From NCBI GenBank assembly GCA_964598205.1, contig CAZRBB010000006.1, positions 1 to 60,773 of the forward strand: a DNA stretch of 60,773 nt, written 5' to 3'. The notes beneath the pieces were generated by a model that worked only from the letters and a program-made list of their open reading frames with translations, did no database searches and had not been told where the DNA came from. How positions within the stretch are numbered: position 1 is the stretch's first letter; each line of letters begins with the position of its first letter. Below are positions 1 to 60,773 of the stretch, in pieces. Source of the DNA: an uncultured Candidatus Saccharibacteria bacterium (GTDB taxonomy: Bacteria > Patescibacteriota > Minisyncoccia > CAIUEV01 > JAHKAQ01). The position numbers and the translations under genes were made by a program.

Positions 1-1
1 A

Positions 2-124
2 AAAAAAAATAAATGTGCTTCTGTTTTCTTGGAAGGCGCATGGGTATTCACTGACTTACCAGAATATTCAAGAGCTATAATTACATACAGTGACAACACC
101 AGTAGTATTGTAGATGGAGAATAA
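2..124 (+). CDS. 3' end of an upstream gene, partial (KKNKCASVFLEGAWVFTDLPEYSRAIITYSDNTSSIVDGE*)
   Basis: Frame open from the window edge to TAA at 122-124; no recognisable motif. Confidence 0.35.
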   Translation, partial: KKNKCASVFLEGAWVFTDLPEYSRAIITYSDNTSSIVDGE

Positions 125-176
125 AAAAATCCCTATTCCAAATATATTAAATTACACACAGTTTAATCAATAAATA

Positions 177-1310
177 ATGGATGAAAAAGCCAAACAATTC
201 GACTACATTATAATCGGAGCCGGCATCTACGGACTCTACTCTGCTTTATTACTTGCAAAAAAAAATGTCTCAGTGGCGGTTATGGAACATGATGATGTAG
301 CCTTTAGTAGAGCGACTTTTGTAAATCAGGCTCGGATTCACAACGGCTACCACTACCCAAGAAGTCTTTCTACGGCGTTAAAATCTTCATCTTATTTTAA
401 TAAGTTTAATAAAGATTTTGATTTTGCAATAAACGGATCTTTTAAGAAAATATATGCTATTGCCAAAAACTTTTCCTTTACTAATGCGGAGCAGTTTGAA
501 AAATTTTGCCACAACGCCAACATTCCCTGCAACGAAGTAAAGCTTAATAAAATTCTAAACAGTGATACAATAGAAAAGGCTTACAAAACCAAAGAGGTGG
601 CTTTTGATGCCGTAAAAATTAGAGATTATTTTTTAAAAGAATTGGCAAAATATAGCAATGTAACTATATTTTACAAAACATGCCCTGTTTCGGTTAGAAA
701 AAATAGAGATAAATACGATTTAGTGCTGAATGAGGAAAAAGGAATTTTTCGTAGTGGTTTTGTTATTAATACTACCTACGCCAGCGTTAATCAACTAATA
801 GAGATGTTTGGGTTTGATAAATTTAAAATAAAGTATGAGATTTGCGAAATTATAACTTGTAAGGTGTCTAGTAATATGAAAAATATCGGACTAACAGTAA
901 TGGATGGACCATTTTTTTCTTTAATGCCCTTTGGGCTTTCTGGTTTGCATTCACTAACGGCGGTAGAATTCACACCACACCTTGATTCTCAAAATGAATT
1001 GCCGATTTTTCCTTGCCAAAAAGATAATCCCGATTGCTCACCAAATAAACTCCAAAACTGCAACGATTGCTTGGCTAAACCAAAAACTGCTTACAAGTAT
1101 ATGTCGCAACTGGCCAAGAAATATCTCCACAATGTTGTAAAAATGGAATACAAAGATTCTTATTTTGCCATAAAGCCAATCTTAAAAATGTCAGAAATGG
1201 ATGATTCTAGACCCACAGTAATAAAACAATTTTCTAATAATCCCACTTTTATCTCCATATTGTCGGGAAAAATAAATACTATTTACGATTTAGATCAATT
1301 ATTAAAATGA
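177..1310 (+). CDS. FAD-dependent oxidoreductase (DAO-like), glycan-locus type
   Basis: N-terminal IIIGAGIYG dinucleotide-binding motif; NQARIHNGYHYPRS; Cys-rich insert CQKDNPDC..NCNDC. Confidence 0.8.
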   Translation: MDEKAKQFDYIIIGAGIYGLYSALLLAKKNVSVAVMEHDDVAFSRATFVNQARIHNGYHYPRSLSTALKSSSYFNKFNKDFDFAINGSFKKIYAIAKNFSFTNAEQFEKFCHNANIPCNEVKLNKILNSDTIEKAYKTKEVAFDAVKIRDYFLKELAKYSNVTIFYKTCPVSVRKNRDKYDLVLNEEKGIFRSGFVINTTYASVNQLIEMFGFDKFKIKYEICEIITCKVSSNMKNIGLTVMDGPFFSLMPFGLSGLHSLTAVEFTPHLDSQNELPIFPCQKDNPDCSPNKLQNCNDCLAKPKTAYKYMSQLAKKYLHNVVKMEYKDSYFAIKPILKMSEMDDSRPTVIKQFSNNPTFISILSGKINTIYDLDQLLK

Positions 1311-2230
1311 AAGAAAAAAAATTTATTTCTGTCGTGGCTTATGCGCATAATTCGGAAAAAACAGTTGTTCAATTTTTAGAAAGTATTCATGATTTTCTAA
1401 AGAATAAATTTGATTCTTTAGAAATAATTGTTGTTAACGATGCAAGCACCGATAAAACACTTGAGCAAATTAACCAACATAAACAAAAATACAACGGAAA
1501 AGTTACCGTTATCTCAACTGCTTGGAAGCATAATTGTGAATTGGCAATGCTTGCTGGAATAGAAATGGCCATTGGAGATTTTATTTATGAAATAGATTCC
1601 ACAAATTTGGAGTTCCCTGTTGATTCGCTTTGGGAAGCTTACCAAAAAAGCGCCACTGGTTTTGATGTTGTTTTTGCTTCACCGAATAGCAAGCTCAACA
1701 CGAGTTCCAGAATATTTTATAAAATACTTGGTAAATTTTCTTATCAAAAACTTGATCTAAGAACGGAATCGTTCAAATTAATAACTCGAAGGGCATTAAA
1801 TGCAATATTAAAATCAAAAGATAAAAATCGTTATCGGAAAATAATATACCGATCTTCAGGATTCCCAACAGCTATTATTTTCTTTAAGCCAACAAAAAAA
1901 ATTCAATCCAATATGACTTTGCAGGAAAAAATAAGTCTTGCCACAGATATCCTGCTTTCCTTTTCAGATATTGGGCTTAAACTAACCCTATTCTTATCGC
2001 TTCTGTTTTTTATAATTTCAGTATCTATAGGAATTTACACCGTTTTGATTTATCTAACAGAAAGATCCATTGTTATTGCAGGATGGACAACAACCATGCT
2101 TTTTCTTTCTTTTAGTTTTTCAGGGATGTTTCTTATTTTGGCTATTCTTGGAAAATATTTAACTATAATCCTAGAAGAAACAAAAGAACGGCCTTCTTAT
2201 TTTCTTCAGTCAATAAAAAGGATAAGATAA
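1307..2230 (+). CDS. GT2 glycosyltransferase, GtrB/polyprenol-phosphate sugar synthase-like, two C-terminal TM helices
   Basis: EIIVVNDASTD, AGIEMAIGD, C-terminal hydrophobic pair ending ERPSYF; ATGA overlap with upstream gene. Confidence 0.8.
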   Translation: MKEKKFISVVAYAHNSEKTVVQFLESIHDFLKNKFDSLEIIVVNDASTDKTLEQINQHKQKYNGKVTVISTAWKHNCELAMLAGIEMAIGDFIYEIDSTNLEFPVDSLWEAYQKSATGFDVVFASPNSKLNTSSRIFYKILGKFSYQKLDLRTESFKLITRRALNAILKSKDKNRYRKIIYRSSGFPTAIIFFKPTKKIQSNMTLQEKISLATDILLSFSDIGLKLTLFLSLLFFIISVSIGIYTVLIYLTERSIVIAGWTTTMLFLSFSFSGMFLILAILGKYLTIILEETKERPSYFLQSIKRIR

Positions 2231-2261
2231 CAAGAATTAAATATTTTTATTAAAAATTTTT

Positions 2262-3329
2262 ATGCCCCAAAAAAATCCTGTTAAGCGGAAAAAAGCTTTA
2301 ATCACCGGCATTACTGGTCAGGACGGTTCTTATTTAGCCGAACTTCTTTTGGAAAAAAATTACGAAGTGCACGGCTTAATGAGGCGTTCCAGTTCTTTTA
2401 ATACCGGCAGAATAGACCATCTTTATAAAGACCCGCATGTAATGGGAAACAAATTGTTCCTGCATTACGGCGACTTATCCGACGGCAGTAATATTGCAAG
2501 AATCATAGAGCGAATAAAACCCGACGAAATTTATAACTTGGGAGCTCAAAGTCATGTACGGGTAAGCTTTGATGTTCCTGAATATACTGCTGATGTTACC
2601 GGATTAGGAACCTTGCGCATGTTAGACGCCATTAAAGAATCCCGAGTTAAAACAAAATTCTACCAGGCTTCTAGCAGTGAAATGTTTGGTAAGGTTCAGG
2701 AAAATCCTCAAAAGGAAACTACTCCATTCTATCCTCGATCCCCTTACGGTTGTGCTAAAGTTTTTTCTTTTTGGACTACAGTTAATTACAGAGAGAGCTA
2801 TAATATTTATGCGGTCAACGGAATTCTTTTTAATCATGAATCACCTAGGCGAGGAGCAACCTTTGTGACTAGGAAGATTACTCGGGGATTAGCCAGAATC
2901 TTAACCGGAAAAAACGACTGTCTTTATTTAGGAAATTTAGACGCCAAAAGAGACTGGGGTTACGCCAAAGATTATGTTTACGGTATGTGGTTAATGCTTC
3001 AGCAAAAAGAACCAAGAGATTATGTTTTGGCCACGGGAAAAACTCATAGTGTGCGGGAATTTTTAGAAGAATGTTTTCGGCTTTTAGACATTGAAATTTC
3101 TTGGAGCGGAAAAGGATTAAAAGAAAAAGGCTTTGATAAAAAAACCGGAAAGGTTTATGTAAAAATTGACCCTGCTTACTATCGGCCAGCGGAAGTAGAC
3201 CTGCTCTTGGGGGATTCAAGCAAGGCTCAAAAAGAACTAGGCTGGAAGCCTAAGGTAGCATTCAAGGAACTGGTAAAAATAATGCTCCAAGCCGATTTAA
3301 AAGAAGAAGGATTAAAAAAGAAAATATGA
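2262..3329 (+). CDS. gmd: GDP-mannose 4,6-dehydratase
   Basis: [56 protein letters not shown]. Confidence 0.98.
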
Positions 3330-4255
3330 ATAAATCTTCCAAGATCTATATTGCCGGTCACTTAGGTTTAGTTGGAAGAGCCATTACTCGGCAACTGTTA
3401 AAAGCCGGCTATAAAAATCTTATTTTTAGGGAATTGGCCGAACTGGATCTTACCAACGAAGTGGCTGTTAACGAATTCTTTAAAAAAGAAAAACCGGAAT
3501 TCGTTTTTTTGGCGGCCGCTAAGGTAGGGGGAATTTACGCCAATAAAACTTACCCTGCCGAATTTATTAGAGACAATTTGGCCATAGAAACCAATGTGAT
3601 TCATGCTTCCTTTTTGCACAAAGTTAAAAAGCTTTTATTTTTGGGCAGCTCTTGTATTTACCCCAAGCTTTGTCCTCAACCAATTAAGGAGGAATATCTT
3701 TTAACCGGACCACTAGAAGAAACCAATAAAGCTTATGCCGTGGCTAAAATAGCCGGTATTATTATGTGCCAATCTTACAACACTCAATACGGAACTAATT
3801 TTATTTCTGTAATGCCTACTAATCTGTATGGCCCGTTCGATAACTTTGACCTAAAAAATTCCCATGTTCTCCCCGCTTTAATTCGCAAGTTTCACGAAGC
3901 TAAGGTTAATAAAGAAGAGTCGGTGTCTGTTTGGGGAACAGGTAAGCCTAAAAGAGAATTCCTTTTTGTAGATGACTTGGCTAGGGCTTGTTTTTTCTTG
4001 ATGCAACACTACAAGTCCGGAGAAATTGTGAATATTGGCACCGGAAAAGATTTAACAATCAAAGAATTGGCTTTGGTTATGAAAAAAGTAGTTGGGTATA
4101 AGGGGAAAATAGTTTTTGATACCACCAAACCCGATGGAACGCCCCAAAAAATGTTAAATGTTTCTCGGATTCATAAATTGGGCTGGAAGCATCAGGTGGA
4201 ATTAGAAAAGGGAATTAAGGAAACTTATAAGTGGTTTTTGGAGAATAGGGCATAA
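3326..4255 (+). CDS. fcl: GDP-L-fucose synthase
   Basis: [52 protein letters not shown]; coupled to gmd. Confidence 0.97.
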
Positions 4256-4284
4256 ATTAAAAATCTTTCTTCTGATTTTAAAAA

Positions 4285-5502
4285 ATGGATAAATATAAAT
4301 ATTTAATATTGGGAGCCGGGCCGTCTGGCCTAAGTTTTGCCAATAGATTATTAGCCAATGGAGAAAAATCCTTTTTGGTATTAGAAAAAGAAGCCGAGGC
4401 TGGTGGTTTGTGCCGCAGTAAAGAAGTGGATGGCTCTCCCCTAGATATTGGTGGCGGTCATTTTTTAGATTTAAAAAAAGAAGAAGTTCTAAAATTTATT
4501 TTTGAATTTTTACCAAAGAAAGAGTGGAATATTTTTAAAAGAATCTCCACCATAAAATTAGATGATTGCGAAATAGATTACCCCTTTGAAGCCAATATTT
4601 GGCAATTCCCGGTTAAAAAACAAATAGAGTACTTGCTTTCAATTTCCAAAACCGGCTCCAGCCGAAACGAAAAAATGCCTGCCAAGTTTATAGATTGGAT
4701 TTTTTGGAAACTGGGAGACAAGATTGCCCAAGATTACATGGTTCCCTACAACCAAAAAATTTGGTCTATGGACTTGAATCGCTTGGGCACCTATTGGTTG
4801 TACAAACTCCCCGATGTTTCCTTAGAAGAAACGCTAGAAAGTTGTTTGGAAAGAAAACCCGCCGGAAAAATGCCGGCCCACGCTCAATTTTTGTATCCCA
4901 AAAAATACGGCTATGGAGAAGTTTGGAAAAGAATGGCCCAAAAACTTGGGAGTAAAATCTTATATAATACCTCCGTAAAAGAATTAGACATTAAGAAAAA
5001 GATTATTAACCAATCCTTTTCTGCTTCACAAATTATAAGCACCATTCCTTGGCTTGAGTATAAATTCACAGAAAAAATACCGGCAGATATTAAAAAGGCT
5101 TTTTCTTTTTTGGAATATAATTCCGTGCGAATTTCTTACTTCCCTAAAAATCAAAAAACCAAGGCGCATTGGACTTATTATCCAGATCTATCTATCCCCC
5201 ATCACCGATCTCTTTTTAGGCACAATTTTTTTCCAAAAGCAAAAGGCTACTGGACAGAAATGAATGAGAAGCGAGCTTCCTTAATAAAGGAAAAGGCCGA
5301 TTATTTTTATACCAACCAATACGCTTACCCCCTTAATACCATTCAAAAACCAAAAGCGATTAAAAAAGTACAAGATTATTTTTCCCAAAAACAGATTATA
5401 GGATTGGGAAGATGGGGCGAATGGGAACACATGAATTCCGATGTCGCCGTGGAAAAGGGAATTGCCTTGGCGGATCAACTATTAAAAAAAGATAAAAAAT
5501 AA
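4285..5502 (+). CDS. FAD-dependent oxidoreductase (HemY-like/UDP-galactopyranose mutase-like)
   Basis: ILGAGPSGLS, EAEAGGLCRS, DIGGGHF, FLYPKKYGY, GLGRWGEWEHMNSD. Confidence 0.75.
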   Translation: MDKYKYLILGAGPSGLSFANRLLANGEKSFLVLEKEAEAGGLCRSKEVDGSPLDIGGGHFLDLKKEEVLKFIFEFLPKKEWNIFKRISTIKLDDCEIDYPFEANIWQFPVKKQIEYLLSISKTGSSRNEKMPAKFIDWIFWKLGDKIAQDYMVPYNQKIWSMDLNRLGTYWLYKLPDVSLEETLESCLERKPAGKMPAHAQFLYPKKYGYGEVWKRMAQKLGSKILYNTSVKELDIKKKIINQSFSASQIISTIPWLEYKFTEKIPADIKKAFSFLEYNSVRISYFPKNQKTKAHWTYYPDLSIPHHRSLFRHNFFPKAKGYWTEMNEKRASLIKEKADYFYTNQYAYPLNTIQKPKAIKKVQDYFSQKQIIGLGRWGEWEHMNSDVAVEKGIALADQLLKKDKK

Positions 5503-5518
5503 ATAATTTAAACCTAAA

Positions 5519-6217
5519 ATGAAAGTCTCCCTCTGCTTGCTTACTTTTAACGAATTAGAAGGCTGTAAAAACGATGTCCCCCAAATAAAAAAAATAGCCA
5601 ATCAGTTCCAAGAAATCTACGCGGTAGATGACAACAGCAGTGACGGCACTGTTGAATTTTTAAAAGAACAAAACATTCCCGTTTATCTTCAGCCAGAAAA
5701 AGGTTTAAATGCCGCCTGCCATTTTGCTGTTTCTAAATGCACAACAGACGCTATAATCTTTTTCCATCCAAAAGGAGCGATTCCGGTAGAGGATACCCTA
5801 AAATTCCGACCATTGTTTGAAAGTGGTTATGATTTTGTGATTGGCAGCCGGATTGTAAAAGGGGCTCGGAATGAAGAAGACGGCAAAATTTTAAAGCCAA
5901 GAAAATGGTTTGTAATAATCCTTTCTTTAGTGGCTTCTCTATCTTTTAGAAAGAAGGGGCAAGCTTATTTAAAAGATGTTTTGCACGGGTTTAGAGGAGC
6001 AACCGTTGTGGCCTATAAAAAAATGGGATTAATTGATCTAGGGAAGGTAACGATTGATATAGAAATGGTAAACCGTTCTTATAAGAAAAATCTAAAGAGC
6101 ATTGAGTTCCCAACCACTGAATCTTCACGAATTGCTGGACAAACCCATTTTAAGGCGATCCCAACAGGAATGAGCATTTTAGAATATTTAAAGAGAGAAT
6201 GGAAAAGAAAAGATTAG
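5519..6217 (+). CDS. GT2 glycosyltransferase (DPM1-like)
   Basis: VDDNSSDGT, YDFVIGSRI, DVLHGFRG, IEFPTTESSRIAGQTHF. Confidence 0.85.
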   Translation: MKVSLCLLTFNELEGCKNDVPQIKKIANQFQEIYAVDDNSSDGTVEFLKEQNIPVYLQPEKGLNAACHFAVSKCTTDAIIFFHPKGAIPVEDTLKFRPLFESGYDFVIGSRIVKGARNEEDGKILKPRKWFVIILSLVASLSFRKKGQAYLKDVLHGFRGATVVAYKKMGLIDLGKVTIDIEMVNRSYKKNLKSIEFPTTESSRIAGQTHFKAIPTGMSILEYLKREWKRKD

Positions 6218-8307
6218 GAAAAATTAGCATGTTATTAGCAAAAGAAAATAGAGAATTAATTTTAAAGTTGGCTTTTTACGGCTCTTTTTTGATTATTGGT
6301 TTTTTAAAATTATTTACCGTTAGTCATCATGAAATTATTGCCTCTTATACCTTTTATGATGAATTTTGGCAGATTCAATCAGCTAGTAATGCTTATTGGT
6401 TTGTGAGGAATCCTACTCATATGTCATTTGTTCATCTTCCTGTTTATCCTCTTTTTATCTTTTTTAATCATTTGACTGGAATTCCTTTGCGGATTTCTAT
6501 GGAAATCGTTTATTTGATTTCGGGATTCGTTTTTTCTTTGTCCTTGCTAAAGATTGGACTGAACAGAGCAGGTGTTGTTCTGTCTTATTTAATGATTGCT
6601 TTTCACCCTGTAAGCCTTGATCTATTTGATCGCACTTTAGCGGAAACATTTTATGCCCCACTTCTTCTTTTTTCTTTGGCCTGCCTAATATTTCTTATTA
6701 CCAATAAATCAAAAAGAAAGGCTACTTTTTTTTCTTTCCTTACTGGACTTTTCTTGGCTCTCTTATGGTTCACCAGAAAGGAAAGTATCTTGATTGCTGG
6801 TATTTTGGGATTGGTTTTCTTAATTTCTCTTTTTCTGGCAAAAAAAGAGAAATTAAATAGAAAAGAAACTCTAGTATTGATCAAAAAAACAGTCTTTATT
6901 CCTTCTGTGATTATTTTTTTGTTTTTTATTTTGATTTGTAATGCTAACTATTACACTTTTGGACTTTTTGCTCCTACCGAATTGACTTCGTCAGGATACA
7001 AGCAAGCCTATAAGGCTTTGCAAAAAATAAAAACCAAAGAACATAGGCGTTTTGTCCCCGTTTCAACAGAAGCTAGAGAAATAGCTTATAGAATAAGCCC
7101 CTCTTTCCGCGAACTTCGCCCTACTCTGGAAAATAGAGATAATTTTGCTTTTTGGGGAGCAAAAAATGAGTACCACATTGAGAATGAGATGGGTGGTGCT
7201 TGGTTTTATTGGGTTTTAAGAAATGCCGTTTATTACACTGGATATAAAGACGCTAAATCAGCGGATAATTTCTACAGAAGGGTAGCTACTGAAATAAATA
7301 CTGCCATCGATCAAGATCAAATAGAGGGTCGACTTGTTATTTCTAGCTTTATCGATCCAAATTTTTATGAATATCTTATTTATTTTCCGACTTCTTTTAA
7401 TAATCTTTGGAAGAATTTTTTAAACACCACCGCTCCGCTCGAAAGAATAGAAAATGTGGACAAAAATTTATTCCCGGATATAGAGAATAAAGTCAATCAG
7501 GTGACAAATAGAAGACCTTGGATTATCGAAAGCAATGCCAAAGAGGTTATTTCTGGTTGGGCATTTATTGAAAATAATGTAAAAATAAAAGAAATTATCC
7601 TTAAAGATGAAGACGGTCAAATTATTCCCACAACCACTATTCCTAGAGAGCGTCTTGATGTCTCTAGCCATTTCCTAAAAGAAATCCCAGATATTCCTTT
7701 GAAAACAGGGTTTTCGCTATATTCTAAGGGTGGTTGTCAGAATTTTCAAGAAAGTAATCTACTTACAAACATAAATTTTGCATTTTTTCAAGAACAGTGC
7801 CTCAACTTAAAGAAAGGCTATCTCGAATTTATTGCTGATGATGGCAATAGAAACAAAATTTCTCTCAAAACTTTAGAATTAGAAACCACTCTCCTAATAA
7901 AGACTGCTAATGGTGCTAATCTTCATCTTTTCATAGAACAAATAAACACACCCAAATATCAAGATCGTGATTTACTAAGGAATAATATTCAAGATTTTGC
8001 GTGGAAGTTCTATGGAAAAATAATCCTTTATCTTTCAATTATTGGATTTTTTTCTGCAATTATCCTTGCTTTATATTACAAAAAAATCCCCCAAAACAAT
8101 TTAATAGTATTGGCTATTTTATTTTTTGTAATAGTTTCACGACTCTCTCTTTTTACGCTACTCGATATTTCTTCTTGGTCTGGAAACGATTCAAGATATC
8201 TTTTTCCGGTAATGCCTGTTTATAGCGCATTCCTGACTCTCTTAATCTCTAATAGTGTGCTGGCTTTAAGAAGCAAAAACAGAAAAACAATAGGTAAAAA
8301 GCCTTAG
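6199..8307 (+). CDS. Multi-pass membrane protein, possible GT-C-type glycosyltransferase
   Basis: About 10-12 hydrophobic segments, N-terminal YDE acidic motif, large soluble loop, C-terminal RYLFP; glycan-locus context. Confidence 0.55.
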   Translation: MEKKRLGKISMLLAKENRELILKLAFYGSFLIIGFLKLFTVSHHEIIASYTFYDEFWQIQSASNAYWFVRNPTHMSFVHLPVYPLFIFFNHLTGIPLRISMEIVYLISGFVFSLSLLKIGLNRAGVVLSYLMIAFHPVSLDLFDRTLAETFYAPLLLFSLACLIFLITNKSKRKATFFSFLTGLFLALLWFTRKESILIAGILGLVFLISLFLAKKEKLNRKETLVLIKKTVFIPSVIIFLFFILICNANYYTFGLFAPTELTSSGYKQAYKALQKIKTKEHRRFVPVSTEAREIAYRISPSFRELRPTLENRDNFAFWGAKNEYHIENEMGGAWFYWVLRNAVYYTGYKDAKSADNFYRRVATEINTAIDQDQIEGRLVISSFIDPNFYEYLIYFPTSFNNLWKNFLNTTAPLERIENVDKNLFPDIENKVNQVTNRRPWIIESNAKEVISGWAFIENNVKIKEIILKDEDGQIIPTTTIPRERLDVSSHFLKEIPDIPLKTGFSLYSKGGCQNFQESNLLTNINFAFFQEQCLNLKKGYLEFIADDGNRNKISLKTLELETTLLIKTANGANLHLFIEQINTPKYQDRDLLRNNIQDFAWKFYGKIILYLSIIGFFSAIILALYYKKIPQNNLIVLAILFFVIVSRLSLFTLLDISSWSGNDSRYLFPVMPVYSAFLTLLISNSVLALRSKNRKTIGKKP

Positions 8308-9260
8308 GCCCTCCCCTCTTTTTTCTTTACCCATTCCCAGGTTTTTTCTATTCCTTCTTTAATGAGAGTTGTTTTATGGTAATCAATTTCCGTGCGGATT
8401 CGTTCGGAGTTAAGCAAAACCTTTTTAACATCGGCGTCACGAGCCGGTTTTGAATTTATTTTAATCTTCTTTTTAGTGACTTCTTTAATAATCTCTAGCA
8501 CCTTATTCACACTAACGCTCTCTCCACTGCCAATGTTATACAATCTAAATTCCGTCTCTTTGTTAAAAATCAATTTAGTCATATTAATAGCGTCGTCGAT
8601 GTAGATATAGTCCCTAATATTTTTTCCGGCGCCATAAACAGTAATCGGCATTCCTGTCTTAATTAGATTTAAAAATATAGGAATAATGCCCTGAGTCCCC
8701 ATTAAATTCTGCCCCGGACCGTAAGGATTGGAATATCGTAATATTAAATAATCCAGTCCTCGGTGAATGCGGTAGTATTCCAAATATTTTTCAATAGCTA
8801 GCTTGGAAATAGCGTAAGGAGAAATTGGGTTAGTCGGGTTATCTTCGGAAAATCGATCTTTGATTTGATTGCCATAAATCGCCCCGCCGGAAGAAGCAAA
8901 AATTACTCTTTTTACCCCAGCTTTTACGCATTCTTCCAAAAGGTTGATTGTGCCTTCTAAATTGGTCTTAATGTCAACCAAGGGGTCATTCATTGAAGAT
9001 CCCGGAGTAGTAAGGGAAACAAAATGAAAAACATAGTCAATGTCTTGGATGGCTTTTTTTAGGTCGTCTTTGTTTAAGAAGTTTCCCGGCACCATTGTTA
9101 AATCCGAACCAAAGGAATGAATATTTTTGGATACTCCGTCACAAAAAAGATCAAAAGCAAAAAGCTGATATTTTTTTTCTTTTTGCAGAGACTTAATTAG
9201 GTTACTCCCAATAAAACCGTCGGCACCTAGAACCAATATTTTTTCTTTTATTTCCTTCAT
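8304..9260 (-). CDS. NAD-dependent epimerase/dehydratase (GalE-like)
   Basis: LVLGADGFIGS, ASSGGAIYG, PYAISK (YxxxK), RYSNPYGPGQ. Confidence 0.9.
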   Translation of the reverse strand: MKEIKEKILVLGADGFIGSNLIKSLQKEKKYQLFAFDLFCDGVSKNIHSFGSDLTMVPGNFLNKDDLKKAIQDIDYVFHFVSLTTPGSSMNDPLVDIKTNLEGTINLLEECVKAGVKRVIFASSGGAIYGNQIKDRFSEDNPTNPISPYAISKLAIEKYLEYYRIHRGLDYLILRYSNPYGPGQNLMGTQGIIPIFLNLIKTGMPITVYGAGKNIRDYIYIDDAINMTKLIFNKETEFRLYNIGSGESVSVNKVLEIIKEVTKKKIKINSKPARDADVKKVLLNSERIRTEIDYHKTTLIKEGIEKTWEWVKKKEGRA

Positions 9261-9272
9261 TGAATTAATATT

Positions 9273-12200
9273 TTAAGATGGTTTAACAAATTTCTTATTT
9301 ATCATGGGGACTATTTTCTCCCCAAATTTTTGGACCGTAAAATTATCCAAAAATCTCTTTCTTCCATTTTCTCCGTATTCCCTAATAAGATGGGTATTCT
9401 TAATAAAGAATATAATGCTTTTTGCGAGTTCTTTTGGATTGTCACCATCAATTAAAAAACCTTCCTTACCATTATTAATCATGCTCTTTATTCCTCCAAC
9501 ATTGGTTGAAATAACAGGGATAGATCCTGCCATTGCTTCTAATATGGTAAGAGGAAAAACCTCATCTCTAGAAGAACAGATAAAAATATCAGATTCCCTA
9601 ATCATTGTTCTTAATTTGCTTAGAGGAGCTTGGTCAAAGAATTTTACATTATTGTATTGCTTTGCTTTTTGTTTTATTTTTTGCTCATATCCCCGATCCA
9701 AAACTCTCCCCACGAAACTAATATTAAACTTTTTAAGAAGATGCTTGGGAATATACCTCAAGCTTTCAATTAAGATATCCTGACCCTTTCTTTTTTCAAT
9801 ACTCCCGGCATGTATTATGTTCAATGGGAAAATACTTTCTTTTTGGGTTTTCTTTTTTTTGCTAGTGGCTCCAAAATCTTCGATTCCGTTAGCAATTATG
9901 CGAACATTATTACTCAAAAAATCTTTGTATAGAATATTCGTTTCTTTGCATGCGAATATTACGTTGTCAGAGAGCTTGAATCCATTAATGACTTCTTTTT
10001 TGGATTTTATGTACTCTAATCCAGCGCTTGATTCATGAATAAGCCAAAAAACAGGAACGCTTAATTCTTTTAACAGGGGAATCATGTGCCCCATAATAAT
10101 CGTGTTTACAATAGCCAGGTCGAAATTGGCCATAAACTTCTTGGTTTCGGAAAATGGTTCCAACAAAATCGTTGAGTCAACCACGACCGGAATATTTGCC
10201 TTTCTGTAAAGCCTCATGGCTTCACCATTTCTGGGAGACATTACCGTAACAAAAAATCCTTTACTCTTAAGATACTTAGCCAAATAGAACAAGATAATAG
10301 GGGCACCACTCAAGCTTAGATCGTGAGAAATGAGTAAAATGTTCTTTGCCTTAATCATTTTTTCTTCTTGGCGTTGAGCCATGAGCTTAAAATGATATTC
10401 CCCTCCCTGATACAAGTAATCTTTCATATTCGATGGGAAGTATTTATCGTAACTCAGGTAATCTCCCCATTTTTTAAGCAGATAAAGATCGGCTGGATCT
10501 TTAAGTGTTTTTTTCTTTCTGTCTGTTTTTTTTAGGGAAAGATGGCCAACATGTCTTAAGGAAACAAACGGATTGTAAAGCAAATCCAACCCCTTTTCTC
10601 TTATTCTAAAAGATAAATCAACATCGGAATGCATAATGGGCGTATTTACACTGTCAAAACCGCCAATGGATAGAAAAAATTCTTTGGATACGCAAAAACA
10701 AGCTCCCGACAAAATGGAAACGGTCCTTTCTGATTGAATTAAATTAAAGTAATCGTAAGCGTCTTTGGGGTAAGTATGAAAAGCGGTTCCGGTAAAGCCC
10801 CGAACCCCGGTAACCATGCCCGCGTATTGAATGGTGTTGTTTTCGTAAAAAAGCTTAGGACTAACCGTCCCAACACCCCCTTTTCCAAAGGGACCGGTCA
10901 GGTTTTCTATCCAATCTTTTTGTTCAACTTCAATATCATCGTTTAAGAAAATTAAATACTCACCCAAGGCTATTTCGGCTCCCCTGTTGCATTTTAGAGA
11001 GAAATTAAACGGTTCATTGTAAGCCTTGAATTTAACAATCCCTCCCCATCGATTATTGGTCAGTTTTTTAATAATTTTTGAACAAGTCACAACGATTATT
11101 TCGTAATTCGGATAGTTCGTGTTTTTTACAATCAAATTAATACAATTTTTAATATTCCTTTCGTTGTCCGACGGAATAATAACGGAAACGAACTGTTCCT
11201 TGTTAGCCTTGAATAAAACCCTGTTGGCAAAGGGGTATTCCAGCACTTTTGCATTATAGTTTCTCCTTTTGACCGCATCTTCCAACGCTTTAATATTTGA
11301 TTCCCTGGCGTAATCTTTACCGCCCATGGCGGCCGATCCGGGAATCGCTCGCCAATGGTACAAGATTTTGGGAATATGCCTTATTTTATTGGTCCTCTCT
11401 GTTACTCTTAGGGCAAGATCATAGTCCTGAGAAAAGTCAAATTCAGAGCGGAATCCTCCCGCGCTTTCTACTATTTTTTTGCGATAAACGCTTAGATGGC
11501 AGGTGTACATGCAGGCAAAAAGAAGTTGGGAGTCCCAGTCCGGTTTAAAAAAAGGATTGGCTCTTTTCCAAACACCCTCTCCGGTTTTTTCTAATTTATC
11601 TTCATCGCTGTAAATATAATCCGTTTCGGGAAACCGATTTAATAATTTAACATTTTCGTATAAGGCGTGAGAGGTAAGAAGATCATCGTTGTCCAAAAGA
11701 GCAATGAATTCACCGGTCGATTCTTTTAAGGCCTTGTTGGTGGCCGAGGAAATGCCCTGGTTAATTTTTGCAAAAATAACTTTTATTCTAGGGTCCTTTT
11801 GGGCCCATCTTTGTAAACATTTTTTTGTCTCTTTTTTTGTTGAGCCATCGTCACATAGACATAGCTCCCACTCCTTATACGACTGAGCTATAACAGAGTT
11901 TACACATTCGTCAAGCAACCAAGGCTCAACATTATAGACAGGGGTAAGAATGGATATTTTAGGCTTATAATTGAACTGGATTATTTGTTTTTTTATTTCT
12001 TTTAATATTTTATTGGTATCCCAATTTTCGTTTTCCCGAATCCAAGCATCGTATTTGGAAAGTTGTTGTGTTGTTGTGTTGTTAAAATATTCCTTACCAT
12101 AGACCAAGTACCTGGGAAGGCACCACAAAAACCTCTTAATGCCTTTATTCTTTAAAACTCTTCTTGCCTCTCTAAGGGCTTCTTGGAAATGCTTAATTTT

Positions 12201-13298
12201 AAAATTTCTCATTTTGGAATAACGGTTTTTTATCTTCCCTAAAAATGCTTCTTTGTAGAATATTTTTTTTATATTTAGATAATAGCCCCTTAACTTCCAA
12301 AACTTGGAAGATTCCATGAGGGTAATTTGTTGGTCTTTTTGGGAGAGGATTTGTTTTTGTTCGGCGATTTGTTGGTTTTTTTTGGAGAGACTTTGTTTTT
12401 GTTCGGCGATTTGTTGGTTTTTTATGGAGAGACTTTGTTTTTGTTTGGTAATTTGTTGGTTTTTTTTGGAGAGACTTTGTTTTTGTTCGGCGATTTGTTG
12501 GTTTTTTATTTTCTGTCCTCTTTCCAAATGAGCCATTATTTCTCCTTGCTTGTCGGAGTGAACTTTGAGCATGTCAAGCTCCTGTTTCTGTTCCTTGGTA
12601 TAATTATTTAGTTCTCTTTCAAACTCTACATATTCTTTGGGGAAATATTTTTTAATAATCCATTCCCTGTCTTTTAAGAATTGCTGATCTTGATTCTTTG
12701 AAGAAAAACCATCAGTACCGTACTTTGCCACTACAAGACTGGCGTAATAACGCTTAACTTCCCAATCGTTAAACCATTGCATATTAAAAACATAGTCGGC
12801 TAATACCCTGTACTTTGTTTGAAATTTTCCAAATTTTTTAAAGATATCCCTCTTAAAGAACATGGATTGATGACAAATGTTTTGTTTCATTAGCTTCAAG
12901 ACAGAAAATTCACCATCGTATTTTTTTTCCATTTCTCCCCATTGAACATTGCCATAAATAACATCTAGATCCGCTTTTTTAATTATTTGGGAAATTTTTC
13001 CCAAAACTTGTTCTGAATAAAAAGAGTCATCACTTCCTAAAAAGTAAATCCATTCTCCTTCTGCAATTTTAATTCCTTTATTCATTGCCTCATAGACTCC
13101 GCTGTCTTTTTCGCTTATCCACTTAATATGTGGATATTTTTTTGCATACTTTTTAACAATATTGAGCGTACTATCGGTAGAAAGTCCATCAACTATAATA
13201 TGTTCTACATTTTTATAGTTTTGGTTTGCTACATTCAAAATGCAGGATTCGATATCTTTTTCCGAATTGAGCGTTGGTGTTATGATTGAAATTTTCAT
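9273..13298 (-). CDS. Multidomain glycosyltransferase: GT2 - coiled coil - GT2 - GT2 - GT4
   Basis: MKISIITPTLN..DGLSTD; KISILTPVYN..CDDGS..LLDNDD; VSVIIPS..FLNDD; C-terminal SHDLSLSGAP..GSIEKRKGQD..EVFPLTILEAM. Confidence 0.9.
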   Translation of the reverse strand: MKISIITPTLNSEKDIESCILNVANQNYKNVEHIIVDGLSTDSTLNIVKKYAKKYPHIKWISEKDSGVYEAMNKGIKIAEGEWIYFLGSDDSFYSEQVLGKISQIIKKADLDVIYGNVQWGEMEKKYDGEFSVLKLMKQNICHQSMFFKRDIFKKFGKFQTKYRVLADYVFNMQWFNDWEVKRYYASLVVAKYGTDGFSSKNQDQQFLKDREWIIKKYFPKEYVEFERELNNYTKEQKQELDMLKVHSDKQGEIMAHLERGQKIKNQQIAEQKQSLSKKNQQITKQKQSLSIKNQQIAEQKQSLSKKNQQIAEQKQILSQKDQQITLMESSKFWKLRGYYLNIKKIFYKEAFLGKIKNRYSKMRNFKIKHFQEALREARRVLKNKGIKRFLWCLPRYLVYGKEYFNNTTTQQLSKYDAWIRENENWDTNKILKEIKKQIIQFNYKPKISILTPVYNVEPWLLDECVNSVIAQSYKEWELCLCDDGSTKKETKKCLQRWAQKDPRIKVIFAKINQGISSATNKALKESTGEFIALLDNDDLLTSHALYENVKLLNRFPETDYIYSDEDKLEKTGEGVWKRANPFFKPDWDSQLLFACMYTCHLSVYRKKIVESAGGFRSEFDFSQDYDLALRVTERTNKIRHIPKILYHWRAIPGSAAMGGKDYARESNIKALEDAVKRRNYNAKVLEYPFANRVLFKANKEQFVSVIIPSDNERNIKNCINLIVKNTNYPNYEIIVVTCSKIIKKLTNNRWGGIVKFKAYNEPFNFSLKCNRGAEIALGEYLIFLNDDIEVEQKDWIENLTGPFGKGGVGTVSPKLFYENNTIQYAGMVTGVRGFTGTAFHTYPKDAYDYFNLIQSERTVSILSGACFCVSKEFFLSIGGFDSVNTPIMHSDVDLSFRIREKGLDLLYNPFVSLRHVGHLSLKKTDRKKKTLKDPADLYLLKKWGDYLSYDKYFPSNMKDYLYQGGEYHFKLMAQRQEEKMIKAKNILLISHDLSLSGAPIILFYLAKYLKSKGFFVTVMSPRNGEAMRLYRKANIPVVVDSTILLEPFSETKKFMANFDLAIVNTIIMGHMIPLLKELSVPVFWLIHESSAGLEYIKSKKEVINGFKLSDNVIFACKETNILYKDFLSNNVRIIANGIEDFGATSKKKKTQKESIFPLNIIHAGSIEKRKGQDILIESLRYIPKHLLKKFNISFVGRVLDRGYEQKIKQKAKQYNNVKFFDQAPLSKLRTMIRESDIFICSSRDEVFPLTILEAMAGSIPVISTNVGGIKSMINNGKEGFLIDGDNPKELAKSIIFFIKNTHLIREYGENGRKRFLDNFTVQKFGEKIVPMINKKFVKPS
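12325..12508 (-). repeat. Coding 42-bp tandem repeat, about 4.4 copies (KNQQIAEQKQSLSK)
   Basis: ttcggcgatttgttgg-type block recurs at 12360, 12402, 12444, 12486. Confidence 0.95.
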
Positions 13299-13351
13299 GA
13301 TTTTGGATCTTAACGATGAATCTAAAAATTTGACAAACAGTTATCAAGAGC

Positions 13352-14710
13352 CTACAACAACAAACCTAGAATCATAAGGTTGATAATTCCGAAATAATAA
13401 AAAGCCTCTCTCACTAAACTGGAAATCAGCTGGATAACGATAACTATTGGAATAGTATTATAGAAAGAAAGAAGCGTCCAACTATACCCTGGAACCCCTA
13501 TAAAGATAGGCATAAAGAGATAAAATTTCGGTATTTTACTGAAAATTAATTCTAGAAAAATATTCAACCTTCTACTAAATATTTTTACAGCCTCAGGAAA
13601 TGAATCAAAAAAACGCCTATCTGGAACTAAAATTAGCGTAGCAAATGATGATGTAACCCAAAAAAATATCCAACGACCATAATCCCACCCAAGAATAAAT
13701 AAAGGCAAGACCGCAAGAAATTGGAAAATCATGACATTAGAGATCTCGTCTTTTGTATTGCTTGATATCCCAATTTTAACTGAGGAATAATAAATTGAAA
13801 CAATAATCAGAAGCCACATAATCGGAGCATAGACATCCCCGCTAAAATTTAACAAGGTGTCAGTAAAAAGTTTTAGCGCCTGACTTAACGACCAAGAAAG
13901 CCCATTTATTGCAGCTGGAATTGTATGAATAGAATCATTTTGGATTGGAAATTTGACTGACCGCCACGAATCCCAAATCCTAGATGAAATAAAAGAATTC
14001 CCCTTGTAATACAAGCATAAAATAAACGCAGAGAGAGAAGGAGCTAATTTAAGAAAGAAAAAAGAAATAGATCTTATTAAGCCTTTTGTACTTTTAGCAT
14101 AGTCCTCTCTGTTTAATAATAAAAAAATAACAGGAAAACAAAGAAATCCTATTGACTCATGTGTAAATAAAGCAATTACCAATAATAAATTGACTAGCAA
14201 TAAATATCCTTTTATTTTTTTAGTCAATAAATAAACTATGGCTATAAAGAAAAGCATTAATAAAACATCTTTCCTGACCCAAAAATCATTCAATATGGGA
14301 CCGCCAAGAAAAAAAACAAAAAATAATAACTTCACAGGATAATCTTTCTTAATAAAAAAATAGAGAAAAAACATAACTAGTAGCAGAAAAGATAGAAAGC
14401 AAACTGTTAATATTAACCAGTACGGGCTAGAATTAAAATACTGACAAACATGGAATATAATTTCACCAAGCAATCCCCGCCTAACAAAACCTCCTTGATA
14501 ATTAATCAACCATTCCGTTATTTGCCAGCTTTCTTTTGCGTAGCCATTTCTTATCTGCCAATAGAAGGTTTTTAATAGAGCAATAATAAAAAAGGAATAG
14601 AACCACGAAGAATACCATTTCTTTAAATCTAAGTAATTACGAAACTTAATTCTTTTTATCCAAGGAAGTGCCATATAATTACGAAGGAAATTATAAACTA
14701 GAGCCACCAT
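13352..14710 (-). CDS. Polytopic membrane protein (glycan polymerase/GT-C-like, uncertain)
   Basis: Many TM segments; NYQGGFVRRGLLG, HES and DYGRW motifs; AT-rich. Confidence 0.55.
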   Translation of the reverse strand: MVALVYNFLRNYMALPWIKRIKFRNYLDLKKWYSSWFYSFFIIALLKTFYWQIRNGYAKESWQITEWLINYQGGFVRRGLLGEIIFHVCQYFNSSPYWLILTVCFLSFLLLVMFFLYFFIKKDYPVKLLFFVFFLGGPILNDFWVRKDVLLMLFFIAIVYLLTKKIKGYLLLVNLLLVIALFTHESIGFLCFPVIFLLLNREDYAKSTKGLIRSISFFFLKLAPSLSAFILCLYYKGNSFISSRIWDSWRSVKFPIQNDSIHTIPAAINGLSWSLSQALKLFTDTLLNFSGDVYAPIMWLLIIVSIYYSSVKIGISSNTKDEISNVMIFQFLAVLPLFILGWDYGRWIFFWVTSSFATLILVPDRRFFDSFPEAVKIFSRRLNIFLELIFSKIPKFYLFMPIFIGVPGYSWTLLSFYNTIPIVIVIQLISSLVREAFYYFGIINLMILGLLL

Positions 14711-14731
14711 ACTTATTACATTGTAACTAAC

Positions 14732-15472
14732 CTATTTAATTGATGGTGATTTGAGTTTTAACCTAAGAAAAAAATAATAAATTAGAACGCTGATTGAATT
14801 ATAAATAGCCTTCCGCGAAACACTTGGAGAAGGCACTCTGTAGCTAATAGGGATTTCTACATATTTAGTTTTGCGCAAAAGATACCTCAGTTCAGTCTGA
14901 TAAAAATGTGCTTCTGATAATAATCTATATCTAACAAATTTTTCGACAATACTGGCATGGAATCCCTGAAACCCCGATGTCATATCGTTCATTTTTGATC
15001 CAAGCATTAAATTTGAAAGAATAGTTCCTGCTTTTGATAAAAAAGTTCTTTTCCATGAAGAATCACAAATAGATCCTCCGTCAATAAAGCGACTACCGAA
15101 TGCACATTCATTGCCTTCACTTAAAACTCTGAGGAATTCAGGAATTGATTTCGGGTCATGAGACAATCCAGCATCCATTTCTATAATGAAATCATGTTTA
15201 TTGTTTAAGGCTTTTTTGTACCCATTAATATAGGCATCTACTATATTTTTATTATTTGGTGAAAAAATTGTAACAAATCTCTTATCCTTTTCAGAAAGCC
15301 CATTGCACAACTTAAGCGTGTTATCTTTTGAAACTTTATCCACAACAAAATATACCTTCCCACAATTTAAGTCGTTTAATATATCAATCAAGGAACAAAT
15401 GAACGGATCAAAATCTTTTGATTCGTTCGCCATTGGAATTACTACCGCAAAATCAAGCTCTATTTTTTTCAT
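14732..15472 (-). CDS. GT2 polyprenol-phosphate sugar synthase (DPM1-like)
   Basis: EMDAGLSHDP, AFGSRFIDGG, DMTSGFQGF, VEIPISY. Confidence 0.85.
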   Translation of the reverse strand: MKKIELDFAVVIPMANESKDFDPFICSLIDILNDLNCGKVYFVVDKVSKDNTLKLCNGLSEKDKRFVTIFSPNNKNIVDAYINGYKKALNNKHDFIIEMDAGLSHDPKSIPEFLRVLSEGNECAFGSRFIDGGSICDSSWKRTFLSKAGTILSNLMLGSKMNDMTSGFQGFHASIVEKFVRYRLLSEAHFYQTELRYLLRKTKYVEIPISYRVPSPSVSRKAIYNSISVLIYYFFLRLKLKSPSIK

Positions 15473-15485
15473 GTTTGAATTCTAA

Positions 15486-16292
15486 CTACCCTAGCAATTT
15501 ACTTTTGCTATTTATAAATAACGAATCTTGTTGTAATATTTTTCCGTCCCGGGGTCGCCTAAGTTGCTCAAATGATCCCACATAGCTGAACCCCATATCT
15601 TTCAAAACTAAATAAATATCATCAAATAAAGGTGCTCCTTCATAAAGCTGTATGAACGATGTTTCCAGAATTATTATTTCGGCTTGGCCAACAGTCTTAA
15701 TGCCACCCTTTATAACCTCGGACTCAAATCCCTGTACATCCATTTTCACTAAATAAGGCTTGTCTATAAAAATACTTTCCGCAAGATTGTCTAGTTTTCT
15801 TATTTCTATTACTTCCTCAAACTCACAGCGCGCAAAATCAAAAGCTTCCTTGTGCGTTAATTTCATTGGCAGGATAGATGATGATGGTGAATATTCATTA
15901 CGAAAAATCTTTTGTTCACCGTCCATATTCCCAAGCGCAAGGTGGAAAAAAGAAAAATTATTATCATTTTCGAATTTATTTTTTAGTTTTTCGAATGGAT
16001 CTTTAAGAGGTTCAAAGCAAATTTTTTTTGCCTCAGGTAAAATAAGATTTATTTTTTCAGCGAATTGGCCTTCGTTTGCTCCAATGTCTAAAATTGTTTT
16101 AATTCCAGCGCTTCTTAACCACTGATTTTGACTTATAAAATCTTGAACTTCAGCATTGTGAATATCGTTTTTTTTCTCTTTTATTTTTTTGTAGTAAGCA
16201 TTTTTAAGTTGTTCGTTTTTTGTAATTTTCTGTATACAAATTCCAAACTTAGAAAGAATATTGTTAATAAATTTGACTAATTTTTTTTCCAT
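15486..16292 (-). CDS. FkbM-family methyltransferase
   Basis: LDIGANEGQF, CFEP, LVKMDVQGFESEVIKGG. Confidence 0.92.
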   Translation of the reverse strand: MEKKLVKFINNILSKFGICIQKITKNEQLKNAYYKKIKEKKNDIHNAEVQDFISQNQWLRSAGIKTILDIGANEGQFAEKINLILPEAKKICFEPLKDPFEKLKNKFENDNNFSFFHLALGNMDGEQKIFRNEYSPSSSILPMKLTHKEAFDFARCEFEEVIEIRKLDNLAESIFIDKPYLVKMDVQGFESEVIKGGIKTVGQAEIIILETSFIQLYEGAPLFDDIYLVLKDMGFSYVGSFEQLRRPRDGKILQQDSLFINSKSKLLG

Positions 16293-17716
16293 ATATGTTC
16301 AATGTTTATTATCCCATAGGGGCGTTCTTTTTTGGGAAAAATTTTAAAACTATATTTTTTATCTTTTATTTCGTATGGGATTAGGCAACTCCAATCATAA
16401 ATAACTGCTGTAAAATAATATTTGTCAGCTAATAGGCAGTTATTTTTTATACAAAAATCAACACTTCCATTACCTATAATGCTTTCAATTTTAAAATTTG
16501 AATTTTTTGTATTAGGTCCGGTTAAATCCACGCCATCTTGAGTATGAATGGCAATCCCAAAAACTGGTTTTCTAACTATTTTACTGGCTTTGTAATAGAT
16601 TCGCGCTACAATATCATCCCCCGTCATAAACACATTCTTCGCTTTCCCATCTTTATCCAAAAATTCCACCTTGGTAATTTCAGCTACCTTATTTCTTTTT
16701 TCTTCCTCCAGTCTTTCACGCTCTTCGGCTAATCTTCTTTTTTCTTCCTCTCTTAATCTCCGCTCTTCGGCTAATCTTCTTTTTTCTTCCTCTGTTTTGT
16801 GCCTTTCTTCTTTTTTTATTCGTTTTTCTTCGGCCCTTCTTTGTTCTTGTTCTAATCGGCAAGCTTCTTCTTGAGCTTTGATTCTTAATCTTTTTTCCTG
16901 CCCCACTAGGCGCTTTTCTTCGTCGGTCATGTTGTCGTAAATGTAAGCGTTGGCCACCTGTTCTGGCGAGCCTATTTTTTTAATTTGGCCGTGACGCAAC
17001 AAGAGTGCCCGATCGCAATATTTTTGCACAGTGGCAGTGTTGTGTGTTACCAAAATAATAGTTTTGCCCAAGTCGCGATATTTCATGAATTCTTCTAGGC
17101 ATTTTTGCTGAAAGTTAGTGTCTCCCACGGCTAAGACTTCGTCCATTAGCATTATTTCCCGATTCACGTTTAAAATAATGGAAAAGGCCAACCGCATTTG
17201 CATGCCAGAAGAATAGTTTTTGATTTTTTGGTTAATAAAGTGACCCAATTCGGAAAATTCCACAATGACCTCCATTTTTTCGGCAATTTCTTTTTGGGTT
17301 AATCCCAAAACAGTGGCGTTTAAAATAATATTATCCTTGCCGGAAAGCTCCAGGTTAAAACCGATCCCTAATTCTAAAAACGGCGCGATGCGCCCGTTGA
17401 TTTTAACCTTTCCCCGATCCGGCTGGTAAATGCCGGCCAAGATTTTTAATAGCGTGGACTTGCCGGAACCATTCCGGCCGATAATGCCAAAGAATTCGCC
17501 TTTTTTAATGGTAAAAGAAATGTCTTTTAGAGCTTTGAATTCGGTTTTGGTTTTCTTTTTAAAAACGCCGGTAAAAGCACCACGCAAGCTAGCCACCTTT
17601 TCTCCAGGAACGGTAAAAGTTTTGGAAATATTCTTAACTTCTATGGCCGGCTCAACGATTTTTTGGGTTTTGGTGGTTTTTTGGGTTTTGGCGATAATAA
17701 ATTTTTCTTGTTTCAT
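16277..17716 (-). CDS. wzt: Polysaccharide ABC exporter ATPase (Wzt/RfbB-like) with charged helical insert and C-terminal Wzt_C domain
   Basis: Walker A GRNGSGKST, YSSGMQMRLAFS, MDEVLAVGD; C-terminal AEITKVEF..KPVFGIAIH. Confidence 0.92.
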   Translation of the reverse strand: MKQEKFIIAKTQKTTKTQKIVEPAIEVKNISKTFTVPGEKVASLRGAFTGVFKKKTKTEFKALKDISFTIKKGEFFGIIGRNGSGKSTLLKILAGIYQPDRGKVKINGRIAPFLELGIGFNLELSGKDNIILNATVLGLTQKEIAEKMEVIVEFSELGHFINQKIKNYSSGMQMRLAFSIILNVNREIMLMDEVLAVGDTNFQQKCLEEFMKYRDLGKTIILVTHNTATVQKYCDRALLLRHGQIKKIGSPEQVANAYIYDNMTDEEKRLVGQEKRLRIKAQEEACRLEQEQRRAEEKRIKKEERHKTEEEKRRLAEERRLREEEKRRLAEERERLEEEKRNKVAEITKVEFLDKDGKAKNVFMTGDDIVARIYYKASKIVRKPVFGIAIHTQDGVDLTGPNTKNSNFKIESIIGNGSVDFCIKNNCLLADKYYFTAVIYDWSCLIPYEIKDKKYSFKIFPKKERPYGIINIEHIWKKN

Positions 17717-17929
17717 AAAAAAACTAAAAAATACCGACTACGGATTTTTGGATTGTAGCATTTTTGAGTGATGACGAGCAAAGAAAGATGTCCCAACCGT
17801 TCCCATTTTGGGAACAACTGAAAATGCCTGCAGAAGACTGCAAAATGCGTGAATTGGGGACATTATTGAGGACATTGTAGAACAACAACACCTCTAGCAA
17901 CTATCAATTTTATTAAGGAAAAACAAAAC

Positions 17930-17949
17930 GACCCCGTTTACACGGGGTC
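17930..17949 (-). terminator. Hairpin GACCCCGT-TTAC-ACGGGGTC followed by a T-rich tract on the minus strand
   Basis: 8-bp perfect stem; aaaaacaaaac on its left flank. Confidence 0.5.
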
Positions 17950-18124
17950 TCGGAGCTTCCCCTACTAGGGGATACCATTGCCTTTTTATTTGGCCGATTT
18001 TGTTTTTTTGTCAAAATGGTAATTATTTGTTTTTACCTTTTTTTTAGATTTTTTTAATAATTATCGTGGTAGAATTGGGGCAATCAGAAGAACGGTTAAA
18101 AAATCAGGATCTTAATCAAAAATC

Positions 18125-19066
18125 ATGCCCAATAATACTCAGCCAAAAACTAAAATCGCTTTGTTTGGAGGAAAGGAAATAAGAAAAACTGTTTACAAGA
18201 ATGAGTGGTGGTTTTCGGTGGTAGATGTAATTAGGGCACTGACAAATAGTAATCGACCAAGTGTCTACTGGACCGCAATGAAGACTAGAGTGCAAAACGA
18301 AGACGAATTTCAACTATCTACAATTTGTAGACAGTTGAAATTAATATCCCCGGACAACAAGCTACGTCAAACTGATTGTGCTAACACCGAAGGCATTTTT
18401 AGAATCATTCAATCCATTCCCTCGCCCAAAGCGGAACCCTTCAAGCGATGGTTAGCCAAGGTTGGTTACGAAAGAATTCAAGAAATAGAAGATCCAGAGC
18501 TGGCCACTAAGAGAACTAGATTACTCTACAAGCTCAAGGGCTATCCCGATGATTGGATAGAAAAACGAATGCGCGGAATTGCCATTAGAGAAGAGTTAAC
18601 TGATGAGTGGCGCAAGCGGGGCGCCGAAGAAAAGAAAGATTATAAAATTTTAACGGCCGAAATTTCTAAGGCCTCGTTTAACTTAACACCCAACGAATAC
18701 AAAAAACTAAAAGGATTAAAGAAAGAAAATCTAAGGGATCATATGAACGACTTGGAACTTATTTTTACCATGCTCGGTGAAAGAGCGACCACAGAAATTC
18801 ATCGGACCGAAAAATCTCAAGGAATAAAAAAGTTAAAAATGGACGCCAAGGAAGGCGGAGAAATCGCCGGCGGTGCCAGAAAAAAATTAGAAAAAAGATT
18901 GGGGAAGCCGATTGTCACTAAAAATAATTACCTGCAAAAATCAACCAAAAAGAAAAGGCTGGAGTCAAAAAGGCGGAGTGTCCGGTCTTTGTTGGAAGGA
19001 GCGAAAATAAAGGATATAAGGGTTGTGCTGAAATGTCCGAAAAAATCGGACACTTCTTTTTTTTAG
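18125..19066 (+). CDS. Bro-N domain protein (phage antirepressor-like)
   Basis: EWWFSVVDVI, EGIFRIIQSIPSPKAEPFKRWLAKVGYERIQEIEDPE, LRDHMNDLELIFTMLGE. Confidence 0.9.
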   Translation: MPNNTQPKTKIALFGGKEIRKTVYKNEWWFSVVDVIRALTNSNRPSVYWTAMKTRVQNEDEFQLSTICRQLKLISPDNKLRQTDCANTEGIFRIIQSIPSPKAEPFKRWLAKVGYERIQEIEDPELATKRTRLLYKLKGYPDDWIEKRMRGIAIREELTDEWRKRGAEEKKDYKILTAEISKASFNLTPNEYKKLKGLKKENLRDHMNDLELIFTMLGERATTEIHRTEKSQGIKKLKMDAKEGGEIAGGARKKLEKRLGKPIVTKNNYLQKSTKKKRLESKRRSVRSLLEGAKIKDIRVVLKCPKKSDTSFF

Positions 19067-19400
19067 GACATTTTCTGAGGCATTATCTAGGACATCTCTA
19101 TGACATTTTGGGGACATTTCTGTGACATTTCTAGGACATTTTGGGGACATTATTGGGGACATTTTGGGGACATTTTGGGGACATTATAGACAACAACCTC
19201 TAACCCTCCCTGTTTTTCACTGATTGCCGGCTCTCTTAATTTATATTCCCTAAACTGATCTAAGGCTCTTTTTATTCCACTGCCATACCTTTCAATGAGT
19301 CCAGCATCGCGAAAAATTTCAGCTAAAGATTTGTTCCTGGGAAAAGATTTTGGCGGGGAGGGGTACGATTTGTACCCTCCCTTATGTTGAAAGGAGATGG
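18965..19400 (-). pseudogene. Remnant of an ATP-binding/HATPase_c_4 (RecG-C-like) regulator with a frameshifted NVPx repeat linker
   Basis: PRNKSLAEIFRDAGLIERYGSGIKR; 5' part missing; 3' part broken by 11-nt repeat units. Confidence 0.75.
19061..19185 (-). repeat. Tandem array of 11 units of AATGTCCCCAA(N); seven 11-nt and four 12-nt units
   Basis: Read directly from the sequence; 12-nt units encode NVLD/NASE/NVLK-type tetrapeptides. Confidence 0.9.
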
Positions 19401-19419
19401 GAGATTGAGCAGAGGGTGG

Positions 19420-19521
19420 GGGCAAATTGCCACCCCCCTTACAATTTTAACTAAAGGTGGAGCGCAAAAAATAAACTGCGCCAATACGGAGGGAATTTTT
19501 AGAATCATTCAATCCATTTAA
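19420..19521 (+). pseudogene. Fragment of a second Bro-N paralogue (..LTILTKGGAQKINCANTEGIFRIIQSI*)
   Basis: 24 bp at 19495-19518 identical to 18395-18418 of the intact Bro-N gene; CANTEGIFRIIQSI shared. Confidence 0.75.
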
Positions 19522-19547
19522 AAAACGACCGGAACCGAATCCCCTCC

Positions 19548-19585
19548 TTGCCTTATATATACATTATATATACAATGTATATATA
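19548..19585 (+). promoter_or_regulatory. Sigma70 promoter TTGCCT-N17-TACAAT overlapped by a 12-bp inverted-repeat operator
   Basis: -35 19548-53, -10 19571-76; TATATATACATT (19554-65) / AATGTATATATA (19574-85). Confidence 0.75.
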
Positions 19586-19603
19586 ATTGTTTAAGTAAAA
19601 AAC

Positions 19604-19900
19604 ATGGCTTCTGTCCCTATCAATTTTAAAACCGACCCCAAGGTCAAAAAACAAGCCCAAAAAATCGCTTCCGATTTGGGTTTTAATTTAAGCAGTGTTT
19701 TGAACGGTTATTTGCGTCATTTTGTTAAAACCAGAACAGTGCATTTCTCTTTAACCTTGGAAGAACAAATAGCCAAAGAAAAAAAGCCTACCAAGTACTT
19801 TCTAGATTCCATTCGAGAAGCCGAAGAGGATATTAAAAGGGGGGATGTTTCTCCTTCTTTTGATAACGCTAAAGATGCTATTGATTGGTTGAATAAGTAG
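19604..19900 (+). CDS. RelB/DinJ-family antitoxin
   Basis: INFKTDPKVKKQAQKIASDLGFNLSSVLNGYLRHFV (RHH); C-terminal SFDNAKDAIDWL. Confidence 0.88.
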   Translation: MASVPINFKTDPKVKKQAQKIASDLGFNLSSVLNGYLRHFVKTRTVHFSLTLEEQIAKEKKPTKYFLDSIREAEEDIKRGDVSPSFDNAKDAIDWLNK

Positions 19901-19933
19901 ATTGAATGAAGGTAAAGGGAATAAGCTAAACCC

Positions 19934-20485
19934 TTACTCCTTAAACCGATCTAAATCTTTTTTGGTTAAGAGCCGCGTTTCTGTAGCCTTTTTAATCAGT
20001 CCAAAACTGGGCCGGTAAGAAAGTCCAATATATTCCACCTTTTTTCTTTTCTTGGTCACATTTTCTACCGCCGGAATTAAATCGGTGTCCGAACTAACCA
20101 AAACGGCCGTATCAAAAACATGATCCACGGCGCCAGCCACCATATCTACCGCAATCCGCACATCTACCCCCTTTTCGTGGTAAACGCCGGCAGACTTCAT
20201 CATATAGCCCCGTACTACGCTGATTCTTTGCTTGGCTAGCGCGGAGAAAATCTTTTGCTGGCAAGAAACTACCTTTTGGCTTTTTTCTTGATCCTTGGGA
20301 TCAAGACGCACCACTCCTACATAATACCGAATGTCTACTATTTCCCTGCCATCAGCTAACCACTCGGCCAGTTTCCGATAATTAAAGTTAATGGTTCTTC
20401 TAATAGCCACCCTTTTGTTTTTTAAAATATGGTAAAAGTTACTGCCATCAAAAATAATTAGCACTTTTTCTTTTTTGTTTCTCAT
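19934..20485 (-). CDS. NYN-domain (LabA/PIN-like) putative RNase
   Basis: IIFDGSNFY, EKGVDVRIAVDM, LVSSDTDLIPAV. Confidence 0.92.
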   Translation of the reverse strand: MRNKKEKVLIIFDGSNFYHILKNKRVAIRRTINFNYRKLAEWLADGREIVDIRYYVGVVRLDPKDQEKSQKVVSCQQKIFSALAKQRISVVRGYMMKSAGVYHEKGVDVRIAVDMVAGAVDHVFDTAVLVSSDTDLIPAVENVTKKRKKVEYIGLSYRPSFGLIKKATETRLLTKKDLDRFKE

Positions 20486-20597
20486 AAATTTATTTAATAC
20501 TTAGACGAACGATTATACTGTGGATGTTTGAGCGTTTGGGGCGAACGGACGGAGGTTTTAATAAATAAAGGGGTTAAAGGCGTAAGTTTCTACGGAT

Positions 20598-20632
20598 AAA
20601 AAAACCCGCCCTTGCCGAAAGACAGGAGCGGG
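20598..20632 (-). terminator. Intrinsic terminator-like hairpin with U7 tract in the NYN leader
   Basis: Minus strand CCCGCTCCTGTC-TTTCG-GCAAGGGCGGG-TTTTTTT. Confidence 0.65.
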
Positions 20633-20648
20633 GAGGTTAGCTACCCTG

Positions 20649-20678
20649 AGCTTAACATGGAGAAGCAGGCAAAGTCAA
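20649..20678 (-). promoter_or_regulatory. Putative promoter TTGACT-N18-TAAGCT with extended -10 TG
   Basis: -35 at 20673-78, -10 at 20649-54, upstream of the NYN leader hairpin. Confidence 0.5.
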
Positions 20679-20685
20679 TCATGGA

Positions 20686-21741
20686 TCAAATAAAGTAATT
20701 GTTCACGGCAAAACTAAATTGGTCGGTAAATAATTCCCTAAAAGATAAGGCGCTGTTTTGTTCATAAAACAAAAGAATTGCTTTTTTATAGTCGCCTTCG
20801 TTCACGCTACGGTAAGACAATGGACAAAAATTATGCGCCAATAGAATAGCGTTTCCCATAATTCGGGCAGTTCTTTTGTTGCCATCGTAAAAGGGCTGAA
20901 TATAGGAAAGTGCCAGCACCGTAACCAAAGCTTTGGCCAGTGGAAAATCGATTTTTTGAATTGCAATGATTGTTTTTTCTAACGCTTCTTTAATTTGAAA
21001 CTGATTATCTAATGGCCGATAAATTGTTCCGGTAATTCCTACTAATCCCGAACGAATCCCCGTTGCAATACCTAGGTCGCCAACAATCAACTGGTGAATG
21101 TTTTCTAAATTCTTCAAGCTTAAATTGTTGAATTTCTCTTTATTTTGATTAATATAATCCAATGCTTTTTTATGATTTAAAAGCATAACCGCTTCTTCCT
21201 TTTTGTGACCAGATGCCTCTTTTTTTTCTTTAAAAAGAATTTCAGTGTCAATCAATGAATAGGTATTCCCCTCTATTTGCGAAGACTTCCAACTAAGTTC
21301 AGTTGTTAACCTTTCTAACTCTTTTTTTTGGACTGATTCGGGTATTTTTTTAAATCGTTCCCGATAATCATTATTTTCTTCTTCTAACTTTTTAATTTCT
21401 TTAGCGGAAAATAAATCTAGGAAACTATTAAACACTTCAAAGTTAAATCGAGGATAAGCTACTGTTCGCTCGTCTGGTCCTTTTTTAAAATATTCTTCCC
21501 CGTTAAAATATGTTAAAAGCTTGTTTTTAACCACATCCCAATAAATAACGCTCCGACCTTCACCTTCTTTTCTAACCAGTTTTTTCCTAAGCAATAGATC
21601 GAGGTCGCGAATCACCGTTACCCGGGAAACTTCTTCTAGGGATAATTCTTTTAATTGGCGATTGATTTCTTTAGTGCCGATACCGCTATTTTTTCTGACT
21701 AAGTTATAAACTGCTAATTGCCGTTTGTTTAAATTAATCAT
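20686..21741 (-). CDS. Fic-domain protein with N-terminal wHTH; variant motif QPFYDGNKRTAR
   Basis: SSQIEGN inhibitory motif; IQPFYDGNKRTAR; HTH region VSRVTVIRDLDLL..EGEGRSVIY. Confidence 0.9.
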   Translation of the reverse strand: MINLNKRQLAVYNLVRKNSGIGTKEINRQLKELSLEEVSRVTVIRDLDLLLRKKLVRKEGEGRSVIYWDVVKNKLLTYFNGEEYFKKGPDERTVAYPRFNFEVFNSFLDLFSAKEIKKLEEENNDYRERFKKIPESVQKKELERLTTELSWKSSQIEGNTYSLIDTEILFKEKKEASGHKKEEAVMLLNHKKALDYINQNKEKFNNLSLKNLENIHQLIVGDLGIATGIRSGLVGITGTIYRPLDNQFQIKEALEKTIIAIQKIDFPLAKALVTVLALSYIQPFYDGNKRTARIMGNAILLAHNFCPLSYRSVNEGDYKKAILLFYEQNSALSFRELFTDQFSFAVNNYFI

Positions 21742-21754
21742 AACTTTTTTAAGT

Positions 21755-21791
21755 TAATTGTATCATTTTTATACGCTAATTGTATCATTTT
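21755..21791. promoter_or_regulatory. 15-bp direct repeat TAATTGTATCATTTT x2, 22-bp period, upstream of fic (candidate operator)
   Basis: Copies at 21755-69 and 21777-91. Confidence 0.6.
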
Positions 21792-21856
21792 GCAACAATT
21801 AAGACAACAAGAGAAATTGTTTTGAAAAGTGAGGTTAGAATAATAGAAAAAATTTA

Positions 21857-23104
21857 TTACTGAGGACTTTTGGTAGATAAATTTTTAAAAGATTCCTTAC
21901 TTTGGTTAAAGGTGTTGTTTATTATTTGCTCTATTTCGCTATATCTTAGGGAATATTGATTTTCTACTTCCTTTTGGCATTGCTTACTGATTTTATCGCT
22001 TTTATAAATGTCTAGCATCATTGCCGTCTCTTCTCTTTTTAGGAGAGCTGAACATTCATTGTATTCCCAAATAACCCGACTAATGTCGTGTAATTGATCG
22101 GTAACACTTTTAATCTTAAAGTCCACTACATTGAGCATGTTTTCGTGTTTTTGAAAAACTGCTTCTAATTCTTGAGCGTTTTTGGCCGAAAAATAATCAC
22201 CACCGCCTTCTTTGGCAATATTTTTTAACTGCTCGGAGTCCGCCCCTGGAACATCGAATCCAATCACATTGGCAGTAACTTTTAATCCAGAAACTTTTAA
22301 TGTCTTCATGGTCTCTACCGGATTGCCGTCGCAAGTTTCAATGCCGTCGCTGATTAGGAGTATAAAATTTTCATTTTCTTCTCCTTGGTAAGGAGCCAGC
22401 ATTTTACTGGCCGCTTCTAGCGATTTTGCAATGGGAGTCCATCCGGTGGGATTAAAACTAGCAACTTTCTTTTTGACCACTTCTTGATTTACCCCACCCA
22501 TTGTATAGATATCTTCTATTCCGGCACAGGAAGCATTTTTTTGAGCCGCTGAATTGCCGCCCTTATGACCATAAACAATAATGCCTAAATTAAGAGAGTC
22601 GGAAGCAACTTTGCCAATAAAATTATTAAACGCTTCTTTGGCAATATCAATCTTTTTTTTACCATCGACTAATCCAGCCATACTACCCGATGAATCAAAA
22701 ATAACCACTAGATTGTTGCTTTTTTTCTTGGTGCTAGATGGATCTAATTGGGAAGTTCTGAGCTTTACGCCGGCACAGGAACTAAAATCAGCCCCATTGC
22801 AGCTGAGTAAATCTTGATATTCTTGGCTACACGGAGAAGTGTTTTTGGTTGCTGGTGCTTGGTCGTCGCCATTTTTCCCAAGGGAGCTTAAGCCAGGACC
22901 TTTTGTTTCTCTGCTATTAAGGAAAGCCCAAGCACCTCCTAAGGTTAGAATTAAAACAAAAACAATCGCCAAAAAAATAAAAACCAAGCGTTTCTTTTTT
23001 CCTTCTGGCGCTTCTATTGGTTCTGCTCTTAATATTTCCGTTGGTTTTGTTATTGGTGTTTCTGGGGGAACCACTGTTGTTTTTTCTTCGCGATTAATCT
23101 CCAT
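21857..23104 (-). CDS. Membrane-anchored vWA domain protein
   Basis: N-terminal TM helix; MIDAS DSSGS, TGWTPIA, LISDGIETCDGNP. Confidence 0.88.
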   Translation of the reverse strand: MEINREEKTTVVPPETPITKPTEILRAEPIEAPEGKKKRLVFIFLAIVFVLILTLGGAWAFLNSRETKGPGLSSLGKNGDDQAPATKNTSPCSQEYQDLLSCNGADFSSCAGVKLRTSQLDPSSTKKKSNNLVVIFDSSGSMAGLVDGKKKIDIAKEAFNNFIGKVASDSLNLGIIVYGHKGGNSAAQKNASCAGIEDIYTMGGVNQEVVKKKVASFNPTGWTPIAKSLEAASKMLAPYQGEENENFILLISDGIETCDGNPVETMKTLKVSGLKVTANVIGFDVPGADSEQLKNIAKEGGGDYFSAKNAQELEAVFQKHENMLNVVDFKIKSVTDQLHDISRVIWEYNECSALLKREETAMMLDIYKSDKISKQCQKEVENQYSLRYSEIEQIINNTFNQSKESFKNLSTKSPQ

Positions 23105-23135
23105 TTAAAAAAATGAAATTGATTAGGGAATAGGA

Positions 23136-23798
23136 TTATTGGTTGGGTTCGGTGGGAAAAGATCCTTTCCATTGTTCTCCCGATGGATCTTGATAATTCT
23201 CTTGTTGGCCATTGTTATCGCTTTTCCATTCAGTGCCATTTTCTTTGTAGTTTAAAGTTTGGCCATTGTTATCGCTTTTCCAAGCGTCTCCATTGGCTCC
23301 AGTAAAGCTAATAACCTGTCCCCCATTTTCTTTGTTCCATTTATTGCCAAGATTGTCTTTATAGTCCAACCCTTGTCCGTAATTCCCGCTTTTCCACTCG
23401 GTTCCATCTTGACCAATATAAGACAGAACTTGTCCACCGTTGGTATTTTTCCAAGTATAATCGGCGCGTTTTATTTCTCCGTCGGATCCATTTTTGTCTA
23501 ATATCCATTCATCTCCACTCTTCCCTTTAAATTCCAAGGTAAACAAACTGTCTTTCCAGCAACCTTTTTCGTTGCAGTATTCCCTGTCTTCAACTCCACT
23601 AGGGGCACAGACATCCCTTTTACTGTTCCATTCTTTTAGGAAGATATCCCAATCTGCGATGGCTTTTTCCCAATCGTTTGATTCAGCAATATTCCGCTCT
23701 TCTTCCCAGCCAGTGACAGCGGGTTCTTCTGCTAGGGCAAAAAAAGATCCTCCAAAAAGAAAGACCACCGAAAAAAACAAGATGCTTTTTATTTTCAT
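23136..23798 (-). CDS. Secreted hypothetical protein with ~19-aa W-K-S-D-N-N-G-Q repeats
   Basis: Likely start MKIKSILFF at 23798; signal peptide ending ALA; about six Trp-anchored repeats. Confidence 0.65.
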   Translation of the reverse strand: MKIKSILFFSVVFLFGGSFFALAEEPAVTGWEEERNIAESNDWEKAIADWDIFLKEWNSKRDVCAPSGVEDREYCNEKGCWKDSLFTLEFKGKSGDEWILDKNGSDGEIKRADYTWKNTNGGQVLSYIGQDGTEWKSGNYGQGLDYKDNLGNKWNKENGGQVISFTGANGDAWKSDNNGQTLNYKENGTEWKSDNNGQQENYQDPSGEQWKGSFPTEPNQ

Positions 23799-23852
23799 TT
23801 TTATTATTAAGTCACGATTACAAACTGATAATAACATTTATTGCGGGCGATA

Positions 23853-24659
23853 TCAAATATCTTCAGCAATACTCCCCTCCACCTTTTTAAAATACAAAAG
23901 ACTAACTGCAAAAAGCCCTGCCACCATTAAAATAAGGACCAAGTGATTTTGAAAGCTGGGATAACGACCTTCTATTAAAACCGTTTTAGAATAATGAATT
24001 AAGATTCCCATAGGGTTGGCTAGGATTATTTTGTGGTATTGAGCGGGGAAAATAGATAACGGATAAACAATTGGCGAAGCAAAGAATAAGGCCTGCAACA
24101 TTACTTCCCAAATTTGCCCCAAATCGCGAAATTTTAAATACAACGGTGCCGCAATAAAAGAAAAAGAAACAATCAAAATATAAATAAAAAAAACATATAA
24201 ACAAGCCAGGGCCAGCTGAGGGAGGGAGGGAAAAACCTGGTAGAAAATAAAGAAGGCAATTAAAACCAAGAGATTGGTTAGGAAAACCAAGGCTGTGTTT
24301 AGAGTAGCAGCAATTACAATTACCCAGCGAGGAAAATAAATTTTGGTAATAATTCCCGCTTTGGCCAAAAAGGAATTCAAGCCGGCGGTGGTACCTTCGG
24401 CAAAAAAATTCCAAAGAATAATTCCAGTGATTAATTGTAAGGAGTAATGCTGAATGTTGGCGCCTTTGCCAATTACATGAGAAAAAACAAAGTTCATAAT
24501 TAGGAACATTAAAAGCGGTTTTAGGATCGCCCAAATGTAACCCAAGAAAGAACCATGATAACGCATTTTAAAATCGGTCTTGGCCAGGACCCAAATTAAT
24601 TCTGTATAACTTTCTTTAGTTTTCTTTTTTGGTTTTTTTATTTTTTTTGTTTTACGCAT
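23853..24659 (-). CDS. wzm: Polysaccharide ABC exporter permease (Wzm/RfbA-like)
   Basis: DFKMRYHGSFLGYIWAILKPL, FRDLGQIWEV, SPIVYP, NPMG. Confidence 0.92.
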   Translation of the reverse strand: MRKTKKIKKPKKKTKESYTELIWVLAKTDFKMRYHGSFLGYIWAILKPLLMFLIMNFVFSHVIGKGANIQHYSLQLITGIILWNFFAEGTTAGLNSFLAKAGIITKIYFPRWVIVIAATLNTALVFLTNLLVLIAFFIFYQVFPSLPQLALACLYVFFIYILIVSFSFIAAPLYLKFRDLGQIWEVMLQALFFASPIVYPLSIFPAQYHKIILANPMGILIHYSKTVLIEGRYPSFQNHLVLILMVAGLFAVSLLYFKKVEGSIAEDI

Positions 24660-24707
24660 AGGTTGGGGAAAGTTAAGATAAATCGGTTTTAAATTTTAAT
24701 CTATTTT

Positions 24708-25667
24708 TTAGATCTTTATTTTGGCGCCGGTTGATTGATACCATTCGGCAAATCGTTTAATCCCCTCTGGGAATTCCACTTGTGGTTCCCAGCCTAAATG
24801 CCTCGCCAAGCCAATGTTCGCCGAAGTTCTTTCGGAATCGGTGACTGGAAGCTTGGCAAAAGAAACCACCGCTTTTTTCCCTAAATAAAGTTCCAATAAT
24901 GCCACCATTTCTTTTACGGCGGTTGGTTTTTCACCACCTAAGTTAACCACCGGCAAGGAAGCTTTGGCGTCTAATATTTTAATGGTGCCAGAAACGGCGT
25001 CGTCTATATAAGTAAAATCGCGACTCACTTTACCACGCGAATAAACGGCGATTGGCGAACCGGTTGTGATTTTATCCGCGAATTGGTAGTAGGCCATGTC
25101 TGGTCGACCCCAGGGACCGTAAACAGTGAAGTAGCGAATACCAGTAGCCTTTAAATTGTGGACTCGACGATACACGCCGGCCAAAAGCTCGGTAGCTTTT
25201 TTGGTGGCGGCGTAAATGGAAAGTGGCTGATCCGTTTCTTGTTTTTCTCGGAAAGAGCGTTCCCGACTCCCGCCATAAACAGAAGAAGAAGAGGCATAAA
25301 CTAACTTTTCTACGCCGTTTTTTTTGGCTAGTTCCAAAACATTCAGCGTTCCTTCAATGTTTACTTTTTGGTATAGGGAGGGATTTAAAAGCGAAGCACG
25401 AACACCGGCCATGGCTGCCAAATGAATCACTGTCGTTGGTTTTTCTTTTAGAAAAACTTTTTCCAAATCGGAAAAATCGCAAATATCGGTTTTGTAGAGT
25501 TGGTATTTTTTACCTTTAAGCAAAGAGTCCAGTCGAGCCGTTTTGAGGTTTGGTGAATAGTAGTTGTTAAAGTTATCCACAATCGCCACTTGGTCACCCC
25601 GGGCCAAAAGTTCTTTGGCCACATGGGCACCAATAAAACCGGCACCACCTGTTAGTAGAATCTTCAT
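24708..25667 (-). CDS. UDP-glucuronate 4-epimerase-like NAD-dependent epimerase
   Basis: TGGAGFIG, HLAAMAGVR, YAATKKA, RYFTVYGPWGRPDMAY. Confidence 0.9.
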   Translation of the reverse strand: MKILLTGGAGFIGAHVAKELLARGDQVAIVDNFNNYYSPNLKTARLDSLLKGKKYQLYKTDICDFSDLEKVFLKEKPTTVIHLAAMAGVRASLLNPSLYQKVNIEGTLNVLELAKKNGVEKLVYASSSSVYGGSRERSFREKQETDQPLSIYAATKKATELLAGVYRRVHNLKATGIRYFTVYGPWGRPDMAYYQFADKITTGSPIAVYSRGKVSRDFTYIDDAVSGTIKILDAKASLPVVNLGGEKPTAVKEMVALLELYLGKKAVVSFAKLPVTDSERTSANIGLARHLGWEPQVEFPEGIKRFAEWYQSTGAKIKI

Positions 25668-25677
25668 AAGAATCTTT

Positions 25678-27024
25678 TTAGTTGTTCACTTCTCTTCCTA
25701 GGCCTACATAATTAAAGCCGGCCTGCTTTACTGTTTCTGAATTAAAGAAATTGCGAAGGTCTAAAACTATTCTACCTTTTTTTCCGGCACTCAGCTTTTC
25801 CCAATTTAATTCGGCGTATTCTGGCCAATCGGTTAAGAGCACTAAGACATCGGCTTCTTTAGCTGCCGCGTAGATTTCTAGGGAATCTGTTAAATATTCC
25901 ACTTCTTCTGGCAGAATTTTTTTAGCTTCCTTGGTTCCTTGGGGATCGTGAGCTAAAACACGGGCGCCTTTTTCTGTTAGGGCGGGAATAATAGTTATAG
26001 CCGAAGCGTCGCGCATGTCGTCGGTATTGGCTTTAAAAGTTAGTCCTAAAAATAAAATTGTTTTTCCAGAAATATCATAACCTAGCGCGCGTTTAATCTT
26101 TTTTACCATCCGCGCTTTTTGAGCAATATTGACTTCGGAAACCGCTTCTAAGATTCGTAACGGAGTTTCGTTTTCTTGAGCCACCCGCAAAAGCGCCGTA
26201 ACATCTTTAGGAAAGCAAGAGCCACCGTAACCAGGACCGGTTTTTAAAAACGCCGAACCAATTCTTTTGTCCATTCCCATACCACGCGCCAAGTCTAAGA
26301 CATCGGCATCTAGTCTTTCACAAAGATTGGCCATTTCGTTAATAAAGCTGATCTTGGTGGCCAAAAAAGCATTAGAGGCATATTTAATTAGTTCCGCTGT
26401 TTTGATTCCAGTTACCAGAAGAAAAGCGCCGTCTTCTTCTAGCGGTCGGTAAATTTGCCGCAAAACCTTTTCGGCTTTTTGGGAATCTACTCCTAAAACC
26501 ACGCGATCGGGATGTAAAAAATCGTCTATCGCTTCTCCTTCCCGCAAAAATTCAGGATTAGAAGCCACGCTAAAATTAGCTTGGGGATTATTTTCTTTGA
26601 TTATTCTTTTTACTTCGTTGGCTGTACCCACTGGCACAGTTGATTTATCTACCACAACTTTATAACTGGTAAGCAGTGGCGCCAATTCTCTGGCTACTTG
26701 GTAAACAAAAGACAAGTCAGCATAACCATCACCACGACGACTAGACGGCGTTCCCACGGCAATAAAAACCGCTTGGGAATCCTTAACCGCTTCTGTTAAG
26801 TCACTAGAAAAAGAAAGTCGCCCTAATCCACTGTTTTTAAAAACCAACTCGCCAAGTCCTGGTTCAAAAATTGGGATTTCGCCTTTTTTTAAGCGGTCAA
26901 TTTTTTCTTGATCTTTATCCACACAAACCACTTGATGGCCTTTTTCTGCCAAACAGGCACCTGTTACCAAGCCGACATAGCCGGAACCAATAACACATAT
27001 TTTTTTAACTGTTTCTTTTAACAT
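25678..27024 (-). CDS. ugd: UDP-glucose 6-dehydrogenase
   Basis: VIGSGYVGL, KSTVPVGT, SNPEFLREG, GYGGSCFPKD, FKANTDDMRD. Confidence 0.96.
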   Translation of the reverse strand: MLKETVKKICVIGSGYVGLVTGACLAEKGHQVVCVDKDQEKIDRLKKGEIPIFEPGLGELVFKNSGLGRLSFSSDLTEAVKDSQAVFIAVGTPSSRRGDGYADLSFVYQVARELAPLLTSYKVVVDKSTVPVGTANEVKRIIKENNPQANFSVASNPEFLREGEAIDDFLHPDRVVLGVDSQKAEKVLRQIYRPLEEDGAFLLVTGIKTAELIKYASNAFLATKISFINEMANLCERLDADVLDLARGMGMDKRIGSAFLKTGPGYGGSCFPKDVTALLRVAQENETPLRILEAVSEVNIAQKARMVKKIKRALGYDISGKTILFLGLTFKANTDDMRDASAITIIPALTEKGARVLAHDPQGTKEAKKILPEEVEYLTDSLEIYAAAKEADVLVLLTDWPEYAELNWEKLSAGKKGRIVLDLRNFFNSETVKQAGFNYVGLGREVNN

Positions 27025-27067
27025 AGCGGTTTGAATGATTATTTTTTGAAAGTTCCGATCATGTTTT

Positions 27068-27248
27068 TATTTTCCCAGAACCAATGTTCTTTGAGGAGGC
27101 TCCTTGTTCCCGCTTAGAGAGACCAGAGGAGTATTCACTCAGTAGACAAGGCTCTTAGTCTACTGAGTGAATACTCCTCTGGTCTCTCTAGAGCCTTAAG
27201 GTCGAGGCCGAGCGTACTGGGAGAAGAACATTGGTTTGAGGGAAAATA
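27068..27248. repeat. Structured intergenic element, copy A (closing stem, conserved scaffold, 33-bp perfect hairpin)
   Basis: CCAATGTTCT 27081-90 / AGAACATTGG 27225-34; hairpin arms 27115-47 and 27158-90; scaffold shared with 33769-33995. Confidence 0.9.
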
Positions 27249-27263
27249 GAAAAATTATTCTGT

Positions 27264-28328
27264 CTATCCAAAAATCATCTTTTTAAAGTCAGCCCGGTAT
27301 TTTTTAAAAAAACCATTAAATTCTTGATTAGAAATTTTCCGGTTTTTTTGGATTTGCCACCGTTTTTTTAACATTCGGGGAAGGTGCTTTAAAACACTAC
27401 CCCAGGCGGAAACTGCTATCCAAGCCGTTTTAGGACCGCCACTTTTTTTAGATAACTCAAAAGATGGTCCTTTGCCTAAAAGAACACTAACTAAAAGCAT
27501 TATATAACGGAAAGGAAGAATCAAAAAACCTAAAAATAAAAATGGCAGGGGGAAATCTTTTAAAAGTACAAAAATTTGATTGCGGTAAACATGGAAACTT
27601 TTAAAAGGAGAGAATGATTTACCCGTGGCTGAATGGGCGTGATAGCCAACTGCTTGGGGCACATAAAATGCAGAAAAACCTAAAAGCCGACTCCGGTAAT
27701 TAAGATCCAAGTCTTCGTAGTAAGCAAAAAAGTCTTCGTCAAAATAACAATCGTCGCCTTCTTTGTTTTGGTAAGCGGTTTTTTGAAGCATCTCTCTTTT
27801 ATATAAAACCGCCGCTCCACAGGCACCAAATATTTCTACGGTTTTATTGTACTGACCTTGATCTTCTTCCTTGAATCCTTTTTCCATTCCGCTCCCGTCC
27901 CTGCCAATCAAGGTTCCCACGGTATTAATAATTTGCGAATCGCTTTGAAATAAAAGCTTAGCTCCCAACAATCCCCAGTGGATATTTTTTTGGCTGTAGT
28001 TTGCTGCGGCTTGAGTAAGAGCACTGAAATATCCCGGAGCTAAAACAATGTCGTTATTCAAGGAGCAAACATACTTTACGCTTTTTTCTTTTAAGGCAAC
28101 TCTGATTCCCACATTCATACCACCAGCAAAGCCTAAGTTTTTAGGCAGAGAAATTACTTGTGTTTGGGGAAAAAATCGTTTAATCATCTTTGCCGAACCG
28201 TCGGTAGAACCGTTATCTACCACAATTACTTTTAGGTTAGGAAAGTTTTGGGAATAAACAGAAACCAAGCAGGCTTTAAGCCGCTTTTTGCCATTGTAAT
28301 TAGGAATCACTAAAGCTAGTTCAAACAT
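27264..28328 (-). CDS. GT2 glycosyltransferase (WbbL-like)
   Basis: VDNGSTDGS, NLGFAGGMN, LNND, CGAAVLYK, FFAYYEDLDL. Confidence 0.92.
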   Translation of the reverse strand: MFELALVIPNYNGKKRLKACLVSVYSQNFPNLKVIVVDNGSTDGSAKMIKRFFPQTQVISLPKNLGFAGGMNVGIRVALKEKSVKYVCSLNNDIVLAPGYFSALTQAAANYSQKNIHWGLLGAKLLFQSDSQIINTVGTLIGRDGSGMEKGFKEEDQGQYNKTVEIFGACGAAVLYKREMLQKTAYQNKEGDDCYFDEDFFAYYEDLDLNYRSRLLGFSAFYVPQAVGYHAHSATGKSFSPFKSFHVYRNQIFVLLKDFPLPFLFLGFLILPFRYIMLLVSVLLGKGPSFELSKKSGGPKTAWIAVSAWGSVLKHLPRMLKKRWQIQKNRKISNQEFNGFFKKYRADFKKMIFG

Positions 28329-28394
28329 AGATCTTTAATAGTTAGAATATTTCCGCCAAACTGAAATTTTACATAGCTCCTGGGGAGATTCGTT

Positions 28395-28541
28395 TTTTCT
28401 GTAAGGGTTTTCTTTGGAGAGGCTTTTAGATCCGAGCGGGCCGGTTTTTCTCGAAGAGAAAAGAGCGAGGATCTAAACTTGAGCAAGCGGTCCCGCTGGG
28501 CGGAGTGCTGCGTGCTCTCAAAAGGAAACCCTGACAGAAAA
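28395..28541. repeat. Structured intergenic element C (27-bp closing stem, 24/27 match; nested hairpins)
   Basis: TTTTCTGTAAGGGTTTTCTTTGGAGAG vs CTCTCAAAAGGAAACCCTGACAGAAAA; inner TTTAGATCC/GGATCTAAA and TTTTCTC/GAGAAAA. Confidence 0.8.
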
Positions 28542-28559
28542 GGTAAGCACAACTCTAGC

Positions 28560-28635
28560 TAGACTGGCTATCAAAGACTTGCGTAGGCAGACTCAGAGCC
28601 TTGTCTGCCCAAGCAAGTCTTTGATAGCCAGTCTA
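28560..28635. repeat. Long hairpin D (23-bp perfect arm plus 7-bp tip stem, loop TCAGAGCCTT)
   Basis: Arms 28560-82 / 28613-35; tip is the reverse complement of AGAC-AAGGCTCTGA-GTCT. Confidence 0.9.
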
Positions 28636-28644
28636 ATAGATCAA

Positions 28645-29769
28645 TCACACCATTAGTTCCAAATACCGTTTGGCAATGTTTGCTATGTAAAAACGGCGAA
28701 CGGCTTCTTGATTATTGCTGCCGAACTCCTTTAACTTTTCCCTGTTTTTATAGAAAAAGTCAAAGGCTGAGAGAAAAGAATCCAAATTACTTGGAGAAAA
28801 AAAGCAGGCATTGCGATCTTTTTTTAAGAAATAGGTTTGACCGCCCCGATTAGTAGAAATAATGGGCAATCCAGCCGCCATAGCTTCTAAAAAAACTATG
28901 CCAAAACCTTCGTGCCAAGAAGCCATGGTAAAAAGATCGGCCTTTTTTAAGGCAGTGTATTTTTCTTCTTCGGTTACTCGGCCCAAAAAAGAAACGGAAG
29001 CGCCCATGTTCTTGGCTTTTTCTTTTAGTTCTTTTCTTAGCGGTCCTTCTCCTACCACTACCAGTTCTGCTTTTTCTTTGAGCTTGGAAATAGCTTCTAT
29101 TAAAAATAGAATATTTTTTCTTTCCACTAAGCGACCAACAGTAATTAGCCGTAGCGGTTCGGATGAGTCTTGGTTGGGGACCGAAACAGAAATTTTAAAA
29201 GGGGGCTTGAATCCCAAGGGAATAATCGTGACTTTCTTTTTGGTAGAATAAAATTTTTCTAATTGCGAACGAATTTCTTTGGTAGAAGCAATTACCCAAT
29301 CTGCTTTGTTAACCGCCAATTCTATTATCTTTCTAGTAATCCAAAGCCGGTGACCAGACATTTTCCTGGTAGGGTCGTAAATATCGGCACCATGTAATAC
29401 CAAAATATTTTTTTTACTAAAAATAAGCTGAAGTAAAAAACCGATTGGTCCGGCTGGTAATGCAAAGTGAGTTACTAAATAGTCGGGCTGGGTTTTTTGG
29501 CAAGATTTAATTCCCGCCACTAGTCCCTTTGCTAAAAACAAAAATAAATTGCCAATACTCGCCAGGGAGCGATCGTTTCTTTGGCCACAAAAAACGCGAT
29601 GCACCAAAACTCCTCTTTCTTTTTTCTTTAGGTGTTTTGGGTCAGTCCCAGAAGTAATCACCTCTACCGAATGCCCTTCTTTGGCCCATTCTTCTGCTAA
29701 GTCGCGAGCAAACACGGCTCCGCCACCACCCAATGGCGGATACTCGTGGTTTAAAACTAGAATTTTCAT
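28645..29769 (-). CDS. GT4 glycosyltransferase
   Basis: NHEYPPLGGGG, GRLVERKN, EGFGIVFLEAMAAGLP. Confidence 0.93.
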   Translation of the reverse strand: MKILVLNHEYPPLGGGGAVFARDLAEEWAKEGHSVEVITSGTDPKHLKKKERGVLVHRVFCGQRNDRSLASIGNLFLFLAKGLVAGIKSCQKTQPDYLVTHFALPAGPIGFLLQLIFSKKNILVLHGADIYDPTRKMSGHRLWITRKIIELAVNKADWVIASTKEIRSQLEKFYSTKKKVTIIPLGFKPPFKISVSVPNQDSSEPLRLITVGRLVERKNILFLIEAISKLKEKAELVVVGEGPLRKELKEKAKNMGASVSFLGRVTEEEKYTALKKADLFTMASWHEGFGIVFLEAMAAGLPIISTNRGGQTYFLKKDRNACFFSPSNLDSFLSAFDFFYKNREKLKEFGSNNQEAVRRFYIANIAKRYLELMV

Positions 29770-30878
29770 TTTAAAATTCTTAAGCCCAGGTAAATCTTTT
29801 TGGGATCCTTGGAATCAATTGCCAACGATTCAAAAGCATATTTGGTTTTGAATTCCTCTGCCTGCCAAGTTACTCCGGCATCAAAACTGTGATAAAAAGC
29901 TCCGGCCGCACCAAAATAAAGAATTTCTGAATTCTCACCACCAATCGCTAAGCTTCTAATGGTTGGTGTTTTTTTTAGGGACCCTTCCAATGTTGGAATC
30001 TCTTTCCAAGTTTCACCACCATCTTCGCTACGCAAAAGCCCACCTTCCCCGGCCAAGTAAATCACTTTTCCTTTTTTAGGATCAGCTTTTAATTCCATTA
30101 TTCCTTTAGCCGAAATTTTAGAAGGAATTTTTGATTTTAAATCTACAATCTTGACTCCATTTAACAGCTTATTCTTTGATTTTTCTTCTACCACCTCTCT
30201 CCTTCTATCTTTAACATTGCCAGAATAATCAATTTTATAAACTCCTTTTTCAAAAACTAAAAGATAAGTATCGCGAGTTTCTTGGGAATCTAAGGCGATT
30301 TTAATTATTGGACCATCTAACTCTCCAATATTTTCCCAGCTTCTTCCTTGGTCTGGGCTTTTTAAAAGCGTTCCGCGAGAACTGCCTGCGTAAAGGGTGT
30401 CTGGGTTGTAAGAATCAATTTCTAAGGAAGCAATTACAGAAGATCCTGCCGGTTCAGCATAAATATCTTCCCAATTAGCCCCACCATCGTTGGATTTTTT
30501 TATTTTTCCTTGATTATCAAAAACACCCGCAACGAACAACCGTTTGTTGTCTCGGGGATCTATCACTAAACCGTAAATTCTTTTTCCTGGAATCAGATTC
30601 CGCCATTTTGTTCCGGCGTCTTCGGAAAAAAACAGTCCGTTCGCTTCTGTTCCAGCATAAACCCTGGCAGAATCATTGGGATCAACTTTTAATACCAAAA
30701 TACTTTCTTTAGATAGATTCTTTTTTTCATCTATTGCCGAGCGAGAAGAAAACGATTCTCCGTTATTATCTGAGAAAAAAATTCCGGCTTTTTTAGAAGC
30801 AAGCAAGGTTACACTAGGAAAAGAGCAGCCCGTAAGGAAAAGAGTTAAAAAAGCTGAAGTTAAAAAAAATCGATTCAT
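29766..30878 (-). CDS. BNR/VPS10-repeat beta-propeller protein, putative lipoprotein
   Basis: Repeated SxDxGxxW (SDNNGESF, SEDAGTKW, SNDGGANW, SPDQGRSW, SEDGGETW, SFDAGVTW); LTGC lipobox-like site. Confidence 0.85.
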   Translation of the reverse strand: MNRFFLTSAFLTLFLTGCSFPSVTLLASKKAGIFFSDNNGESFSSRSAIDEKKNLSKESILVLKVDPNDSARVYAGTEANGLFFSEDAGTKWRNLIPGKRIYGLVIDPRDNKRLFVAGVFDNQGKIKKSNDGGANWEDIYAEPAGSSVIASLEIDSYNPDTLYAGSSRGTLLKSPDQGRSWENIGELDGPIIKIALDSQETRDTYLLVFEKGVYKIDYSGNVKDRRREVVEEKSKNKLLNGVKIVDLKSKIPSKISAKGIMELKADPKKGKVIYLAGEGGLLRSEDGGETWKEIPTLEGSLKKTPTIRSLAIGGENSEILYFGAAGAFYHSFDAGVTWQAEEFKTKYAFESLAIDSKDPKKIYLGLRILK

Positions 30879-30898
30879 ATAAAAAATTAAAAATAAGA

Positions 30899-31681
30899 TT
30901 AAAGAAAAATACTTTCTAGTGCCAAGCGTAAAGAAAGTCCCTCTCTATTTCTGGTTTTCTTTTTCAACGCTAAAAGTTCTTCTGTTAGTGCTTTTTCCTT
31001 TTTTAAGTCACCACTTTTTTTGGTTTTTTCTTCTAATTCGGTTGCTAAAAATTCAATCCAAAAATTAAGGCGTTGGGGAAAATTTTCACCATCTTTGGCA
31101 ATTTTTTCTATCAGTTTGATCTTTTTGTAAAAAGGATTGGCTAGTAAAAAAGAAAGCTCTTCTTTCCATTTTTGGGTATTTTCCAAAAAAGAAGTGGGGG
31201 CGTTTTCTTTTTGCGTACCAAGACCAAACCGCAAAATTGCACTCCTGGAACGAATAGTTGGCAAAAGATGTTCTTCTGACTCCACTAGTAAAATAAAAAC
31301 GCCGCTGCGCTTGGGTTCTTCCAAACTCTTTAGTAGGGCGTTCTGGGCAGTCAATGTTAAGCGACCAGCTTCTTCTATTAAACAAATAGAGTAAGCGGCA
31401 GCTCCAGAAGAAAGGCTCATTGAAGACAGCGCTTCTTTAACTTGCTTGGTGGAAATTTGTTTTTTCCTAACAACGCCTTTAGTTTTCTTTTCTAGAGGGG
31501 TCACTCGTGTTACGCCAATCCAAAAAACATCTTTCTTATCTCCCAAAAGAAAGCGAATAAAATTTTCTGCCATGGCGTGTTTCCCTGTTCCGTTTCTCCC
31601 AGAAAAGATATAGCTCCCACGGGCTTTTTTTTGGGTAGCTAATTTTTTTAAAAAATTTTCTTTACCTTTTAATGTTCGCAT
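30899..31681 (-). CDS. holB: DNA polymerase III delta-prime (short form)
   Basis: YIFSGRNGTGK, AQNALLKSLEEP, LLPTIRSRS. Confidence 0.85.
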   Translation of the reverse strand: MRTLKGKENFLKKLATQKKARGSYIFSGRNGTGKHAMAENFIRFLLGDKKDVFWIGVTRVTPLEKKTKGVVRKKQISTKQVKEALSSMSLSSGAAAYSICLIEEAGRLTLTAQNALLKSLEEPKRSGVFILLVESEEHLLPTIRSRSAILRFGLGTQKENAPTSFLENTQKWKEELSFLLANPFYKKIKLIEKIAKDGENFPQRLNFWIEFLATELEEKTKKSGDLKKEKALTEELLALKKKTRNREGLSLRLALESIFL

Positions 31682-32838
31682 TTGTTTTTTAAGCAGTATT
31701 CCTTGCTCAATTGCTCTATTTCTTTTTTTATTGCTACTTCAAAACGGGAACGGGAAAAATTGTCTGCCAGCGCCATGATTGCTTGGGGATTGTAAGATTG
31801 CCGTGCTTTTTCTAGGCGGTAAGCTCCTTCGGCTAAACATTCCACCGCCGGAGATGAAAAAAATTCTCCAGATTCTCCTTCTTTTACCGTTTCTGTAGCC
31901 CCGCCGGCCTTAAGCGCTAAAACCGGTTTTCCTAAAGCCATGGCCTCTACTGCCGCAATTCCAAAATCTTCTTCTCCTGGGAGAATTAGGCCTTTGCATA
32001 ACGCGTAATAGCGGGCAAGTTCCTTTCTTGTTAAAAAACCTAAAAACTTTACTGTTGGCCCAGCTAGGCGTTTTAGTTTTTTTTCTTCGGGACCTTCTCC
32101 AATAATTATCAGTTTCCAGCCCAACTTGTTAAAAGCTTCTATTGCAATATCTATTTTTTTATAAGATGACAAGCGAGAAACAATCAAATAATAATCGCCA
32201 GTTTTTTGTTTTAAAAAAGGGGCCGCTAAGGTTCTTAGTTCTTCCGTTTCCACTGGTGGATAAATTACCGAAGCGTCTCTGTGATAATATTTTTTTATCT
32301 TTTCCTTGGTGGCATTGGAATTAGCAATAAAATAATCTACTCGCTCCGAAGAAGCAAAATCCCAAATCCGTAAATGATTCAGAACTAAACGAGTTCCCAG
32401 CCCCATTATTCGACCCAAAGCCAATTCTCTTAAATATTCGTGGGTATAATCCCAAACAAAGCGCATGGGACTGTGGCAATAACAAATGTTCACTGTTTCT
32501 GGTTTGGTGATTACTCCCTTGGAAAAAGCGCCAGAAGAAGAAAGGACTACTCCAAAATCGCGTAGATCAAAAGTCTCTACCGCTGAAGATAAAAACGGCA
32601 AAAGCATCTTCTTTCTTTTTTTAAAGAATCGAGGCCACTTTTGGAGGAAAGAATTTTTGATTTCGTTTTTAAGAGAAAGCGATTTTATAACATTTTTTTG
32701 GGAAAGAAGGGTATGGATTGGTGCTTGGGGAAAAACGCTGGCCAAGGATTGAAGGGTCATTTCTGCCCCGCCTACCGCTGTTAGGTAATCGTGAACTAGA
32801 GCGATTTTAAAATCAGAATTGACTAAATGCTTTTCCAT
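31669..32838 (-). CDS. GT4 glycosyltransferase (WbaZ/RfbU-like)
   Basis: VHDYLTAVGGAE, YCHSPMRFVWD, EEDFGIAAVEAMALGKPV. Confidence 0.93.
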   Translation of the reverse strand: MEKHLVNSDFKIALVHDYLTAVGGAEMTLQSLASVFPQAPIHTLLSQKNVIKSLSLKNEIKNSFLQKWPRFFKKRKKMLLPFLSSAVETFDLRDFGVVLSSSGAFSKGVITKPETVNICYCHSPMRFVWDYTHEYLRELALGRIMGLGTRLVLNHLRIWDFASSERVDYFIANSNATKEKIKKYYHRDASVIYPPVETEELRTLAAPFLKQKTGDYYLIVSRLSSYKKIDIAIEAFNKLGWKLIIIGEGPEEKKLKRLAGPTVKFLGFLTRKELARYYALCKGLILPGEEDFGIAAVEAMALGKPVLALKAGGATETVKEGESGEFFSSPAVECLAEGAYRLEKARQSYNPQAIMALADNFSRSRFEVAIKKEIEQLSKEYCLKNKCEH

Positions 32839-32843
32839 AATAT

Positions 32844-33707
32844 TTATTTTGATTGAACAAAACCACCGGGAAATTTAATCTTTTTGTCTGAGAATGCCCT
32901 GGCAATGCGTTGTGCCAGTTCTCTTTTTACTTTTAATTTTTTTCCAAAAATAACTTTTCCACGCACCTTTACTACCGCTGATGTTTCGTTAATTTCTTCT
33001 ACTCCCAGCGAGTGGGCTGCTTCTAGAAAATCAGCCGAAAAATCGGGATCGTCTTTTAAATCTTTACCTACTTTATCTATAATTTTATTGATTTTGCCAA
33101 AGTTAGTATCTACTTTTACTGGAATATTTAGTGTTACTACGCTGGCGCGACTGGTAAAATTAGTAACTATTTTTATTTCTCCATTGGGAATAATGTGGCG
33201 CGCACCAGAAACATTTCTTAACACTGTTCTTCTTAAATTAAGGCCAACCACTCGCCCCTTAAAATCACCTACTTTAATCCAATCGCCTTCGTTGAATTGG
33301 CTTTCTAAAACAATAAAGATTCCAGAAATAACATCTTTTACCAAGCTTTGCGCCCCAAAACCAACAGCCAAACTAATAATTCCCGCACTCGCTAAAACCG
33401 GTACTGCATTAAAACCTAATTCTCCAAAAATAAAAAGCAAAGATCCGGTAGTAATAAAGACCAGAGAAGTCGCTTCTATTACTCCAGCTAGAGTTTTATT
33501 TCTTTTTTCTAAAGATTCTCTTTTTATGGTGTTGGTGGGCAAAGAGCGACGCCAAAAAACACTAGCTATTTTTACAAAAGCTGGTGCCAAAAGCTGAACA
33601 GCAATCTGGGCCAAAGGTGCCAAAAGAATTACAATTAATACCCGCCAGCCACTGTGCCAAGCGGAATCCCAAACACCAAGGGCAATGCTCCAAAAAGAAT
33701 TTTCCAT
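32844..33707 (-). CDS. mscS: Small-conductance mechanosensitive channel family protein
   Basis: LAVGFGAQSLVKDVISGIFI, GDWIKV, LRRTVLR, IIPNGEI. Confidence 0.9.
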   Translation of the reverse strand: MENSFWSIALGVWDSAWHSGWRVLIVILLAPLAQIAVQLLAPAFVKIASVFWRRSLPTNTIKRESLEKRNKTLAGVIEATSLVFITTGSLLFIFGELGFNAVPVLASAGIISLAVGFGAQSLVKDVISGIFIVLESQFNEGDWIKVGDFKGRVVGLNLRRTVLRNVSGARHIIPNGEIKIVTNFTSRASVVTLNIPVKVDTNFGKINKIIDKVGKDLKDDPDFSADFLEAAHSLGVEEINETSAVVKVRGKVIFGKKLKVKRELAQRIARAFSDKKIKFPGGFVQSK

Positions 33708-33768
33708 TTAAAAAAATTATTCTTTTTGATTATAGCACAATAAGTCAATTTCTAATGAGTAGTTTTAC

Positions 33769-33995
33769 CATCTTCTCTAGCCAATGTCCTTTGAGGAGGC
33801 TCTTTGATCCCGTCAACAGAAAGAGATTAGAGGAATAACTGTTTCAAACAGAAACAACTCAATTCTGTTTGAAACAGTTATTCCTCTAATCTCTAAAGCC
33901 TTAAGCTTTTTAGGCAAAGCGCGACAGGAGCAAAGTTGAGCGAGGCCCGGTCGAGGCCGAGCGTACTGGGAGAAGGACATTGGCTAGAGAAGATG
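33769..33995. repeat. Structured intergenic element, copy B (22-bp perfect closing stem, 32-bp perfect hairpin)
   Basis: 33769-90 / 33974-95; hairpin 33822-53 / 33863-94; shares TTTGAGGAGGCTC, AGCCTTAAG and GGTCGAGGCCGAGCGTACTGGGAGAAG with copy A. Confidence 0.9.
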
Positions 33996-34028
33996 ATCGC
34001 AATTACTAATCTAATATTCAAAATTGAA

Positions 34029-35831
34029 CTAGCCTCTGCTTCCTCCTCTTTTGGATCTGACCCGATCTTTTTCGGAGAGATATTTTTTGCGCAAACGAAC
34101 ATTTAAGGGGGTAATTTCTAAATATTCATCGGCGGCCATTATTTCTAAGCCTCTTTCTATTGTTAGGTTCATTGGTGGAATAAGTTCAATGGCGTCGTCG
34201 GAAGAAGAAGCGCGAGTGTTGGTTAATTGCTTGCCTTTGGTAGGATTGACGGCGATATCTTCTCCCTTAGAAGTGTTGCCAATAACCATTCCTTCGTAAA
34301 CTTGAATACCAGCACCAATATAAAGCACTCCCCGATTCTGTAAATTGTCTAGTGCAAATCCTAGGGCTTTACCATTGGCCATAGAGACCATGGAACCAGT
34401 TTCTTTTTTCTTGATTTCTCCTGCGTAAGGACGAAACTCCAAGAAACGACTAGACAGAATTCCTTCTCCTCGAGTGTCTACAATGAATTGACCGCGGTAA
34501 CCCAAGAGTCCTCTGGTTGGTGTTTCAAAAACCAAACGGACCAAGCCATTTACTTGCTTCATCTGAGTCATAAGGCCTTTTCTTTTCCCCATTTTTTCTA
34601 TGATCGCTCCTGAATATTCCTGAGGAATATCTACAAAAACTTCTTCAAAAGGTTCAAATTTTTTACCGTTTTCTTCTTTAATAATTACCCGCGGTTGTGA
34701 TACCTGGATTTCGTAACCTTCTCGACGCATGTTTTCTAAAAAGACAGCAATGTGCAATTCTCCTCGGCCGGAAACAGCGTAAGAGTCACTAGAAGACAAG
34801 TCTATTTTTAAACCAACATTAACCTCTAATTCTTTGGTTAACCGTTCTCTAATTTGAAGATTAGTTACAAATTTTCCTTCACGACCACCAAATGGCGAAT
34901 CATTTACTAAAAAATTTACAGTAACTGTTGGTTGATCGATTTTAATATCTGGTAGGGCCTCCGTTTCTGGAGAATCGCAAATGGTGTGGCCAATGTAAAC
35001 ATCGGGTAGTCCGGCCAACATCACAATATCGCCAGAAAAAACTTCGGCCACTTCTTGTCTTTCTATTCCGTGAAAAGTAAATAACTTAATAAGTTTTCCC
35101 TTGCTGGCGGAGCCGTCTGGTTTTTTAACAAAAACAGGACTTCCAGTTTTAATTGATCCTTGGTAAACCCTGGCAATTGCTAATCTTCCCAAAAAATTAT
35201 CGTAAGCTAAGTTAAAGGGCTGGATTTTTAGGGGAAGTTGATCGTCTTCTACTCCCTTAGAGGCAGGCGCAACTTCTTTTAGGATTGTGTCTAAAAGAGG
35301 CGAAAGGTCCGTTGACTCATTTTCCATTTCTAGTTTAGCAAATCCTTCTTTGGCGTTGGTGTAAACTGTAGTGAAATTTAATTGTTCGTCGTTGGCACCA
35401 AGATCCAAGAATAGTTCGTAGACCATCTCTACTACTTCTTTTGGTCGTGCCGCTGGCTTGTCTATTTTGTTTAAAACCACCACTGGCAAAAGTCCTAGCT
35501 CTAGTGATTTTTTTAACACAAAACGAGTTTGGGGCATTGGTCCTTCTTGAGCGTCTACTACTAACACTACGGAATCAATGGCGCGTAATACTCGTTCTAC
35601 TTCCGAACCAAAATCGGCGTGACCAGGCGTATCTACAATGTTGATTTTAGTGTCCCGATAATTTAAGGAAGCGTTTTTGGAATAAATAGTGATTCCTCTT
35701 TCCTGTTCCAAGGTGTTGCTATCCATGGAAGATTCATCTGTAACCATTCCCGTTTGCCGCATTAAGGCATCGGTTAGGGTAGTCTTTCCGTGGTCCACAT
35801 GGGCAATAATTGCGATGTTTCTAATTTCCAT
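34029..35831 (-). CDS. typA: Translational GTPase TypA/BipA
   Basis: RNIAIIAHVDHGKTTL, ERGITI, DTPGHADF, GRGELH, LEITPLNVRLRK. Confidence 0.98.
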   Translation of the reverse strand: MEIRNIAIIAHVDHGKTTLTDALMRQTGMVTDESSMDSNTLEQERGITIYSKNASLNYRDTKINIVDTPGHADFGSEVERVLRAIDSVVLVVDAQEGPMPQTRFVLKKSLELGLLPVVVLNKIDKPAARPKEVVEMVYELFLDLGANDEQLNFTTVYTNAKEGFAKLEMENESTDLSPLLDTILKEVAPASKGVEDDQLPLKIQPFNLAYDNFLGRLAIARVYQGSIKTGSPVFVKKPDGSASKGKLIKLFTFHGIERQEVAEVFSGDIVMLAGLPDVYIGHTICDSPETEALPDIKIDQPTVTVNFLVNDSPFGGREGKFVTNLQIRERLTKELEVNVGLKIDLSSSDSYAVSGRGELHIAVFLENMRREGYEIQVSQPRVIIKEENGKKFEPFEEVFVDIPQEYSGAIIEKMGKRKGLMTQMKQVNGLVRLVFETPTRGLLGYRGQFIVDTRGEGILSSRFLEFRPYAGEIKKKETGSMVSMANGKALGFALDNLQNRGVLYIGAGIQVYEGMVIGNTSKGEDIAVNPTKGKQLTNTRASSSDDAIELIPPMNLTIERGLEIMAADEYLEITPLNVRLRKKYLSEKDRVRSKRGGSRG

Positions 35832-35851
35832 TTTCTTTCTTTTAAAAATCT

Positions 35852-35970
35852 GGGCTTATGCGTTTGCGTGTAGTTCTAGGCAAAACCGAGCAAGCGAGCA
35901 AGGCGTAATTAGTTTACGGTGAGCGAGTGGCGCAGGTTTTAACGAAGAAATACACCAAACGCATAAGCCC
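35852..35970. repeat. GC-rich structured element F upstream of typA (15-bp perfect closing stem)
   Basis: GGGCTTATGCGTTTG 35852-66 / CAAACGCATAAGCCC 35956-70; inner AAAACC/GGTTTT and CGTAA/TTACG. Confidence 0.8.
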
Positions 35971-36098
35971 TTAAAACAAAAAACAGCCTCTTACGGGCGT
36001 AAACAAAATTCAGTCTTTTTAACTAAAAACCCTAGCCCAAGAGTCAACTACTAAGAGTTTAATTGTACTCCCTAAAAGAAGAAGAGTCAAAAATTCGC

Positions 36099-36305
36099 CT
36101 ACCCTGTATCCGACCAAATAAAAGAATCTCCTAAGAGAAAAGGGGGATTCGGACAACTCGCCTCGCTCGTTCCATAGGGCTTCCGCCCTCTGGCGCTCCC
36201 CGCCTCAACGGCGGGTCGCTGTCACCCCCAACGGGGAAAATCCTTTTCCCCGACCCCTTTTTAGTCCGACTCTACCCTGTATCCGACCAAATAAAAGAAT
36301 CTCCT
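36099..36305. repeat. 34-bp perfect direct repeat (36099-36132; 36272-36305) flanking a GC-rich insert downstream of tRNA-Ala
   Basis: CTACCCTGTATCCGACCAAATAAAAGAATCTCCT x2; insert carries 13 bp (36142-54) identical to the tRNA T-arm (36336-48). Confidence 0.9.
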
Positions 36306-36324
36306 TTTAGGAGATTCTTTTATT

Positions 36325-36400
36325 TGGTGGACTCTGGGGGATTCGGACCCCCGGCCTCCTCGGTGCAAGCGAGGCGCTCTACCAACTGAGCTAAGAGCCC
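36325..36400 (-). tRNA. tRNA-Ala(UGC), CCA encoded
   Basis: GGGCTCT acceptor with G3:U70, anticodon arm CCTCG-CTTGCAC-CGAGG, T-loop TCCGAAT. Confidence 0.96.
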
Positions 36401-36409
36401 AAAGTAAAT

Positions 36410-37216
36410 CTATTGTTTTTTAACTACCGCTACGAATCGTAATTTATCTATTGAATAAAAAGGTTTTAACACGGCCTGCTTAAAAAGTCCATCCGAAGAC
36501 TGCGCAAAACTAATTACTTCTCCCACAATTAGATTTTCTGGCCGATTTTTATTCTTTCCAGCCGTCACCACCAATTCACCTTTTTCTAAATTAGTTTGGC
36601 TAGGGATTAAGTCTAGCAAAATTTCCAAGCCATAACGACCCTTAGCAATTCCCGACACTCCGCTTTGGCGGAGAGCGGCGTCAAAGGTGGAAAGGCGACT
36701 TACGGAAAGCATGATTTTTGATTTCTCTGGAGTTGTTTCGTAAACCTCCCCAACCAAAAACTTTCCTCCAGTAATTACCGCCAGTCCCTTTTCTAGTCCG
36801 GCATTGCTTCCTTTATTGATCACCAAAAAATCATTTTCTAAGCCCGGCTCCTGATAAATCACTTCGGCGGAAATCAAAGAAAATCCCTCTTGGGGGGCAA
36901 TTGCTATTTCTTTTCTTAGCTCGCCATTTTCTTTTAAAAGTTCTTCTTTTTCTTCTCGCAGAGAAATCGTTTCTATTTCCAACGATTTCAGCCGTTCGTT
37001 TTCTTTCTGAATCTTTTTAAAAGAAAAAATTGTTCTAATGGTTCCTGTTTGCTCCACTGCCCCGTTTCTAAAGTACCCAGCTCCACTAGAAAAAATCATA
37101 GCCGCTAAATTTTTAACACCCGAAAGCATTCCAGAGCGATTAATAAAAAAAAGAATAACCAAAACAAAAAACCAGAGAATTGTTTTAGAAAATAATTTTT
37201 TTTCGGAATTGGGCAT
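36410..37216 (-). CDS. mreC: Rod shape-determining protein MreC
   Basis: N-terminal TM, coiled coil, INKGSNAGLEKG, GELVVTAG, VGEVI..GLFKQAVLKP. Confidence 0.92.
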   Translation of the reverse strand: MPNSEKKLFSKTILWFFVLVILFFINRSGMLSGVKNLAAMIFSSGAGYFRNGAVEQTGTIRTIFSFKKIQKENERLKSLEIETISLREEKEELLKENGELRKEIAIAPQEGFSLISAEVIYQEPGLENDFLVINKGSNAGLEKGLAVITGGKFLVGEVYETTPEKSKIMLSVSRLSTFDAALRQSGVSGIAKGRYGLEILLDLIPSQTNLEKGELVVTAGKNKNRPENLIVGEVISFAQSSDGLFKQAVLKPFYSIDKLRFVAVVKKQ

Positions 37217-37224
37217 TAAGCTTT

Positions 37225-37482
37225 TTAGATCTTCTGGTAAATATCTTTTTTAGAAGGAGTTTTCCCCCTAAAAGAAGCTTTTTCTTCGTCGTCCTCGTTG
37301 CAAAGCACTAAACTTGGAGTGGCTAGAATGCCGTAAAATTGAGCTTCTGCCAATCCTTCTGGATCATCAATTTTGTAAATTTCTACGGTAAGGCGTTTTT
37401 CTTTTTTAATTTCTTTAGCCAACTCCTTAGCAGAAGGACAATTGGGACATTCTTTTTTTACAAAAACTTTCAGCTTCATCAT
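37225..37482 (-). CDS. Thioredoxin/NrdH-like redoxin
   Basis: CPNC active site, cis-Pro motif ATPSL; last gene of the nrd operon. Confidence 0.88.
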   Translation of the reverse strand: MMKLKVFVKKECPNCPSAKELAKEIKKEKRLTVEIYKIDDPEGLAEAQFYGILATPSLVLCNEDDEEKASFRGKTPSKKDIYQKI

Positions 37483-37506
37483 GTTGTTAGTTTAATTTTT
37501 AATTAC

Positions 37507-37575
37507 GAATTTTGAATTTCGATTAAAATTAGAATTCCAAATTTTAAATTATTTCGAAATTCAAAACTCAAAATT
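37507..37575. repeat. AT-rich ~70-bp heptamer-period element; inverted homologue at 46158-46227
   Basis: Reverse complement aligns to 46158-46227 with fewer than ten differences by eye. Confidence 0.75.
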
Positions 37576-37584
37576 CATTATTCG

Positions 37585-38301
37585 TTAGAACATCCTCGTT
37601 GTTCTTTTGGTAGCCCCTTCTAAAATAAGTGCCATTTCTTCTAAGACTTCCTTGGAATATGGTGTTCTGTTTTCTAGATTTTTATCTAAACAGCGGAGCG
37701 GTCGGAATTGTTGCAAATCAAGAAAATCAGCGCCAGCAACTATTTTTCTAATTTCTTTTAAGTCTTCTTTTTCCACTAAACCTGGCACTAGCGTTAATTT
37801 AAATCCGGCCCCCAAAGAAATCTTGGCCGATTTTACCAAAGCAATACTCTGGGCCAATTTTTCCCAAGAAGCATCGGGTTTTCCGGCGGCTTTGGGATAT
37901 TTTTCTTTACGGCTTTTAATATCCATTACCAAATAATCCAGAACTTTTTCCCTAAGCGCCTGCTCCAAAACCTCAGGATTAGTGCCGTTAGTATGAATGC
38001 CAGTTTTAAAACCTTGATCTTTTAATTCTTTTAGACAAAGAGGAAGTTGGGGGTAAAGCGTTGGCTCTCCTCCAGAAAAAAGAACTAAGTCCACCCAGTC
38101 TTTTTTTTGATCTAAAAAAGAAAACAGTTCCGAAACGGGAAAATCGGGAATAGTGTTGGGGGTTAGAACCAATTCTGGATTGTGACAGAACGGGCAATGA
38201 AAGTTACATCCTTTTAAAAAGACAACCGTAGTGATCATTCCTGGGAACTCCAACAAGCTTGATGGTTCTACCCCGCCGATTTTTAACCCCCAATCAAGCA
38301 T
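37585..38301 (-). CDS. nrdG: Anaerobic ribonucleotide reductase activating radical SAM enzyme
   Basis: GCNFHCPFCHN, SGGEPTL, HTNGT, LVMDIKS; in the nrdD operon. Confidence 0.93.
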   Translation of the reverse strand: MLDWGLKIGGVEPSSLLEFPGMITTVVFLKGCNFHCPFCHNPELVLTPNTIPDFPVSELFSFLDQKKDWVDLVLFSGGEPTLYPQLPLCLKELKDQGFKTGIHTNGTNPEVLEQALREKVLDYLVMDIKSRKEKYPKAAGKPDASWEKLAQSIALVKSAKISLGAGFKLTLVPGLVEKEDLKEIRKIVAGADFLDLQQFRPLRCLDKNLENRTPYSKEVLEEMALILEGATKRTTRMF

Positions 38302-38304
38302 TCT

Positions 38305-38481
38305 TTAGCTTAGAAACTTCTTATTCATTTCTTTGTCTCGATCTCTTAATTCAGCAATTTTGCCTTTGTTCCACATGGAGTCCTTAGAGAAATAGCCGGT
38401 AACGCGGGTAATATGGTCCACATTTTTACTGCCACAGAACGAGCACTGGCAAGTCATTTTTTTGGTTTTTAGCTGGCTCAT
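38305..38481 (-). CDS. Stand-alone NrdD C-terminal Zn-ribbon/glycyl-radical module, 58 aa (MSQLKTKKMTCQCSFCGSKNVDHITRVTGYFSKDSMWNKGKIAELRDRDKEMNKKFLS)
   Basis: Translated by hand (below the ORF-track cutoff); CSFCGS..ITRVTGYFS..WNKGK.AELRDR matches the NrdD C-terminus; radical Gly codon 38395-97. Confidence 0.92.
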   Translation of the reverse strand: MSQLKTKKMTCQCSFCGSKNVDHITRVTGYFSKDSMWNKGKIAELRDRDKEMNKKFLS

Positions 38482-38534
38482 CTTTTTTGTTTTACTTTTT
38501 AATTATTGAAATTTTTTATTGGCTAAATAAACGC

Positions 38535-40556
38535 CTAAAGGAAAGCGCCGCGTTTGGTTTTGCCACATTCATTGCAATGCGTAAACTCTGGAGAAAATGC
38601 CACCTGCGCCACTTCTGTTAAGCGAAAACATTTTTCTACAAAATTGGCTAAGCTTTCGGCTGGTGGTCGCGATTCTCCTAACCAAATATGAGTAATGGCG
38701 CCGGCTTCTATTAAGGGATGAAACATACCTTCTAGCCGTACCCGCTCTATTGGATCAACCGGCGCAGAAACATTTAATTGGGTGGAATTGGTGTAGTAGA
38801 CTTCGTCTTTTTTAATTACACCCTTTACCACTTTCTGCGATTCTCGGGGATACCATTTTAGATCTAATTTGGCAAAACGATAAGCAGTAGTCTCTGCCGG
38901 TGTTTGCTCCAAAACAAAGCGCATACCATAACGGGCTGCCATTTTTTCACAATGAAGCTTCATAAAAGCAATCACCTTTAAGCCAAGTTTCATTGCTTCT
39001 CTTGATTCATGCAGTTCCTGGCCAATGTGTGCTTGGACCATTTCATTTAGTCCAACCAAACCAACTAGTTGAGTTACTCGATGCATTCTTAGGTAGGCGT
39101 ATTCGTCGTCTGCTTTCTTAATGGCCAAAAGTCCTAGCGGTCCTTTGTCTTTTTTGGCCAAGAGAGATTCAATAAAACTTCTTTTTTCGCGATGAGCCTT
39201 GGCGATTAGCTCTAACCGACTAGCTAAATTGGAAAAAAGAATTTCGTCTGACCCGCCAGATTGATAAGCTACTCTAGGAAGATTTAAGGAAATGTTTTGG
39301 ATCGCCGAATAGCGCATTTTCCAAGGAGTTTTGGCGTCTTCAATGTCGCTTCTTTCTAGTTTAAAAGAAAGTCGGCAACATTCAGAAATTTTGGCTTCGT
39401 TTCTTCTGTCAAAAACAAAATAGGTGTTGCCCTTTTCTCCGGCCACTTCTGAAATCAAGTGTAAAAATCCTTCCCAGCCTTTGGTCTTAAAAAATTCTTC
39501 CGTAATGTGCACTAATGGCTTGGGAAAGAAGAACGGTCGGCCAGAAGCGTCTCCTTCTAAGTAAACTTCGAACATTGCCTTGGCAAACTCCTGTGATTCT
39601 TTTTCGTAATCGCGATATTTTTTACCGGTAAATTTTCCACCAGGACCAATCGCTGGAACATCTTTAAAATGATTAGGGATTTCCCAATAAACATTGAGAT
39701 CGGAAAAGATTGCTTGGCCACCGCGCGCTACTGATTGCTGAGAAAATTCGTAAATCAGAACTTGTGCCAATTGGCGTAAATCCTGCTTAGTTTTGCCTTT
39801 AAGATAGGGGGCCAAAAAAACATTCAGCGCGTCCCAACCGATTGCCCCTGAAAAATGGCATTGAAGCGCTGCCGAGAATTTAACCAAGTGACCAATCAGA
39901 ACTTCTGCATGCTTGGCCGGAGCAGCCTGGGAAAGAGAAGTGGTTAGGTCCAGTCCATATTTTTTAACATACTCCAGGGACTGACCACTGCAGTAGGGAC
40001 GATCCACCATTCCTAAATCGTGAAGATGAATTTCTCCTTTTAAGTGGGCATCGCCTACATCTTCGGAAAAAACCCGTAAAAGCGCATATTCCTTTTTAAT
40101 TCCTTCGGCCAAAGTCAGATTAGTTGCTTCTGGACCGTGAGGAACATTAGCATTGTCTTTGTTGGTTTCGTTTTCAATAATTTGCTTAACATCAAAAACC
40201 GGAAAACCCAAGCGAATGTATCTTTTGCGGGCTTCTTCCAAACCCATTTCCGTTAGTTCGGCATTTACTAATTCTCGAATCAGTTTAGAAGCAAAGCTCT
40301 TTAAGTTTCCTTTAAGAATTTTATCTTCCACTTCTTCGGCGATTTCGGTAGCCACATGCCGAGAAATTCCTGTTTCCTTAATTAAACTTTTAACAATCGC
40401 CTCCATGTTCCAGCCTTCAAGTTCATCGCTACTGGTTTGAACAAATAGAGCGCCGTCGGTAACATCGCTAATAAAATCAGCGGTAGAAGTTGACTGCTTT
40501 TCTTTTTTGTCTGCTCTGGTTTTGCTTTTTTCCTTTTCGCTAGATTCTTCCTTCAT
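38535..40556 (-). CDS. nrdD: Class III (anaerobic) ribonucleotide reductase large subunit lacking the glycyl-radical loop
   Basis: N-terminal ATP-cone-like region, IHLHDLG, PYCSG, ISECCRL, EQTPAE, YYTNS, GAITHIWLGE; ends CNECGKTKRGAFL*. Confidence 0.95.
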   Translation of the reverse strand: MKEESSEKEKSKTRADKKEKQSTSTADFISDVTDGALFVQTSSDELEGWNMEAIVKSLIKETGISRHVATEIAEEVEDKILKGNLKSFASKLIRELVNAELTEMGLEEARKRYIRLGFPVFDVKQIIENETNKDNANVPHGPEATNLTLAEGIKKEYALLRVFSEDVGDAHLKGEIHLHDLGMVDRPYCSGQSLEYVKKYGLDLTTSLSQAAPAKHAEVLIGHLVKFSAALQCHFSGAIGWDALNVFLAPYLKGKTKQDLRQLAQVLIYEFSQQSVARGGQAIFSDLNVYWEIPNHFKDVPAIGPGGKFTGKKYRDYEKESQEFAKAMFEVYLEGDASGRPFFFPKPLVHITEEFFKTKGWEGFLHLISEVAGEKGNTYFVFDRRNEAKISECCRLSFKLERSDIEDAKTPWKMRYSAIQNISLNLPRVAYQSGGSDEILFSNLASRLELIAKAHREKRSFIESLLAKKDKGPLGLLAIKKADDEYAYLRMHRVTQLVGLVGLNEMVQAHIGQELHESREAMKLGLKVIAFMKLHCEKMAARYGMRFVLEQTPAETTAYRFAKLDLKWYPRESQKVVKGVIKKDEVYYTNSTQLNVSAPVDPIERVRLEGMFHPLIEAGAITHIWLGESRPPAESLANFVEKCFRLTEVAQVAFSPEFTHCNECGKTKRGAFL

Positions 40557-41008
40557 CTTTTTTGCTTTAATTTTTTTATTTCTTTGTCAAAACTTTCTAA
40601 GGAACCAAAGGAACGGTAAACCGAAATAAATCGTAGGTAAGCCACATGATCTGTCTTTTTGATTTGCTCTAAAACTAATGTCCCAATTTCCTTGCTAGAA
40701 ATTACCGGCTTGTTGGCAGAAAAAATCCGACTTTCTATTGTGTCCATTATTTCTTCTATTTTGCGGTTGTCTACTGGCCGCTTTTCTAGTGCCTTTTTTA
40801 AACCGGTTTCTATTTTTTCTCTTTGGTAAGCTTCTTTTTCACCGCTTCTTTTTAGAATCAAGATATCGGTCAGCTCCGGGCGTTCATAGGTAGTGAACCG
40901 AGAGTGACACTTTTCACATTCCCGCCGCCGCCGAATAATTCGAGCTTCTTCGGCGTCTCGGGAATCAACGACACTTGTTTCTTCGTTTTCACAAAAAGGG
41001 CAACGCAT
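40553..41008 (-). CDS. nrdR: Transcriptional repressor NrdR (likely start MRCPFC at 41008)
   Basis: MRCPFC..VVDSR..RRRRECEKCHSRFTTYE, HVAYLRFISVYRSF; ATGA overlap with nrdD. Confidence 0.97.
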   Translation of the reverse strand: MRCPFCENEETSVVDSRDAEEARIIRRRRECEKCHSRFTTYERPELTDILILKRSGEKEAYQREKIETGLKKALEKRPVDNRKIEEIMDTIESRIFSANKPVISSKEIGTLVLEQIKKTDHVAYLRFISVYRSFGSLESFDKEIKKLKQKR

Positions 41009-41040
41009 TTTGTTTTTTAAAGGCTCCTTAGGGGCTTTTT

Positions 41041-41056
41041 CCACAATATGTGGTAG
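41041..41056. promoter_or_regulatory. NrdR-box-like operator CCACAATATGTGGTAG
   Basis: 11/16 match to acaCwAtATaTwGtgt; lies between the promoter and the nrdR start. Confidence 0.65.
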
Positions 41057-41067
41057 AGGTAAGTGGC

Positions 41068-41095
41068 ATTATAGCACAACCAAATTCCGATGCAA
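41068..41095 (-). promoter_or_regulatory. Promoter of the nrd operon, TTGCAT-N16-TATAAT with extended -10 (TGTGCTATAAT)
   Basis: -10 at 41068-73, -35 at 41090-95. Confidence 0.65.
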
Positions 41096-41136
41096 ATCTA
41101 AGAAAAATCCCTTTAATTAGCCAAAAAAACAGTCAC

Positions 41137-41172
41137 AAAAAAAGAGCAGGGATTAATCCCCGCTCTTTTTTT
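41137..41172. terminator. Bidirectional intrinsic terminator after ftsZ
   Basis: A7-GAGCAGGGAT-TA-ATCCCCGCTC-T7. Confidence 0.85.
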
Positions 41173-41189
41173 ATTAAAGAAATATTTTT

Positions 41190-42443
41190 TTAGCGCCGAT
41201 CTTCTGGGGACATTTTTTTCCTAATAAAAGTAGGAATTTCTAATTCGTCTTCGTCTTCTCGACCTTTATTTTCTAATTCGTCGGCATACCGTATTCGCTT
41301 GGTTGGTCTTTTTATTTTTTGAGGTTCAGCTGTTTTTTCTTCGGAAAATTCGTTGAAAGAAGGTACTGATCTAGAAACCGAAGGCTCAAAGCTTGTATTA
41401 TTCACTCCTTGCATTCCCGAAGATCTTTGCTCAGAAGAAGAGGAAGGCATTTCTAGGTTGCCTAAATTTTCTTCTGGATCAAAACCAGTAGCTACCACTG
41501 TAATTGTAATTTCGTCTTTCTTTTGATCTAATTGTTCTTTGTCTAAAAGCGCAGTACCAAAAATAACTTTAGCGTTGGGATCAATATTTTCTGTAATTAC
41601 GCTGGCCGCTTCGTTGATTTCCATCATTCCAATATCTGGACCGCCTAGAACATTAAACAGAACTCCCTTAGCTCCATCAATAGACATTTCTAAAAGCGGA
41701 GAGTTAATTGCCTGACGCGCCGCTTCTGCCGCTCTGTTTTCTCCAGAAGCCCTTCCAATACCCATTAGGGCCGATCCGGCATCTTTCATGATCATTTTAA
41801 CATCGGCAAAGTCAAGATTGACTGTTCCAGGAATTGTAATTAAATCAGAAATTCCTTGAACACCTTGTTTTAGGATGTCGTCAACTGCCTTAAAAGCACA
41901 AAGCAAGCTAGTTTTTTTATCTATTACTTGTAATAGCCGATCGTTAGGAATAGTTACTAAAGCGTCTACCCGATCTTTTAGGTTTTCTATTCCTTCTTCC
42001 GCAATTGCCGTTCGTTGTGCTCCTTCAAAGGTAAAAGGTTTGGTAATAACGCCTACGGTTAACGCTCCCGATTCCTTGGCTACTTCTGCCACTACCGGAG
42101 AAGCTCCTGTGCCAGTACCGCCACCCATTCCACAGCAAACAAAAATCATGTCCGCATTTTTAAGTACTTCATTGATTTCGTCGCGATTTTCTTCGGCCGC
42201 TTGCCTACCGATTTCTGGATTCATACCAGCACCACGACCTTTGGTTAGATTTTTACCAATATGAATTTTTTCTGTGGCGTGATTAAGATGAAGATCTTGG
42301 GCGTCGGTATTGATCGCCACGAACTCAATTCCTCTCATTTTTGATTCCATCATTCGATCAATGGCATGTCCACCACCACCACCCACTCCCACCACCAGAA
42401 TCCTAGCGGAGACCTCAATATTAGTTTTTACTTCTGCGACCAT
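41190..42443 (-). CDS. ftsZ: Cell division protein FtsZ
   Basis: [33 protein letters not shown]-terminal LEIPTFIRK. Confidence 0.99.
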
Positions 42444-42489
42444 ATTCTTAAAAAACTTAAGATTTATTTTGATTCTTAACTAATCAGGA

Positions 42490-42519
42490 ATGCTAGCACA
42501 ACTAAAATTCTTCTGTCAA
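42490..42519 (-). promoter_or_regulatory. Putative ftsZ promoter TTGACA-N18-TAGCAT with extended -10 TG
   Basis: -35 at 42514-19, -10 at 42490-95. Confidence 0.55.
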
Positions 42520-42525
42520 TTAGAT

Positions 42526-43803
42526 TCAAGGGAGAAATTCGTTTTTAACCCAATTTTTTATTTTCCCAACAACATCCTTTACGGGAAAAGGAAGTTTCCT
42601 GTGCCATCCCCCTCCTTTTCTACCCCAAGGCCAAGTCCATCCTCCGTCGCCTTCAAAATTATCCATTCCCCAAAAGATTAAACCGGCGGCAGTAACAAAT
42701 CCAGGTTCATCTATTTTATCTATGATTCCGCCTAGCTCTTTGGGGAAACCGGTTTGAGCGGGTAACTTTAAAACATCTTTGGCCAAATCCACGGAGCCAA
42801 TCAGCTTGGCCGATCCTCCCACTAAAACAACTCCAGCAGGAAGCATGCCATCGCGATCAATCCTTTTTAACTCTTTGTTGACTAGTTCAAAAATTTCCTC
42901 CATCCGCGCTTCTATAATTTCGGCAACATGTCTTCTGGAGATTATAATTCCTTCGTTTTTATCGAATTTAGAAAGATCAATTTGATCTTTTTTCCCAATC
43001 TCAGCCGACAAGCAGGAACCATATTTAATTTTGACTTCTTCGGCTACTTCAATAGAGGTGCGTAGTCCAATGGCAATATCATTAGTAATATTCGCACCAC
43101 CAATGGGAATAATTCCTATATGCAAAAGTTCGCCTTGATCATAAACGGCAACACTGGTGGTTCCTGCACCAATACTCACCAATGCTACTCCTAATTCTTT
43201 TTGGCGTCTGTTTAAGGCAGACATTTCTGCTGCTAAGGGAGCAAGCACTAATTCGTTTTCGCTGATTCCTGTTTGAAAAAGACATTTCCGAATATTTTTT
43301 AAGTGAGTAGAAGAAGCTTCGATAATTAAACAATCGGCTTCCAGCCGTACTCCACTCATTCCTATTGGATCCTTAATTTCGTCTTGGCTGTCTAAGGTAT
43401 ATTTTCGGGGAATAACATGAATGATTTCTTTGTTATTGGGAATAGAAATAGTTTCGGCTTGCTCTATGGCACGATTCACATCTCTTTCGGTTACTTCGCC
43501 ATTAGCCATGCCAATAGCAATCGCTCCCTTAGTCACTTGAGAAGTAATATCACCATTGCCAATACTTACAAAAGCATTTTCCACCGGTACTCCCGCCATT
43601 CGTTCCGCAGTCTCTACTGCTTTATTAATAGCGGCAGCCGTTTCCTCTATGTCCACTACCAGTCCCTTCCTCATTCCAAAAGCAGCTTCTTCTCCCACTC
43701 CAATAACTAAAGGTTTGTCACCTTCTCTTTCTGGTCTTTGCGCAACAATAACCCGCACCTTAGAGGTTCCAATATCGATAGCGACAACCGTATTACTATT
43801 CAT
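42526..43803 (-). CDS. ftsA: Cell division protein FtsA (start at 43803; the ORF-track start lies inside tRNA-Ile)
   Basis: AIDIGTSKV, GMRKGLVVD, IHVIPRKY, IGAGTT, AEEVKIKYG, LVGGSAKL. Confidence 0.98.
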   Translation of the reverse strand: MNSNTVVAIDIGTSKVRVIVAQRPEREGDKPLVIGVGEEAAFGMRKGLVVDIEETAAAINKAVETAERMAGVPVENAFVSIGNGDITSQVTKGAIAIGMANGEVTERDVNRAIEQAETISIPNNKEIIHVIPRKYTLDSQDEIKDPIGMSGVRLEADCLIIEASSTHLKNIRKCLFQTGISENELVLAPLAAEMSALNRRQKELGVALVSIGAGTTSVAVYDQGELLHIGIIPIGGANITNDIAIGLRTSIEVAEEVKIKYGSCLSAEIGKKDQIDLSKFDKNEGIIISRRHVAEIIEARMEEIFELVNKELKRIDRDGMLPAGVVLVGGSAKLIGSVDLAKDVLKLPAQTGFPKELGGIIDKIDEPGFVTAAGLIFWGMDNFEGDGGWTWPWGRKGGGWHRKLPFPVKDVVGKIKNWVKNEFLP

Positions 43804-43848
43804 TTTTTGTTTTAGAAGACTTATTGCTTTTTCCTTAGCCTTGCTTAG

Positions 43849-43922
43849 TGGGCGACTCAGGACTCGAACCTGAGACCTCGTCATTATCAGTGACGCGCTC
43901 TAACCAACTGAGCTAGTCGCCC
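43849..43922 (-). tRNA. tRNA-Ile(GAU), CCA not encoded
   Basis: GGGCGAC acceptor, anticodon arm CGTCA-CTGATAA-TGACG, TTCGAGT T-loop; followed by CTA. Confidence 0.96.
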
Positions 43923-43931
43923 CCTATTTAA

Positions 43932-44012
43932 TGACGAATTACCGATCACAAATTACGAATTATCAACTAGCCATTCTCACTTATTCGTAATTCGTGATTT
44001 AACATTCGTAAT
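43932..44012. repeat. AT-rich AATTACG/ATTCGTA-type quasi-palindromic repeat
   Basis: acgaatt..aattacgaatt ... attcgtaattcgt..attcgtaatt; overlaps the 3' end of ybeY. Confidence 0.6.
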
Positions 44013-44486
44013 TAAATGAAAATATTCCCTAATCACTCTTTTTTCCTTGGCCTTCATTATTGCTTCTTCCTTTCTGGTTTGGTGATCTTGGCCAGAAAGG
44101 TGAAGCACTCCGTGAGCAATTGTCCTTACCAGCGCTTCTGGAAATCCCTCTTGTTCTTCTTTTAAAGAAAGAACAAAATCTGGCGCTATATAAACTTCTC
44201 CCACGCTCTCTTCTTTATTGAGGGTAGGCTTTTCCCCATGATCAGTACCGTATCGGTAATCAAAAGAAAGTACATCTGTTACCCCTTCCTTGTGCCGAAA
44301 CCTCCGATTCAATCCTTCTAAAAAACTATCCTCTGCAAAAATCAAATTGATCACTAAAGGAAGTCTGGTTAAATCGCTTAAGCCCAACCGTAAAGCCTTA
44401 TCTAATCTTTCTTTCTTTATAAAATCTAATCGTTCCTTCCCTGAATAGTCGTTCTTAAAAACCGCAATCTTAAAAGAGCTGTTCAC
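43977..44486 (-). CDS. ybeY: rRNA maturation endoribonuclease YbeY
   Basis: LNRRFR..TDVLSF, GEVYI, AHGVLHLSGQDH. Confidence 0.93.
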   Translation of the reverse strand: MNSSFKIAVFKNDYSGKERLDFIKKERLDKALRLGLSDLTRLPLVINLIFAEDSFLEGLNRRFRHKEGVTDVLSFDYRYGTDHGEKPTLNKEESVGEVYIAPDFVLSLKEEQEGFPEALVRTIAHGVLHLSGQDHQTRKEEAIMKAKEKRVIREYFHLITNVKSRITNK

Positions 44487-44929
44487 TGAAGGATTTTTAA
44501 AACAGCTTCCTTTACTACTTCTCCAGAAGCTCTTCCCTTAACTTCTTTAATGGCAATTCCCATTACTTTCCCCATATCTTTTGGCGACTCCGCCTTAGCT
44601 TCTTTTACTGCTTTTTCCACAATTTCTTTTAGTTCTTCTTCCGATAAATCTTCTGGCAGAAGCTTCTTAATGATCACTATTTCTTTCTCCTCTTTTTCCT
44701 TTAAATCTAAACGACCACCAGCGCCGAATTGTTCGGCAGCATCCTTCCTTGATTTTACCTGACTTTGCAAAATTACCAAAATTTCTTCTTCTTTTAATTC
44801 TCGCTTGACTTCAATTCTCTTGTTCCCAATAGCAGATTTAAGTAATCGAAAAACACTAGTCGTTAAACCGTCTTTAGCTTTTAAGCTTTCTACTAATTTT
44901 TGATTGATTGTTGAAATTAAATCGGACAT
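44483..44929 (-). CDS. GatB/YqeY domain protein
   Basis: QVKSRKDA..F..GGRLDL..KEEKEI, KDMGKVMG, GRASG. Confidence 0.92.
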   Translation of the reverse strand: MSDLISTINQKLVESLKAKDGLTTSVFRLLKSAIGNKRIEVKRELKEEEILVILQSQVKSRKDAAEQFGAGGRLDLKEKEEKEIVIIKKLLPEDLSEEELKEIVEKAVKEAKAESPKDMGKVMGIAIKEVKGRASGEVVKEAVLKILQ

Positions 44930-45190
44930 TTACCTTGCTTTACCGATTTTTCCAGCCATGAAGCGATTTTTTTCTTCTTCTAAGCGGCCTAACTTCTTTA
45001 ACCGTTCCCTTTCTTTCTGAACAGAAATGCGGTAAAGAGCCCTTAGACGCCTCTCTCTTCTGGTTTCTGGTTTGGAATAATATCTCCTTTTGCGATCTCG
45101 TCGACCAATACCGCTTTGCTGCCAGCGTTTGGAAAAACGACGCAAAAGACTTTCTACTGGTTCACTACCCTTGTTCCTTACCTCGACCAT
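44930..45190 (-). CDS. rpsU: 30S ribosomal protein S21
   Basis: EPVESLLRRFSK..RRYYSKP..RR. Confidence 0.85.
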   Translation of the reverse strand: MVEVRNKGSEPVESLLRRFSKRWQQSGIGRRDRKRRYYSKPETRRERRLRALYRISVQKERERLKKLGRLEEEKNRFMAGKIGKAR

Positions 45191-45307
45191 TTCTCCACCT
45201 CCTTTTCTTTTTTAAACAAAAAAATCATAAACAAATATACACAAAATTAAAGCGCTAAAAAGCGACTACCCAATTAATAACACAACAAAATAAAAATCAC
45301 AAGTTTA

Positions 45308-46123
45308 CTAAGGAGTGCTTTTTTTGTTTAAATCGCCAACAAATTCTTTAATCATTTCTTCCTGAACGCTCATACTATTGGTAATAATAATAAGGTTGTC
45401 TGCTACTGTGTAGTTTAAGGAAACAGCACCGTCTTGACTAAAATTAATAAAGCGACTGTTTTTAAAATGACTGCTAGTGGTGAACTCTTTTTTACCAGAA
45501 ACTTTTACTATGTCGTATTTTTCTCCGATTAAAACGAACTTCTTTAAATCCATCACCATTTCTTTTTCCCATTCTCCAATCAAAGAAGCGTTTTGGGTAG
45601 CCATTTTATTGTTTTTAATCAAAATTGCTTCACTGGGAGCAATATCGTTTGTTCCCCAGTAGATATAAAAAGCTAAGACTTCTATATCTTTAGAAACAGA
45701 ATCTGGAAAATAAACCTTGGCTTTTTGTAAGGCATCCCAAAGCCTAATTGGTTCGTTAGCTGGGGAAAAAAACGAAACTTTTTGTAATTCTTTTTTGACT
45801 CGAGAAAAATGATTCGGCACTTCTGTGGCAAGATCTGTTTTGTCGTTTAAGGTAATTGAAAGAGAAGAAACAGAAGAAGGGGAAGAAGGATCTTCTGTCT
45901 TATTTTGAGAAAAAATGTCTTCTATTTCTCCGCCAGAGCCAGTTTTGGTGCTCCCATTAACTCCGGTTCCATTCTTTGAGGAATTAGGGGAATTGTTACT
46001 CTTTTGGTTCTTATTGGAAATAGAACCTATAACCAAAAGAAGAGCAATTCCCGCTATCCCAAAGGCTAGTCTTTTGATTACCTTTTCCATTCCCTTGCTT
46101 TTGTTTTTGATTTCTTTTTCCAT
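45308..46123 (-). CDS. Membrane-anchored hypothetical protein
   Basis: N-terminal TM helix followed by an S/N/G-rich linker. Confidence 0.7.
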   Translation of the reverse strand: MEKEIKNKSKGMEKVIKRLAFGIAGIALLLVIGSISNKNQKSNNSPNSSKNGTGVNGSTKTGSGGEIEDIFSQNKTEDPSSPSSVSSLSITLNDKTDLATEVPNHFSRVKKELQKVSFFSPANEPIRLWDALQKAKVYFPDSVSKDIEVLAFYIYWGTNDIAPSEAILIKNNKMATQNASLIGEWEKEMVMDLKKFVLIGEKYDIVKVSGKKEFTTSSHFKNSRFINFSQDGAVSLNYTVADNLIIITNSMSVQEEMIKEFVGDLNKKSTP

Positions 46124-46157
46124 GGGATTAATTATAGCAGATTCTAAATTAATTTCT

Positions 46158-46227
46158 AATTTTGAATTTTGAATTTTGAAATAATTTAGAAATTAGAATT
46201 TTAAAATTTAATCGAAATTCAAAATTC
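46158..46227. repeat. AT-rich heptamer-period element (homologue of 37507-37575)
   Basis: TTTGAAT x3 ... ATTCAAA x2. Confidence 0.75.
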
Positions 46228-46299
46228 AAAGCATAGCTGGTAGTTTCTTTTGCCAGACAAGGCTCTGAGTCTGCCCAAAGAAACTACCAGCTATGCTTT
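46228..46299. repeat. Long hairpin E (23-bp perfect arm; apex CAGAC-AAGGCTCTGA-GTCTG)
   Basis: Arms 46228-50 / 46277-99. Confidence 0.9.
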
Positions 46300-46359
46300 T
46301 GCCTTCCTAGCAGTAAAAATGTAAAATGGGAGTAAATAAAAAAATAATCTTCAAGTCTT

Positions 46360-46653
46360 ATGGAGAAAAAAGAAAAACTAATACAAATCATTCAGGAAAG
46401 CAGTCTTCCCAGTGAAGACAAAGCTCTTTGGGAAAAAACCATTGTTGAATCTTCTCCTGATTTTATTGAAAATTCCATAGAAATTTTGGAACACTTTCCA
46501 GAAGAATTAAGTTGGTTTAACGATATTTTTAAAAGAAAGCAAGCCGCTTTTGTCCTTATGGGTAAAAACAAAGCAGAAGCTAAAACGCTTTTGGCCAAGA
46601 TTTACCAAGAAGAAAGAAATAAATTAGAAAAACTACTCGTTAATCCAGAATAA
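46360..46653 (+). CDS. Hypothetical protein
   Basis: 97-aa ORF with ATG start, directly upstream of 46668. Confidence 0.65.
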   Translation: MEKKEKLIQIIQESSLPSEDKALWEKTIVESSPDFIENSIEILEHFPEELSWFNDIFKRKQAAFVLMGKNKAEAKTLLAKIYQEERNKLEKLLVNPE

Positions 46654-46667
46654 ATTATTAGAAAAAT

Positions 46668-47750
46668 ATGCCACAAAATAAATACGAAAAAATTAGCCAG
46701 GAACAGAAACCAGGATTAAATGCCGAGGCCACAAAAAAAATTGTACAGGAAGAAGTACCAGCTGAATTAGAATTACCATCTACAAAAGAAGTGCCAGTCG
46801 CCGACAAACCAGAGGAGATTACGGAAGAAACGCTAACCGAATCAGAATTGCCAAGCATAAAAGAGGTGCCAGTCAAAGAAGAAATGCCGGTTAATAAACC
46901 AGAAATAATTACGGAAGAAACACCCTTAAAAGAAGCGATTGAAAAAGAAGAGATGGTTGAAAATGGAGAAAAAAAACCTGATAAAGGCGAAGCGGTTGCC
47001 GAAAAAAAGGAAACCTCAGCTCAAGAGCAAGTTCTTGGTGAAATCAAAGACGAAATCGGGGAGCTAGCTAAAGCAATAGACAAAAATCCTCATGTTAATA
47101 CAAGGCCCTGGGTTAAAAAAATAGCAATTGCCTTTCTTTTAATGACCGGTGGCACCACGCTCACCACGGCGATGGATGGTTATTTAGCAAAAGCCCAAGA
47201 AGGAACCGGGGATAATGAAAAGGCAACCGTTCAAACAGATACTAGGAATTACGCCGACGAAGCTTTTTCAGATATTAAAAAAATTTTTACCGGAAGCGAG
47301 GCCGAAGCCGGTAGTAGAAATAATGGAAACGCGCTGCAAAAATCTTGGGAAAAATCACTAGCTAAAAGTATGGAAAGAATGATGGATGCACAAACCAAAG
47401 GCGCAGCTAGAAGCATGGAAAGAAACGCCGAGAGAGGGTTTAGCAGAACGGGAATGACAGTTAAGGAGGAAGACGAGGCCAGAAAGGATGCTGAAAGAAG
47501 AAGGAAGGAACAGCTAAAATATTATCAGGGAGAAAGAGGTGGTCATCAGAGAGATAGCGGAGCTTATTACAAACAGGAAGTAAAAGAAGCACAAGCCATT
47601 CAAAAGCAAAGAGTGGCCGCTCTAAAGGATTATCAGCAAGATTTAAAGAAGGCTAAAAATTCCAGAGAAATGGAAATGGCTGAGCTTAGATACCAAAAAA
47701 TGTTACAAGCAATAGATTCAATGGAGCAAATAACGAATCAAGGGCGTTGA
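46668..47750 (+). CDS. Hypothetical protein: acidic repeat N-terminus, internal TM/signal-like segment, coiled-coil C-terminus
   Basis: ELPS(T/I)KEVPV and KPE(E/I)ITEET duplicated; IAIAFLLMTGG..AKA/QE. Confidence 0.7.
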   Translation: MPQNKYEKISQEQKPGLNAEATKKIVQEEVPAELELPSTKEVPVADKPEEITEETLTESELPSIKEVPVKEEMPVNKPEIITEETPLKEAIEKEEMVENGEKKPDKGEAVAEKKETSAQEQVLGEIKDEIGELAKAIDKNPHVNTRPWVKKIAIAFLLMTGGTTLTTAMDGYLAKAQEGTGDNEKATVQTDTRNYADEAFSDIKKIFTGSEAEAGSRNNGNALQKSWEKSLAKSMERMMDAQTKGAARSMERNAERGFSRTGMTVKEEDEARKDAERRRKEQLKYYQGERGGHQRDSGAYYKQEVKEAQAIQKQRVAALKDYQQDLKKAKNSREMEMAELRYQKMLQAIDSMEQITNQGR

Positions 47751-47787
47751 TTCTAAGATTTAAGGGCTTACGCGTTTAAACAAAAAA

Positions 47788-49455
47788 TTAGTCAAGATAG
47801 TTTTTAACAGTGCACAAGAATTTGTCTTTTAATTTTACCTCCTGATAAGTTAGTGTCGAATTGTCTTCTCGGTTAATAATGGTGGTTTTCTCTTCTCCAA
47901 AAAGATCAATTAATGTTTTTAGGATCAAGGGGTTTGATGTGTTGGTTTTTATGATTCTTATCCCCTCTTGCTTAACTTCTTGAACGATTCTTTTAAAAAG
48001 AACTGTTAATATTTTTTTATTCCAAATTGGTCCATTCCCCCAAGGAGTCTTCAGTTTATTAATATCAAAAATATTCTCATCTTCTATTGCCACAAAATTA
48101 CCGCTTATCGAAATAATATTAGAAAATCGGACAATAAGTTTCTTTTGCTTAACTACTTCTGGAGTAATCTCTTGAACTATCTTTAATTGTTGCTCCGCTG
48201 TTAGAACATCCTCCTTTATTTTATCTGGATAAAGTAAGTGGTAAAAAAGGGGTTTGGGTGGAAGTTCTTTTTTTTGAATTATTCCCTTTATTTCTGTGGC
48301 GGCTCTTTTTCCGCAGTTTCCGTCATTGTAAGAAAATAGATTTTCGCGAATCTTTTTTCTCTCTTTGCGGTAAAAAGAATCTTGATCCAAAAGGGCTTTA
48401 TTAAGAGCCAGTGATAATTCTCCTGGACTATTAATTGTTATTACCTGGCCTTCTTTTTTTATTAACTGCTCAATGCTACCAGAATAAGTAAGCGGTCCTG
48501 ACCAGCCGCGCCGATAAGATTTAACTTTTTTAAAATCAGTATCTAGGAAATCTTTAGACCAAAAATCAGCAACCACAATTGGCTTGTCGGCCAAAATAGT
48601 ATCAAAAATAACGCTGGAATTGTCACTTAGAACAACATCGGCAATCCCTAAGAGAACTAAAAGATCGGTAGAATCATCAAATTTTAGAATTTCTTTTTGG
48701 GAGAATTTGTGCAATCTCTCCTTTTCTTCGTAGACATTGTAGTAGTGGAATTTTATTAAAACATTAAATTTACTGGTCATTTCTCTTAGATTTTCAGCGA
48801 TCAAATCAATAGAAGAGAGATCGCTATGAGTAGGAAGATAGAGCAATGTTTTTTTTAAAGGATCTAGCTGGTTTTTAATTTTTTCTATTAATTCTTGGTC
48901 TAGATTTTTAGAAAACCAGTCGTCGAATTTAGGATTACCAACAACAGCAGAAGAAGTGTATTGAGAGAAAATTGATTGGTCGCGGACTCCATAGGCCAAA
49001 ATTAAATCGAAATTTGCTTTCCAAAATCCAAAAGTGGTGAGCTCTTTGCCACAACCGTAAGGTAGGTGAATCTGTTTTCTATTTTCCCAAACACACGGAA
49101 TCTTTAGGCAACCTCTCCTCCAAACAGAAACTAGAGCTTGATATTTAGAAAAGAATCGCTCTAAAAAACTTAAGTCAAAATAGTCGTTATAATTAAGGAC
49201 TCTAAAATAAACTTTTTCTCTGACCAAGAGAGAAATTAAATTGTCTAATAGATAGGTTGGTTGTTTGACTGGGAAAAAACATCCTAAATCCACAATGAAT
49301 TCCGCTTCTTTAGTTAAATGGCGGTAAATATTTTTGTAAACATAAAATTGGAATGGGTAAACAATCACAAATCCCAAAATAGCTTGGGGGTTGGGATTGT
49401 CTTTGATTTCTTTTTGCTCAAAAGAAACCAAGCTGTTATCTTCTTTGGTAATCAT
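47788..49455 (-). CDS. CDP-glycerol glycerophosphotransferase-family protein (TagF-like)
   Basis: VGNPKFD, LLYLPTH, IKFH, DVVLSDNSSVIFD..KPIV, DGNCGKRAA. Confidence 0.85.
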   Translation of the reverse strand: MITKEDNSLVSFEQKEIKDNPNPQAILGFVIVYPFQFYVYKNIYRHLTKEAEFIVDLGCFFPVKQPTYLLDNLISLLVREKVYFRVLNYNDYFDLSFLERFFSKYQALVSVWRRGCLKIPCVWENRKQIHLPYGCGKELTTFGFWKANFDLILAYGVRDQSIFSQYTSSAVVGNPKFDDWFSKNLDQELIEKIKNQLDPLKKTLLYLPTHSDLSSIDLIAENLREMTSKFNVLIKFHYYNVYEEKERLHKFSQKEILKFDDSTDLLVLLGIADVVLSDNSSVIFDTILADKPIVVADFWSKDFLDTDFKKVKSYRRGWSGPLTYSGSIEQLIKKEGQVITINSPGELSLALNKALLDQDSFYRKERKKIRENLFSYNDGNCGKRAATEIKGIIQKKELPPKPLFYHLLYPDKIKEDVLTAEQQLKIVQEITPEVVKQKKLIVRFSNIISISGNFVAIEDENIFDINKLKTPWGNGPIWNKKILTVLFKRIVQEVKQEGIRIIKTNTSNPLILKTLIDLFGEEKTTIINREDNSTLTYQEVKLKDKFLCTVKNYLD

Positions 49456-49468
49456 ATTTTTGGGAATC

Positions 49469-50148
49469 TTAAGATTTTATTTTTTGCCTAACTTCGGCTA
49501 AATCTTGGGGAAAATCAATTTCTTTGCAAAAAGCTTTCTCAATGTCTACCGGCTTCATTTTAAAACTTTTTTTTAAAAACAAAAGTTCTAAGGCTTGTTC
49601 AAAATAATCTCCATCATTGATTCCTAAAAGTTCTTCTTTGAAAATACCCAGATCGTTCTTTTGAATAAAATAAGCTCCCAAGGACTCCCCTTCTGCTTTC
49701 TTTATTTTTTTAGAAATTCTTGCTAAATAGCCTTCATCACCAAGCAAATATTTCATTTCTTCTCTGCCACATTCCTTTTTATCTACCAAACAGGCATTGC
49801 TTTTTTTTCTAATAATTTTCCCAATAGCCCTTTTTCAAAAAAGACATCTCCGTTTAGCCAAAGAATATCTTCTTCTAATTGATTGACTCCCAAAAGAAGA
49901 CTCTTCCCCGTCTGGGTTCTGGCGTAATTTTCGTTATAAAGAAACTTTAAAAAAGAATATTGATGTGTGAATAATTCTTTTTTATAGCCAGCAATAACAA
50001 TAATCTCCTCTTTTTTAATCCCTGCCTCCACTAATCTTTCTATTTGAAAATCTAAAATAGTTTTTGATTTTTTTAGTGGCACTAAAGCTTTGGGTAGTCC
50101 GGCACCTAAACGACAACCCATGCCTGCAGCTAAAATTATAGCTTTCAT
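49469..50148 (-). pseudogene. LicC-like phosphocholine/NTP cytidylyltransferase split by a frameshift at an A8 run
   Basis: ORF 49783-50148 (MKAIILAAGMG, NGDV) and ORF 49469-49789 (EEMKY, GES, YFE, EIDFPQDL); one extra A at 49801-08 gives a continuous 226-aa protein. Confidence 0.8.
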
Positions 50149-50171
50149 TATTTTAATGTTTGTTTTTGAAA

Positions 50172-51101
50172 TTAAACAGAAGCCGAAGAAAGTAAAGATT
50201 TTATTTCTTTTTTAATTGCATTCACACAATCAGCGCAACTACCATTCTTGATTTGGTTTTTTACCAAAGCATACTTTCTAAATTCAATAAAAGCTGGCAT
50301 TTTTTTTTCGTAGACATCTTGAAAATCTTTTAACTCCCCTAGCTTAATTGGTTCAGCAAAAATACAAGGATGAATTCCAGTAGCGGAAAGACAAAAATTC
50401 TTCCCCTCTAGTCTTGAACAATTCAGGAGATCGGCTTGTTCTTTACCAGGAGGACTGATTACAACCTTCCCTTTATATTTTTCTATTTCTCCCAATAAAG
50501 ATTCGTAGACTGGTGTTAAACTTTTTCCTTGGCGCCTATTCTTGTAATCAACTTCATTTTGAAAATTAAGATTGACTGCTCCTAACGATTCAACGAAGCT
50601 AAAAAATCGGCTAAAGTCACCTTTTTTAGCTAGATTTTCTCCAGACAAAACACAAGTTACGCGCAAATTATGACCGCCTTTGGCAATTAACCTGATTGCT
50701 TCTACTGCTTTATCAAAAGAAGTTCCCTTTCGCATTTTTTCGTGTTCTTCTTTTTTATCGCTGTCTAGGCTCACAGAAAAACTAATTTCTCCTTTAGTGT
50801 TTTCTTCTATAAACTCCAGCCATTCTTTGTTAAAAAGGATTCCGTTAGTTTCAAAAAGAATATTCCATTTTAATTCCTTAATAACCCTGAACAATTCTTT
50901 TAATTGCGAGTACAAAAGAACTTCACCGCCTGTTAACCCCATGCTCCGGTAGCCCAGCTGGTGCGCTTCTTTCATTATTTTTTCTAATTTTGGAAGAGGA
51001 ATTTCTGCCTTTGATTTTTTGCGCAAACAGTAGGCACATTTTAAGTTGCACTTATTAGTTACGATTACGGCAAGGTGGGGATTTCCAAATTTAGGAGGCA
51101 T
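50172..51101 (-). CDS. Radical SAM protein with Twitch/SPASM-like tail
   Basis: CNLKCAYC, TGGE, ETNG, SLDS; C..GIHPC..CADC. Confidence 0.92.
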   Translation of the reverse strand: MPPKFGNPHLAVIVTNKCNLKCAYCLRKKSKAEIPLPKLEKIMKEAHQLGYRSMGLTGGEVLLYSQLKELFRVIKELKWNILFETNGILFNKEWLEFIEENTKGEISFSVSLDSDKKEEHEKMRKGTSFDKAVEAIRLIAKGGHNLRVTCVLSGENLAKKGDFSRFFSFVESLGAVNLNFQNEVDYKNRRQGKSLTPVYESLLGEIEKYKGKVVISPPGKEQADLLNCSRLEGKNFCLSATGIHPCIFAEPIKLGELKDFQDVYEKKMPAFIEFRKYALVKNQIKNGSCADCVNAIKKEIKSLLSSASV

Positions 51102-51117
51102 AAAAATATGTTTATTT

Positions 51118-54084
51118 TTATCTTTCGTTAAACGCTTCGGAAGGAATAGTATCTAAGAAATTAAAATAATCCCTCATTGGTCTTTCTGGAGAAAAAGCCC
51201 AACGACCTTTAATTTGCAAAAGCTTAATATCATTTAAATTAAACTTTTTAAAACTCTTTCCATTGTTCATGCTTTTAAGCAAAAAATCAACTTGCTCTTT
51301 TATACTAGAAAAACACGATAGATCTCCAGGAACAAAAGCCTGAAAATCATCTGTTGTTCCGACTAAGCCAAGTTTTAAATCGTGACCCATATTTTTTAGT
51401 TCTTCCACATTTTGAGCTTTTATCTCTTTTTCTTCTTCTATTAAATAAACAAAAAAAGATAAGCTCCCCAGCTCGGAAAGCCAAATAGGCTTATGTAGGG
51501 AAAAAGAGGAGCAATCATCGGTGATTCTTGGGGTTTCTTTTAAGGCTCTGTTAACGCAATTAAGAACACCATTTAGATAATTCTTTTTATCATTAGAAAA
51601 ATTGCTAAAAGCAAATCCCCTTTTTCTATTAAACCAGCACCCTCTTCTTAATTCTCTTTTATTGATCAAAACAGCGACTCTTCCCTTTTTAACTAAATAT
51701 TTTTTTAAAAACGGTAAGTAACCAAAGCTCCCCCGTTCATCAAAAAGTAAAAAAGGAGTTCTCTTAAAATCAGAAAAAAGAAGTGCGGTAGCCGTATCTT
51801 TGGCGAGTTTGGCAATTTCTATCTCGCTCCTTTTTAAATGTTGAAGATCTTCTTTTTCTATCTCTTCCTTTTCTTCTAGGTAATCTTCTTTTATTTCTTC
51901 TAATCCGGAATAACTCCGGTGATAAACTGGGGAACCATATTTCTTGTACTGATCTTCTTTTTCAAAAGACACTTCTTCTTTCTTTATTTGATCCAGAGAA
52001 GCTATGCAATTATAAGGAATGCCGGCGACATTGCCAAAGTTAAGCTTGGACCCACTGCCAATAACTACTAGGGCTTTTACCAAAATGATTCCATTTTTTT
52101 CAGTAAACTCTTTGGCCCTAGCAATGGTTCTTCCCTTGTTGGTTATATCATCTATAAAAATCGCTTTTTGACCCCGAAAATTACGACTGCCCTCTATTTG
52201 CAAACAAAGATCCCCCATTTTACCTTCTTTTCTAATATAGCAAACTTCTAATTTTTCTCTTGGGAAAAAAACATCGTTTAAGGCTAGAATCGCCCCCATT
52301 ATTGGGAAGCTAGAGGTTTCAAAGCCTATTAAAAGCCTAGGCTGGGACTTGATTTTTCTAATATAATCTAAAAATATTTTGGCAATCAAAGAAATCGGCC
52401 GATCGTACCCAAATATTTCCCGAACATCCATCATGAATGAATTTTCGTTTCCCGGCACTTTCTGGCCATTCTCTACTAAATAATATCTTTCATAAGTTTT
52501 AATCTTATCCGAAAATTCATCTTTTTTAACAAAATAATTAAGTTTGACTGCATACTGTCTTAAATAGTAGAGGACTTCTTTTTCTAGGGCTTCGGTGTTC
52601 CAAGGTGGAGGTAGTAATTCCTTGTCTTTATTGCTTAAGCTAAAATAGCCATTCTCTTTGTGTTCAATGTTTTTTAAGAAAAAATTGGCATTATTCTCCG
52701 CACTTCGATAATCAAAAAAACTTCTTTTCTTTTCCTTGTCTAAAAGGAAAGGAAATAAAAATAAATCTTTTCTGTAAGAAAAAATATTTACTCCTACTCC
52801 CATTTGGAAAAATGGGTTTCCTTTTTCCTCAAAGGAATAGAAAATGGGCTTATTATTTTTAATTTCTGCTGGACAACAATGAACTCCTGAACCAAGAACA
52901 ATATCTACCCCCGACTTGGTAAGAAAATCGGCAAAATCCTGATGTTTTTTTTCAATATTGGCCTCTCCTGCTCCCCAGCGACAAAAAACAATCAATGTTT
53001 TTGCCTCTTTTTTAAACTGCTCAATCTTTTCTTTGAGGTGTGGTTTTTTTTCTTCTTCTTGATATTCGGAATAATTCAAATCCCAAAAACCGATCCTACT
53101 CTGTGCTATTTCTTTGACAATTATCCCCTTACAAGCCAAGGAACTAACAGAAGGATCGTTTAGCTCTTTTATTTTTATTTTCCTATTAAAATAATCAAAG
53201 AATCGACCATTTTCTAGAACCCAGAAAAAACGATGATCGTAAAGAACAATTAGATCCACTCCAATAAAAGTTCTAAAAAAGGCGGGAGAAAAGTCTTGAG
53301 AGAAAAAATCCTGATTATTTTGATTGAAGTAACAAATAACAGAGACTGCTCTTGGGGAGGAATATTTTTCTCCTTTCTTAAAAATAGAATTCAAATAACT
53401 GACCGAGCTTTCCGTGGTTAATCCTTCCCCCAAAAAAGCCGAGTTGCTTTTTCTTATTTTAACCTTAAAAAAGTTTCCTTTTTCTAAATATTTTAAGAGA
53501 AAATATAGAGATTTATTACTATCCCCTTCTATTTTTTGAATTTTATCAAAATCAAAACTCCTAATAGCCGAAGCGCTTATTTGATCGTGAAAATAAGCAA
53601 TTTTTCTTTGCGAATAATGAGAAAAATCAATGCTGGCAACTACTAAAACCTTTTTCTTTTGCGACTCGGCAAAAATAATCTCTGCTAATTGGTCTAGTTT
53701 TTCCCTAGAGCAATCTCTTTTAAAAACCAATGGGACAATTTTTGTATTTGGAAAGTAAATTTTAATTCTACCCGTAAGTGCAAAAATGGAATGTTCTCTG
53801 TAAAAAGTTGCTTCTTCTCTTTGGCAAATTTCCCTTGCTACCAATTTTTTTGCCAGCTCTTGATCTACTTCTAGTATTCCATAATCTGTTTTAAAGGAAT
53901 CAAAAGCCGTTTGGATTTCACCATTACCCAGGCCAAAATGGTTTGGCCCCGCAATTACTACAAGGTCGTATTCTTTTTCTGCCAAGGAAACTTCCTTAAA
54001 AAAGCCATCAATCAATGACTTAGCTATTGGAATATGGTGACAAACAATCCCTCCACCAACTTGTGGCTCTAGCTTATTGTTCAT
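51118..54084 (-). CDS. Fusion: MEMO (AmmeMemoRadiSam B) - CapA-like - PRTase - AMMECR1 (AmmeMemoRadiSam A); likely start 54084
   Basis: GIVCHH, IAGPNH, REHS, ASIDFSHY; WGAGE..GVDIVLGSGVH; FIDDITNKGRT; ELRRGCW..ETPRI..FVPG. Confidence 0.8.
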   Translation of the reverse strand: MNNKLEPQVGGGIVCHHIPIAKSLIDGFFKEVSLAEKEYDLVVIAGPNHFGLGNGEIQTAFDSFKTDYGILEVDQELAKKLVAREICQREEATFYREHSIFALTGRIKIYFPNTKIVPLVFKRDCSREKLDQLAEIIFAESQKKKVLVVASIDFSHYSQRKIAYFHDQISASAIRSFDFDKIQKIEGDSNKSLYFLLKYLEKGNFFKVKIRKSNSAFLGEGLTTESSVSYLNSIFKKGEKYSSPRAVSVICYFNQNNQDFFSQDFSPAFFRTFIGVDLIVLYDHRFFWVLENGRFFDYFNRKIKIKELNDPSVSSLACKGIIVKEIAQSRIGFWDLNYSEYQEEEKKPHLKEKIEQFKKEAKTLIVFCRWGAGEANIEKKHQDFADFLTKSGVDIVLGSGVHCCPAEIKNNKPIFYSFEEKGNPFFQMGVGVNIFSYRKDLFLFPFLLDKEKKRSFFDYRSAENNANFFLKNIEHKENGYFSLSNKDKELLPPPWNTEALEKEVLYYLRQYAVKLNYFVKKDEFSDKIKTYERYYLVENGQKVPGNENSFMMDVREIFGYDRPISLIAKIFLDYIRKIKSQPRLLIGFETSSFPIMGAILALNDVFFPREKLEVCYIRKEGKMGDLCLQIEGSRNFRGQKAIFIDDITNKGRTIARAKEFTEKNGIILVKALVVIGSGSKLNFGNVAGIPYNCIASLDQIKKEEVSFEKEDQYKKYGSPVYHRSYSGLEEIKEDYLEEKEEIEKEDLQHLKRSEIEIAKLAKDTATALLFSDFKRTPFLLFDERGSFGYLPFLKKYLVKKGRVAVLINKRELRRGCWFNRKRGFAFSNFSNDKKNYLNGVLNCVNRALKETPRITDDCSSFSLHKPIWLSELGSLSFFVYLIEEEKEIKAQNVEELKNMGHDLKLGLVGTTDDFQAFVPGDLSCFSSIKEQVDFLLKSMNNGKSFKKFNLNDIKLLQIKGRWAFSPERPMRDYFNFLDTIPSEAFNER

Positions 54085-55039
54085 CTGTAAAATCAAATGA
54101 TTTTTTAGAAAAAAAGTTAGAAAAGGCCAAAGAGCAAGACCAACAATCTCCATTTACATATTCGTCTCCCGTTAAAGCTGCCCTCCTTAAGCTTCCAAGG
54201 CCGGAGACAAAAGAAAAATCAGTGGCAAAGGCCTCTTTGAATCCACAGACCACACATTCTTCCTGGTAAAGGCAGGGATGGAATCCACGAGAAGAAAAAG
54301 TTAGGGCTTTATTGGTTTCTTCTATTTTGGAACAAAAAATCTTATCTCTTATTCCGTAGGTGGTGGGAATATTTATTAAATTTTTATATTTATTACTCAG
54401 AACACTTGCTCTAGAAGAAAAATCAATCATTTCGTTAACCGTTAGGGAATGTTCGCCCCCCTTGTTTCTCCCCAGAGTAACTATTGGGGAAAAAATACAA
54501 TTCGCTGCTCCTTTTTTGATTAAAAAAAGTGCAAAATTTTCCAACTCAACAGTTGGGGGATTATTTAATCGATTAATAACCGTATTTACCGAAAAAGAAT
54601 TACCCCTTTCCTTTAAAATGGAGAGCATTTTAATTGCCTTTTTAAAACTACCAGTACCCCTAAAAAAATCATGAACCTTTTCCTTGTAGCTATCCAAGCT
54701 GACCAAGAAAGAGATCCGAGAAGCAGGGATTAGCCCGAAGAGAGGATGTTTAATGAGTTTTTCAAAGTTCATACCGTTCGTTTCTATAAAAATGGAGAAA
54801 TTTTTTAGAGCAAGAAATTCTAAAATTTCAAAGAATTGTGAGTGGAGAGATGGTTCCCCGCCGGTTAAGGAGCAAGATTTTTTTAATCCAGAAACATCCA
54901 CCTTCCTTGCAATCCTTTTAATCATTTCAAAAGGAACTTCGTCGCTCTTGGAGCTATCGGCCTTGCGTAAACAATAAGTGCAATGCAAGTTGCATTTCCG
55001 AGTTAAGATGATATTAAGAGAAGAAACGGAAAAATCCAT
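54074..55039 (-). CDS. Radical SAM protein with Twitch/SPASM-like tail (paralogue of 50172)
   Basis: CNLHCTYC, TGGEP, ETNG, SLDS..D.FRGTGSF; C..GFHPC..CWSC. Confidence 0.92.
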   Translation of the reverse strand: MDFSVSSLNIILTRKCNLHCTYCLRKADSSKSDEVPFEMIKRIARKVDVSGLKKSCSLTGGEPSLHSQFFEILEFLALKNFSIFIETNGMNFEKLIKHPLFGLIPASRISFLVSLDSYKEKVHDFFRGTGSFKKAIKMLSILKERGNSFSVNTVINRLNNPPTVELENFALFLIKKGAANCIFSPIVTLGRNKGGEHSLTVNEMIDFSSRASVLSNKYKNLINIPTTYGIRDKIFCSKIEETNKALTFSSRGFHPCLYQEECVVCGFKEAFATDFSFVSGLGSLRRAALTGDEYVNGDCWSCSLAFSNFFSKKSFDFTDEQ

Positions 55040-55092
55040 TTTGATTTTAAAATTTACTTTTGCTTTTCTATTAAAAATTATATAATCCGAAA

Positions 55093-55983
55093 ATGCAAGA
55101 AACTAATGACCAAAAAAGAATACTGGAACTAGATTTAACAAGTGTTGGCCATTTTAACGACCTTTTTTTTGGAGTTAAGGAAAAACATTTTGTCTCCTCG
55201 GCTAAACTCTTTGATTTTATTACCCAAAAAAAAGGTTCCTTGAATATTACCACAATTCTTCTTCGAGGATCTGGAGAACCAATGTTCCATCCCGATTTTA
55301 AAAAAATCGTTCGTTTTATTCAAAAAGAAAATATCGGCTTAAATATCTTTACCTTTCCTTATTTACTTAGTGATTATCAAAAAATATTAGGGGAATCATT
55401 TTCTTTGGTTGATTTCTCCTTTTATGTTTACCCCAACAGTGACTATGCCAAAGACTGGACTTTTCACTCTTCTTTTTTAAATGGAGAAAATCAATCACTC
55501 TTTAACCAAATCAGAAAACCATCTTTGTTTTATCTTTTAAACGAAAAGACAAGAGACTGCTTAGATGACTTTATTTGGGAAACAAGCAAAAGAGGTCTTA
55601 CTTTTAATATTTTACGACCAATGGAGAAAGAAAGCATTGTTTCTTCTGGCTTATTATCTAAAGCCAAGAGTCGATTTAAAAAGAATAATATTCATTTGAA
55701 TATTCAATGGGAAGATGGAAAAAATCCTAACTGCCTCTGTTCTTACTTTAGAGATCAAAGAATTTTTATGAATTGTGATAGTCAATTTTCTGTTTGCCAC
55801 TTTCTGCCTTTTTCAGACAAATACACTTTTTCGCCACTAGAAATTAAAGAAAATAATTCAGCGGCCAGTAATTTTTACTCTTTAATAAAAGAAAAAAGGG
55901 AAGAAGAGCGGAAAAAATATTTTATGAATAAAAAATATTTTTGTAGCCCTTGCGATATCTGTTTAAAGGTTTGTAGCAAGTAA
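55093..55983 (-). CDS. Degenerate radical-SAM-fold protein (no CxxxCxxC; auxiliary Cys retained)
   Basis: LELDLTSVGHF where CxxxCxxC is expected; GSGEPMFHPDF; CLC..VC..CSPCDIC tail. Confidence 0.7.
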
Positions 55984-55987
55984 AAAA

Positions 55988-58900
55988 CTAAACAAAAATC
56001 ATCTTTTTCCAAGATTTGATTTTCTTTGTTTTTTCCAAAAGCATTAGTGCCAATAAACCATAGTGACTGTATAGCCCTGTGGCTACTTGGTCTTTTGCGT
56101 TGCCAGCAAATCCTCCATTTTTAAAACAGCCTTTTAAGAATTCTTGGTGTCCTGGGTGCCTCTTTAGGTTTTCTCCTAAAATTTCTAGAGCTTGAATTGC
56201 AAAGTAAGTTGATTGAATTCCTGCTTCCTCCTTTGGAAAATGAGAAAAGCCACCGGTATCATTATTTTCACACAGATAAATAAACTTTTTTAATTCAGCT
56301 AGCTTGCTTGTAAACAAAGAGCAATCGGCTTGAGGATGCATCTTTTCTATGATTTTACAAGAAACAATCTGACGATAAACATCATAAAGAACCGTCCGGC
56401 TGTTTTTATAAGCCGAATCAAAAACCGAAAGAATTCCGCTAACTAACCTTTCTGGTATTTTTATATCTAAAAGATAGTGCAATAGAATAAGATAATAAAT
56501 TTCTACCGTCTCTCCTTCCTTTATTTTTTGCTCCAATCTTCCTTCTAAACTAGGAATAATGGCTTCTTTGGGTAAACCATACCCCAAAAGAGACAATGTT
56601 TTTATAAACCAATAATTCACTTTTTCTACAGAATGAAATCTAAAAGAATCCGTACAAAAGGCTTTTTCTTTTAAATATTTTTCTATTAAGAAAGCTAAAT
56701 AGTCCTTTTCTTTCTGACAATCCTTGTTTGTTTGTGAAGATCGAGAAAGAAGATTCCAGTAGCTAGCCAAGAAAACTAAATTAGTAAAGCTATGCCCCGA
56801 AAAACCACCGGTATCGCATTTTAAGGCAAGCACTTCTTTGATTATTTCTTCTTTATTAATATCTCTCCCTAAGAATTTATTAAACTTTATGTATTTTAGA
56901 GTGCCTGGAAAATCGTTTTTAACATTTGGTTTTGGCCATTGATGATTAATGCTTAAGCTGTGAAAATCATTGAATCTCAGTAGCGAAAGAATTTCTAATG
57001 TGGCGAGTGTTTCTTCGAAACTAAGGGTGTTTTCTTCTTTTTCTATTTTTTTGGAAAAGAATAAGAGTGACTCTGTTTTTTCTTCTTCGCTTAACGAATT
57101 AAGCTCTAAAAGAATTCCCATAATCTTTTTTTTGTTTTCTAGATCTAAACTTTCATTATAAAGAAACCTCTTTAAATAAGTTACCGTTTCTTTTTCAATG
57201 TCTTTAAAGCCGATATTAATTAAAGAAGAGACCCACAAAATTGTTGCCTCAAGAGACGATCCGCCACCAAATAATCCGTAACTGCCGCCGGAATTCAAAA
57301 AACTTTTAGCATAGTTAATAATCCCCAACTGATTTTTAGGCTTTATTCCTAGCAGATGGCAAGAAACCGTTACGCTGTGGTTGGTGGCACACCAAGGAAC
57401 ATGCCCTGGCCATTCACCAAAGCCGACTTCCCCCATTTGCAAGGAAAGAAGCCATTTCTCTGTGTCGGGAAAATCGAATTTATAATCCAACTCTTTTAAT
57501 ATTTCTAAACATTGACGAGTAGTTTCGTGGCAAGGAATCTTTCTTTTTGTTTCAAAATTTTTGTTAACGGAAAAATCTTCAATTTCTATTTTTTCTAAGA
57601 AATTTTCAATTGTCTCGGGAAGGGTGAGATTACTATCTCCTTCCTCTGCTAAATCATAACTAATTAGCGCATCCTCCTTGGCTTCTTCTTGGGGATTTGA
57701 CCTATTATAAGGGCAACCCTCTCTTTTAGCATTAACATAGCTGTCTAAAATATCCCATTTAGTAGGCGATTTTCTTTTTAATTCTTCTGGCCAAAGAAGA
57801 TAAAAAACAAAAGACTCGGCCAAGTCCTCCGCACCACTAAAAGCATAAAAACTAACGGCTATTTTTTTCTTTTCTTCAATAGTTTTTTCTTTTCCGAGAA
57901 TTTTATCCCCATCAACAAAATATTCCCAATCCTCTAAAAGCTCTTTTCCTTTTGGAATAGATCCTAAGAAAAGATGCATCATTTCGTGAGCAATGGTGGC
58001 TTTTAAATTATCCAGATCCCAAATGCGGTATCCTTCTTCCCGAAAAACGAAAGGATAGAGAGTAATTCTTTTTTCTTTAATGCTGGCCATTCCTCTAGAT
58101 AAAGGAGTCAGTCTGATTCTTTCTTCCCTATCGTAATCGTTTTCTCCAGGATAGATTGCCTTAGCACAATGATTGGGGCAATCTTTTTCTTCTATTATTA
58201 TTTCTTCTATTAGGTCTTTAAAGAGAGGGTTTAAGTTAAGAATAAGACTCAAAATATTAGCTATCTTTTCTAAATAAACATCGGTAAGTAAAACTGATTT
58301 TGATTTTACTTGAATCTTCTTTTCTTGTTTTACTAGATTAATAATTTTAAAATCTTTTAGATTTTCTGTTCTACCTTCCTCTTCTTTTTTGGAAAAATCA
58401 CCTAAAAGCAGGCAACCGGAACAGTTAAAAATTCCGCTTTTTTTAATTTTTTCTTGAATTGGCTTTAGCTTGGTGTCTACGGTTCTAGCAAAGCTAAAAA
58501 AATCAAAATCCTTATCTTCTTTATTAATAACCAAGTCTGCTTCTTCTTTGCCAAAATAAGGGCAAAAATTTAATTTGTAATTATAGTCTAAAAATAAATC
58601 AGCTCCTTCCAAGTAACTGCATAAATGCTTTCTTCCCTCTCCTCCTAAGGAAAAAAAGGTTTCTTTTTTAAACCCTTCTTTAAAAAGAAGTTTTTCCCAT
58701 CTTACGATTTGCTCCTTGGAAGGAAGATAGTTTTTAAGTCCTTCCGGAAGAGATCCTAAAAAAGAGAGATCTTTAAAAAACCAAAGATCGGGCCCAACTA
58801 ATTCCAAAAAATCATTCATTCTTACTACTGTTTCCAAAAAATTATGCTTTCCTAAATAAATCCTTACTCCTATTTTTTTCTTCCTTTTCTTAGCTTCCAT

Positions 58901-59281
58901 TAAAAAGTCAATTTTCCTTTTTAAACTGCCCTTTGATTCAAAAATATTATCCGTTCTTTTTTGAATGCCATATAGATTAACGCTAAGAAAATTTAGAGAA
59001 GCATTGTTCCAAAAAGCAAACTCCTGATCGTTTTTTAAAAAAGAAATCTCCATTTCTACTGTAAATTCGTTTTCTTCTAAAAAAGAAAGCAGTTCCTTTA
59101 TTTTGGAATAGCCCAAGGGATTATTTAGGAGCCTGATTCTTTTTAAACCATTGGCGCGAGCGCTTTTTAGGAAGCGCAAAAGCCATTCAAAATCAATTTC
59201 TATTGATTTTGGTTGATTAAAAAAATAATAATCCCTTTGATTGTTTAGGTCTAAAAGTAAAATATAGGACATTAATCCCAA
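55988..59281 (-). CDS. 1097-aa fusion: degenerate rSAM/Twitch - zincin metallopeptidase - prenyltransferase/squalene-cyclase-type repeats
   Basis: HLC..FC..CSGC; HEMMH (57974-88) plus EDLAESF; repeated xGGF/Y units (NSGGSYG, DTGGFSG, DTGGFSHFP..STYFAIQAL, NGGFAG). Confidence 0.75.
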   Translation of the reverse strand: MGLMSYILLLDLNNQRDYYFFNQPKSIEIDFEWLLRFLKSARANGLKRIRLLNNPLGYSKIKELLSFLEENEFTVEMEISFLKNDQEFAFWNNASLNFLSVNLYGIQKRTDNIFESKGSLKRKIDFLMEAKKRKKKIGVRIYLGKHNFLETVVRMNDFLELVGPDLWFFKDLSFLGSLPEGLKNYLPSKEQIVRWEKLLFKEGFKKETFFSLGGEGRKHLCSYLEGADLFLDYNYKLNFCPYFGKEEADLVINKEDKDFDFFSFARTVDTKLKPIQEKIKKSGIFNCSGCLLLGDFSKKEEEGRTENLKDFKIINLVKQEKKIQVKSKSVLLTDVYLEKIANILSLILNLNPLFKDLIEEIIIEEKDCPNHCAKAIYPGENDYDREERIRLTPLSRGMASIKEKRITLYPFVFREEGYRIWDLDNLKATIAHEMMHLFLGSIPKGKELLEDWEYFVDGDKILGKEKTIEEKKKIAVSFYAFSGAEDLAESFVFYLLWPEELKRKSPTKWDILDSYVNAKREGCPYNRSNPQEEAKEDALISYDLAEEGDSNLTLPETIENFLEKIEIEDFSVNKNFETKRKIPCHETTRQCLEILKELDYKFDFPDTEKWLLSLQMGEVGFGEWPGHVPWCATNHSVTVSCHLLGIKPKNQLGIINYAKSFLNSGGSYGLFGGGSSLEATILWVSSLINIGFKDIEKETVTYLKRFLYNESLDLENKKKIMGILLELNSLSEEEKTESLLFFSKKIEKEENTLSFEETLATLEILSLLRFNDFHSLSINHQWPKPNVKNDFPGTLKYIKFNKFLGRDINKEEIIKEVLALKCDTGGFSGHSFTNLVFLASYWNLLSRSSQTNKDCQKEKDYLAFLIEKYLKEKAFCTDSFRFHSVEKVNYWFIKTLSLLGYGLPKEAIIPSLEGRLEQKIKEGETVEIYYLILLHYLLDIKIPERLVSGILSVFDSAYKNSRTVLYDVYRQIVSCKIIEKMHPQADCSLFTSKLAELKKFIYLCENNDTGGFSHFPKEEAGIQSTYFAIQALEILGENLKRHPGHQEFLKGCFKNGGFAGNAKDQVATGLYSHYGLLALMLLEKTKKIKSWKKMIFV

Positions 59282-59754
59282 GTCAAAAGTTTATAAGAAG
59301 ACTGTCTTTCACCGAATCGATACATTCTGCCAATAATCTTGGCAATTATCTTGTCTTTTTTAATTGGACCAAAAACCCTAGAATCTTGACTCCCTCCCCG
59401 ATTATCTCCTAAAACTAAAAATTCATTTGTTCCTAATTCCCAATAAAAATTACCGAGCGGCTTATCCTTAATGTAGGATTCTTCTAGAATAGTTTTTTGA
59501 CCATCTTGTTCTATAGTAATAAAACCATCTTTATATTCTACTTTTTCCTTGGGTAGTCCAATGACTCGCTTTAACATCTTACCTCCTGTTTTTGTTGGAT
59601 TCCAAAAAAGGATTATTTCTTTTCTCTTTATTTCTTCTTCTTTCTTAATATCTCTAAAAGCAAAAAAATCACCATTATTGTAAAAAGGTTTCATACTTTC
59701 TCCGTTTACCATGTCTACAAAATACTCTTTCATTAATTCTTTAAATAGCGACAC
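59272..59754 (-). CDS. Signal peptidase I (S26)
   Basis: GESMKP (catalytic Ser), LKRVIGLP (Lys), LGDNRGGSQDSRVFG. Confidence 0.92.
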   Translation of the reverse strand: MSLFKELMKEYFVDMVNGESMKPFYNNGDFFAFRDIKKEEEIKRKEIILFWNPTKTGGKMLKRVIGLPKEKVEYKDGFITIEQDGQKTILEESYIKDKPLGNFYWELGTNEFLVLGDNRGGSQDSRVFGPIKKDKIIAKIIGRMYRFGERQSSYKLLTWD

Positions 59755-60619
59755 ACCCTCCCTGACACTCTTTGCTTATAAAAAAATCACATTCTAAGCA
59801 TCCATTTTTCTTGGCCACTTCTAATTTTTTATTTTGTACCTCTTCTTTAAAAATTAAAAGACCTTGATTCATTTTTTTCCCGATATTATTAATATTCTTG
59901 GTTATATGAAGCGCTGAACAGGGCTGGATAGTTTCCCCATCTGGATGAAAAAGAATGTTTACTCCTGGATTACAAGTTCCATAGAGGCCACAATTTCTTT
60001 TTAAGAAAGACCTTTCAAAAACAGAAAAAACACAAAGGGCAACGGGATTATCAAGAACAACACTATCCTTATAAAAAAGGATTTCGTTGGCAAAGTCAAA
60101 AAGTTTTTTACCGATTTGTCTTTCTATGGCATAGCCTTTTACGGGAGCAAAAACCACCGAAGCATTGTGTCTTTTGGCTAAGCGACCCACTTGAGAGAAC
60201 ATTGATCTTTTGTCTTCTGTTTCCACATTGTACCGAAAACAAAGATTGGTCTTATTTTGAGAATAAAATTCAATAGTTTTTAGGACTCTTTCTTTTTTAT
60301 CGTTATAAAAAATATTCTTAACATTAATCACTACTTTGCTAGGAAAAACACGCAAAGGCTCAATCCCGTTGGTTAAGACTGTGGTATTTATTCCTTTTTC
60401 CCGACAATAAATAATCGCCTGATCAATTCCTTTCCAAACAGAAGGCTCTCCCCCTAAGATGTTGACATCTGTTCCACCGAGTTGCTGGTGTTCGTCTACA
60501 ATCTTTCTAAATAAAGCCCCTTCCATTTCTTTAGGGAAGTCTTTTTTGTAAGGGTTTGTGTAACAGTATGGACAATAAGAATTGCAATTATAAGAGGGAG
60601 CAATAAGAATTCTGGGCAT
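59741..60619 (-). CDS. Radical SAM/SPASM protein (likely start MPRILI at 60619)
   Basis: CNSYCPYC, GGEP, LTNG; SPASM: GTC..PDG..QPC..CLEC..ECQGGC. Confidence 0.93.
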   Translation of the reverse strand: MPRILIAPSYNCNSYCPYCYTNPYKKDFPKEMEGALFRKIVDEHQQLGGTDVNILGGEPSVWKGIDQAIIYCREKGINTTVLTNGIEPLRVFPSKVVINVKNIFYNDKKERVLKTIEFYSQNKTNLCFRYNVETEDKRSMFSQVGRLAKRHNASVVFAPVKGYAIERQIGKKLFDFANEILFYKDSVVLDNPVALCVFSVFERSFLKRNCGLYGTCNPGVNILFHPDGETIQPCSALHITKNINNIGKKMNQGLLIFKEEVQNKKLEVAKKNGCLECDFFISKECQGGCVAI

Positions 60620-60633
60620 ATCTTCTTGTAAGC

Positions 60634-60773
60634 TTAAATACCGGAAGATCCGCAAGCTTGACTGCCTCCACAGGCTTCACAAGCTTGATCGGAAGAGCCA
60701 GCTGAACCGGAAGAGTCAGCTGCGCCTGAAGATCCGCAAGCTTGACTGCCTCCGCAAGCTTCACAAGCTTGAT
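60634..60773 (-). CDS. 3' end of a Cys/Ser/Gly-rich repeat ORF, candidate RiPP precursor, 5'-truncated: QACEACGGSQACGSSGAADSSGSAGSSDQACEACGGSQACGSSGI*
   Basis: Open from the window edge to TAA at 60634-36; all four differences between repeat copies are synonymous third positions in this frame; 14 nt upstream of the rSAM start. Confidence 0.85.
   Translation of the reverse strand, partial: QACEACGGSQACGSSGAADSSGSAGSSDQACEACGGSQACGSSGI
60644..60773. repeat. 46-bp direct repeat with 84-bp period (60644-89; 60728-73)
   Basis: GAAGATCCGCAAGCTTGACTGCCTCC(A/G)CA(G/A)GCTTCACAAGCTTGAT; two mismatches. Confidence 0.95.

Follow-up and report, generated by a model that had tools for sequence, protein, structure and literature searches.

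A fusion of a dead radical-SAM domain, a predicted gluzincin peptidase and a prenyltransferase-like toroid as a candidate accessory subunit in the maturation of a Cys-rich repeat precursor

What could a single bacterial protein do that joins a radical-SAM fold without its cluster cysteines to a metallopeptidase and to the repeats of a prenyltransferase beta subunit? The question is raised by an open reading frame in a stretch of 60,773 nucleotides (contig CAZRBB010000006.1 of an uncultured Candidatus Saccharibacteria bacterium), the whole of which we refer to as the window. The original prediction described this reading frame as encoding a dead radical-SAM domain, a zincin protease and a prenyltransferase-type barrel, and proposed that the one protein binds a precursor, excises its cores and modifies its cysteines by prenylation or thioether formation. 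All three domain assignments stand, and the protein divides into a radical-SAM fold (residues 1-295), a gluzincin (approximately 396-520) and a toroid (558-1097):

55988..59281, minus strand: fusion open reading frame, 1097 codons counted from TTG
58637..59281, minus strand: radical-SAM core fold without CX3CX2C (residues 1-215)
58397..58636, minus strand: twitch-like or partial-SPASM segment with C221, C240, C287 and C290 (residues 216-295)
58097..58396, minus strand: K/E-rich linker together with the N-terminal portion of the peptidase module, for which the model is poor (residues 296-395)
57722..58096, minus strand: predicted gluzincin peptidase core of the LF/PPEP-1/MtfA type (residues 396-520)
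55991..57610, minus strand: alpha/alpha toroid with prenyltransferase-beta-type repeats (residues 558-1097)

Translation more likely begins at an ATG at 59272, which shares the sequence TAATG with the stop codon of the gene upstream; this gives a 1094-aa product, on which the gene calls of all four contigs read, from samples of JGI and Logan (three places shown), agree. No second example of the same three-domain fusion was found among about 15 billion proteins, and only two loci of exactly this system occur in the data.

The sequence LLDLNNQRDYYFF stands in the radical-SAM core of the fusion where LTxKCNLxCxYC would be (LNNQRDYYFF at the aligned cluster-motif position, as opposed to CNLxCxYC in the live paralogues), the GGE SAM motif is also gone, with LLNNPLGY in its place, and CX3CX2C occurs nowhere in the 1097 residues. 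Having lost all three cluster cysteines and GGE, this domain should be unable to cleave SAM. Its radical-SAM ancestry is indicated by a sub-threshold match of the isolated N-terminal domain to Pfam Radical_SAM (PF04055; E 2.6e-4, below the gathering score) and by a BLAST chain that leads from the N-terminus of the fusion to a 605-aa protein of the closest locus, L004 (E 4e-9), and from that protein to live radical-SAM enzymes (E 2.6e-11 and 3.3e-9). A profile restricted to the dead domains matches PDB entries only weakly (radical-SAM structure 2yx0 at 0.0065), and the radical-SAM part of the fusion reaches no cut-off among the curated NCBIfam models. When the eight radical-SAM domains of this locus and L004 are aligned, CX3CX2C is missing from the four dead ones, while C221, C240, C287 and C290 are conserved without exception across the eight, whether live or dead, and thus mark a putative auxiliary [4Fe-4S] site. 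The fusion resembles pseudo-SAM/SPASM proteins and SPASM/twitch maturases in its radical-SAM fold, its C-terminal Cys-rich segment and the live paralogues and repeat precursor encoded nearby, but it differs from SPASM maturases in carrying four cysteines rather than the full seven-Cys SPASM motif and in the loss of CX3CX2C and GGE.

The second domain contains HEMMH at residues 432-436 (57974-57988). An HExxH motif is expected by composition 0.03 times in the fusion protein and, as AHExxH, is invariant together with W, VSxYA and EDFAES in a 12-member homologous peptidase family, and thus it is not a chance match. EDLAESF (residues 485-491, 57809-57829), followed by VFYLLWPEELKRKSP, lies downstream of it, as originally described, and the proposal that the two motifs constitute an HExxH+E gluzincin site is upheld by a profile alignment in which Y479 (codon 57845-57847) falls on the catalytic Tyr178 of PPEP-1 and E485 on its zinc ligand Glu185. 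The five residues H432, E433, H436, Y479 and E485 are all intact in the fusion and align to PPEP-1 residues that we take to be His142, Glu143, His146, Tyr178 and Glu185. Against the PDB, the profile of the family gives matches of marginal significance to PPEP-1 (E 0.014-0.017) and LF (E 0.026). The Pfam models Peptidase_Mx, ATLF and M90 match 11, seven and six of the 12 family members, respectively, with the relatives scoring 1e-4 to 1e-5; the fusion protein stays below threshold with every Pfam peptidase model, its best match being SprT-like at 0.15. The structural model of this domain is poor (pLDDT 57, with the N-terminal sheet part unmodelled), and its top Foldseek matches, nearly all of them LF or PPEP-1, are non-significant (E >= 0.5). 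An HExxH motif followed some 40-50 residues on by a Tyr and by a Glu in an E-x-F-A-E-S-F/Y helix is common to the fusion, anthrax LF, PPEP-1/Zmp1 (MEROPS M34) and MtfA (M90), although LF and PPEP-1 are a secreted toxin or protease and the peptidase described here forms part of a cytoplasmic protein with several domains. These comparisons identify the domain as a predicted gluzincin of the anthrax-LF/PPEP-1/MtfA type in which no catalytic residue is missing.

The genes around the fusion suggest the process in which it may take part:

60634..60771, minus strand: 3' end of a precursor-like gene that runs off the window, ending in ...QACEACGGSQACGSSG AADSSGSAGSSD QACEACGGSQACGSSGI and a stop codon
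59741..60619, minus strand: live radical-SAM enzyme (CNSYCPYC) whose C-terminus is rich in Cys, probable ATG start at 60619
59272..59754, minus strand: soluble S26 serine peptidase, signal-peptidase-I-like/SodX-like, Ser and Lys boxes intact
55093..55983, plus strand: second of the two dead radical-SAM/twitch proteins (296 aa), transcribed towards the fusion reading frame
54074..55039, minus strand: live radical-SAM enzyme, 321 aa
51118..54153, minus strand: fusion of Memo (AmmeMemoRadiSam B), PGA_cap/CapA, PRTase and AMMECR1-like domains, 1011 aa
50172..51101, minus strand: live radical-SAM enzyme, 309 aa, 44% identical to a radical-SAM protein of L004
45308..46123, minus strand: conserved 271-aa protein, 33% identical to the 282-aa gene product that ends the L004 cluster; a possible further member of the system

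The precursor-like gene, two genes upstream of the fusion, encodes Cys-rich tandem repeats with three cysteines each, amounting to at least 142 aa of repeats, and its reading frame is supported by codon log-odds (+0.33 vs -0.085). In L001 the precursor has at least 3.1 further 37-aa units, 99% identical. Since the N-terminus lies outside the sequence seen, a leader/core architecture is assumed here. L004 contains the same operon, in which dead radical-SAM 1+2 is encoded apart from the toroid, by a neighboring gene. The first radical-SAM gene of our cluster (59741..60619) has its L004 orthologue in the first gene there, which is truncated, and the second dead radical-SAM protein is orthologous to the 605-aa protein over the C-terminal half of the latter (33% identity, E 2e-41). 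The peptidase module is missing from L004, the sole close orthologous locus, and free-standing relatives of this module occupy an unrelated four-gene block. The module is therefore an addition specific to this lineage, and its substrate may be something other than the precursor.

The cluster also resembles the AmmeMemoRadiSam system (TIGR04335-04337), in that it has several radical-SAM enzymes, a Memo domain (TIGR04336, 87 bits vs a cut-off of 26) and an AMMECR1-like domain, the last assigned by transitivity through 41% identity to a 492-aa protein of L004 (28.7 bits vs a cut-off of 25). It is unlike that system in that Memo and AMMECR1 share one chain with CapA-like and PRTase domains, in having radical-SAM enzymes of the SPASM/twitch type (the matches listed for the three live enzymes do not include TIGR04337; for two of them, the best 25 of 85-89), and in the addition of a precursor gene, two dead radical-SAM proteins, a toroid and two peptidases.

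The toroid has been central to the proposed chemistry. Its GGF/GGY-type units were found at residues 620, 665, 825, 1010 and 1056, with STYFAIQAL at residue 1024, and their assignment to a prenyltransferase/SHC-type alpha/alpha toroid agrees with a Pfam Prenyltrans match (PF00432) at 42-46.6 bits, above the cut-off of 26.5. The same Pfam model matches 28 of 28 members of the toroid family, which consists of free-standing proteins of approximately 540 aa, and family members also match the Pfam SQHop_cyclase_N and _C models. The AlphaFold2 model (pLDDT 83, pTM 0.87) has about 26 helices and probably represents a double barrel. In Foldseek searches the best whole-domain matches are SHC (1sqc; E 6e-5, TM 0.43-0.54) and class II terpene cyclases with a beta-gamma didomain (7xr7/7xq4, TM 0.48-0.54; drimenyl-PP synthase, TM approximately 0.5), and prenyltransferase beta subunits superpose on half of the domain (TMt approximately 0.5). 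The toroid shares with the beta subunits of FTase, GGTase-I and RabGGTase its Gly-rich hairpin repeats of the form x-D-GGF-G ... T-Y-x-A-L, but with approximately 540 aa it is roughly twice the size of one barrel, and it is fused to a dead radical-SAM domain and a peptidase.

The suggestion that the toroid acts as a zinc-dependent S-prenylase or a LanC-type thioether cyclase, so that one protein would bind, excise and alkylate, draws on the homology of its repeats to prenyltransferase beta subunits (family profile vs FTase beta, E 2e-27, in addition to PF00432) and on the three cysteines in each precursor repeat. The FTase beta homology is at the level of repeats only, one profile segment matching several of them. 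No His is conserved across the 28 family members, nor is any D/C/H or C/C/H zinc site or the DxC..C..H arrangement that was looked for; DxC is absent from the fusion protein, and the sole conserved Cys, C1004, is the structural repeat Cys of C-E/Q-N-x-x-GGF. The one conserved K/R column is Leu in the fusion, which argues against a basic diphosphate pocket. Nor was a likeness to LanC found: none of the 28 members has a LANC_like Pfam match, and the top 50 Foldseek matches include no LanC structure. Further, no PPTA-repeat alpha subunit and no polyprenyl synthase were found among 17 neighboring reading frames scanned with Pfam, and toroid relatives also stand beside radical-SAM maturases with precursors that are not rich in Cys, as in L005, where the core has one Cys or none. 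DxDD or DxD[DE] is likewise absent from the fusion and its 27 relatives. The toroid is without the catalytic sites known from prenyltransferases, from LanC and from class II cyclases. Nothing suggests that the fusion attaches a lipid to precursor cysteines, and we regard Cys modification by this protein as very improbable.

The toroid might instead be catalytic or ligand-binding in a new way, acting for instance on a polyprenyl or other lipid or on a non-peptide substrate, and so couple peptide maturation to a lipid or envelope step. Its best whole-domain structural matches handle isoprenoids, and Glu623 in GFGE and W630 are nearly invariant in the family; together with further polar positions that are conserved, E623 could make up an active site of some new kind. 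Memo and AMMECR1 contexts, represented in this cluster, were reportedly linked to nucleotide-base and isoprenoid modification by Burroughs et al. in 2019 (JBC), and just downstream there are genes for a TagF-like glycerophosphotransferase and for a nucleotidyltransferase. However, these two genes are missing from the orthologous L004 cluster, the conserved toroid positions are almost all structural Gly, Phe, Thr and Ala of the repeats, and the family offers neither DxDD nor DDxxD nor conserved basic residues for a diphosphate. The constant neighbors of the family are, moreover, radical-SAM enzymes of peptide-modifying types (HxsB, YydG-like, SPASM and B12-radical-SAM). Such a lipid or new-ligand role appears rather unlikely.

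The company kept by the toroid family points elsewhere. Free-standing relatives adjoin radical-SAM peptide maturases in seven of eight informative foreign loci (L004, L005, L008, L009, L011, L015 and the P0022 contig). The relatives in HxsB/HxsD-type clusters (L011, L005) are distant ones and lie beside HxsA-like repeat proteins with an N-terminal hydrophobic segment; L011 is a bona fide cluster of this kind, with HxsB at 424.8 bits (cut-off 370), HxsD and an HxsA-like precursor. In the HXS system (HxsA-D), radical-SAM-dependent maturation of a repeat protein includes N-terminal processing and export (PMC13128918), and proteolytic processing of a repeat protein is proposed here as well. The published system has no toroid protein (PMC13128918).

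These parallels raise the possibility that the substrate is an exported, HxsA-like repeat protein rather than a small RiPP, the fused peptidase and the S26 enzyme carrying out N-terminal processing and the toroid and dead radical-SAM domain serving as a chaperone that keeps a low-complexity substrate competent for export or modification. The length of the repeat substrate and the presence of a signal-peptidase-family enzyme in the cluster are consistent with this, as is the HXS precedent. On the other hand, the window contains no HxsB, HxsC or HxsD above cut-off and no HxS repeats, its radical-SAM enzymes scoring far below the HxsB and HxsC cut-offs (HxsC 52.9-54.5 bits vs 267.9); PADLOC reports nothing specific at this locus, and no transmembrane segment or membrane anchor was found in the S26 enzyme. 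We consider this reading unlikely. It partly overlaps with the explanation of the fusion as a scaffold with a protease.

That explanation, which we regard as evenly poised between true and false, is that the fusion is a cytoplasmic accessory subunit in the multi-enzyme radical-SAM maturation of the tandem-repeat Cys-rich precursor, combining a substrate-holding scaffold with a processing protease. The three live radical-SAM enzymes of the cluster are about 300 aa each and no RRE or PqqD domain was found in them, so the dead radical-SAM domain and the toroid are proposed to bind the precursor and present it to these enzymes. The toroid would then be a binding module and not a Cys-alkylating enzyme; such a scaffold role is suggested by the absence of catalytic motifs and by the gene neighborhood. 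The fused metallopeptidase would subsequently cut the precursor, removing a leader or cleaving between repeat units, and the soluble S26 peptidase possibly acts together with it. Type I signal peptidases prefer small residues at positions -1 and -3, a preference that would suit the Gly/Ala/Ser linkers of the precursor. It seems reasonable to suppose that the fusion binds and cuts the precursor.

The finding provides no evidence for a new Cys-prenylating RiPP enzyme. If the scaffold explanation is true, a dead radical-SAM paralogue and a prenyltransferase-like toroid would provide substrate recognition in radical-SAM maturation in place of the usual RRE or PqqD, with the processing protease built into the same chain as the recognition element. 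Because the toroid family recurs beside diverse radical-SAM maturases, including the anti-phage HxsB, and we found no curated family or literature for it, its role is a general question that reaches beyond one locus. A broader proposal, possible though doubtful, is that the approximately 540-aa toroids are an unrecognised class of obligate radical-SAM maturase partners, acting as RRE-like substrate holders or through new catalysis, and that this locus ties Memo and AMMECR1 to a ribosomally encoded Cys-rich repeat substrate. Human homologues of Memo and AMMECR1 are linked to disease. The cluster is a rare genetic handle on these two domains, and if the locus does tie them to the Cys-rich repeats it would provide the first testable substrate for both families.

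The fusion ORF (55988..59281, minus strand) is uninterrupted over 1097 codons when counted from a TTG. A more plausible start is the ATG at 59272, where the start codon and the upstream stop codon share bases (TAATG); it yields the 1094-aa product P0001. The four contigs read (three places shown), which come from JGI and Logan samples, all carry this identical 1094-aa call. All motifs listed in the original prediction were located in it: HEMMH at aa 432-436, EDLAESF at aa 485-491 followed by VFYLLWPEELKRKSP, GGF/GGY-type units at aa 620, 665, 825, 1010 and 1056, and STYFAIQAL at aa 1024. A hydropathy scan revealed no convincing transmembrane segment in the protein, and with a maximal 19-residue hydropathy of 1.54 a membrane-protein reading was ruled out. 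The three-domain fusion constitutes a single 50%-identity cluster among approximately 15 billion proteins, and a word-index homologue search with the full-length sequence returned only the protein itself. The window is low GC (about 32-42%) bacterial chromosome carrying ftsA, ftsZ, nrdD and ybeY; its only Rfam matches are two tRNAs away from the fusion locus, and PADLOC reported only generic viperin-like radical-SAM (rSAM) matches in it. The genes surrounding the fusion ORF are as follows.

60634-60771, minus strand, precursor-like gene with Cys-rich tandem repeats, running off the window
59741-60619, minus strand, live rSAM
59272-59754, minus strand, soluble S26 peptidase resembling SodX, with Ser/Lys boxes intact
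55093-55983, plus strand, second dead rSAM/twitch protein, convergent with the fusion ORF
54074-55039, minus strand, live rSAM
51118-54153, minus strand, 1011-aa fusion of Memo, PGA_cap/CapA-like, phosphoribosyltransferase (PRTase) and AMMECR1-like parts
50172-51101, minus strand, third live rSAM
49469-50148, minus strand, NTP-transferase, apparently split into ORFs of 121 aa and 106 aa
47788-49455, minus strand, TagF-like CDP-glycerol glycerophosphotransferase
45308-46123, minus strand, 271-aa protein without a family match, with an orthologue in the related locus L004

On the minus strand the precursor-like gene, a live rSAM, the S26 gene and the fusion ORF follow one another; the dead rSAM gene then lies convergently on the plus strand, its stop 4 nt from that of the fusion ORF, and the minus strand continues with a live rSAM, the Memo fusion and another live rSAM. 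Each of the three live rSAMs spans approximately 300 aa and has its CX3CX2C around residue 15-25; none of them carries an RRE/PqqD domain. The Memo part of the 1011-aa protein matches AmmeMemoRadiSam protein B at 87 bits (cut-off 26), while its AMMECR1-like part is recognisable only through a 41%-identical orthologue in L004. We found no functional literature on AmmeMemoRadiSam.

L004, the closest related locus, is the only other locus found to share the system. It begins with an orthologue of the first rSAM of the window, a 605-aa fusion of dead rSAM 1 with dead rSAM 2, and a free-standing toroid (P0002). Two live rSAMs follow, 44% and 37% identical to those of the window, and then the PRTase/AMMECR1 protein, in which Pfam AMMECR1 is above the cut-off, and a Memo/PGA_cap protein; the Memo, PGA_cap, PRTase and AMMECR1 parts thus form one gene in the window and two in L004. 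The L004 cluster ends with an orthologue of the 271-aa ORF (L004:9353-10201; 33% identity, E 1e-37), possibly another conserved member of the system. In L004 the orthologue of the second dead rSAM of the window is fused to the first dead rSAM, so that the system always combines two dead rSAM domains with three live ones. Neither the HExxH module nor the S26 gene is present in L004, and the conserved core therefore consists of the dead rSAMs, the toroid, the live rSAMs and Memo/AMMECR1. Judged by this comparison, the two peptidases are lineage-specific additions; the peptidase module of the fusion protein sits exactly at the position of the L004 gene boundary. The NTP-transferase, which gene callers also report in two pieces on L001 and L002 (contigs carrying the window's own cluster), and the TagF-like gene are both missing from the L004 cluster, and their membership of the system is uncertain. 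Scans of genome contigs for the toroid pair and for the PRTase/AMMECR1 pair returned nothing, as did a scan of metagenome contigs for the latter pair.

The N-terminal domain of the fusion protein (aa 1-295) had been predicted to be a dead rSAM, and this is borne out. Pfam Radical_SAM recognises it in isolation with E 2.6e-4, short of the gathering score. Stronger support for homology comes from a BLAST chain, in which the domain matches the N-terminal half of the L004 605-aa protein (E 4e-9) and that half in turn matches live rSAM enzymes (E 2.6e-11 and 3.3e-9). A profile of the four dead domains alone gave weak PDB matches mixed with spurious kinase matches. In an alignment of eight domains from the window locus and L004, four dead and four live, the live domains read 'LTxKCNLxCxYC', whereas all three Cys are gone from the dead ones, the fusion protein reading LLDLNNQRDYYFF at this position. 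A motif search over its full length found no CX3CX2C, and the GGE motif is also missing from domain 1; with both lost, 'dead' is the right description as far as SAM cleavage is concerned. Four other Cys (C221, C240, C287 and C290) are invariant in all eight aligned domains, live and dead, in an arrangement that resembles a twitch or partial-SPASM auxiliary-cluster site, and domain 1 may still hold an Fe-S cluster.

The second domain (approximately aa 396-520) carries the HExxH site. An exhaustive HMMER search retrieved one relative of this module, P0046, and a word-index search seeded with both sequences added ten more. These are hypothetical proteins in which the module stands alone, 175-266 aa in length; one of them has a precomputed Peptidase_M90 match and the JGI name MtfA. 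AHExxH, a Trp, VSxYA, EDFAES and P..L are invariant in the 12-sequence alignment, and the peptidase residues of the fusion protein are intact. A profile of this alignment matches PPEP-1/Zmp1, the Pro-Pro endopeptidase (E 0.014-0.017), and the catalytic fragment of anthrax lethal factor (E 0.026); within the family, Pfam Peptidase_Mx matches 11 of 12 members, ATLF seven and Peptidase_M90 six. In the PPEP-1 profile alignment the family Tyr (Y479 of the fusion protein) and E485, the first Glu of EDLAES, fall on the catalytic Tyr and the third zinc ligand of PPEP-1, respectively. An AF2 model of aa 301-560 was poor overall (pLDDT 57) and reached 70-90 in the helical core alone (about aa 421-520); the Foldseek matches of this model are not significant (all E >= 0.5), with lethal factor and PPEP-1 making up nearly all of the top of the list. 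We accept the predicted gluzincin-type site and narrow it to the lethal factor/PPEP-1/MtfA group, of which the module is a putative member, with M34 and M90 as candidate families only. Its free-standing relatives are encoded in a conserved four-gene block that bears no relation to the fusion cluster (91 aa, approximately 280 aa, approximately 1000 aa, then the HExxH protein), which suggests that the module was recruited from another context.

This block was seen at L012-L014, the loci of P0056 and P0060, with the HExxH gene last and the genes unannotated. At L014 the genes that come after it encode an rSAM-like protein, an AAA+ ATPase, an FHA protein and a Ser/Thr kinase. The block looks like an uncharacterised system of its own.

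The C-terminal domain (aa 558-1097), a toroid of prenyltransferase-type repeats, scores above the Pfam Prenyltrans cut-off and belongs to a family of free-standing proteins of approximately 540 aa, the relatives of which were found by exhaustive HMMER search; the best of them is P0002 (32% identity, E 8e-65). A word-index search with the toroid alignment returned only three irrelevant PF00432 proteins. PF00432 matches all 28 aligned members, and SQHop_cyclase_N and _C match most. The AF2 model built from the family alignment is a confident one (pLDDT 83, pTM 0.87) and has about 26 helices, and Foldseek against the PDB places squalene-hopene cyclase first (E 6e-5). Beta-gamma class II cyclases such as drimenyl diphosphate synthase align over the entire toroid (TM 0.48-0.54), and prenyltransferase beta subunits over half of it (TMt about 0.5). 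Taken together, the Pfam, AF2 and Foldseek matches confirm the proposed alpha/alpha fold, which the model suggests is probably two barrels and not one. We found no curated family covering these proteins, and no literature on them or on toroid-rSAM pairs. Two proteins of approximately 900 aa, P0014 and P0019, contain many copies of toroid-type GGF repeats and appear to begin with a signal-like segment and to end in a hydrophobic anchor. Such an architecture resembles that of cell-surface proteins, and this repeat type is therefore not limited to cytoplasmic enzymes.

The toroid itself is devoid of known catalytic motifs. Its invariant or near-invariant positions across the 28 members are Gly, Phe, Thr, Pro, Ala, Trp and Gln, plus one Glu (E623, in 'GFGE'); there is no conserved His column, and DxD[DE] occurs in none of the 28. 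The sole conserved Cys, C1004, is the structural Cys of a 'C-E/Q-N-x-x-GGF' repeat, as also carried by FTase repeats, and the single conserved K/R column is Leu in the fusion protein. The family profile does match FTase beta (E 2e-27), at the level of repeats, because one profile segment aligns to several of them. An FTase-type Zn enzyme was rejected for want of ligands and of a basic pocket, a class II terpene cyclase for want of DxDD, and a LanC cyclase for want of both matches and ligands: Pfam LANC_like matches none of the 28 members, and no LanC structure is among the top 50 Foldseek matches. An alpha2-macroglobulin/complement thioester domain was likewise rejected, all 11 toroid Cys lying outside a CGEQ motif. 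The original prediction, which was right about the identities of the domains, had assigned the toroid Zn-dependent prenylation of Cys or thioether formation; with no conserved His, DxD[DE], Zn ligands or LanC match, we regard this chemistry as highly improbable. A catalytic or lipid-binding role of some unknown kind is possible, if on the unlikely side; the structural neighbours of the toroid handle isoprenoids, and Memo-AMMECR1 contexts have reportedly been linked to isoprenoid and base modification.

The toroid family is recurrently paired with rSAM maturases: rSAM genes adjoin toroid relatives in seven of eight informative foreign loci, the exception being a membrane-anchored member beside DUF362 genes. 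The adjoining rSAMs are of peptide-modifying kinds and include a bona fide HxsB (424.8 bits, cut-off 370) as well as YydG-like, SPASM and B12-rSAM proteins. One of the more distant loci, L011, also encodes HxsD, an HxsD-like protein, a prepilin-type peptidase and an HxsA-like repeat protein with a Cys-rich tail, and another, L005, an HxsA3-like protein with a single Cys. The two HxsA-like proteins (L011:204-761, minus strand; L005:470-898, plus strand) have in common an N-terminal 'KKK(I/V)xxFLxxE(D/E)GQISKK' followed by a hydrophobic segment, and both contain H-x-S-type triplets and low-complexity Thr/Gly/Pro tracts. HXS was recently shown to act against phages, its rSAM enzymes being responsible for maturing and processing an exported repeat protein (PMC13128918); the published system does not include a toroid. 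That the system in the window likewise matures an exported protein, a reading that partly overlaps the one we prefer, seems to us unlikely.

The candidate substrate is the precursor-like gene. Its Cys-rich frame has a codon log-odds of +0.33 per codon, typical of the genes of the window, and the frame called by JGI was rejected at -0.085. On L001 (positions 1-431) a 111-bp (37-aa) unit that reads '...GAAGASGAAGAAGSAGAAGSTDQACEACGGSQACGSS' is repeated at least 3.1 times, the copies being 99% identical, and a shorter terminal unit comes after the array; each unit contains three Cys (QACEACGGSQACGSSG), with Gly/Ala/Ser linkers between. Every contig bearing the precursor breaks within the array, short of the N-terminus, and a scan of metagenome contigs found no match to the DNA pattern. 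The source samples are JGI 3300045131 and 3300044984 and SRR12261224.

In our preferred explanation the dead rSAM and the toroid would bind the repeat precursor for presentation to the live rSAMs, which lack an RRE, and the fused metallopeptidase would then cleave it; we hold these two steps jointly with middling confidence. The S26 enzyme may help in the cleavage. Its catalytic boxes are intact (GESMKP, KRVIGLP and GDNRGGSQDSR), it has no transmembrane anchor (maximal hydropathy 0.31), and it resembles SodX, the cytoplasmic NiSOD maturation protease (TIGR02754, E 3.5e-12). Type I signal peptidases prefer small residues at -1 and -3, a preference that would suit the Gly/Ala/Ser linkers.

The individual parts all fall within known superfamilies, and taken as a whole the locus follows the scheme of an rSAM peptide-maturation cluster. 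Its main interest lies in the unrecognised partnership between the toroid and rSAM enzymes, and in tying Memo/AMMECR1 to an encoded peptide substrate.

Follow-up and report, generated by a model that had tools for sequence, protein, structure and literature searches.

We describe a Cys-rich tandem-repeat open reading frame (ORF) that runs off the end of a 60,773-nucleotide stretch of DNA from an uncultured Candidatus Saccharibacteria bacterium (the whole stretch analyzed is called the window below) and that lies directly upstream of a gene for a 292-aa radical-SAM (rSAM) enzyme. The window edge cuts a genuine gene, whose repeat array is probably the ribosomal substrate of the adjacent rSAM enzyme, with the individual units perhaps released by an S26 protease encoded next to it. 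Modification of Cys-rich, repeated ribosomal peptides by rSAM enzymes is an already known kind of system. New here are a near-unsampled rSAM family with a putative maturase that lacks an RRE, long repeat units that are near-identical in DNA, and a soluble S26 partner protease.

A tandem array of Cys-rich units at the window edge

The ORF occupies positions 60634..60773 of the minus strand, where 45 codons are followed by a TAA stop at 60634-60636, and its 5' part extends past the window edge. Positions 60634-60771 of this strand translate as QACEACGGSQACGSSG-AADSSGSAGSS-DQACEACGGSQACGSSGI (complete translation, QACEACGGSQACGSSGAADSSGSAGSSDQACEACGGSQACGSSGI). This stretch comprises a penultimate core, (D)QACEACGGSQACGSSG (60724..60773, minus strand), whose Asp codon straddles the window edge; a short last linker of 11 aa, AADSSGSAGSS (60691..60723, minus strand); and a last core, DQACEACGGSQACGSSG (60640..60690, minus strand), which is followed by Ile (60637-60639) and the stop codon. 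Each core spans 17 aa with Cys at unit positions 4, 7, and 13, and the last one shows four synonymous changes relative to the other cores. A repeat search of the window returned two 49-nt copies (60641-60689 and 60725-60773) that are 84 nt apart and 94% identical. An earlier sequence-only reading of this DNA had proposed a hidden multi-core ORF absent from the ORF track, which the translation confirms; the Cys-frame ORF escaped the ORF list for the sole reason that it continues past the last position of the window.

Searching for exact copies of the rSAM protein yielded six further contigs of the same strain (three Logan and three JGI metagenome contigs, one of them extending over 282.5 kb), which match the window with 100% identity over stretches of up to 10.9 kb. 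The array is thus recovered in seven independent assemblies including the window. The longest extensions (L004 and L006) contain at least four identical 17-aa cores, DQACEACGGSQACGSSG, a count that is a lower bound, as all seven assemblies end inside the repeat. The penultimate core of the window is identical to the L004 cores at 69-119, 180-230, and 291-341. The upstream linkers are 20 aa long, AAGASGAAGAAGSAGAAGST, and three of them are seen in L004/L006, the first one only partly; the 11-aa AADSSGSAGSS occurs as the last linker only. In L004/L006, upstream of the window edge, TRF reported a 111-nt (37-aa) unit with 3.1 copies and a 99% match, together with 9- and 18-nt sub-repeats. The 28-aa period originally proposed therefore holds for the last two copies but not for the longer units upstream, and the two copies originally counted are those within the window. 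The proposed Ser/Gly/Ala linkers between identical cores are borne out by the extensions, in which the ORF continues as a tandem array with Gly/Ala/Ser linkers between its repeated cores. Such an array is far beyond a chance repeat.

Exact look-ups of the rSAM or the S26 peptidase, with both start variants of each, returned no contig spanning the repeat, and the partial products called on the contigs that end in it are absent from the protein collection. Short-read assemblies break in the array because the 111-nt tandem repeat is 99% identical, and one contig (L005) carries a longer linker variant upstream of the third-last core, so that the array is either polymorphic or collapsed by the assemblers. 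Early closure of the frame, which the sequence-only reading had named as the outcome that would speak against a precursor, does not occur: in L004 the Cys frame stays open for 142 codons with no stop. No in-frame ATG, GTG, or TTG is found across these 142 codons, and the start of the ORF must therefore be further upstream. Retrieval of upstream sequence, as originally suggested, thus extended the array to at least four cores but stopped short of the start and the leader. With every assembly ending within the array, the full product may turn out to be a large protein and not a small precursor.

Coding frame of the repeat

Two frames are open through the repeat, the Cys frame and a second one (IKLVKLAEAV..), while the third frame has stops. 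The Cys frame is almost certainly the coding one. All five nucleotide differences between copies, counted over cores and linkers, occupy third codon positions in the Cys frame and leave the amino acid unchanged, and the chance of five substitutions in one phase is (1/3)^5, or ~0.004. Four of these differences (GCT/GCC, TGC/TGT, TCA/TCC, and GGC/GGT) had been listed beforehand, correctly, and all four lie at the third codon position. The repeat itself has 60% GC compared to ~35% in the genome. Nevertheless, the Cys frame has a GC3 of 0.25 and a mean log2 RSCU of +0.18, as opposed to 0.69 and -0.60 in the alternative frame, with a genome reference GC3 of 0.33 (30 long genes of the window). The preference for the Cys frame expressed in the sequence-only reading is therefore upheld by codon usage, which fits the genome in this frame and departs from it in the other. 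The evidence for selection comprises the five substitutions and the codon usage of a single strain, from which all contigs derive; since all of them are 100% identical to the window, a comparison of selection between strains is impossible.

The gene callers disagree about this region. The Logan contigs have recorded gene calls in the Cys frame, and the JGI pipeline annotated the alternative frame as a gene of 125-158 aa; in the ORF list of the window, the alternative frame appears as a 58-aa ORF at 60588-60764. One could hence argue that the alternative frame (..IKLVKLAEAVKLADLQAQQVLQ..) encodes the real product and that the Cys frame is a by-product, given that the alternative frame stays free of stops over the entire repeat and that one gene finder called it. 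We consider this very improbable: besides its aberrant codon usage, the inter-copy differences would change residues of the alternative product (L/P, A/V, Q/P, and A/V), this product has no family match, and the frame overlaps the start of the rSAM gene, so that the JGI call had to shorten the rSAM to 261 aa. That the sequence is a non-coding tandem repeat or an assembly artefact of contig ends, as might be suspected from the fact that every contig ends in the repeat, is hardly credible at all, since short-read assemblies can be expected to break at a 111-nt repeat that is 99% identical and the same sequence occurs in seven independent assemblies from two pipelines. Moreover, the repeat periods of 111 and 84 nt are both multiples of three, the variation follows codon phase, and the array closes with a stop codon that precedes the next gene by 14 nt. 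Taken together, codon usage and codon-phase data effectively exclude both the alternative-frame gene and the non-coding repeat.

The adjacent rSAM enzyme

The gene that follows the repeat encodes an rSAM enzyme of 292 aa (59741..60619, minus strand; Pfam PF04055) with its CxxxCxxC motif at residues 12-19. Because this Cys triad starts at residue 12, there is no N-terminal recognition domain, and the enzyme lacks the RRE that marks a sactipeptide maturase. Two distant relatives (P0005 and P0006) have an N-terminal extension of ~160 aa. At the C-terminus, seven Cys residues are conserved (196/216/234/274/277/285/289); their arrangement, C216-x11-G-x5-C234 and C274-x2-C-x7-C-x3-C289 plus C196, is SPASM-like, with spacings that differ from the canonical SPASM motif CX2CX5CX3C. 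The Pfam SPASM model did not match the 292-aa rSAM.

An AF2 model of the enzyme (pLDDT 80.5) found its best PDB folds in SuiB, PqqE, EpeE, SkfB, MoaA, TigE, and anSME, and phmmer against the PDB placed SuiB, PqqE, and SkfB closest by sequence. Most of the structural matches of the model are peptide-modifying SPASM/twitch enzymes, which suggests that the 292-aa rSAM is of this type as well. None of the curated NCBIfam models for RiPP maturases scored above its cutoff on this protein. Its best sactisynthase match was StsB (40.6 bits; cutoff 625), with matches covering the N-terminal rSAM core only, and the PapB model NF047865 reached 23.5 bits (cutoff 340).

Gene neighborhood and co-transcription

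The stop codon of the peptide gene lies 14 nt before the ATG (60619) of the co-oriented rSAM gene, nothing resembling a promoter or terminator separates the two, and the repeat ORF thus sits immediately beside an enzyme of the putative peptide-modifying type. The genes for the rSAM, an S26 protease, and a 1094-aa protein abut or overlap. The repeat ORF is therefore very probably co-transcribed with these next three genes on its strand.

The second of them encodes a signal-peptidase-I-type serine protease of family S26 (146-160 aa; 59272..59754, minus strand), which matches Pfam PF10502 with 85 bits and exceeds the cutoff of NCBIfam TIGR02227 (90.9 versus 47 bits). The Ser/Lys dyad motifs GESMKP and KRVIG, and also GDNRGGSQDSR, can be read in its translation. 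The protein has no membrane anchor (the maximum 19-residue Kyte-Doolittle hydropathy is 0.31) and in this respect differs from typical housekeeping enzymes, which carry one at the N-terminus. The third gene encodes a multidomain protein of 1094-1097 aa (55988..59281, minus strand; assigned by Pfam and motif reading) that combines an N-terminal rSAM-like domain without the Cys triad, a HEMMH motif at residue 432, and a C-terminal alpha/alpha-toroid repeat of the prenyltransferase type. It has no sequence relative in the PDB, and an AF2 model built from the single sequence of its C-terminal 498 aa (1097-aa form) was unusable (pLDDT 45).

Beyond these three genes, membership in the same system is uncertain. 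An rSAM-like protein of 296 aa without CxxxCxxC and with a Cys-rich C-terminus is encoded on the plus strand (55093..55983), followed on the minus strand by a second rSAM of 321 aa (54074..55039), a fusion of Memo (AmmeMemoRadiSam B-like), PGA_cap, and phosphoribosyltransferase domains of 988-1011 aa (51118..54153), and a third rSAM of 309 aa (50172..51101), of which the 321-aa rSAM is a paralogue. This second block also holds a nucleotidyltransferase and a glycerophosphotransferase, and its role may lie in the synthesis of the cell envelope instead of the peptide pathway. The initial proposal that the repeat is the substrate of the downstream enzymes is accordingly narrowed: genomic context supports it for the adjacent rSAM, but the second rSAM block is set apart by a gene of opposite orientation and continues into genes of the cell-envelope type, and the only genes that follow the repeat at close distance on its strand are those for the 292-aa rSAM, the S26 peptidase, and the 1094-aa protein. 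Judged from this context, the repeat ORF is most likely the substrate of the adjacent rSAM.

The wider window consists of ordinary chromosomal DNA with ftsA, ftsZ, nrdR, nrdD, nrdG, mreC, bipA, and many glycosyltransferase genes. By its nrdD and nrdG genes, the host is an anaerobe.

A sparsely sampled rSAM family adjoining Cys-containing peptides

Searches with the peptide itself gave no relatives. The 45-aa peptide had no match at E<=10 in a word-indexed search of 5.8 billion proteins, phmmer found none among 1.84 billion representatives, and a degenerate DNA pattern for ACEACGGxQAC was absent from genome and metagenome contigs. Pfam and NCBIfam assigned the peptide to no family and returned sub-threshold, compositional matches only; among the NCBIfam models, those for ACGX and for SCIFF-type peptides did not match it (ACGX at E<=10). 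At the sequence level, the peptide is thus without a detectable relative in the collections searched and falls into no family.

The rSAM family is small but traceable. A word-indexed search gave 3 proteins, a profile search of 5.8 billion proteins retrieved 8 members, and scans of genomes and metagenomes added L009, from a Spirochaetales MAG, and L010. The loci L011-L021 were left out, as they match the generic N-terminal rSAM core only. Wherever the flanks of a relative could be read, which was the case for five of them, the rSAM gene is adjoined by a short ORF or tail that contains Cys. At L010, an ORF of ~367 aa that ends in DCPx repeated 17 times lies directly upstream, the repeat tail being joined to a non-repetitive domain of ~300 aa. 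At L007/L008, a 92-aa peptide is encoded directly downstream; it has an N-terminus resembling a signal peptide, with an AQA|DS site, and a Gly/Asp-rich tail that holds four DC motifs. A conserved peptide of 68-69 aa with a Tat/Sec-like N-terminus, ending in ..VDCPEPYAKYSKTTYYYYTTYYY, is encoded directly upstream at L009 and L022/L023, and at L025 a 78-aa acidic ORF with four Cys lies downstream. The L009-type peptide is also Tyr-rich. Outside these five relatives, the P0002 contig has an 80-aa ORF downstream of its rSAM, and the L024 contig starts 55 nt before the rSAM gene.

According to tblastn searches with the cluster proteins, the other cluster genes are not conserved at the related loci. 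As the rSAM alone is conserved, the conserved unit consists of the rSAM and a Cys-bearing peptide or tail, and co-occurrence does not tie the rest of the cluster to the peptide. This conserved pairing is the strongest argument for the repeat ORF as the rSAM substrate. The peptides of the relatives differ greatly, with DC/DCP motifs there and xAC here, so that a shared chemistry cannot be read off from them.

Comparison with known systems

The closest parallel in the spacing of Cys residues is subtilosin A (SboA/AlbA), a 35-residue sactipeptide in which C4, C7, and C13 act as donors and residues 22, 28, and 31 as acceptors (PMC8172795). The cores described here carry Cys at the same positions (C-x2-C-x5-C) within a 37-aa unit, as compared to a unit of ~35 residues in subtilosin A (PMC8172795), and further similarities lie in an adjacent rSAM with C-terminal cysteines of a putative auxiliary cluster and in small Ala/Ser/Gly residues of the acceptor type after the Cys cluster. 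In contrast to the single core behind a leader in subtilosin A, at least four tandem units are present here. Likewise, AlbA has an N-terminal RRE and ~450 aa, while the rSAM described here has 292 aa and no N-terminal domain. The NCBIfam model for AlbA is not among the 25 listed matches of the 292-aa rSAM and scored 50.6 and 56.9 bits (cutoff 850) on two other rSAMs of the cluster only. In a subtilosin-like reading, the last unit would be without an acceptor half, and the S-C-alpha bond is a prediction for the present array.

A repeated Cys motif within one precursor, processed motif by motif by a SPASM rSAM, is also known from the ranthipeptides (PapA/PapB freyrasin; SCIFF/CteB; PMC9413430). 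A single rSAM, PapB, cross-links six repeated Cys-X3-Asp/Glu motifs with high tolerance for their context but does not accept the transposed D...C motif (PMC9413430). The cores in the window differ in that they have no Cys-Xn-Asp/Glu in the PapB orientation, with Cys on the N-terminal side, except for the adjacent C4-E5 pair (n=0), and in that neither C7 nor C13 is followed by an acidic residue before the core ends. A PapB-type motif is thus absent from the window cores and present in L010 (C-P-x-D), where CP-x-D, repeated 17 times, resembles a C-X2-D version of the PapA motif.

The combination of one rSAM acting on repeated motifs with an adjacent serine protease is shared with the triceptide-type WprA/WprB/WprP system (PMC11851443, PMC12957482). 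WprB modifies three repeated motifs independently (PMC11851443), and the neighboring serine protease cuts the modified precursor uniformly (PMC12957482). That system differs in forming Trp-Arg C-C bonds, which are not Cys-based, and in using an S9 rather than an S26 protease; in addition, the WprA repeats are 3-residue motifs, as opposed to units of 17-37 aa that are near-identical in DNA. In bufferins, Cys residues are modified and precursors with Sec signal peptides are processed by signal peptidase (PMC11626156), which is paralleled here by Cys-bearing targets, by the signal-like peptides of L007 and L009/L022, and by the S26 enzyme encoded at the present locus. Bufferins differ in being modified by MNIO and DUF2063 proteins instead of an rSAM and in having a single, folded core, and the S26 protein here is soluble and dedicated rather than a housekeeping membrane enzyme.

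A further similarity concerns the A-C-G-x element, which occurs in each core (EACGG, QACGS) beside rSAM/SPASM genes. It resembles the ACGX-repeat peptides of the rSAM_ACGX system (NCBIfam TIGR04340). The two differ in that TIGR04340 scored 47 bits (cutoff 400), on the 321-aa rSAM only; a literature search for ACGX returned only unrelated papers.

Other roles for the repeat array

Apart from a substrate that is cross-linked and cut into units, the array may be read in two further ways. In one of them, the ORF makes up the C-terminal portion of a large protein with a structural or surface role, with collagen- or polyproline-II-like segments and Cys residues that form disulfide or metal knots, and the rSAM is either unrelated or just a factor in the maturation of this protein, as opposed to an enzyme that makes a small natural product. 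Each 37-aa unit contains eight consecutive Gly-X-Y triplets starting at the Gly after the third Cys (GSS GAA GAS GAA GAA GSA GAA GST), and this register of Gly at every third residue is readable in the translation as well as in the 9- and 18-nt sub-repeats. There are also sub-threshold matches to collagen (26.3 bits for Pfam Collagen, PF01391, with a cutoff of 27.2) and weak ones to the NCBIfam SclB/Lcl collagen-like adhesins. In addition, the N-terminus of the ORF lies beyond all assemblies, which would allow for a large product, and the equivalent repeat tail of L010 is attached to a non-repetitive domain. Nevertheless, we regard this as unlikely, albeit a serious alternative for the full-length product: all collagen-type matches stay below their cutoffs and are driven by composition (SclB, 18.8 versus 325 bits), and the eight triplets per unit, which have no Pro or charged residues, do not amount to a long uninterrupted Gly-X-Y stretch, whose register is moreover broken in the last linker by a D where G is expected. 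The tight coupling to an rSAM whose relatives adjoin Cys peptides without Gly-X-Y linkers argues in the same direction, and structural disulfides are less expected in an anaerobic host. A structural role and rSAM modification are compatible with each other and not exclusive.

The other possibility is that the array is modified but acts as a metal-binding peptide or as a cofactor precursor (bufferin-, PQQ-, or mycofactocin-like) instead of an antibiotic-type product, with CxxCG knuckles or modified Cys residues binding the metal. Three Cys plus Asp/Glu per 17 residues, the 'CxxCG' knuckle in CEACGG, and weak zinc-ribbon matches are in line with this idea, as are the Sec/Tat-like signal sequences of the relatives' peptides, which resemble those of bufferins (PMC11626156), the presence of PqqE among the best structural matches of the rSAM, and the Memo-type protein encoded nearby. 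On the other hand, no MNIO or DUF2063 genes are present, and the zinc-ribbon matches lie far under their cutoffs. Sequence alone does not separate metal binding from cross-linking, and we consider such a function possible but unlikely.

Proposed mechanism

Returning to the array as a substrate of the adjacent rSAM, we propose that the enzyme would act on or beside the Cys residues of each repeat unit and may recognize the repeated core rather than a leader, which fits its lack of an RRE. The most likely chemistry would be the formation of sacti- or ranthi-type thioether cross-links from Cys to carbon, while other outcomes, such as epimerization (known from EpeE) or oxidation of Cys (known from anSME), are conceivable. 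Because Cys 4/7/13 match the subtilosin A donors, the 20-aa linker is possibly the acceptor half of a 37-aa hairpin unit; alternatively, it may be a spacer only. Proteases of the S26 family prefer small residues at positions -1 and -3. The S26 enzyme could thus cut within the Ala/Gly/Ser linkers, or else remove a signal-like leader, and thereby free the units.

Taken to its full extent, this mechanism would define a new class of polyprotein RiPPs, in which many self-contained 37-aa units, numerous enough to break all short-read assemblies and each with a Cx2Cx5C donor half and a Gly/Ala/Ser acceptor half, are cross-linked in a leaderless manner by an RRE-less rSAM and released by a soluble S26 protease. 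We put this forward tentatively, as a possible but rather doubtful outcome. If the more general reading of the array as the rSAM substrate is right, it would add a new family of rSAM maturases, with 8 members among 5.8 billion proteins, that is paired with strikingly different Cys-containing substrates. The precursor architecture, with long units that are near-identical in DNA, would be unusual for thioether-type peptides, and a soluble enzyme of the signal-peptidase-I type would take on a new job as a RiPP processing protease.

The gene is invisible in protein databases because short-read assemblies break in the array and because one pipeline chose the wrong frame and shortened the rSAM. Such invisibility implies that repeat-built precursors are probably undercounted in genome mining.

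Reading frame and register of the repeat

Across the Cys-rich repeat, the JGI annotation calls the alternative frame on three other contigs of this strain that end inside the repeat (L004 1-477, L005 7-384 and L006 3-440); in the window this frame is open at 60588-60764 (minus strand). This is the wrong frame, and because it was called, the adjoining radical-SAM (rSAM) enzyme was cut from 292 to 261 aa. The miscall also helps explain, in part, why the Cys peptide is missing from protein databases. Starting at the Gly that follows the third Cys, every third residue of each repeat unit is Gly (linkers at window 60691-60723 and L004 120-179), giving eight Gly-X-Y triplets per unit (GSS GAA GAS GAA GAA GSA GAA GST) that are composed of 9- and 18-nt sub-repeats. 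The Gly spacing accounts for near-threshold matches of the repeat peptide to the Collagen model; in the last, short linker (window 60691-60723), the register is interrupted.

ORFs beside homologues of the rSAM

At L010, a ~367-aa ORF (3691-4842, plus strand) precedes a 29%-identical rSAM homologue (4883-5740), with roughly 40 nt between its stop and that gene. The non-repetitive N-terminal domain of the ORF carries two CxxC pairs and its C-terminal end consists of 17 tandem DCPx units (DCPDDCPADCPADCPDDCPRD...). It could be a C-X2-D ranthipeptide-like substrate on a protein-sized 'leader'. The N-terminally extended homologues at three further loci are directly preceded by a conserved 68-69-aa peptide (L009 4709-4915, L022 1328-1537 and L023 3-146, all on the plus strand) with a Tat/Sec-like N-terminus (SRKDALKRMAKMGLGAAGMVAALSVF) and the tail VDCPEPYAKYSKTTYYYYTTYYY; it shares its cluster with four to five more rSAM or rSAM-like genes, one of them B12-binding. 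Just 3' of the 34%-identical rSAM at L007 lies a 92-aa ORF (2826-3104, plus strand) with a signal-like hydrophobic segment, an AQA|DS site and the tail DCFDHDCANTDGNDCASGDCGEGGADGGDGSE, which matched no Pfam family.

Further proteins of the window cluster

In a 1094-1097-aa multidomain protein (window 55988-59281, minus strand), the N-terminus is rSAM-like without CxxxCxxC, HEMMH, a motif of the metalloprotease type, lies at residue 432, and the C-terminus is an alpha/alpha-toroid of the prenyltransferase type (PF00432, 42 bits). No relatives of this protein were found in PDB or NCBIfam, and a single-sequence AF2 prediction of its C-terminal part was too low in confidence to use (pLDDT 45). 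Encoded on the opposite strand within the cluster is a 296-aa rSAM/SPASM-maturase-like protein (window 55093-55983, plus strand); lacking the Cys triad of the SAM cluster and retaining a Cys-rich C-terminus, it is, judging by its sequence, a 'pseudo-rSAM'. Opposite-strand rSAM-like genes in comparable placement occur at L009 (6433-7290, minus strand) and on the contig of the rSAM relative P0002.

Between two rSAM paralogues of 321 and 309 aa, which share 30% identity, lies a fusion of Memo/AmmeMemoRadiSam-B-like, PGA_cap (CapA-type) and phosphoribosyltransferase domains (988-1011 aa; window 51118-54153, minus strand), an unusual domain combination. The longest ORF for this fusion reaches 80 nt into the upstream rSAM gene, so the real start is probably later; gene calls on the Logan contig give 988 aa.

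Chromosomal context

Ordinary chromosomal genes (yqeY, ybeY, ftsA, ftsZ and nrdR) occupy window 37585-44929 (minus strand), together with the anaerobic ribonucleotide reductase gene nrdD and that of its activase. At the 90% identity level, no database relatives of the window's housekeeping proteins were found, a sign of a poorly sampled lineage. Two tRNA genes lie at 36328-36400 and 43849-43922; as the ftsA ORF (42526-43884, minus strand) is annotated to begin inside the latter, it probably starts later.
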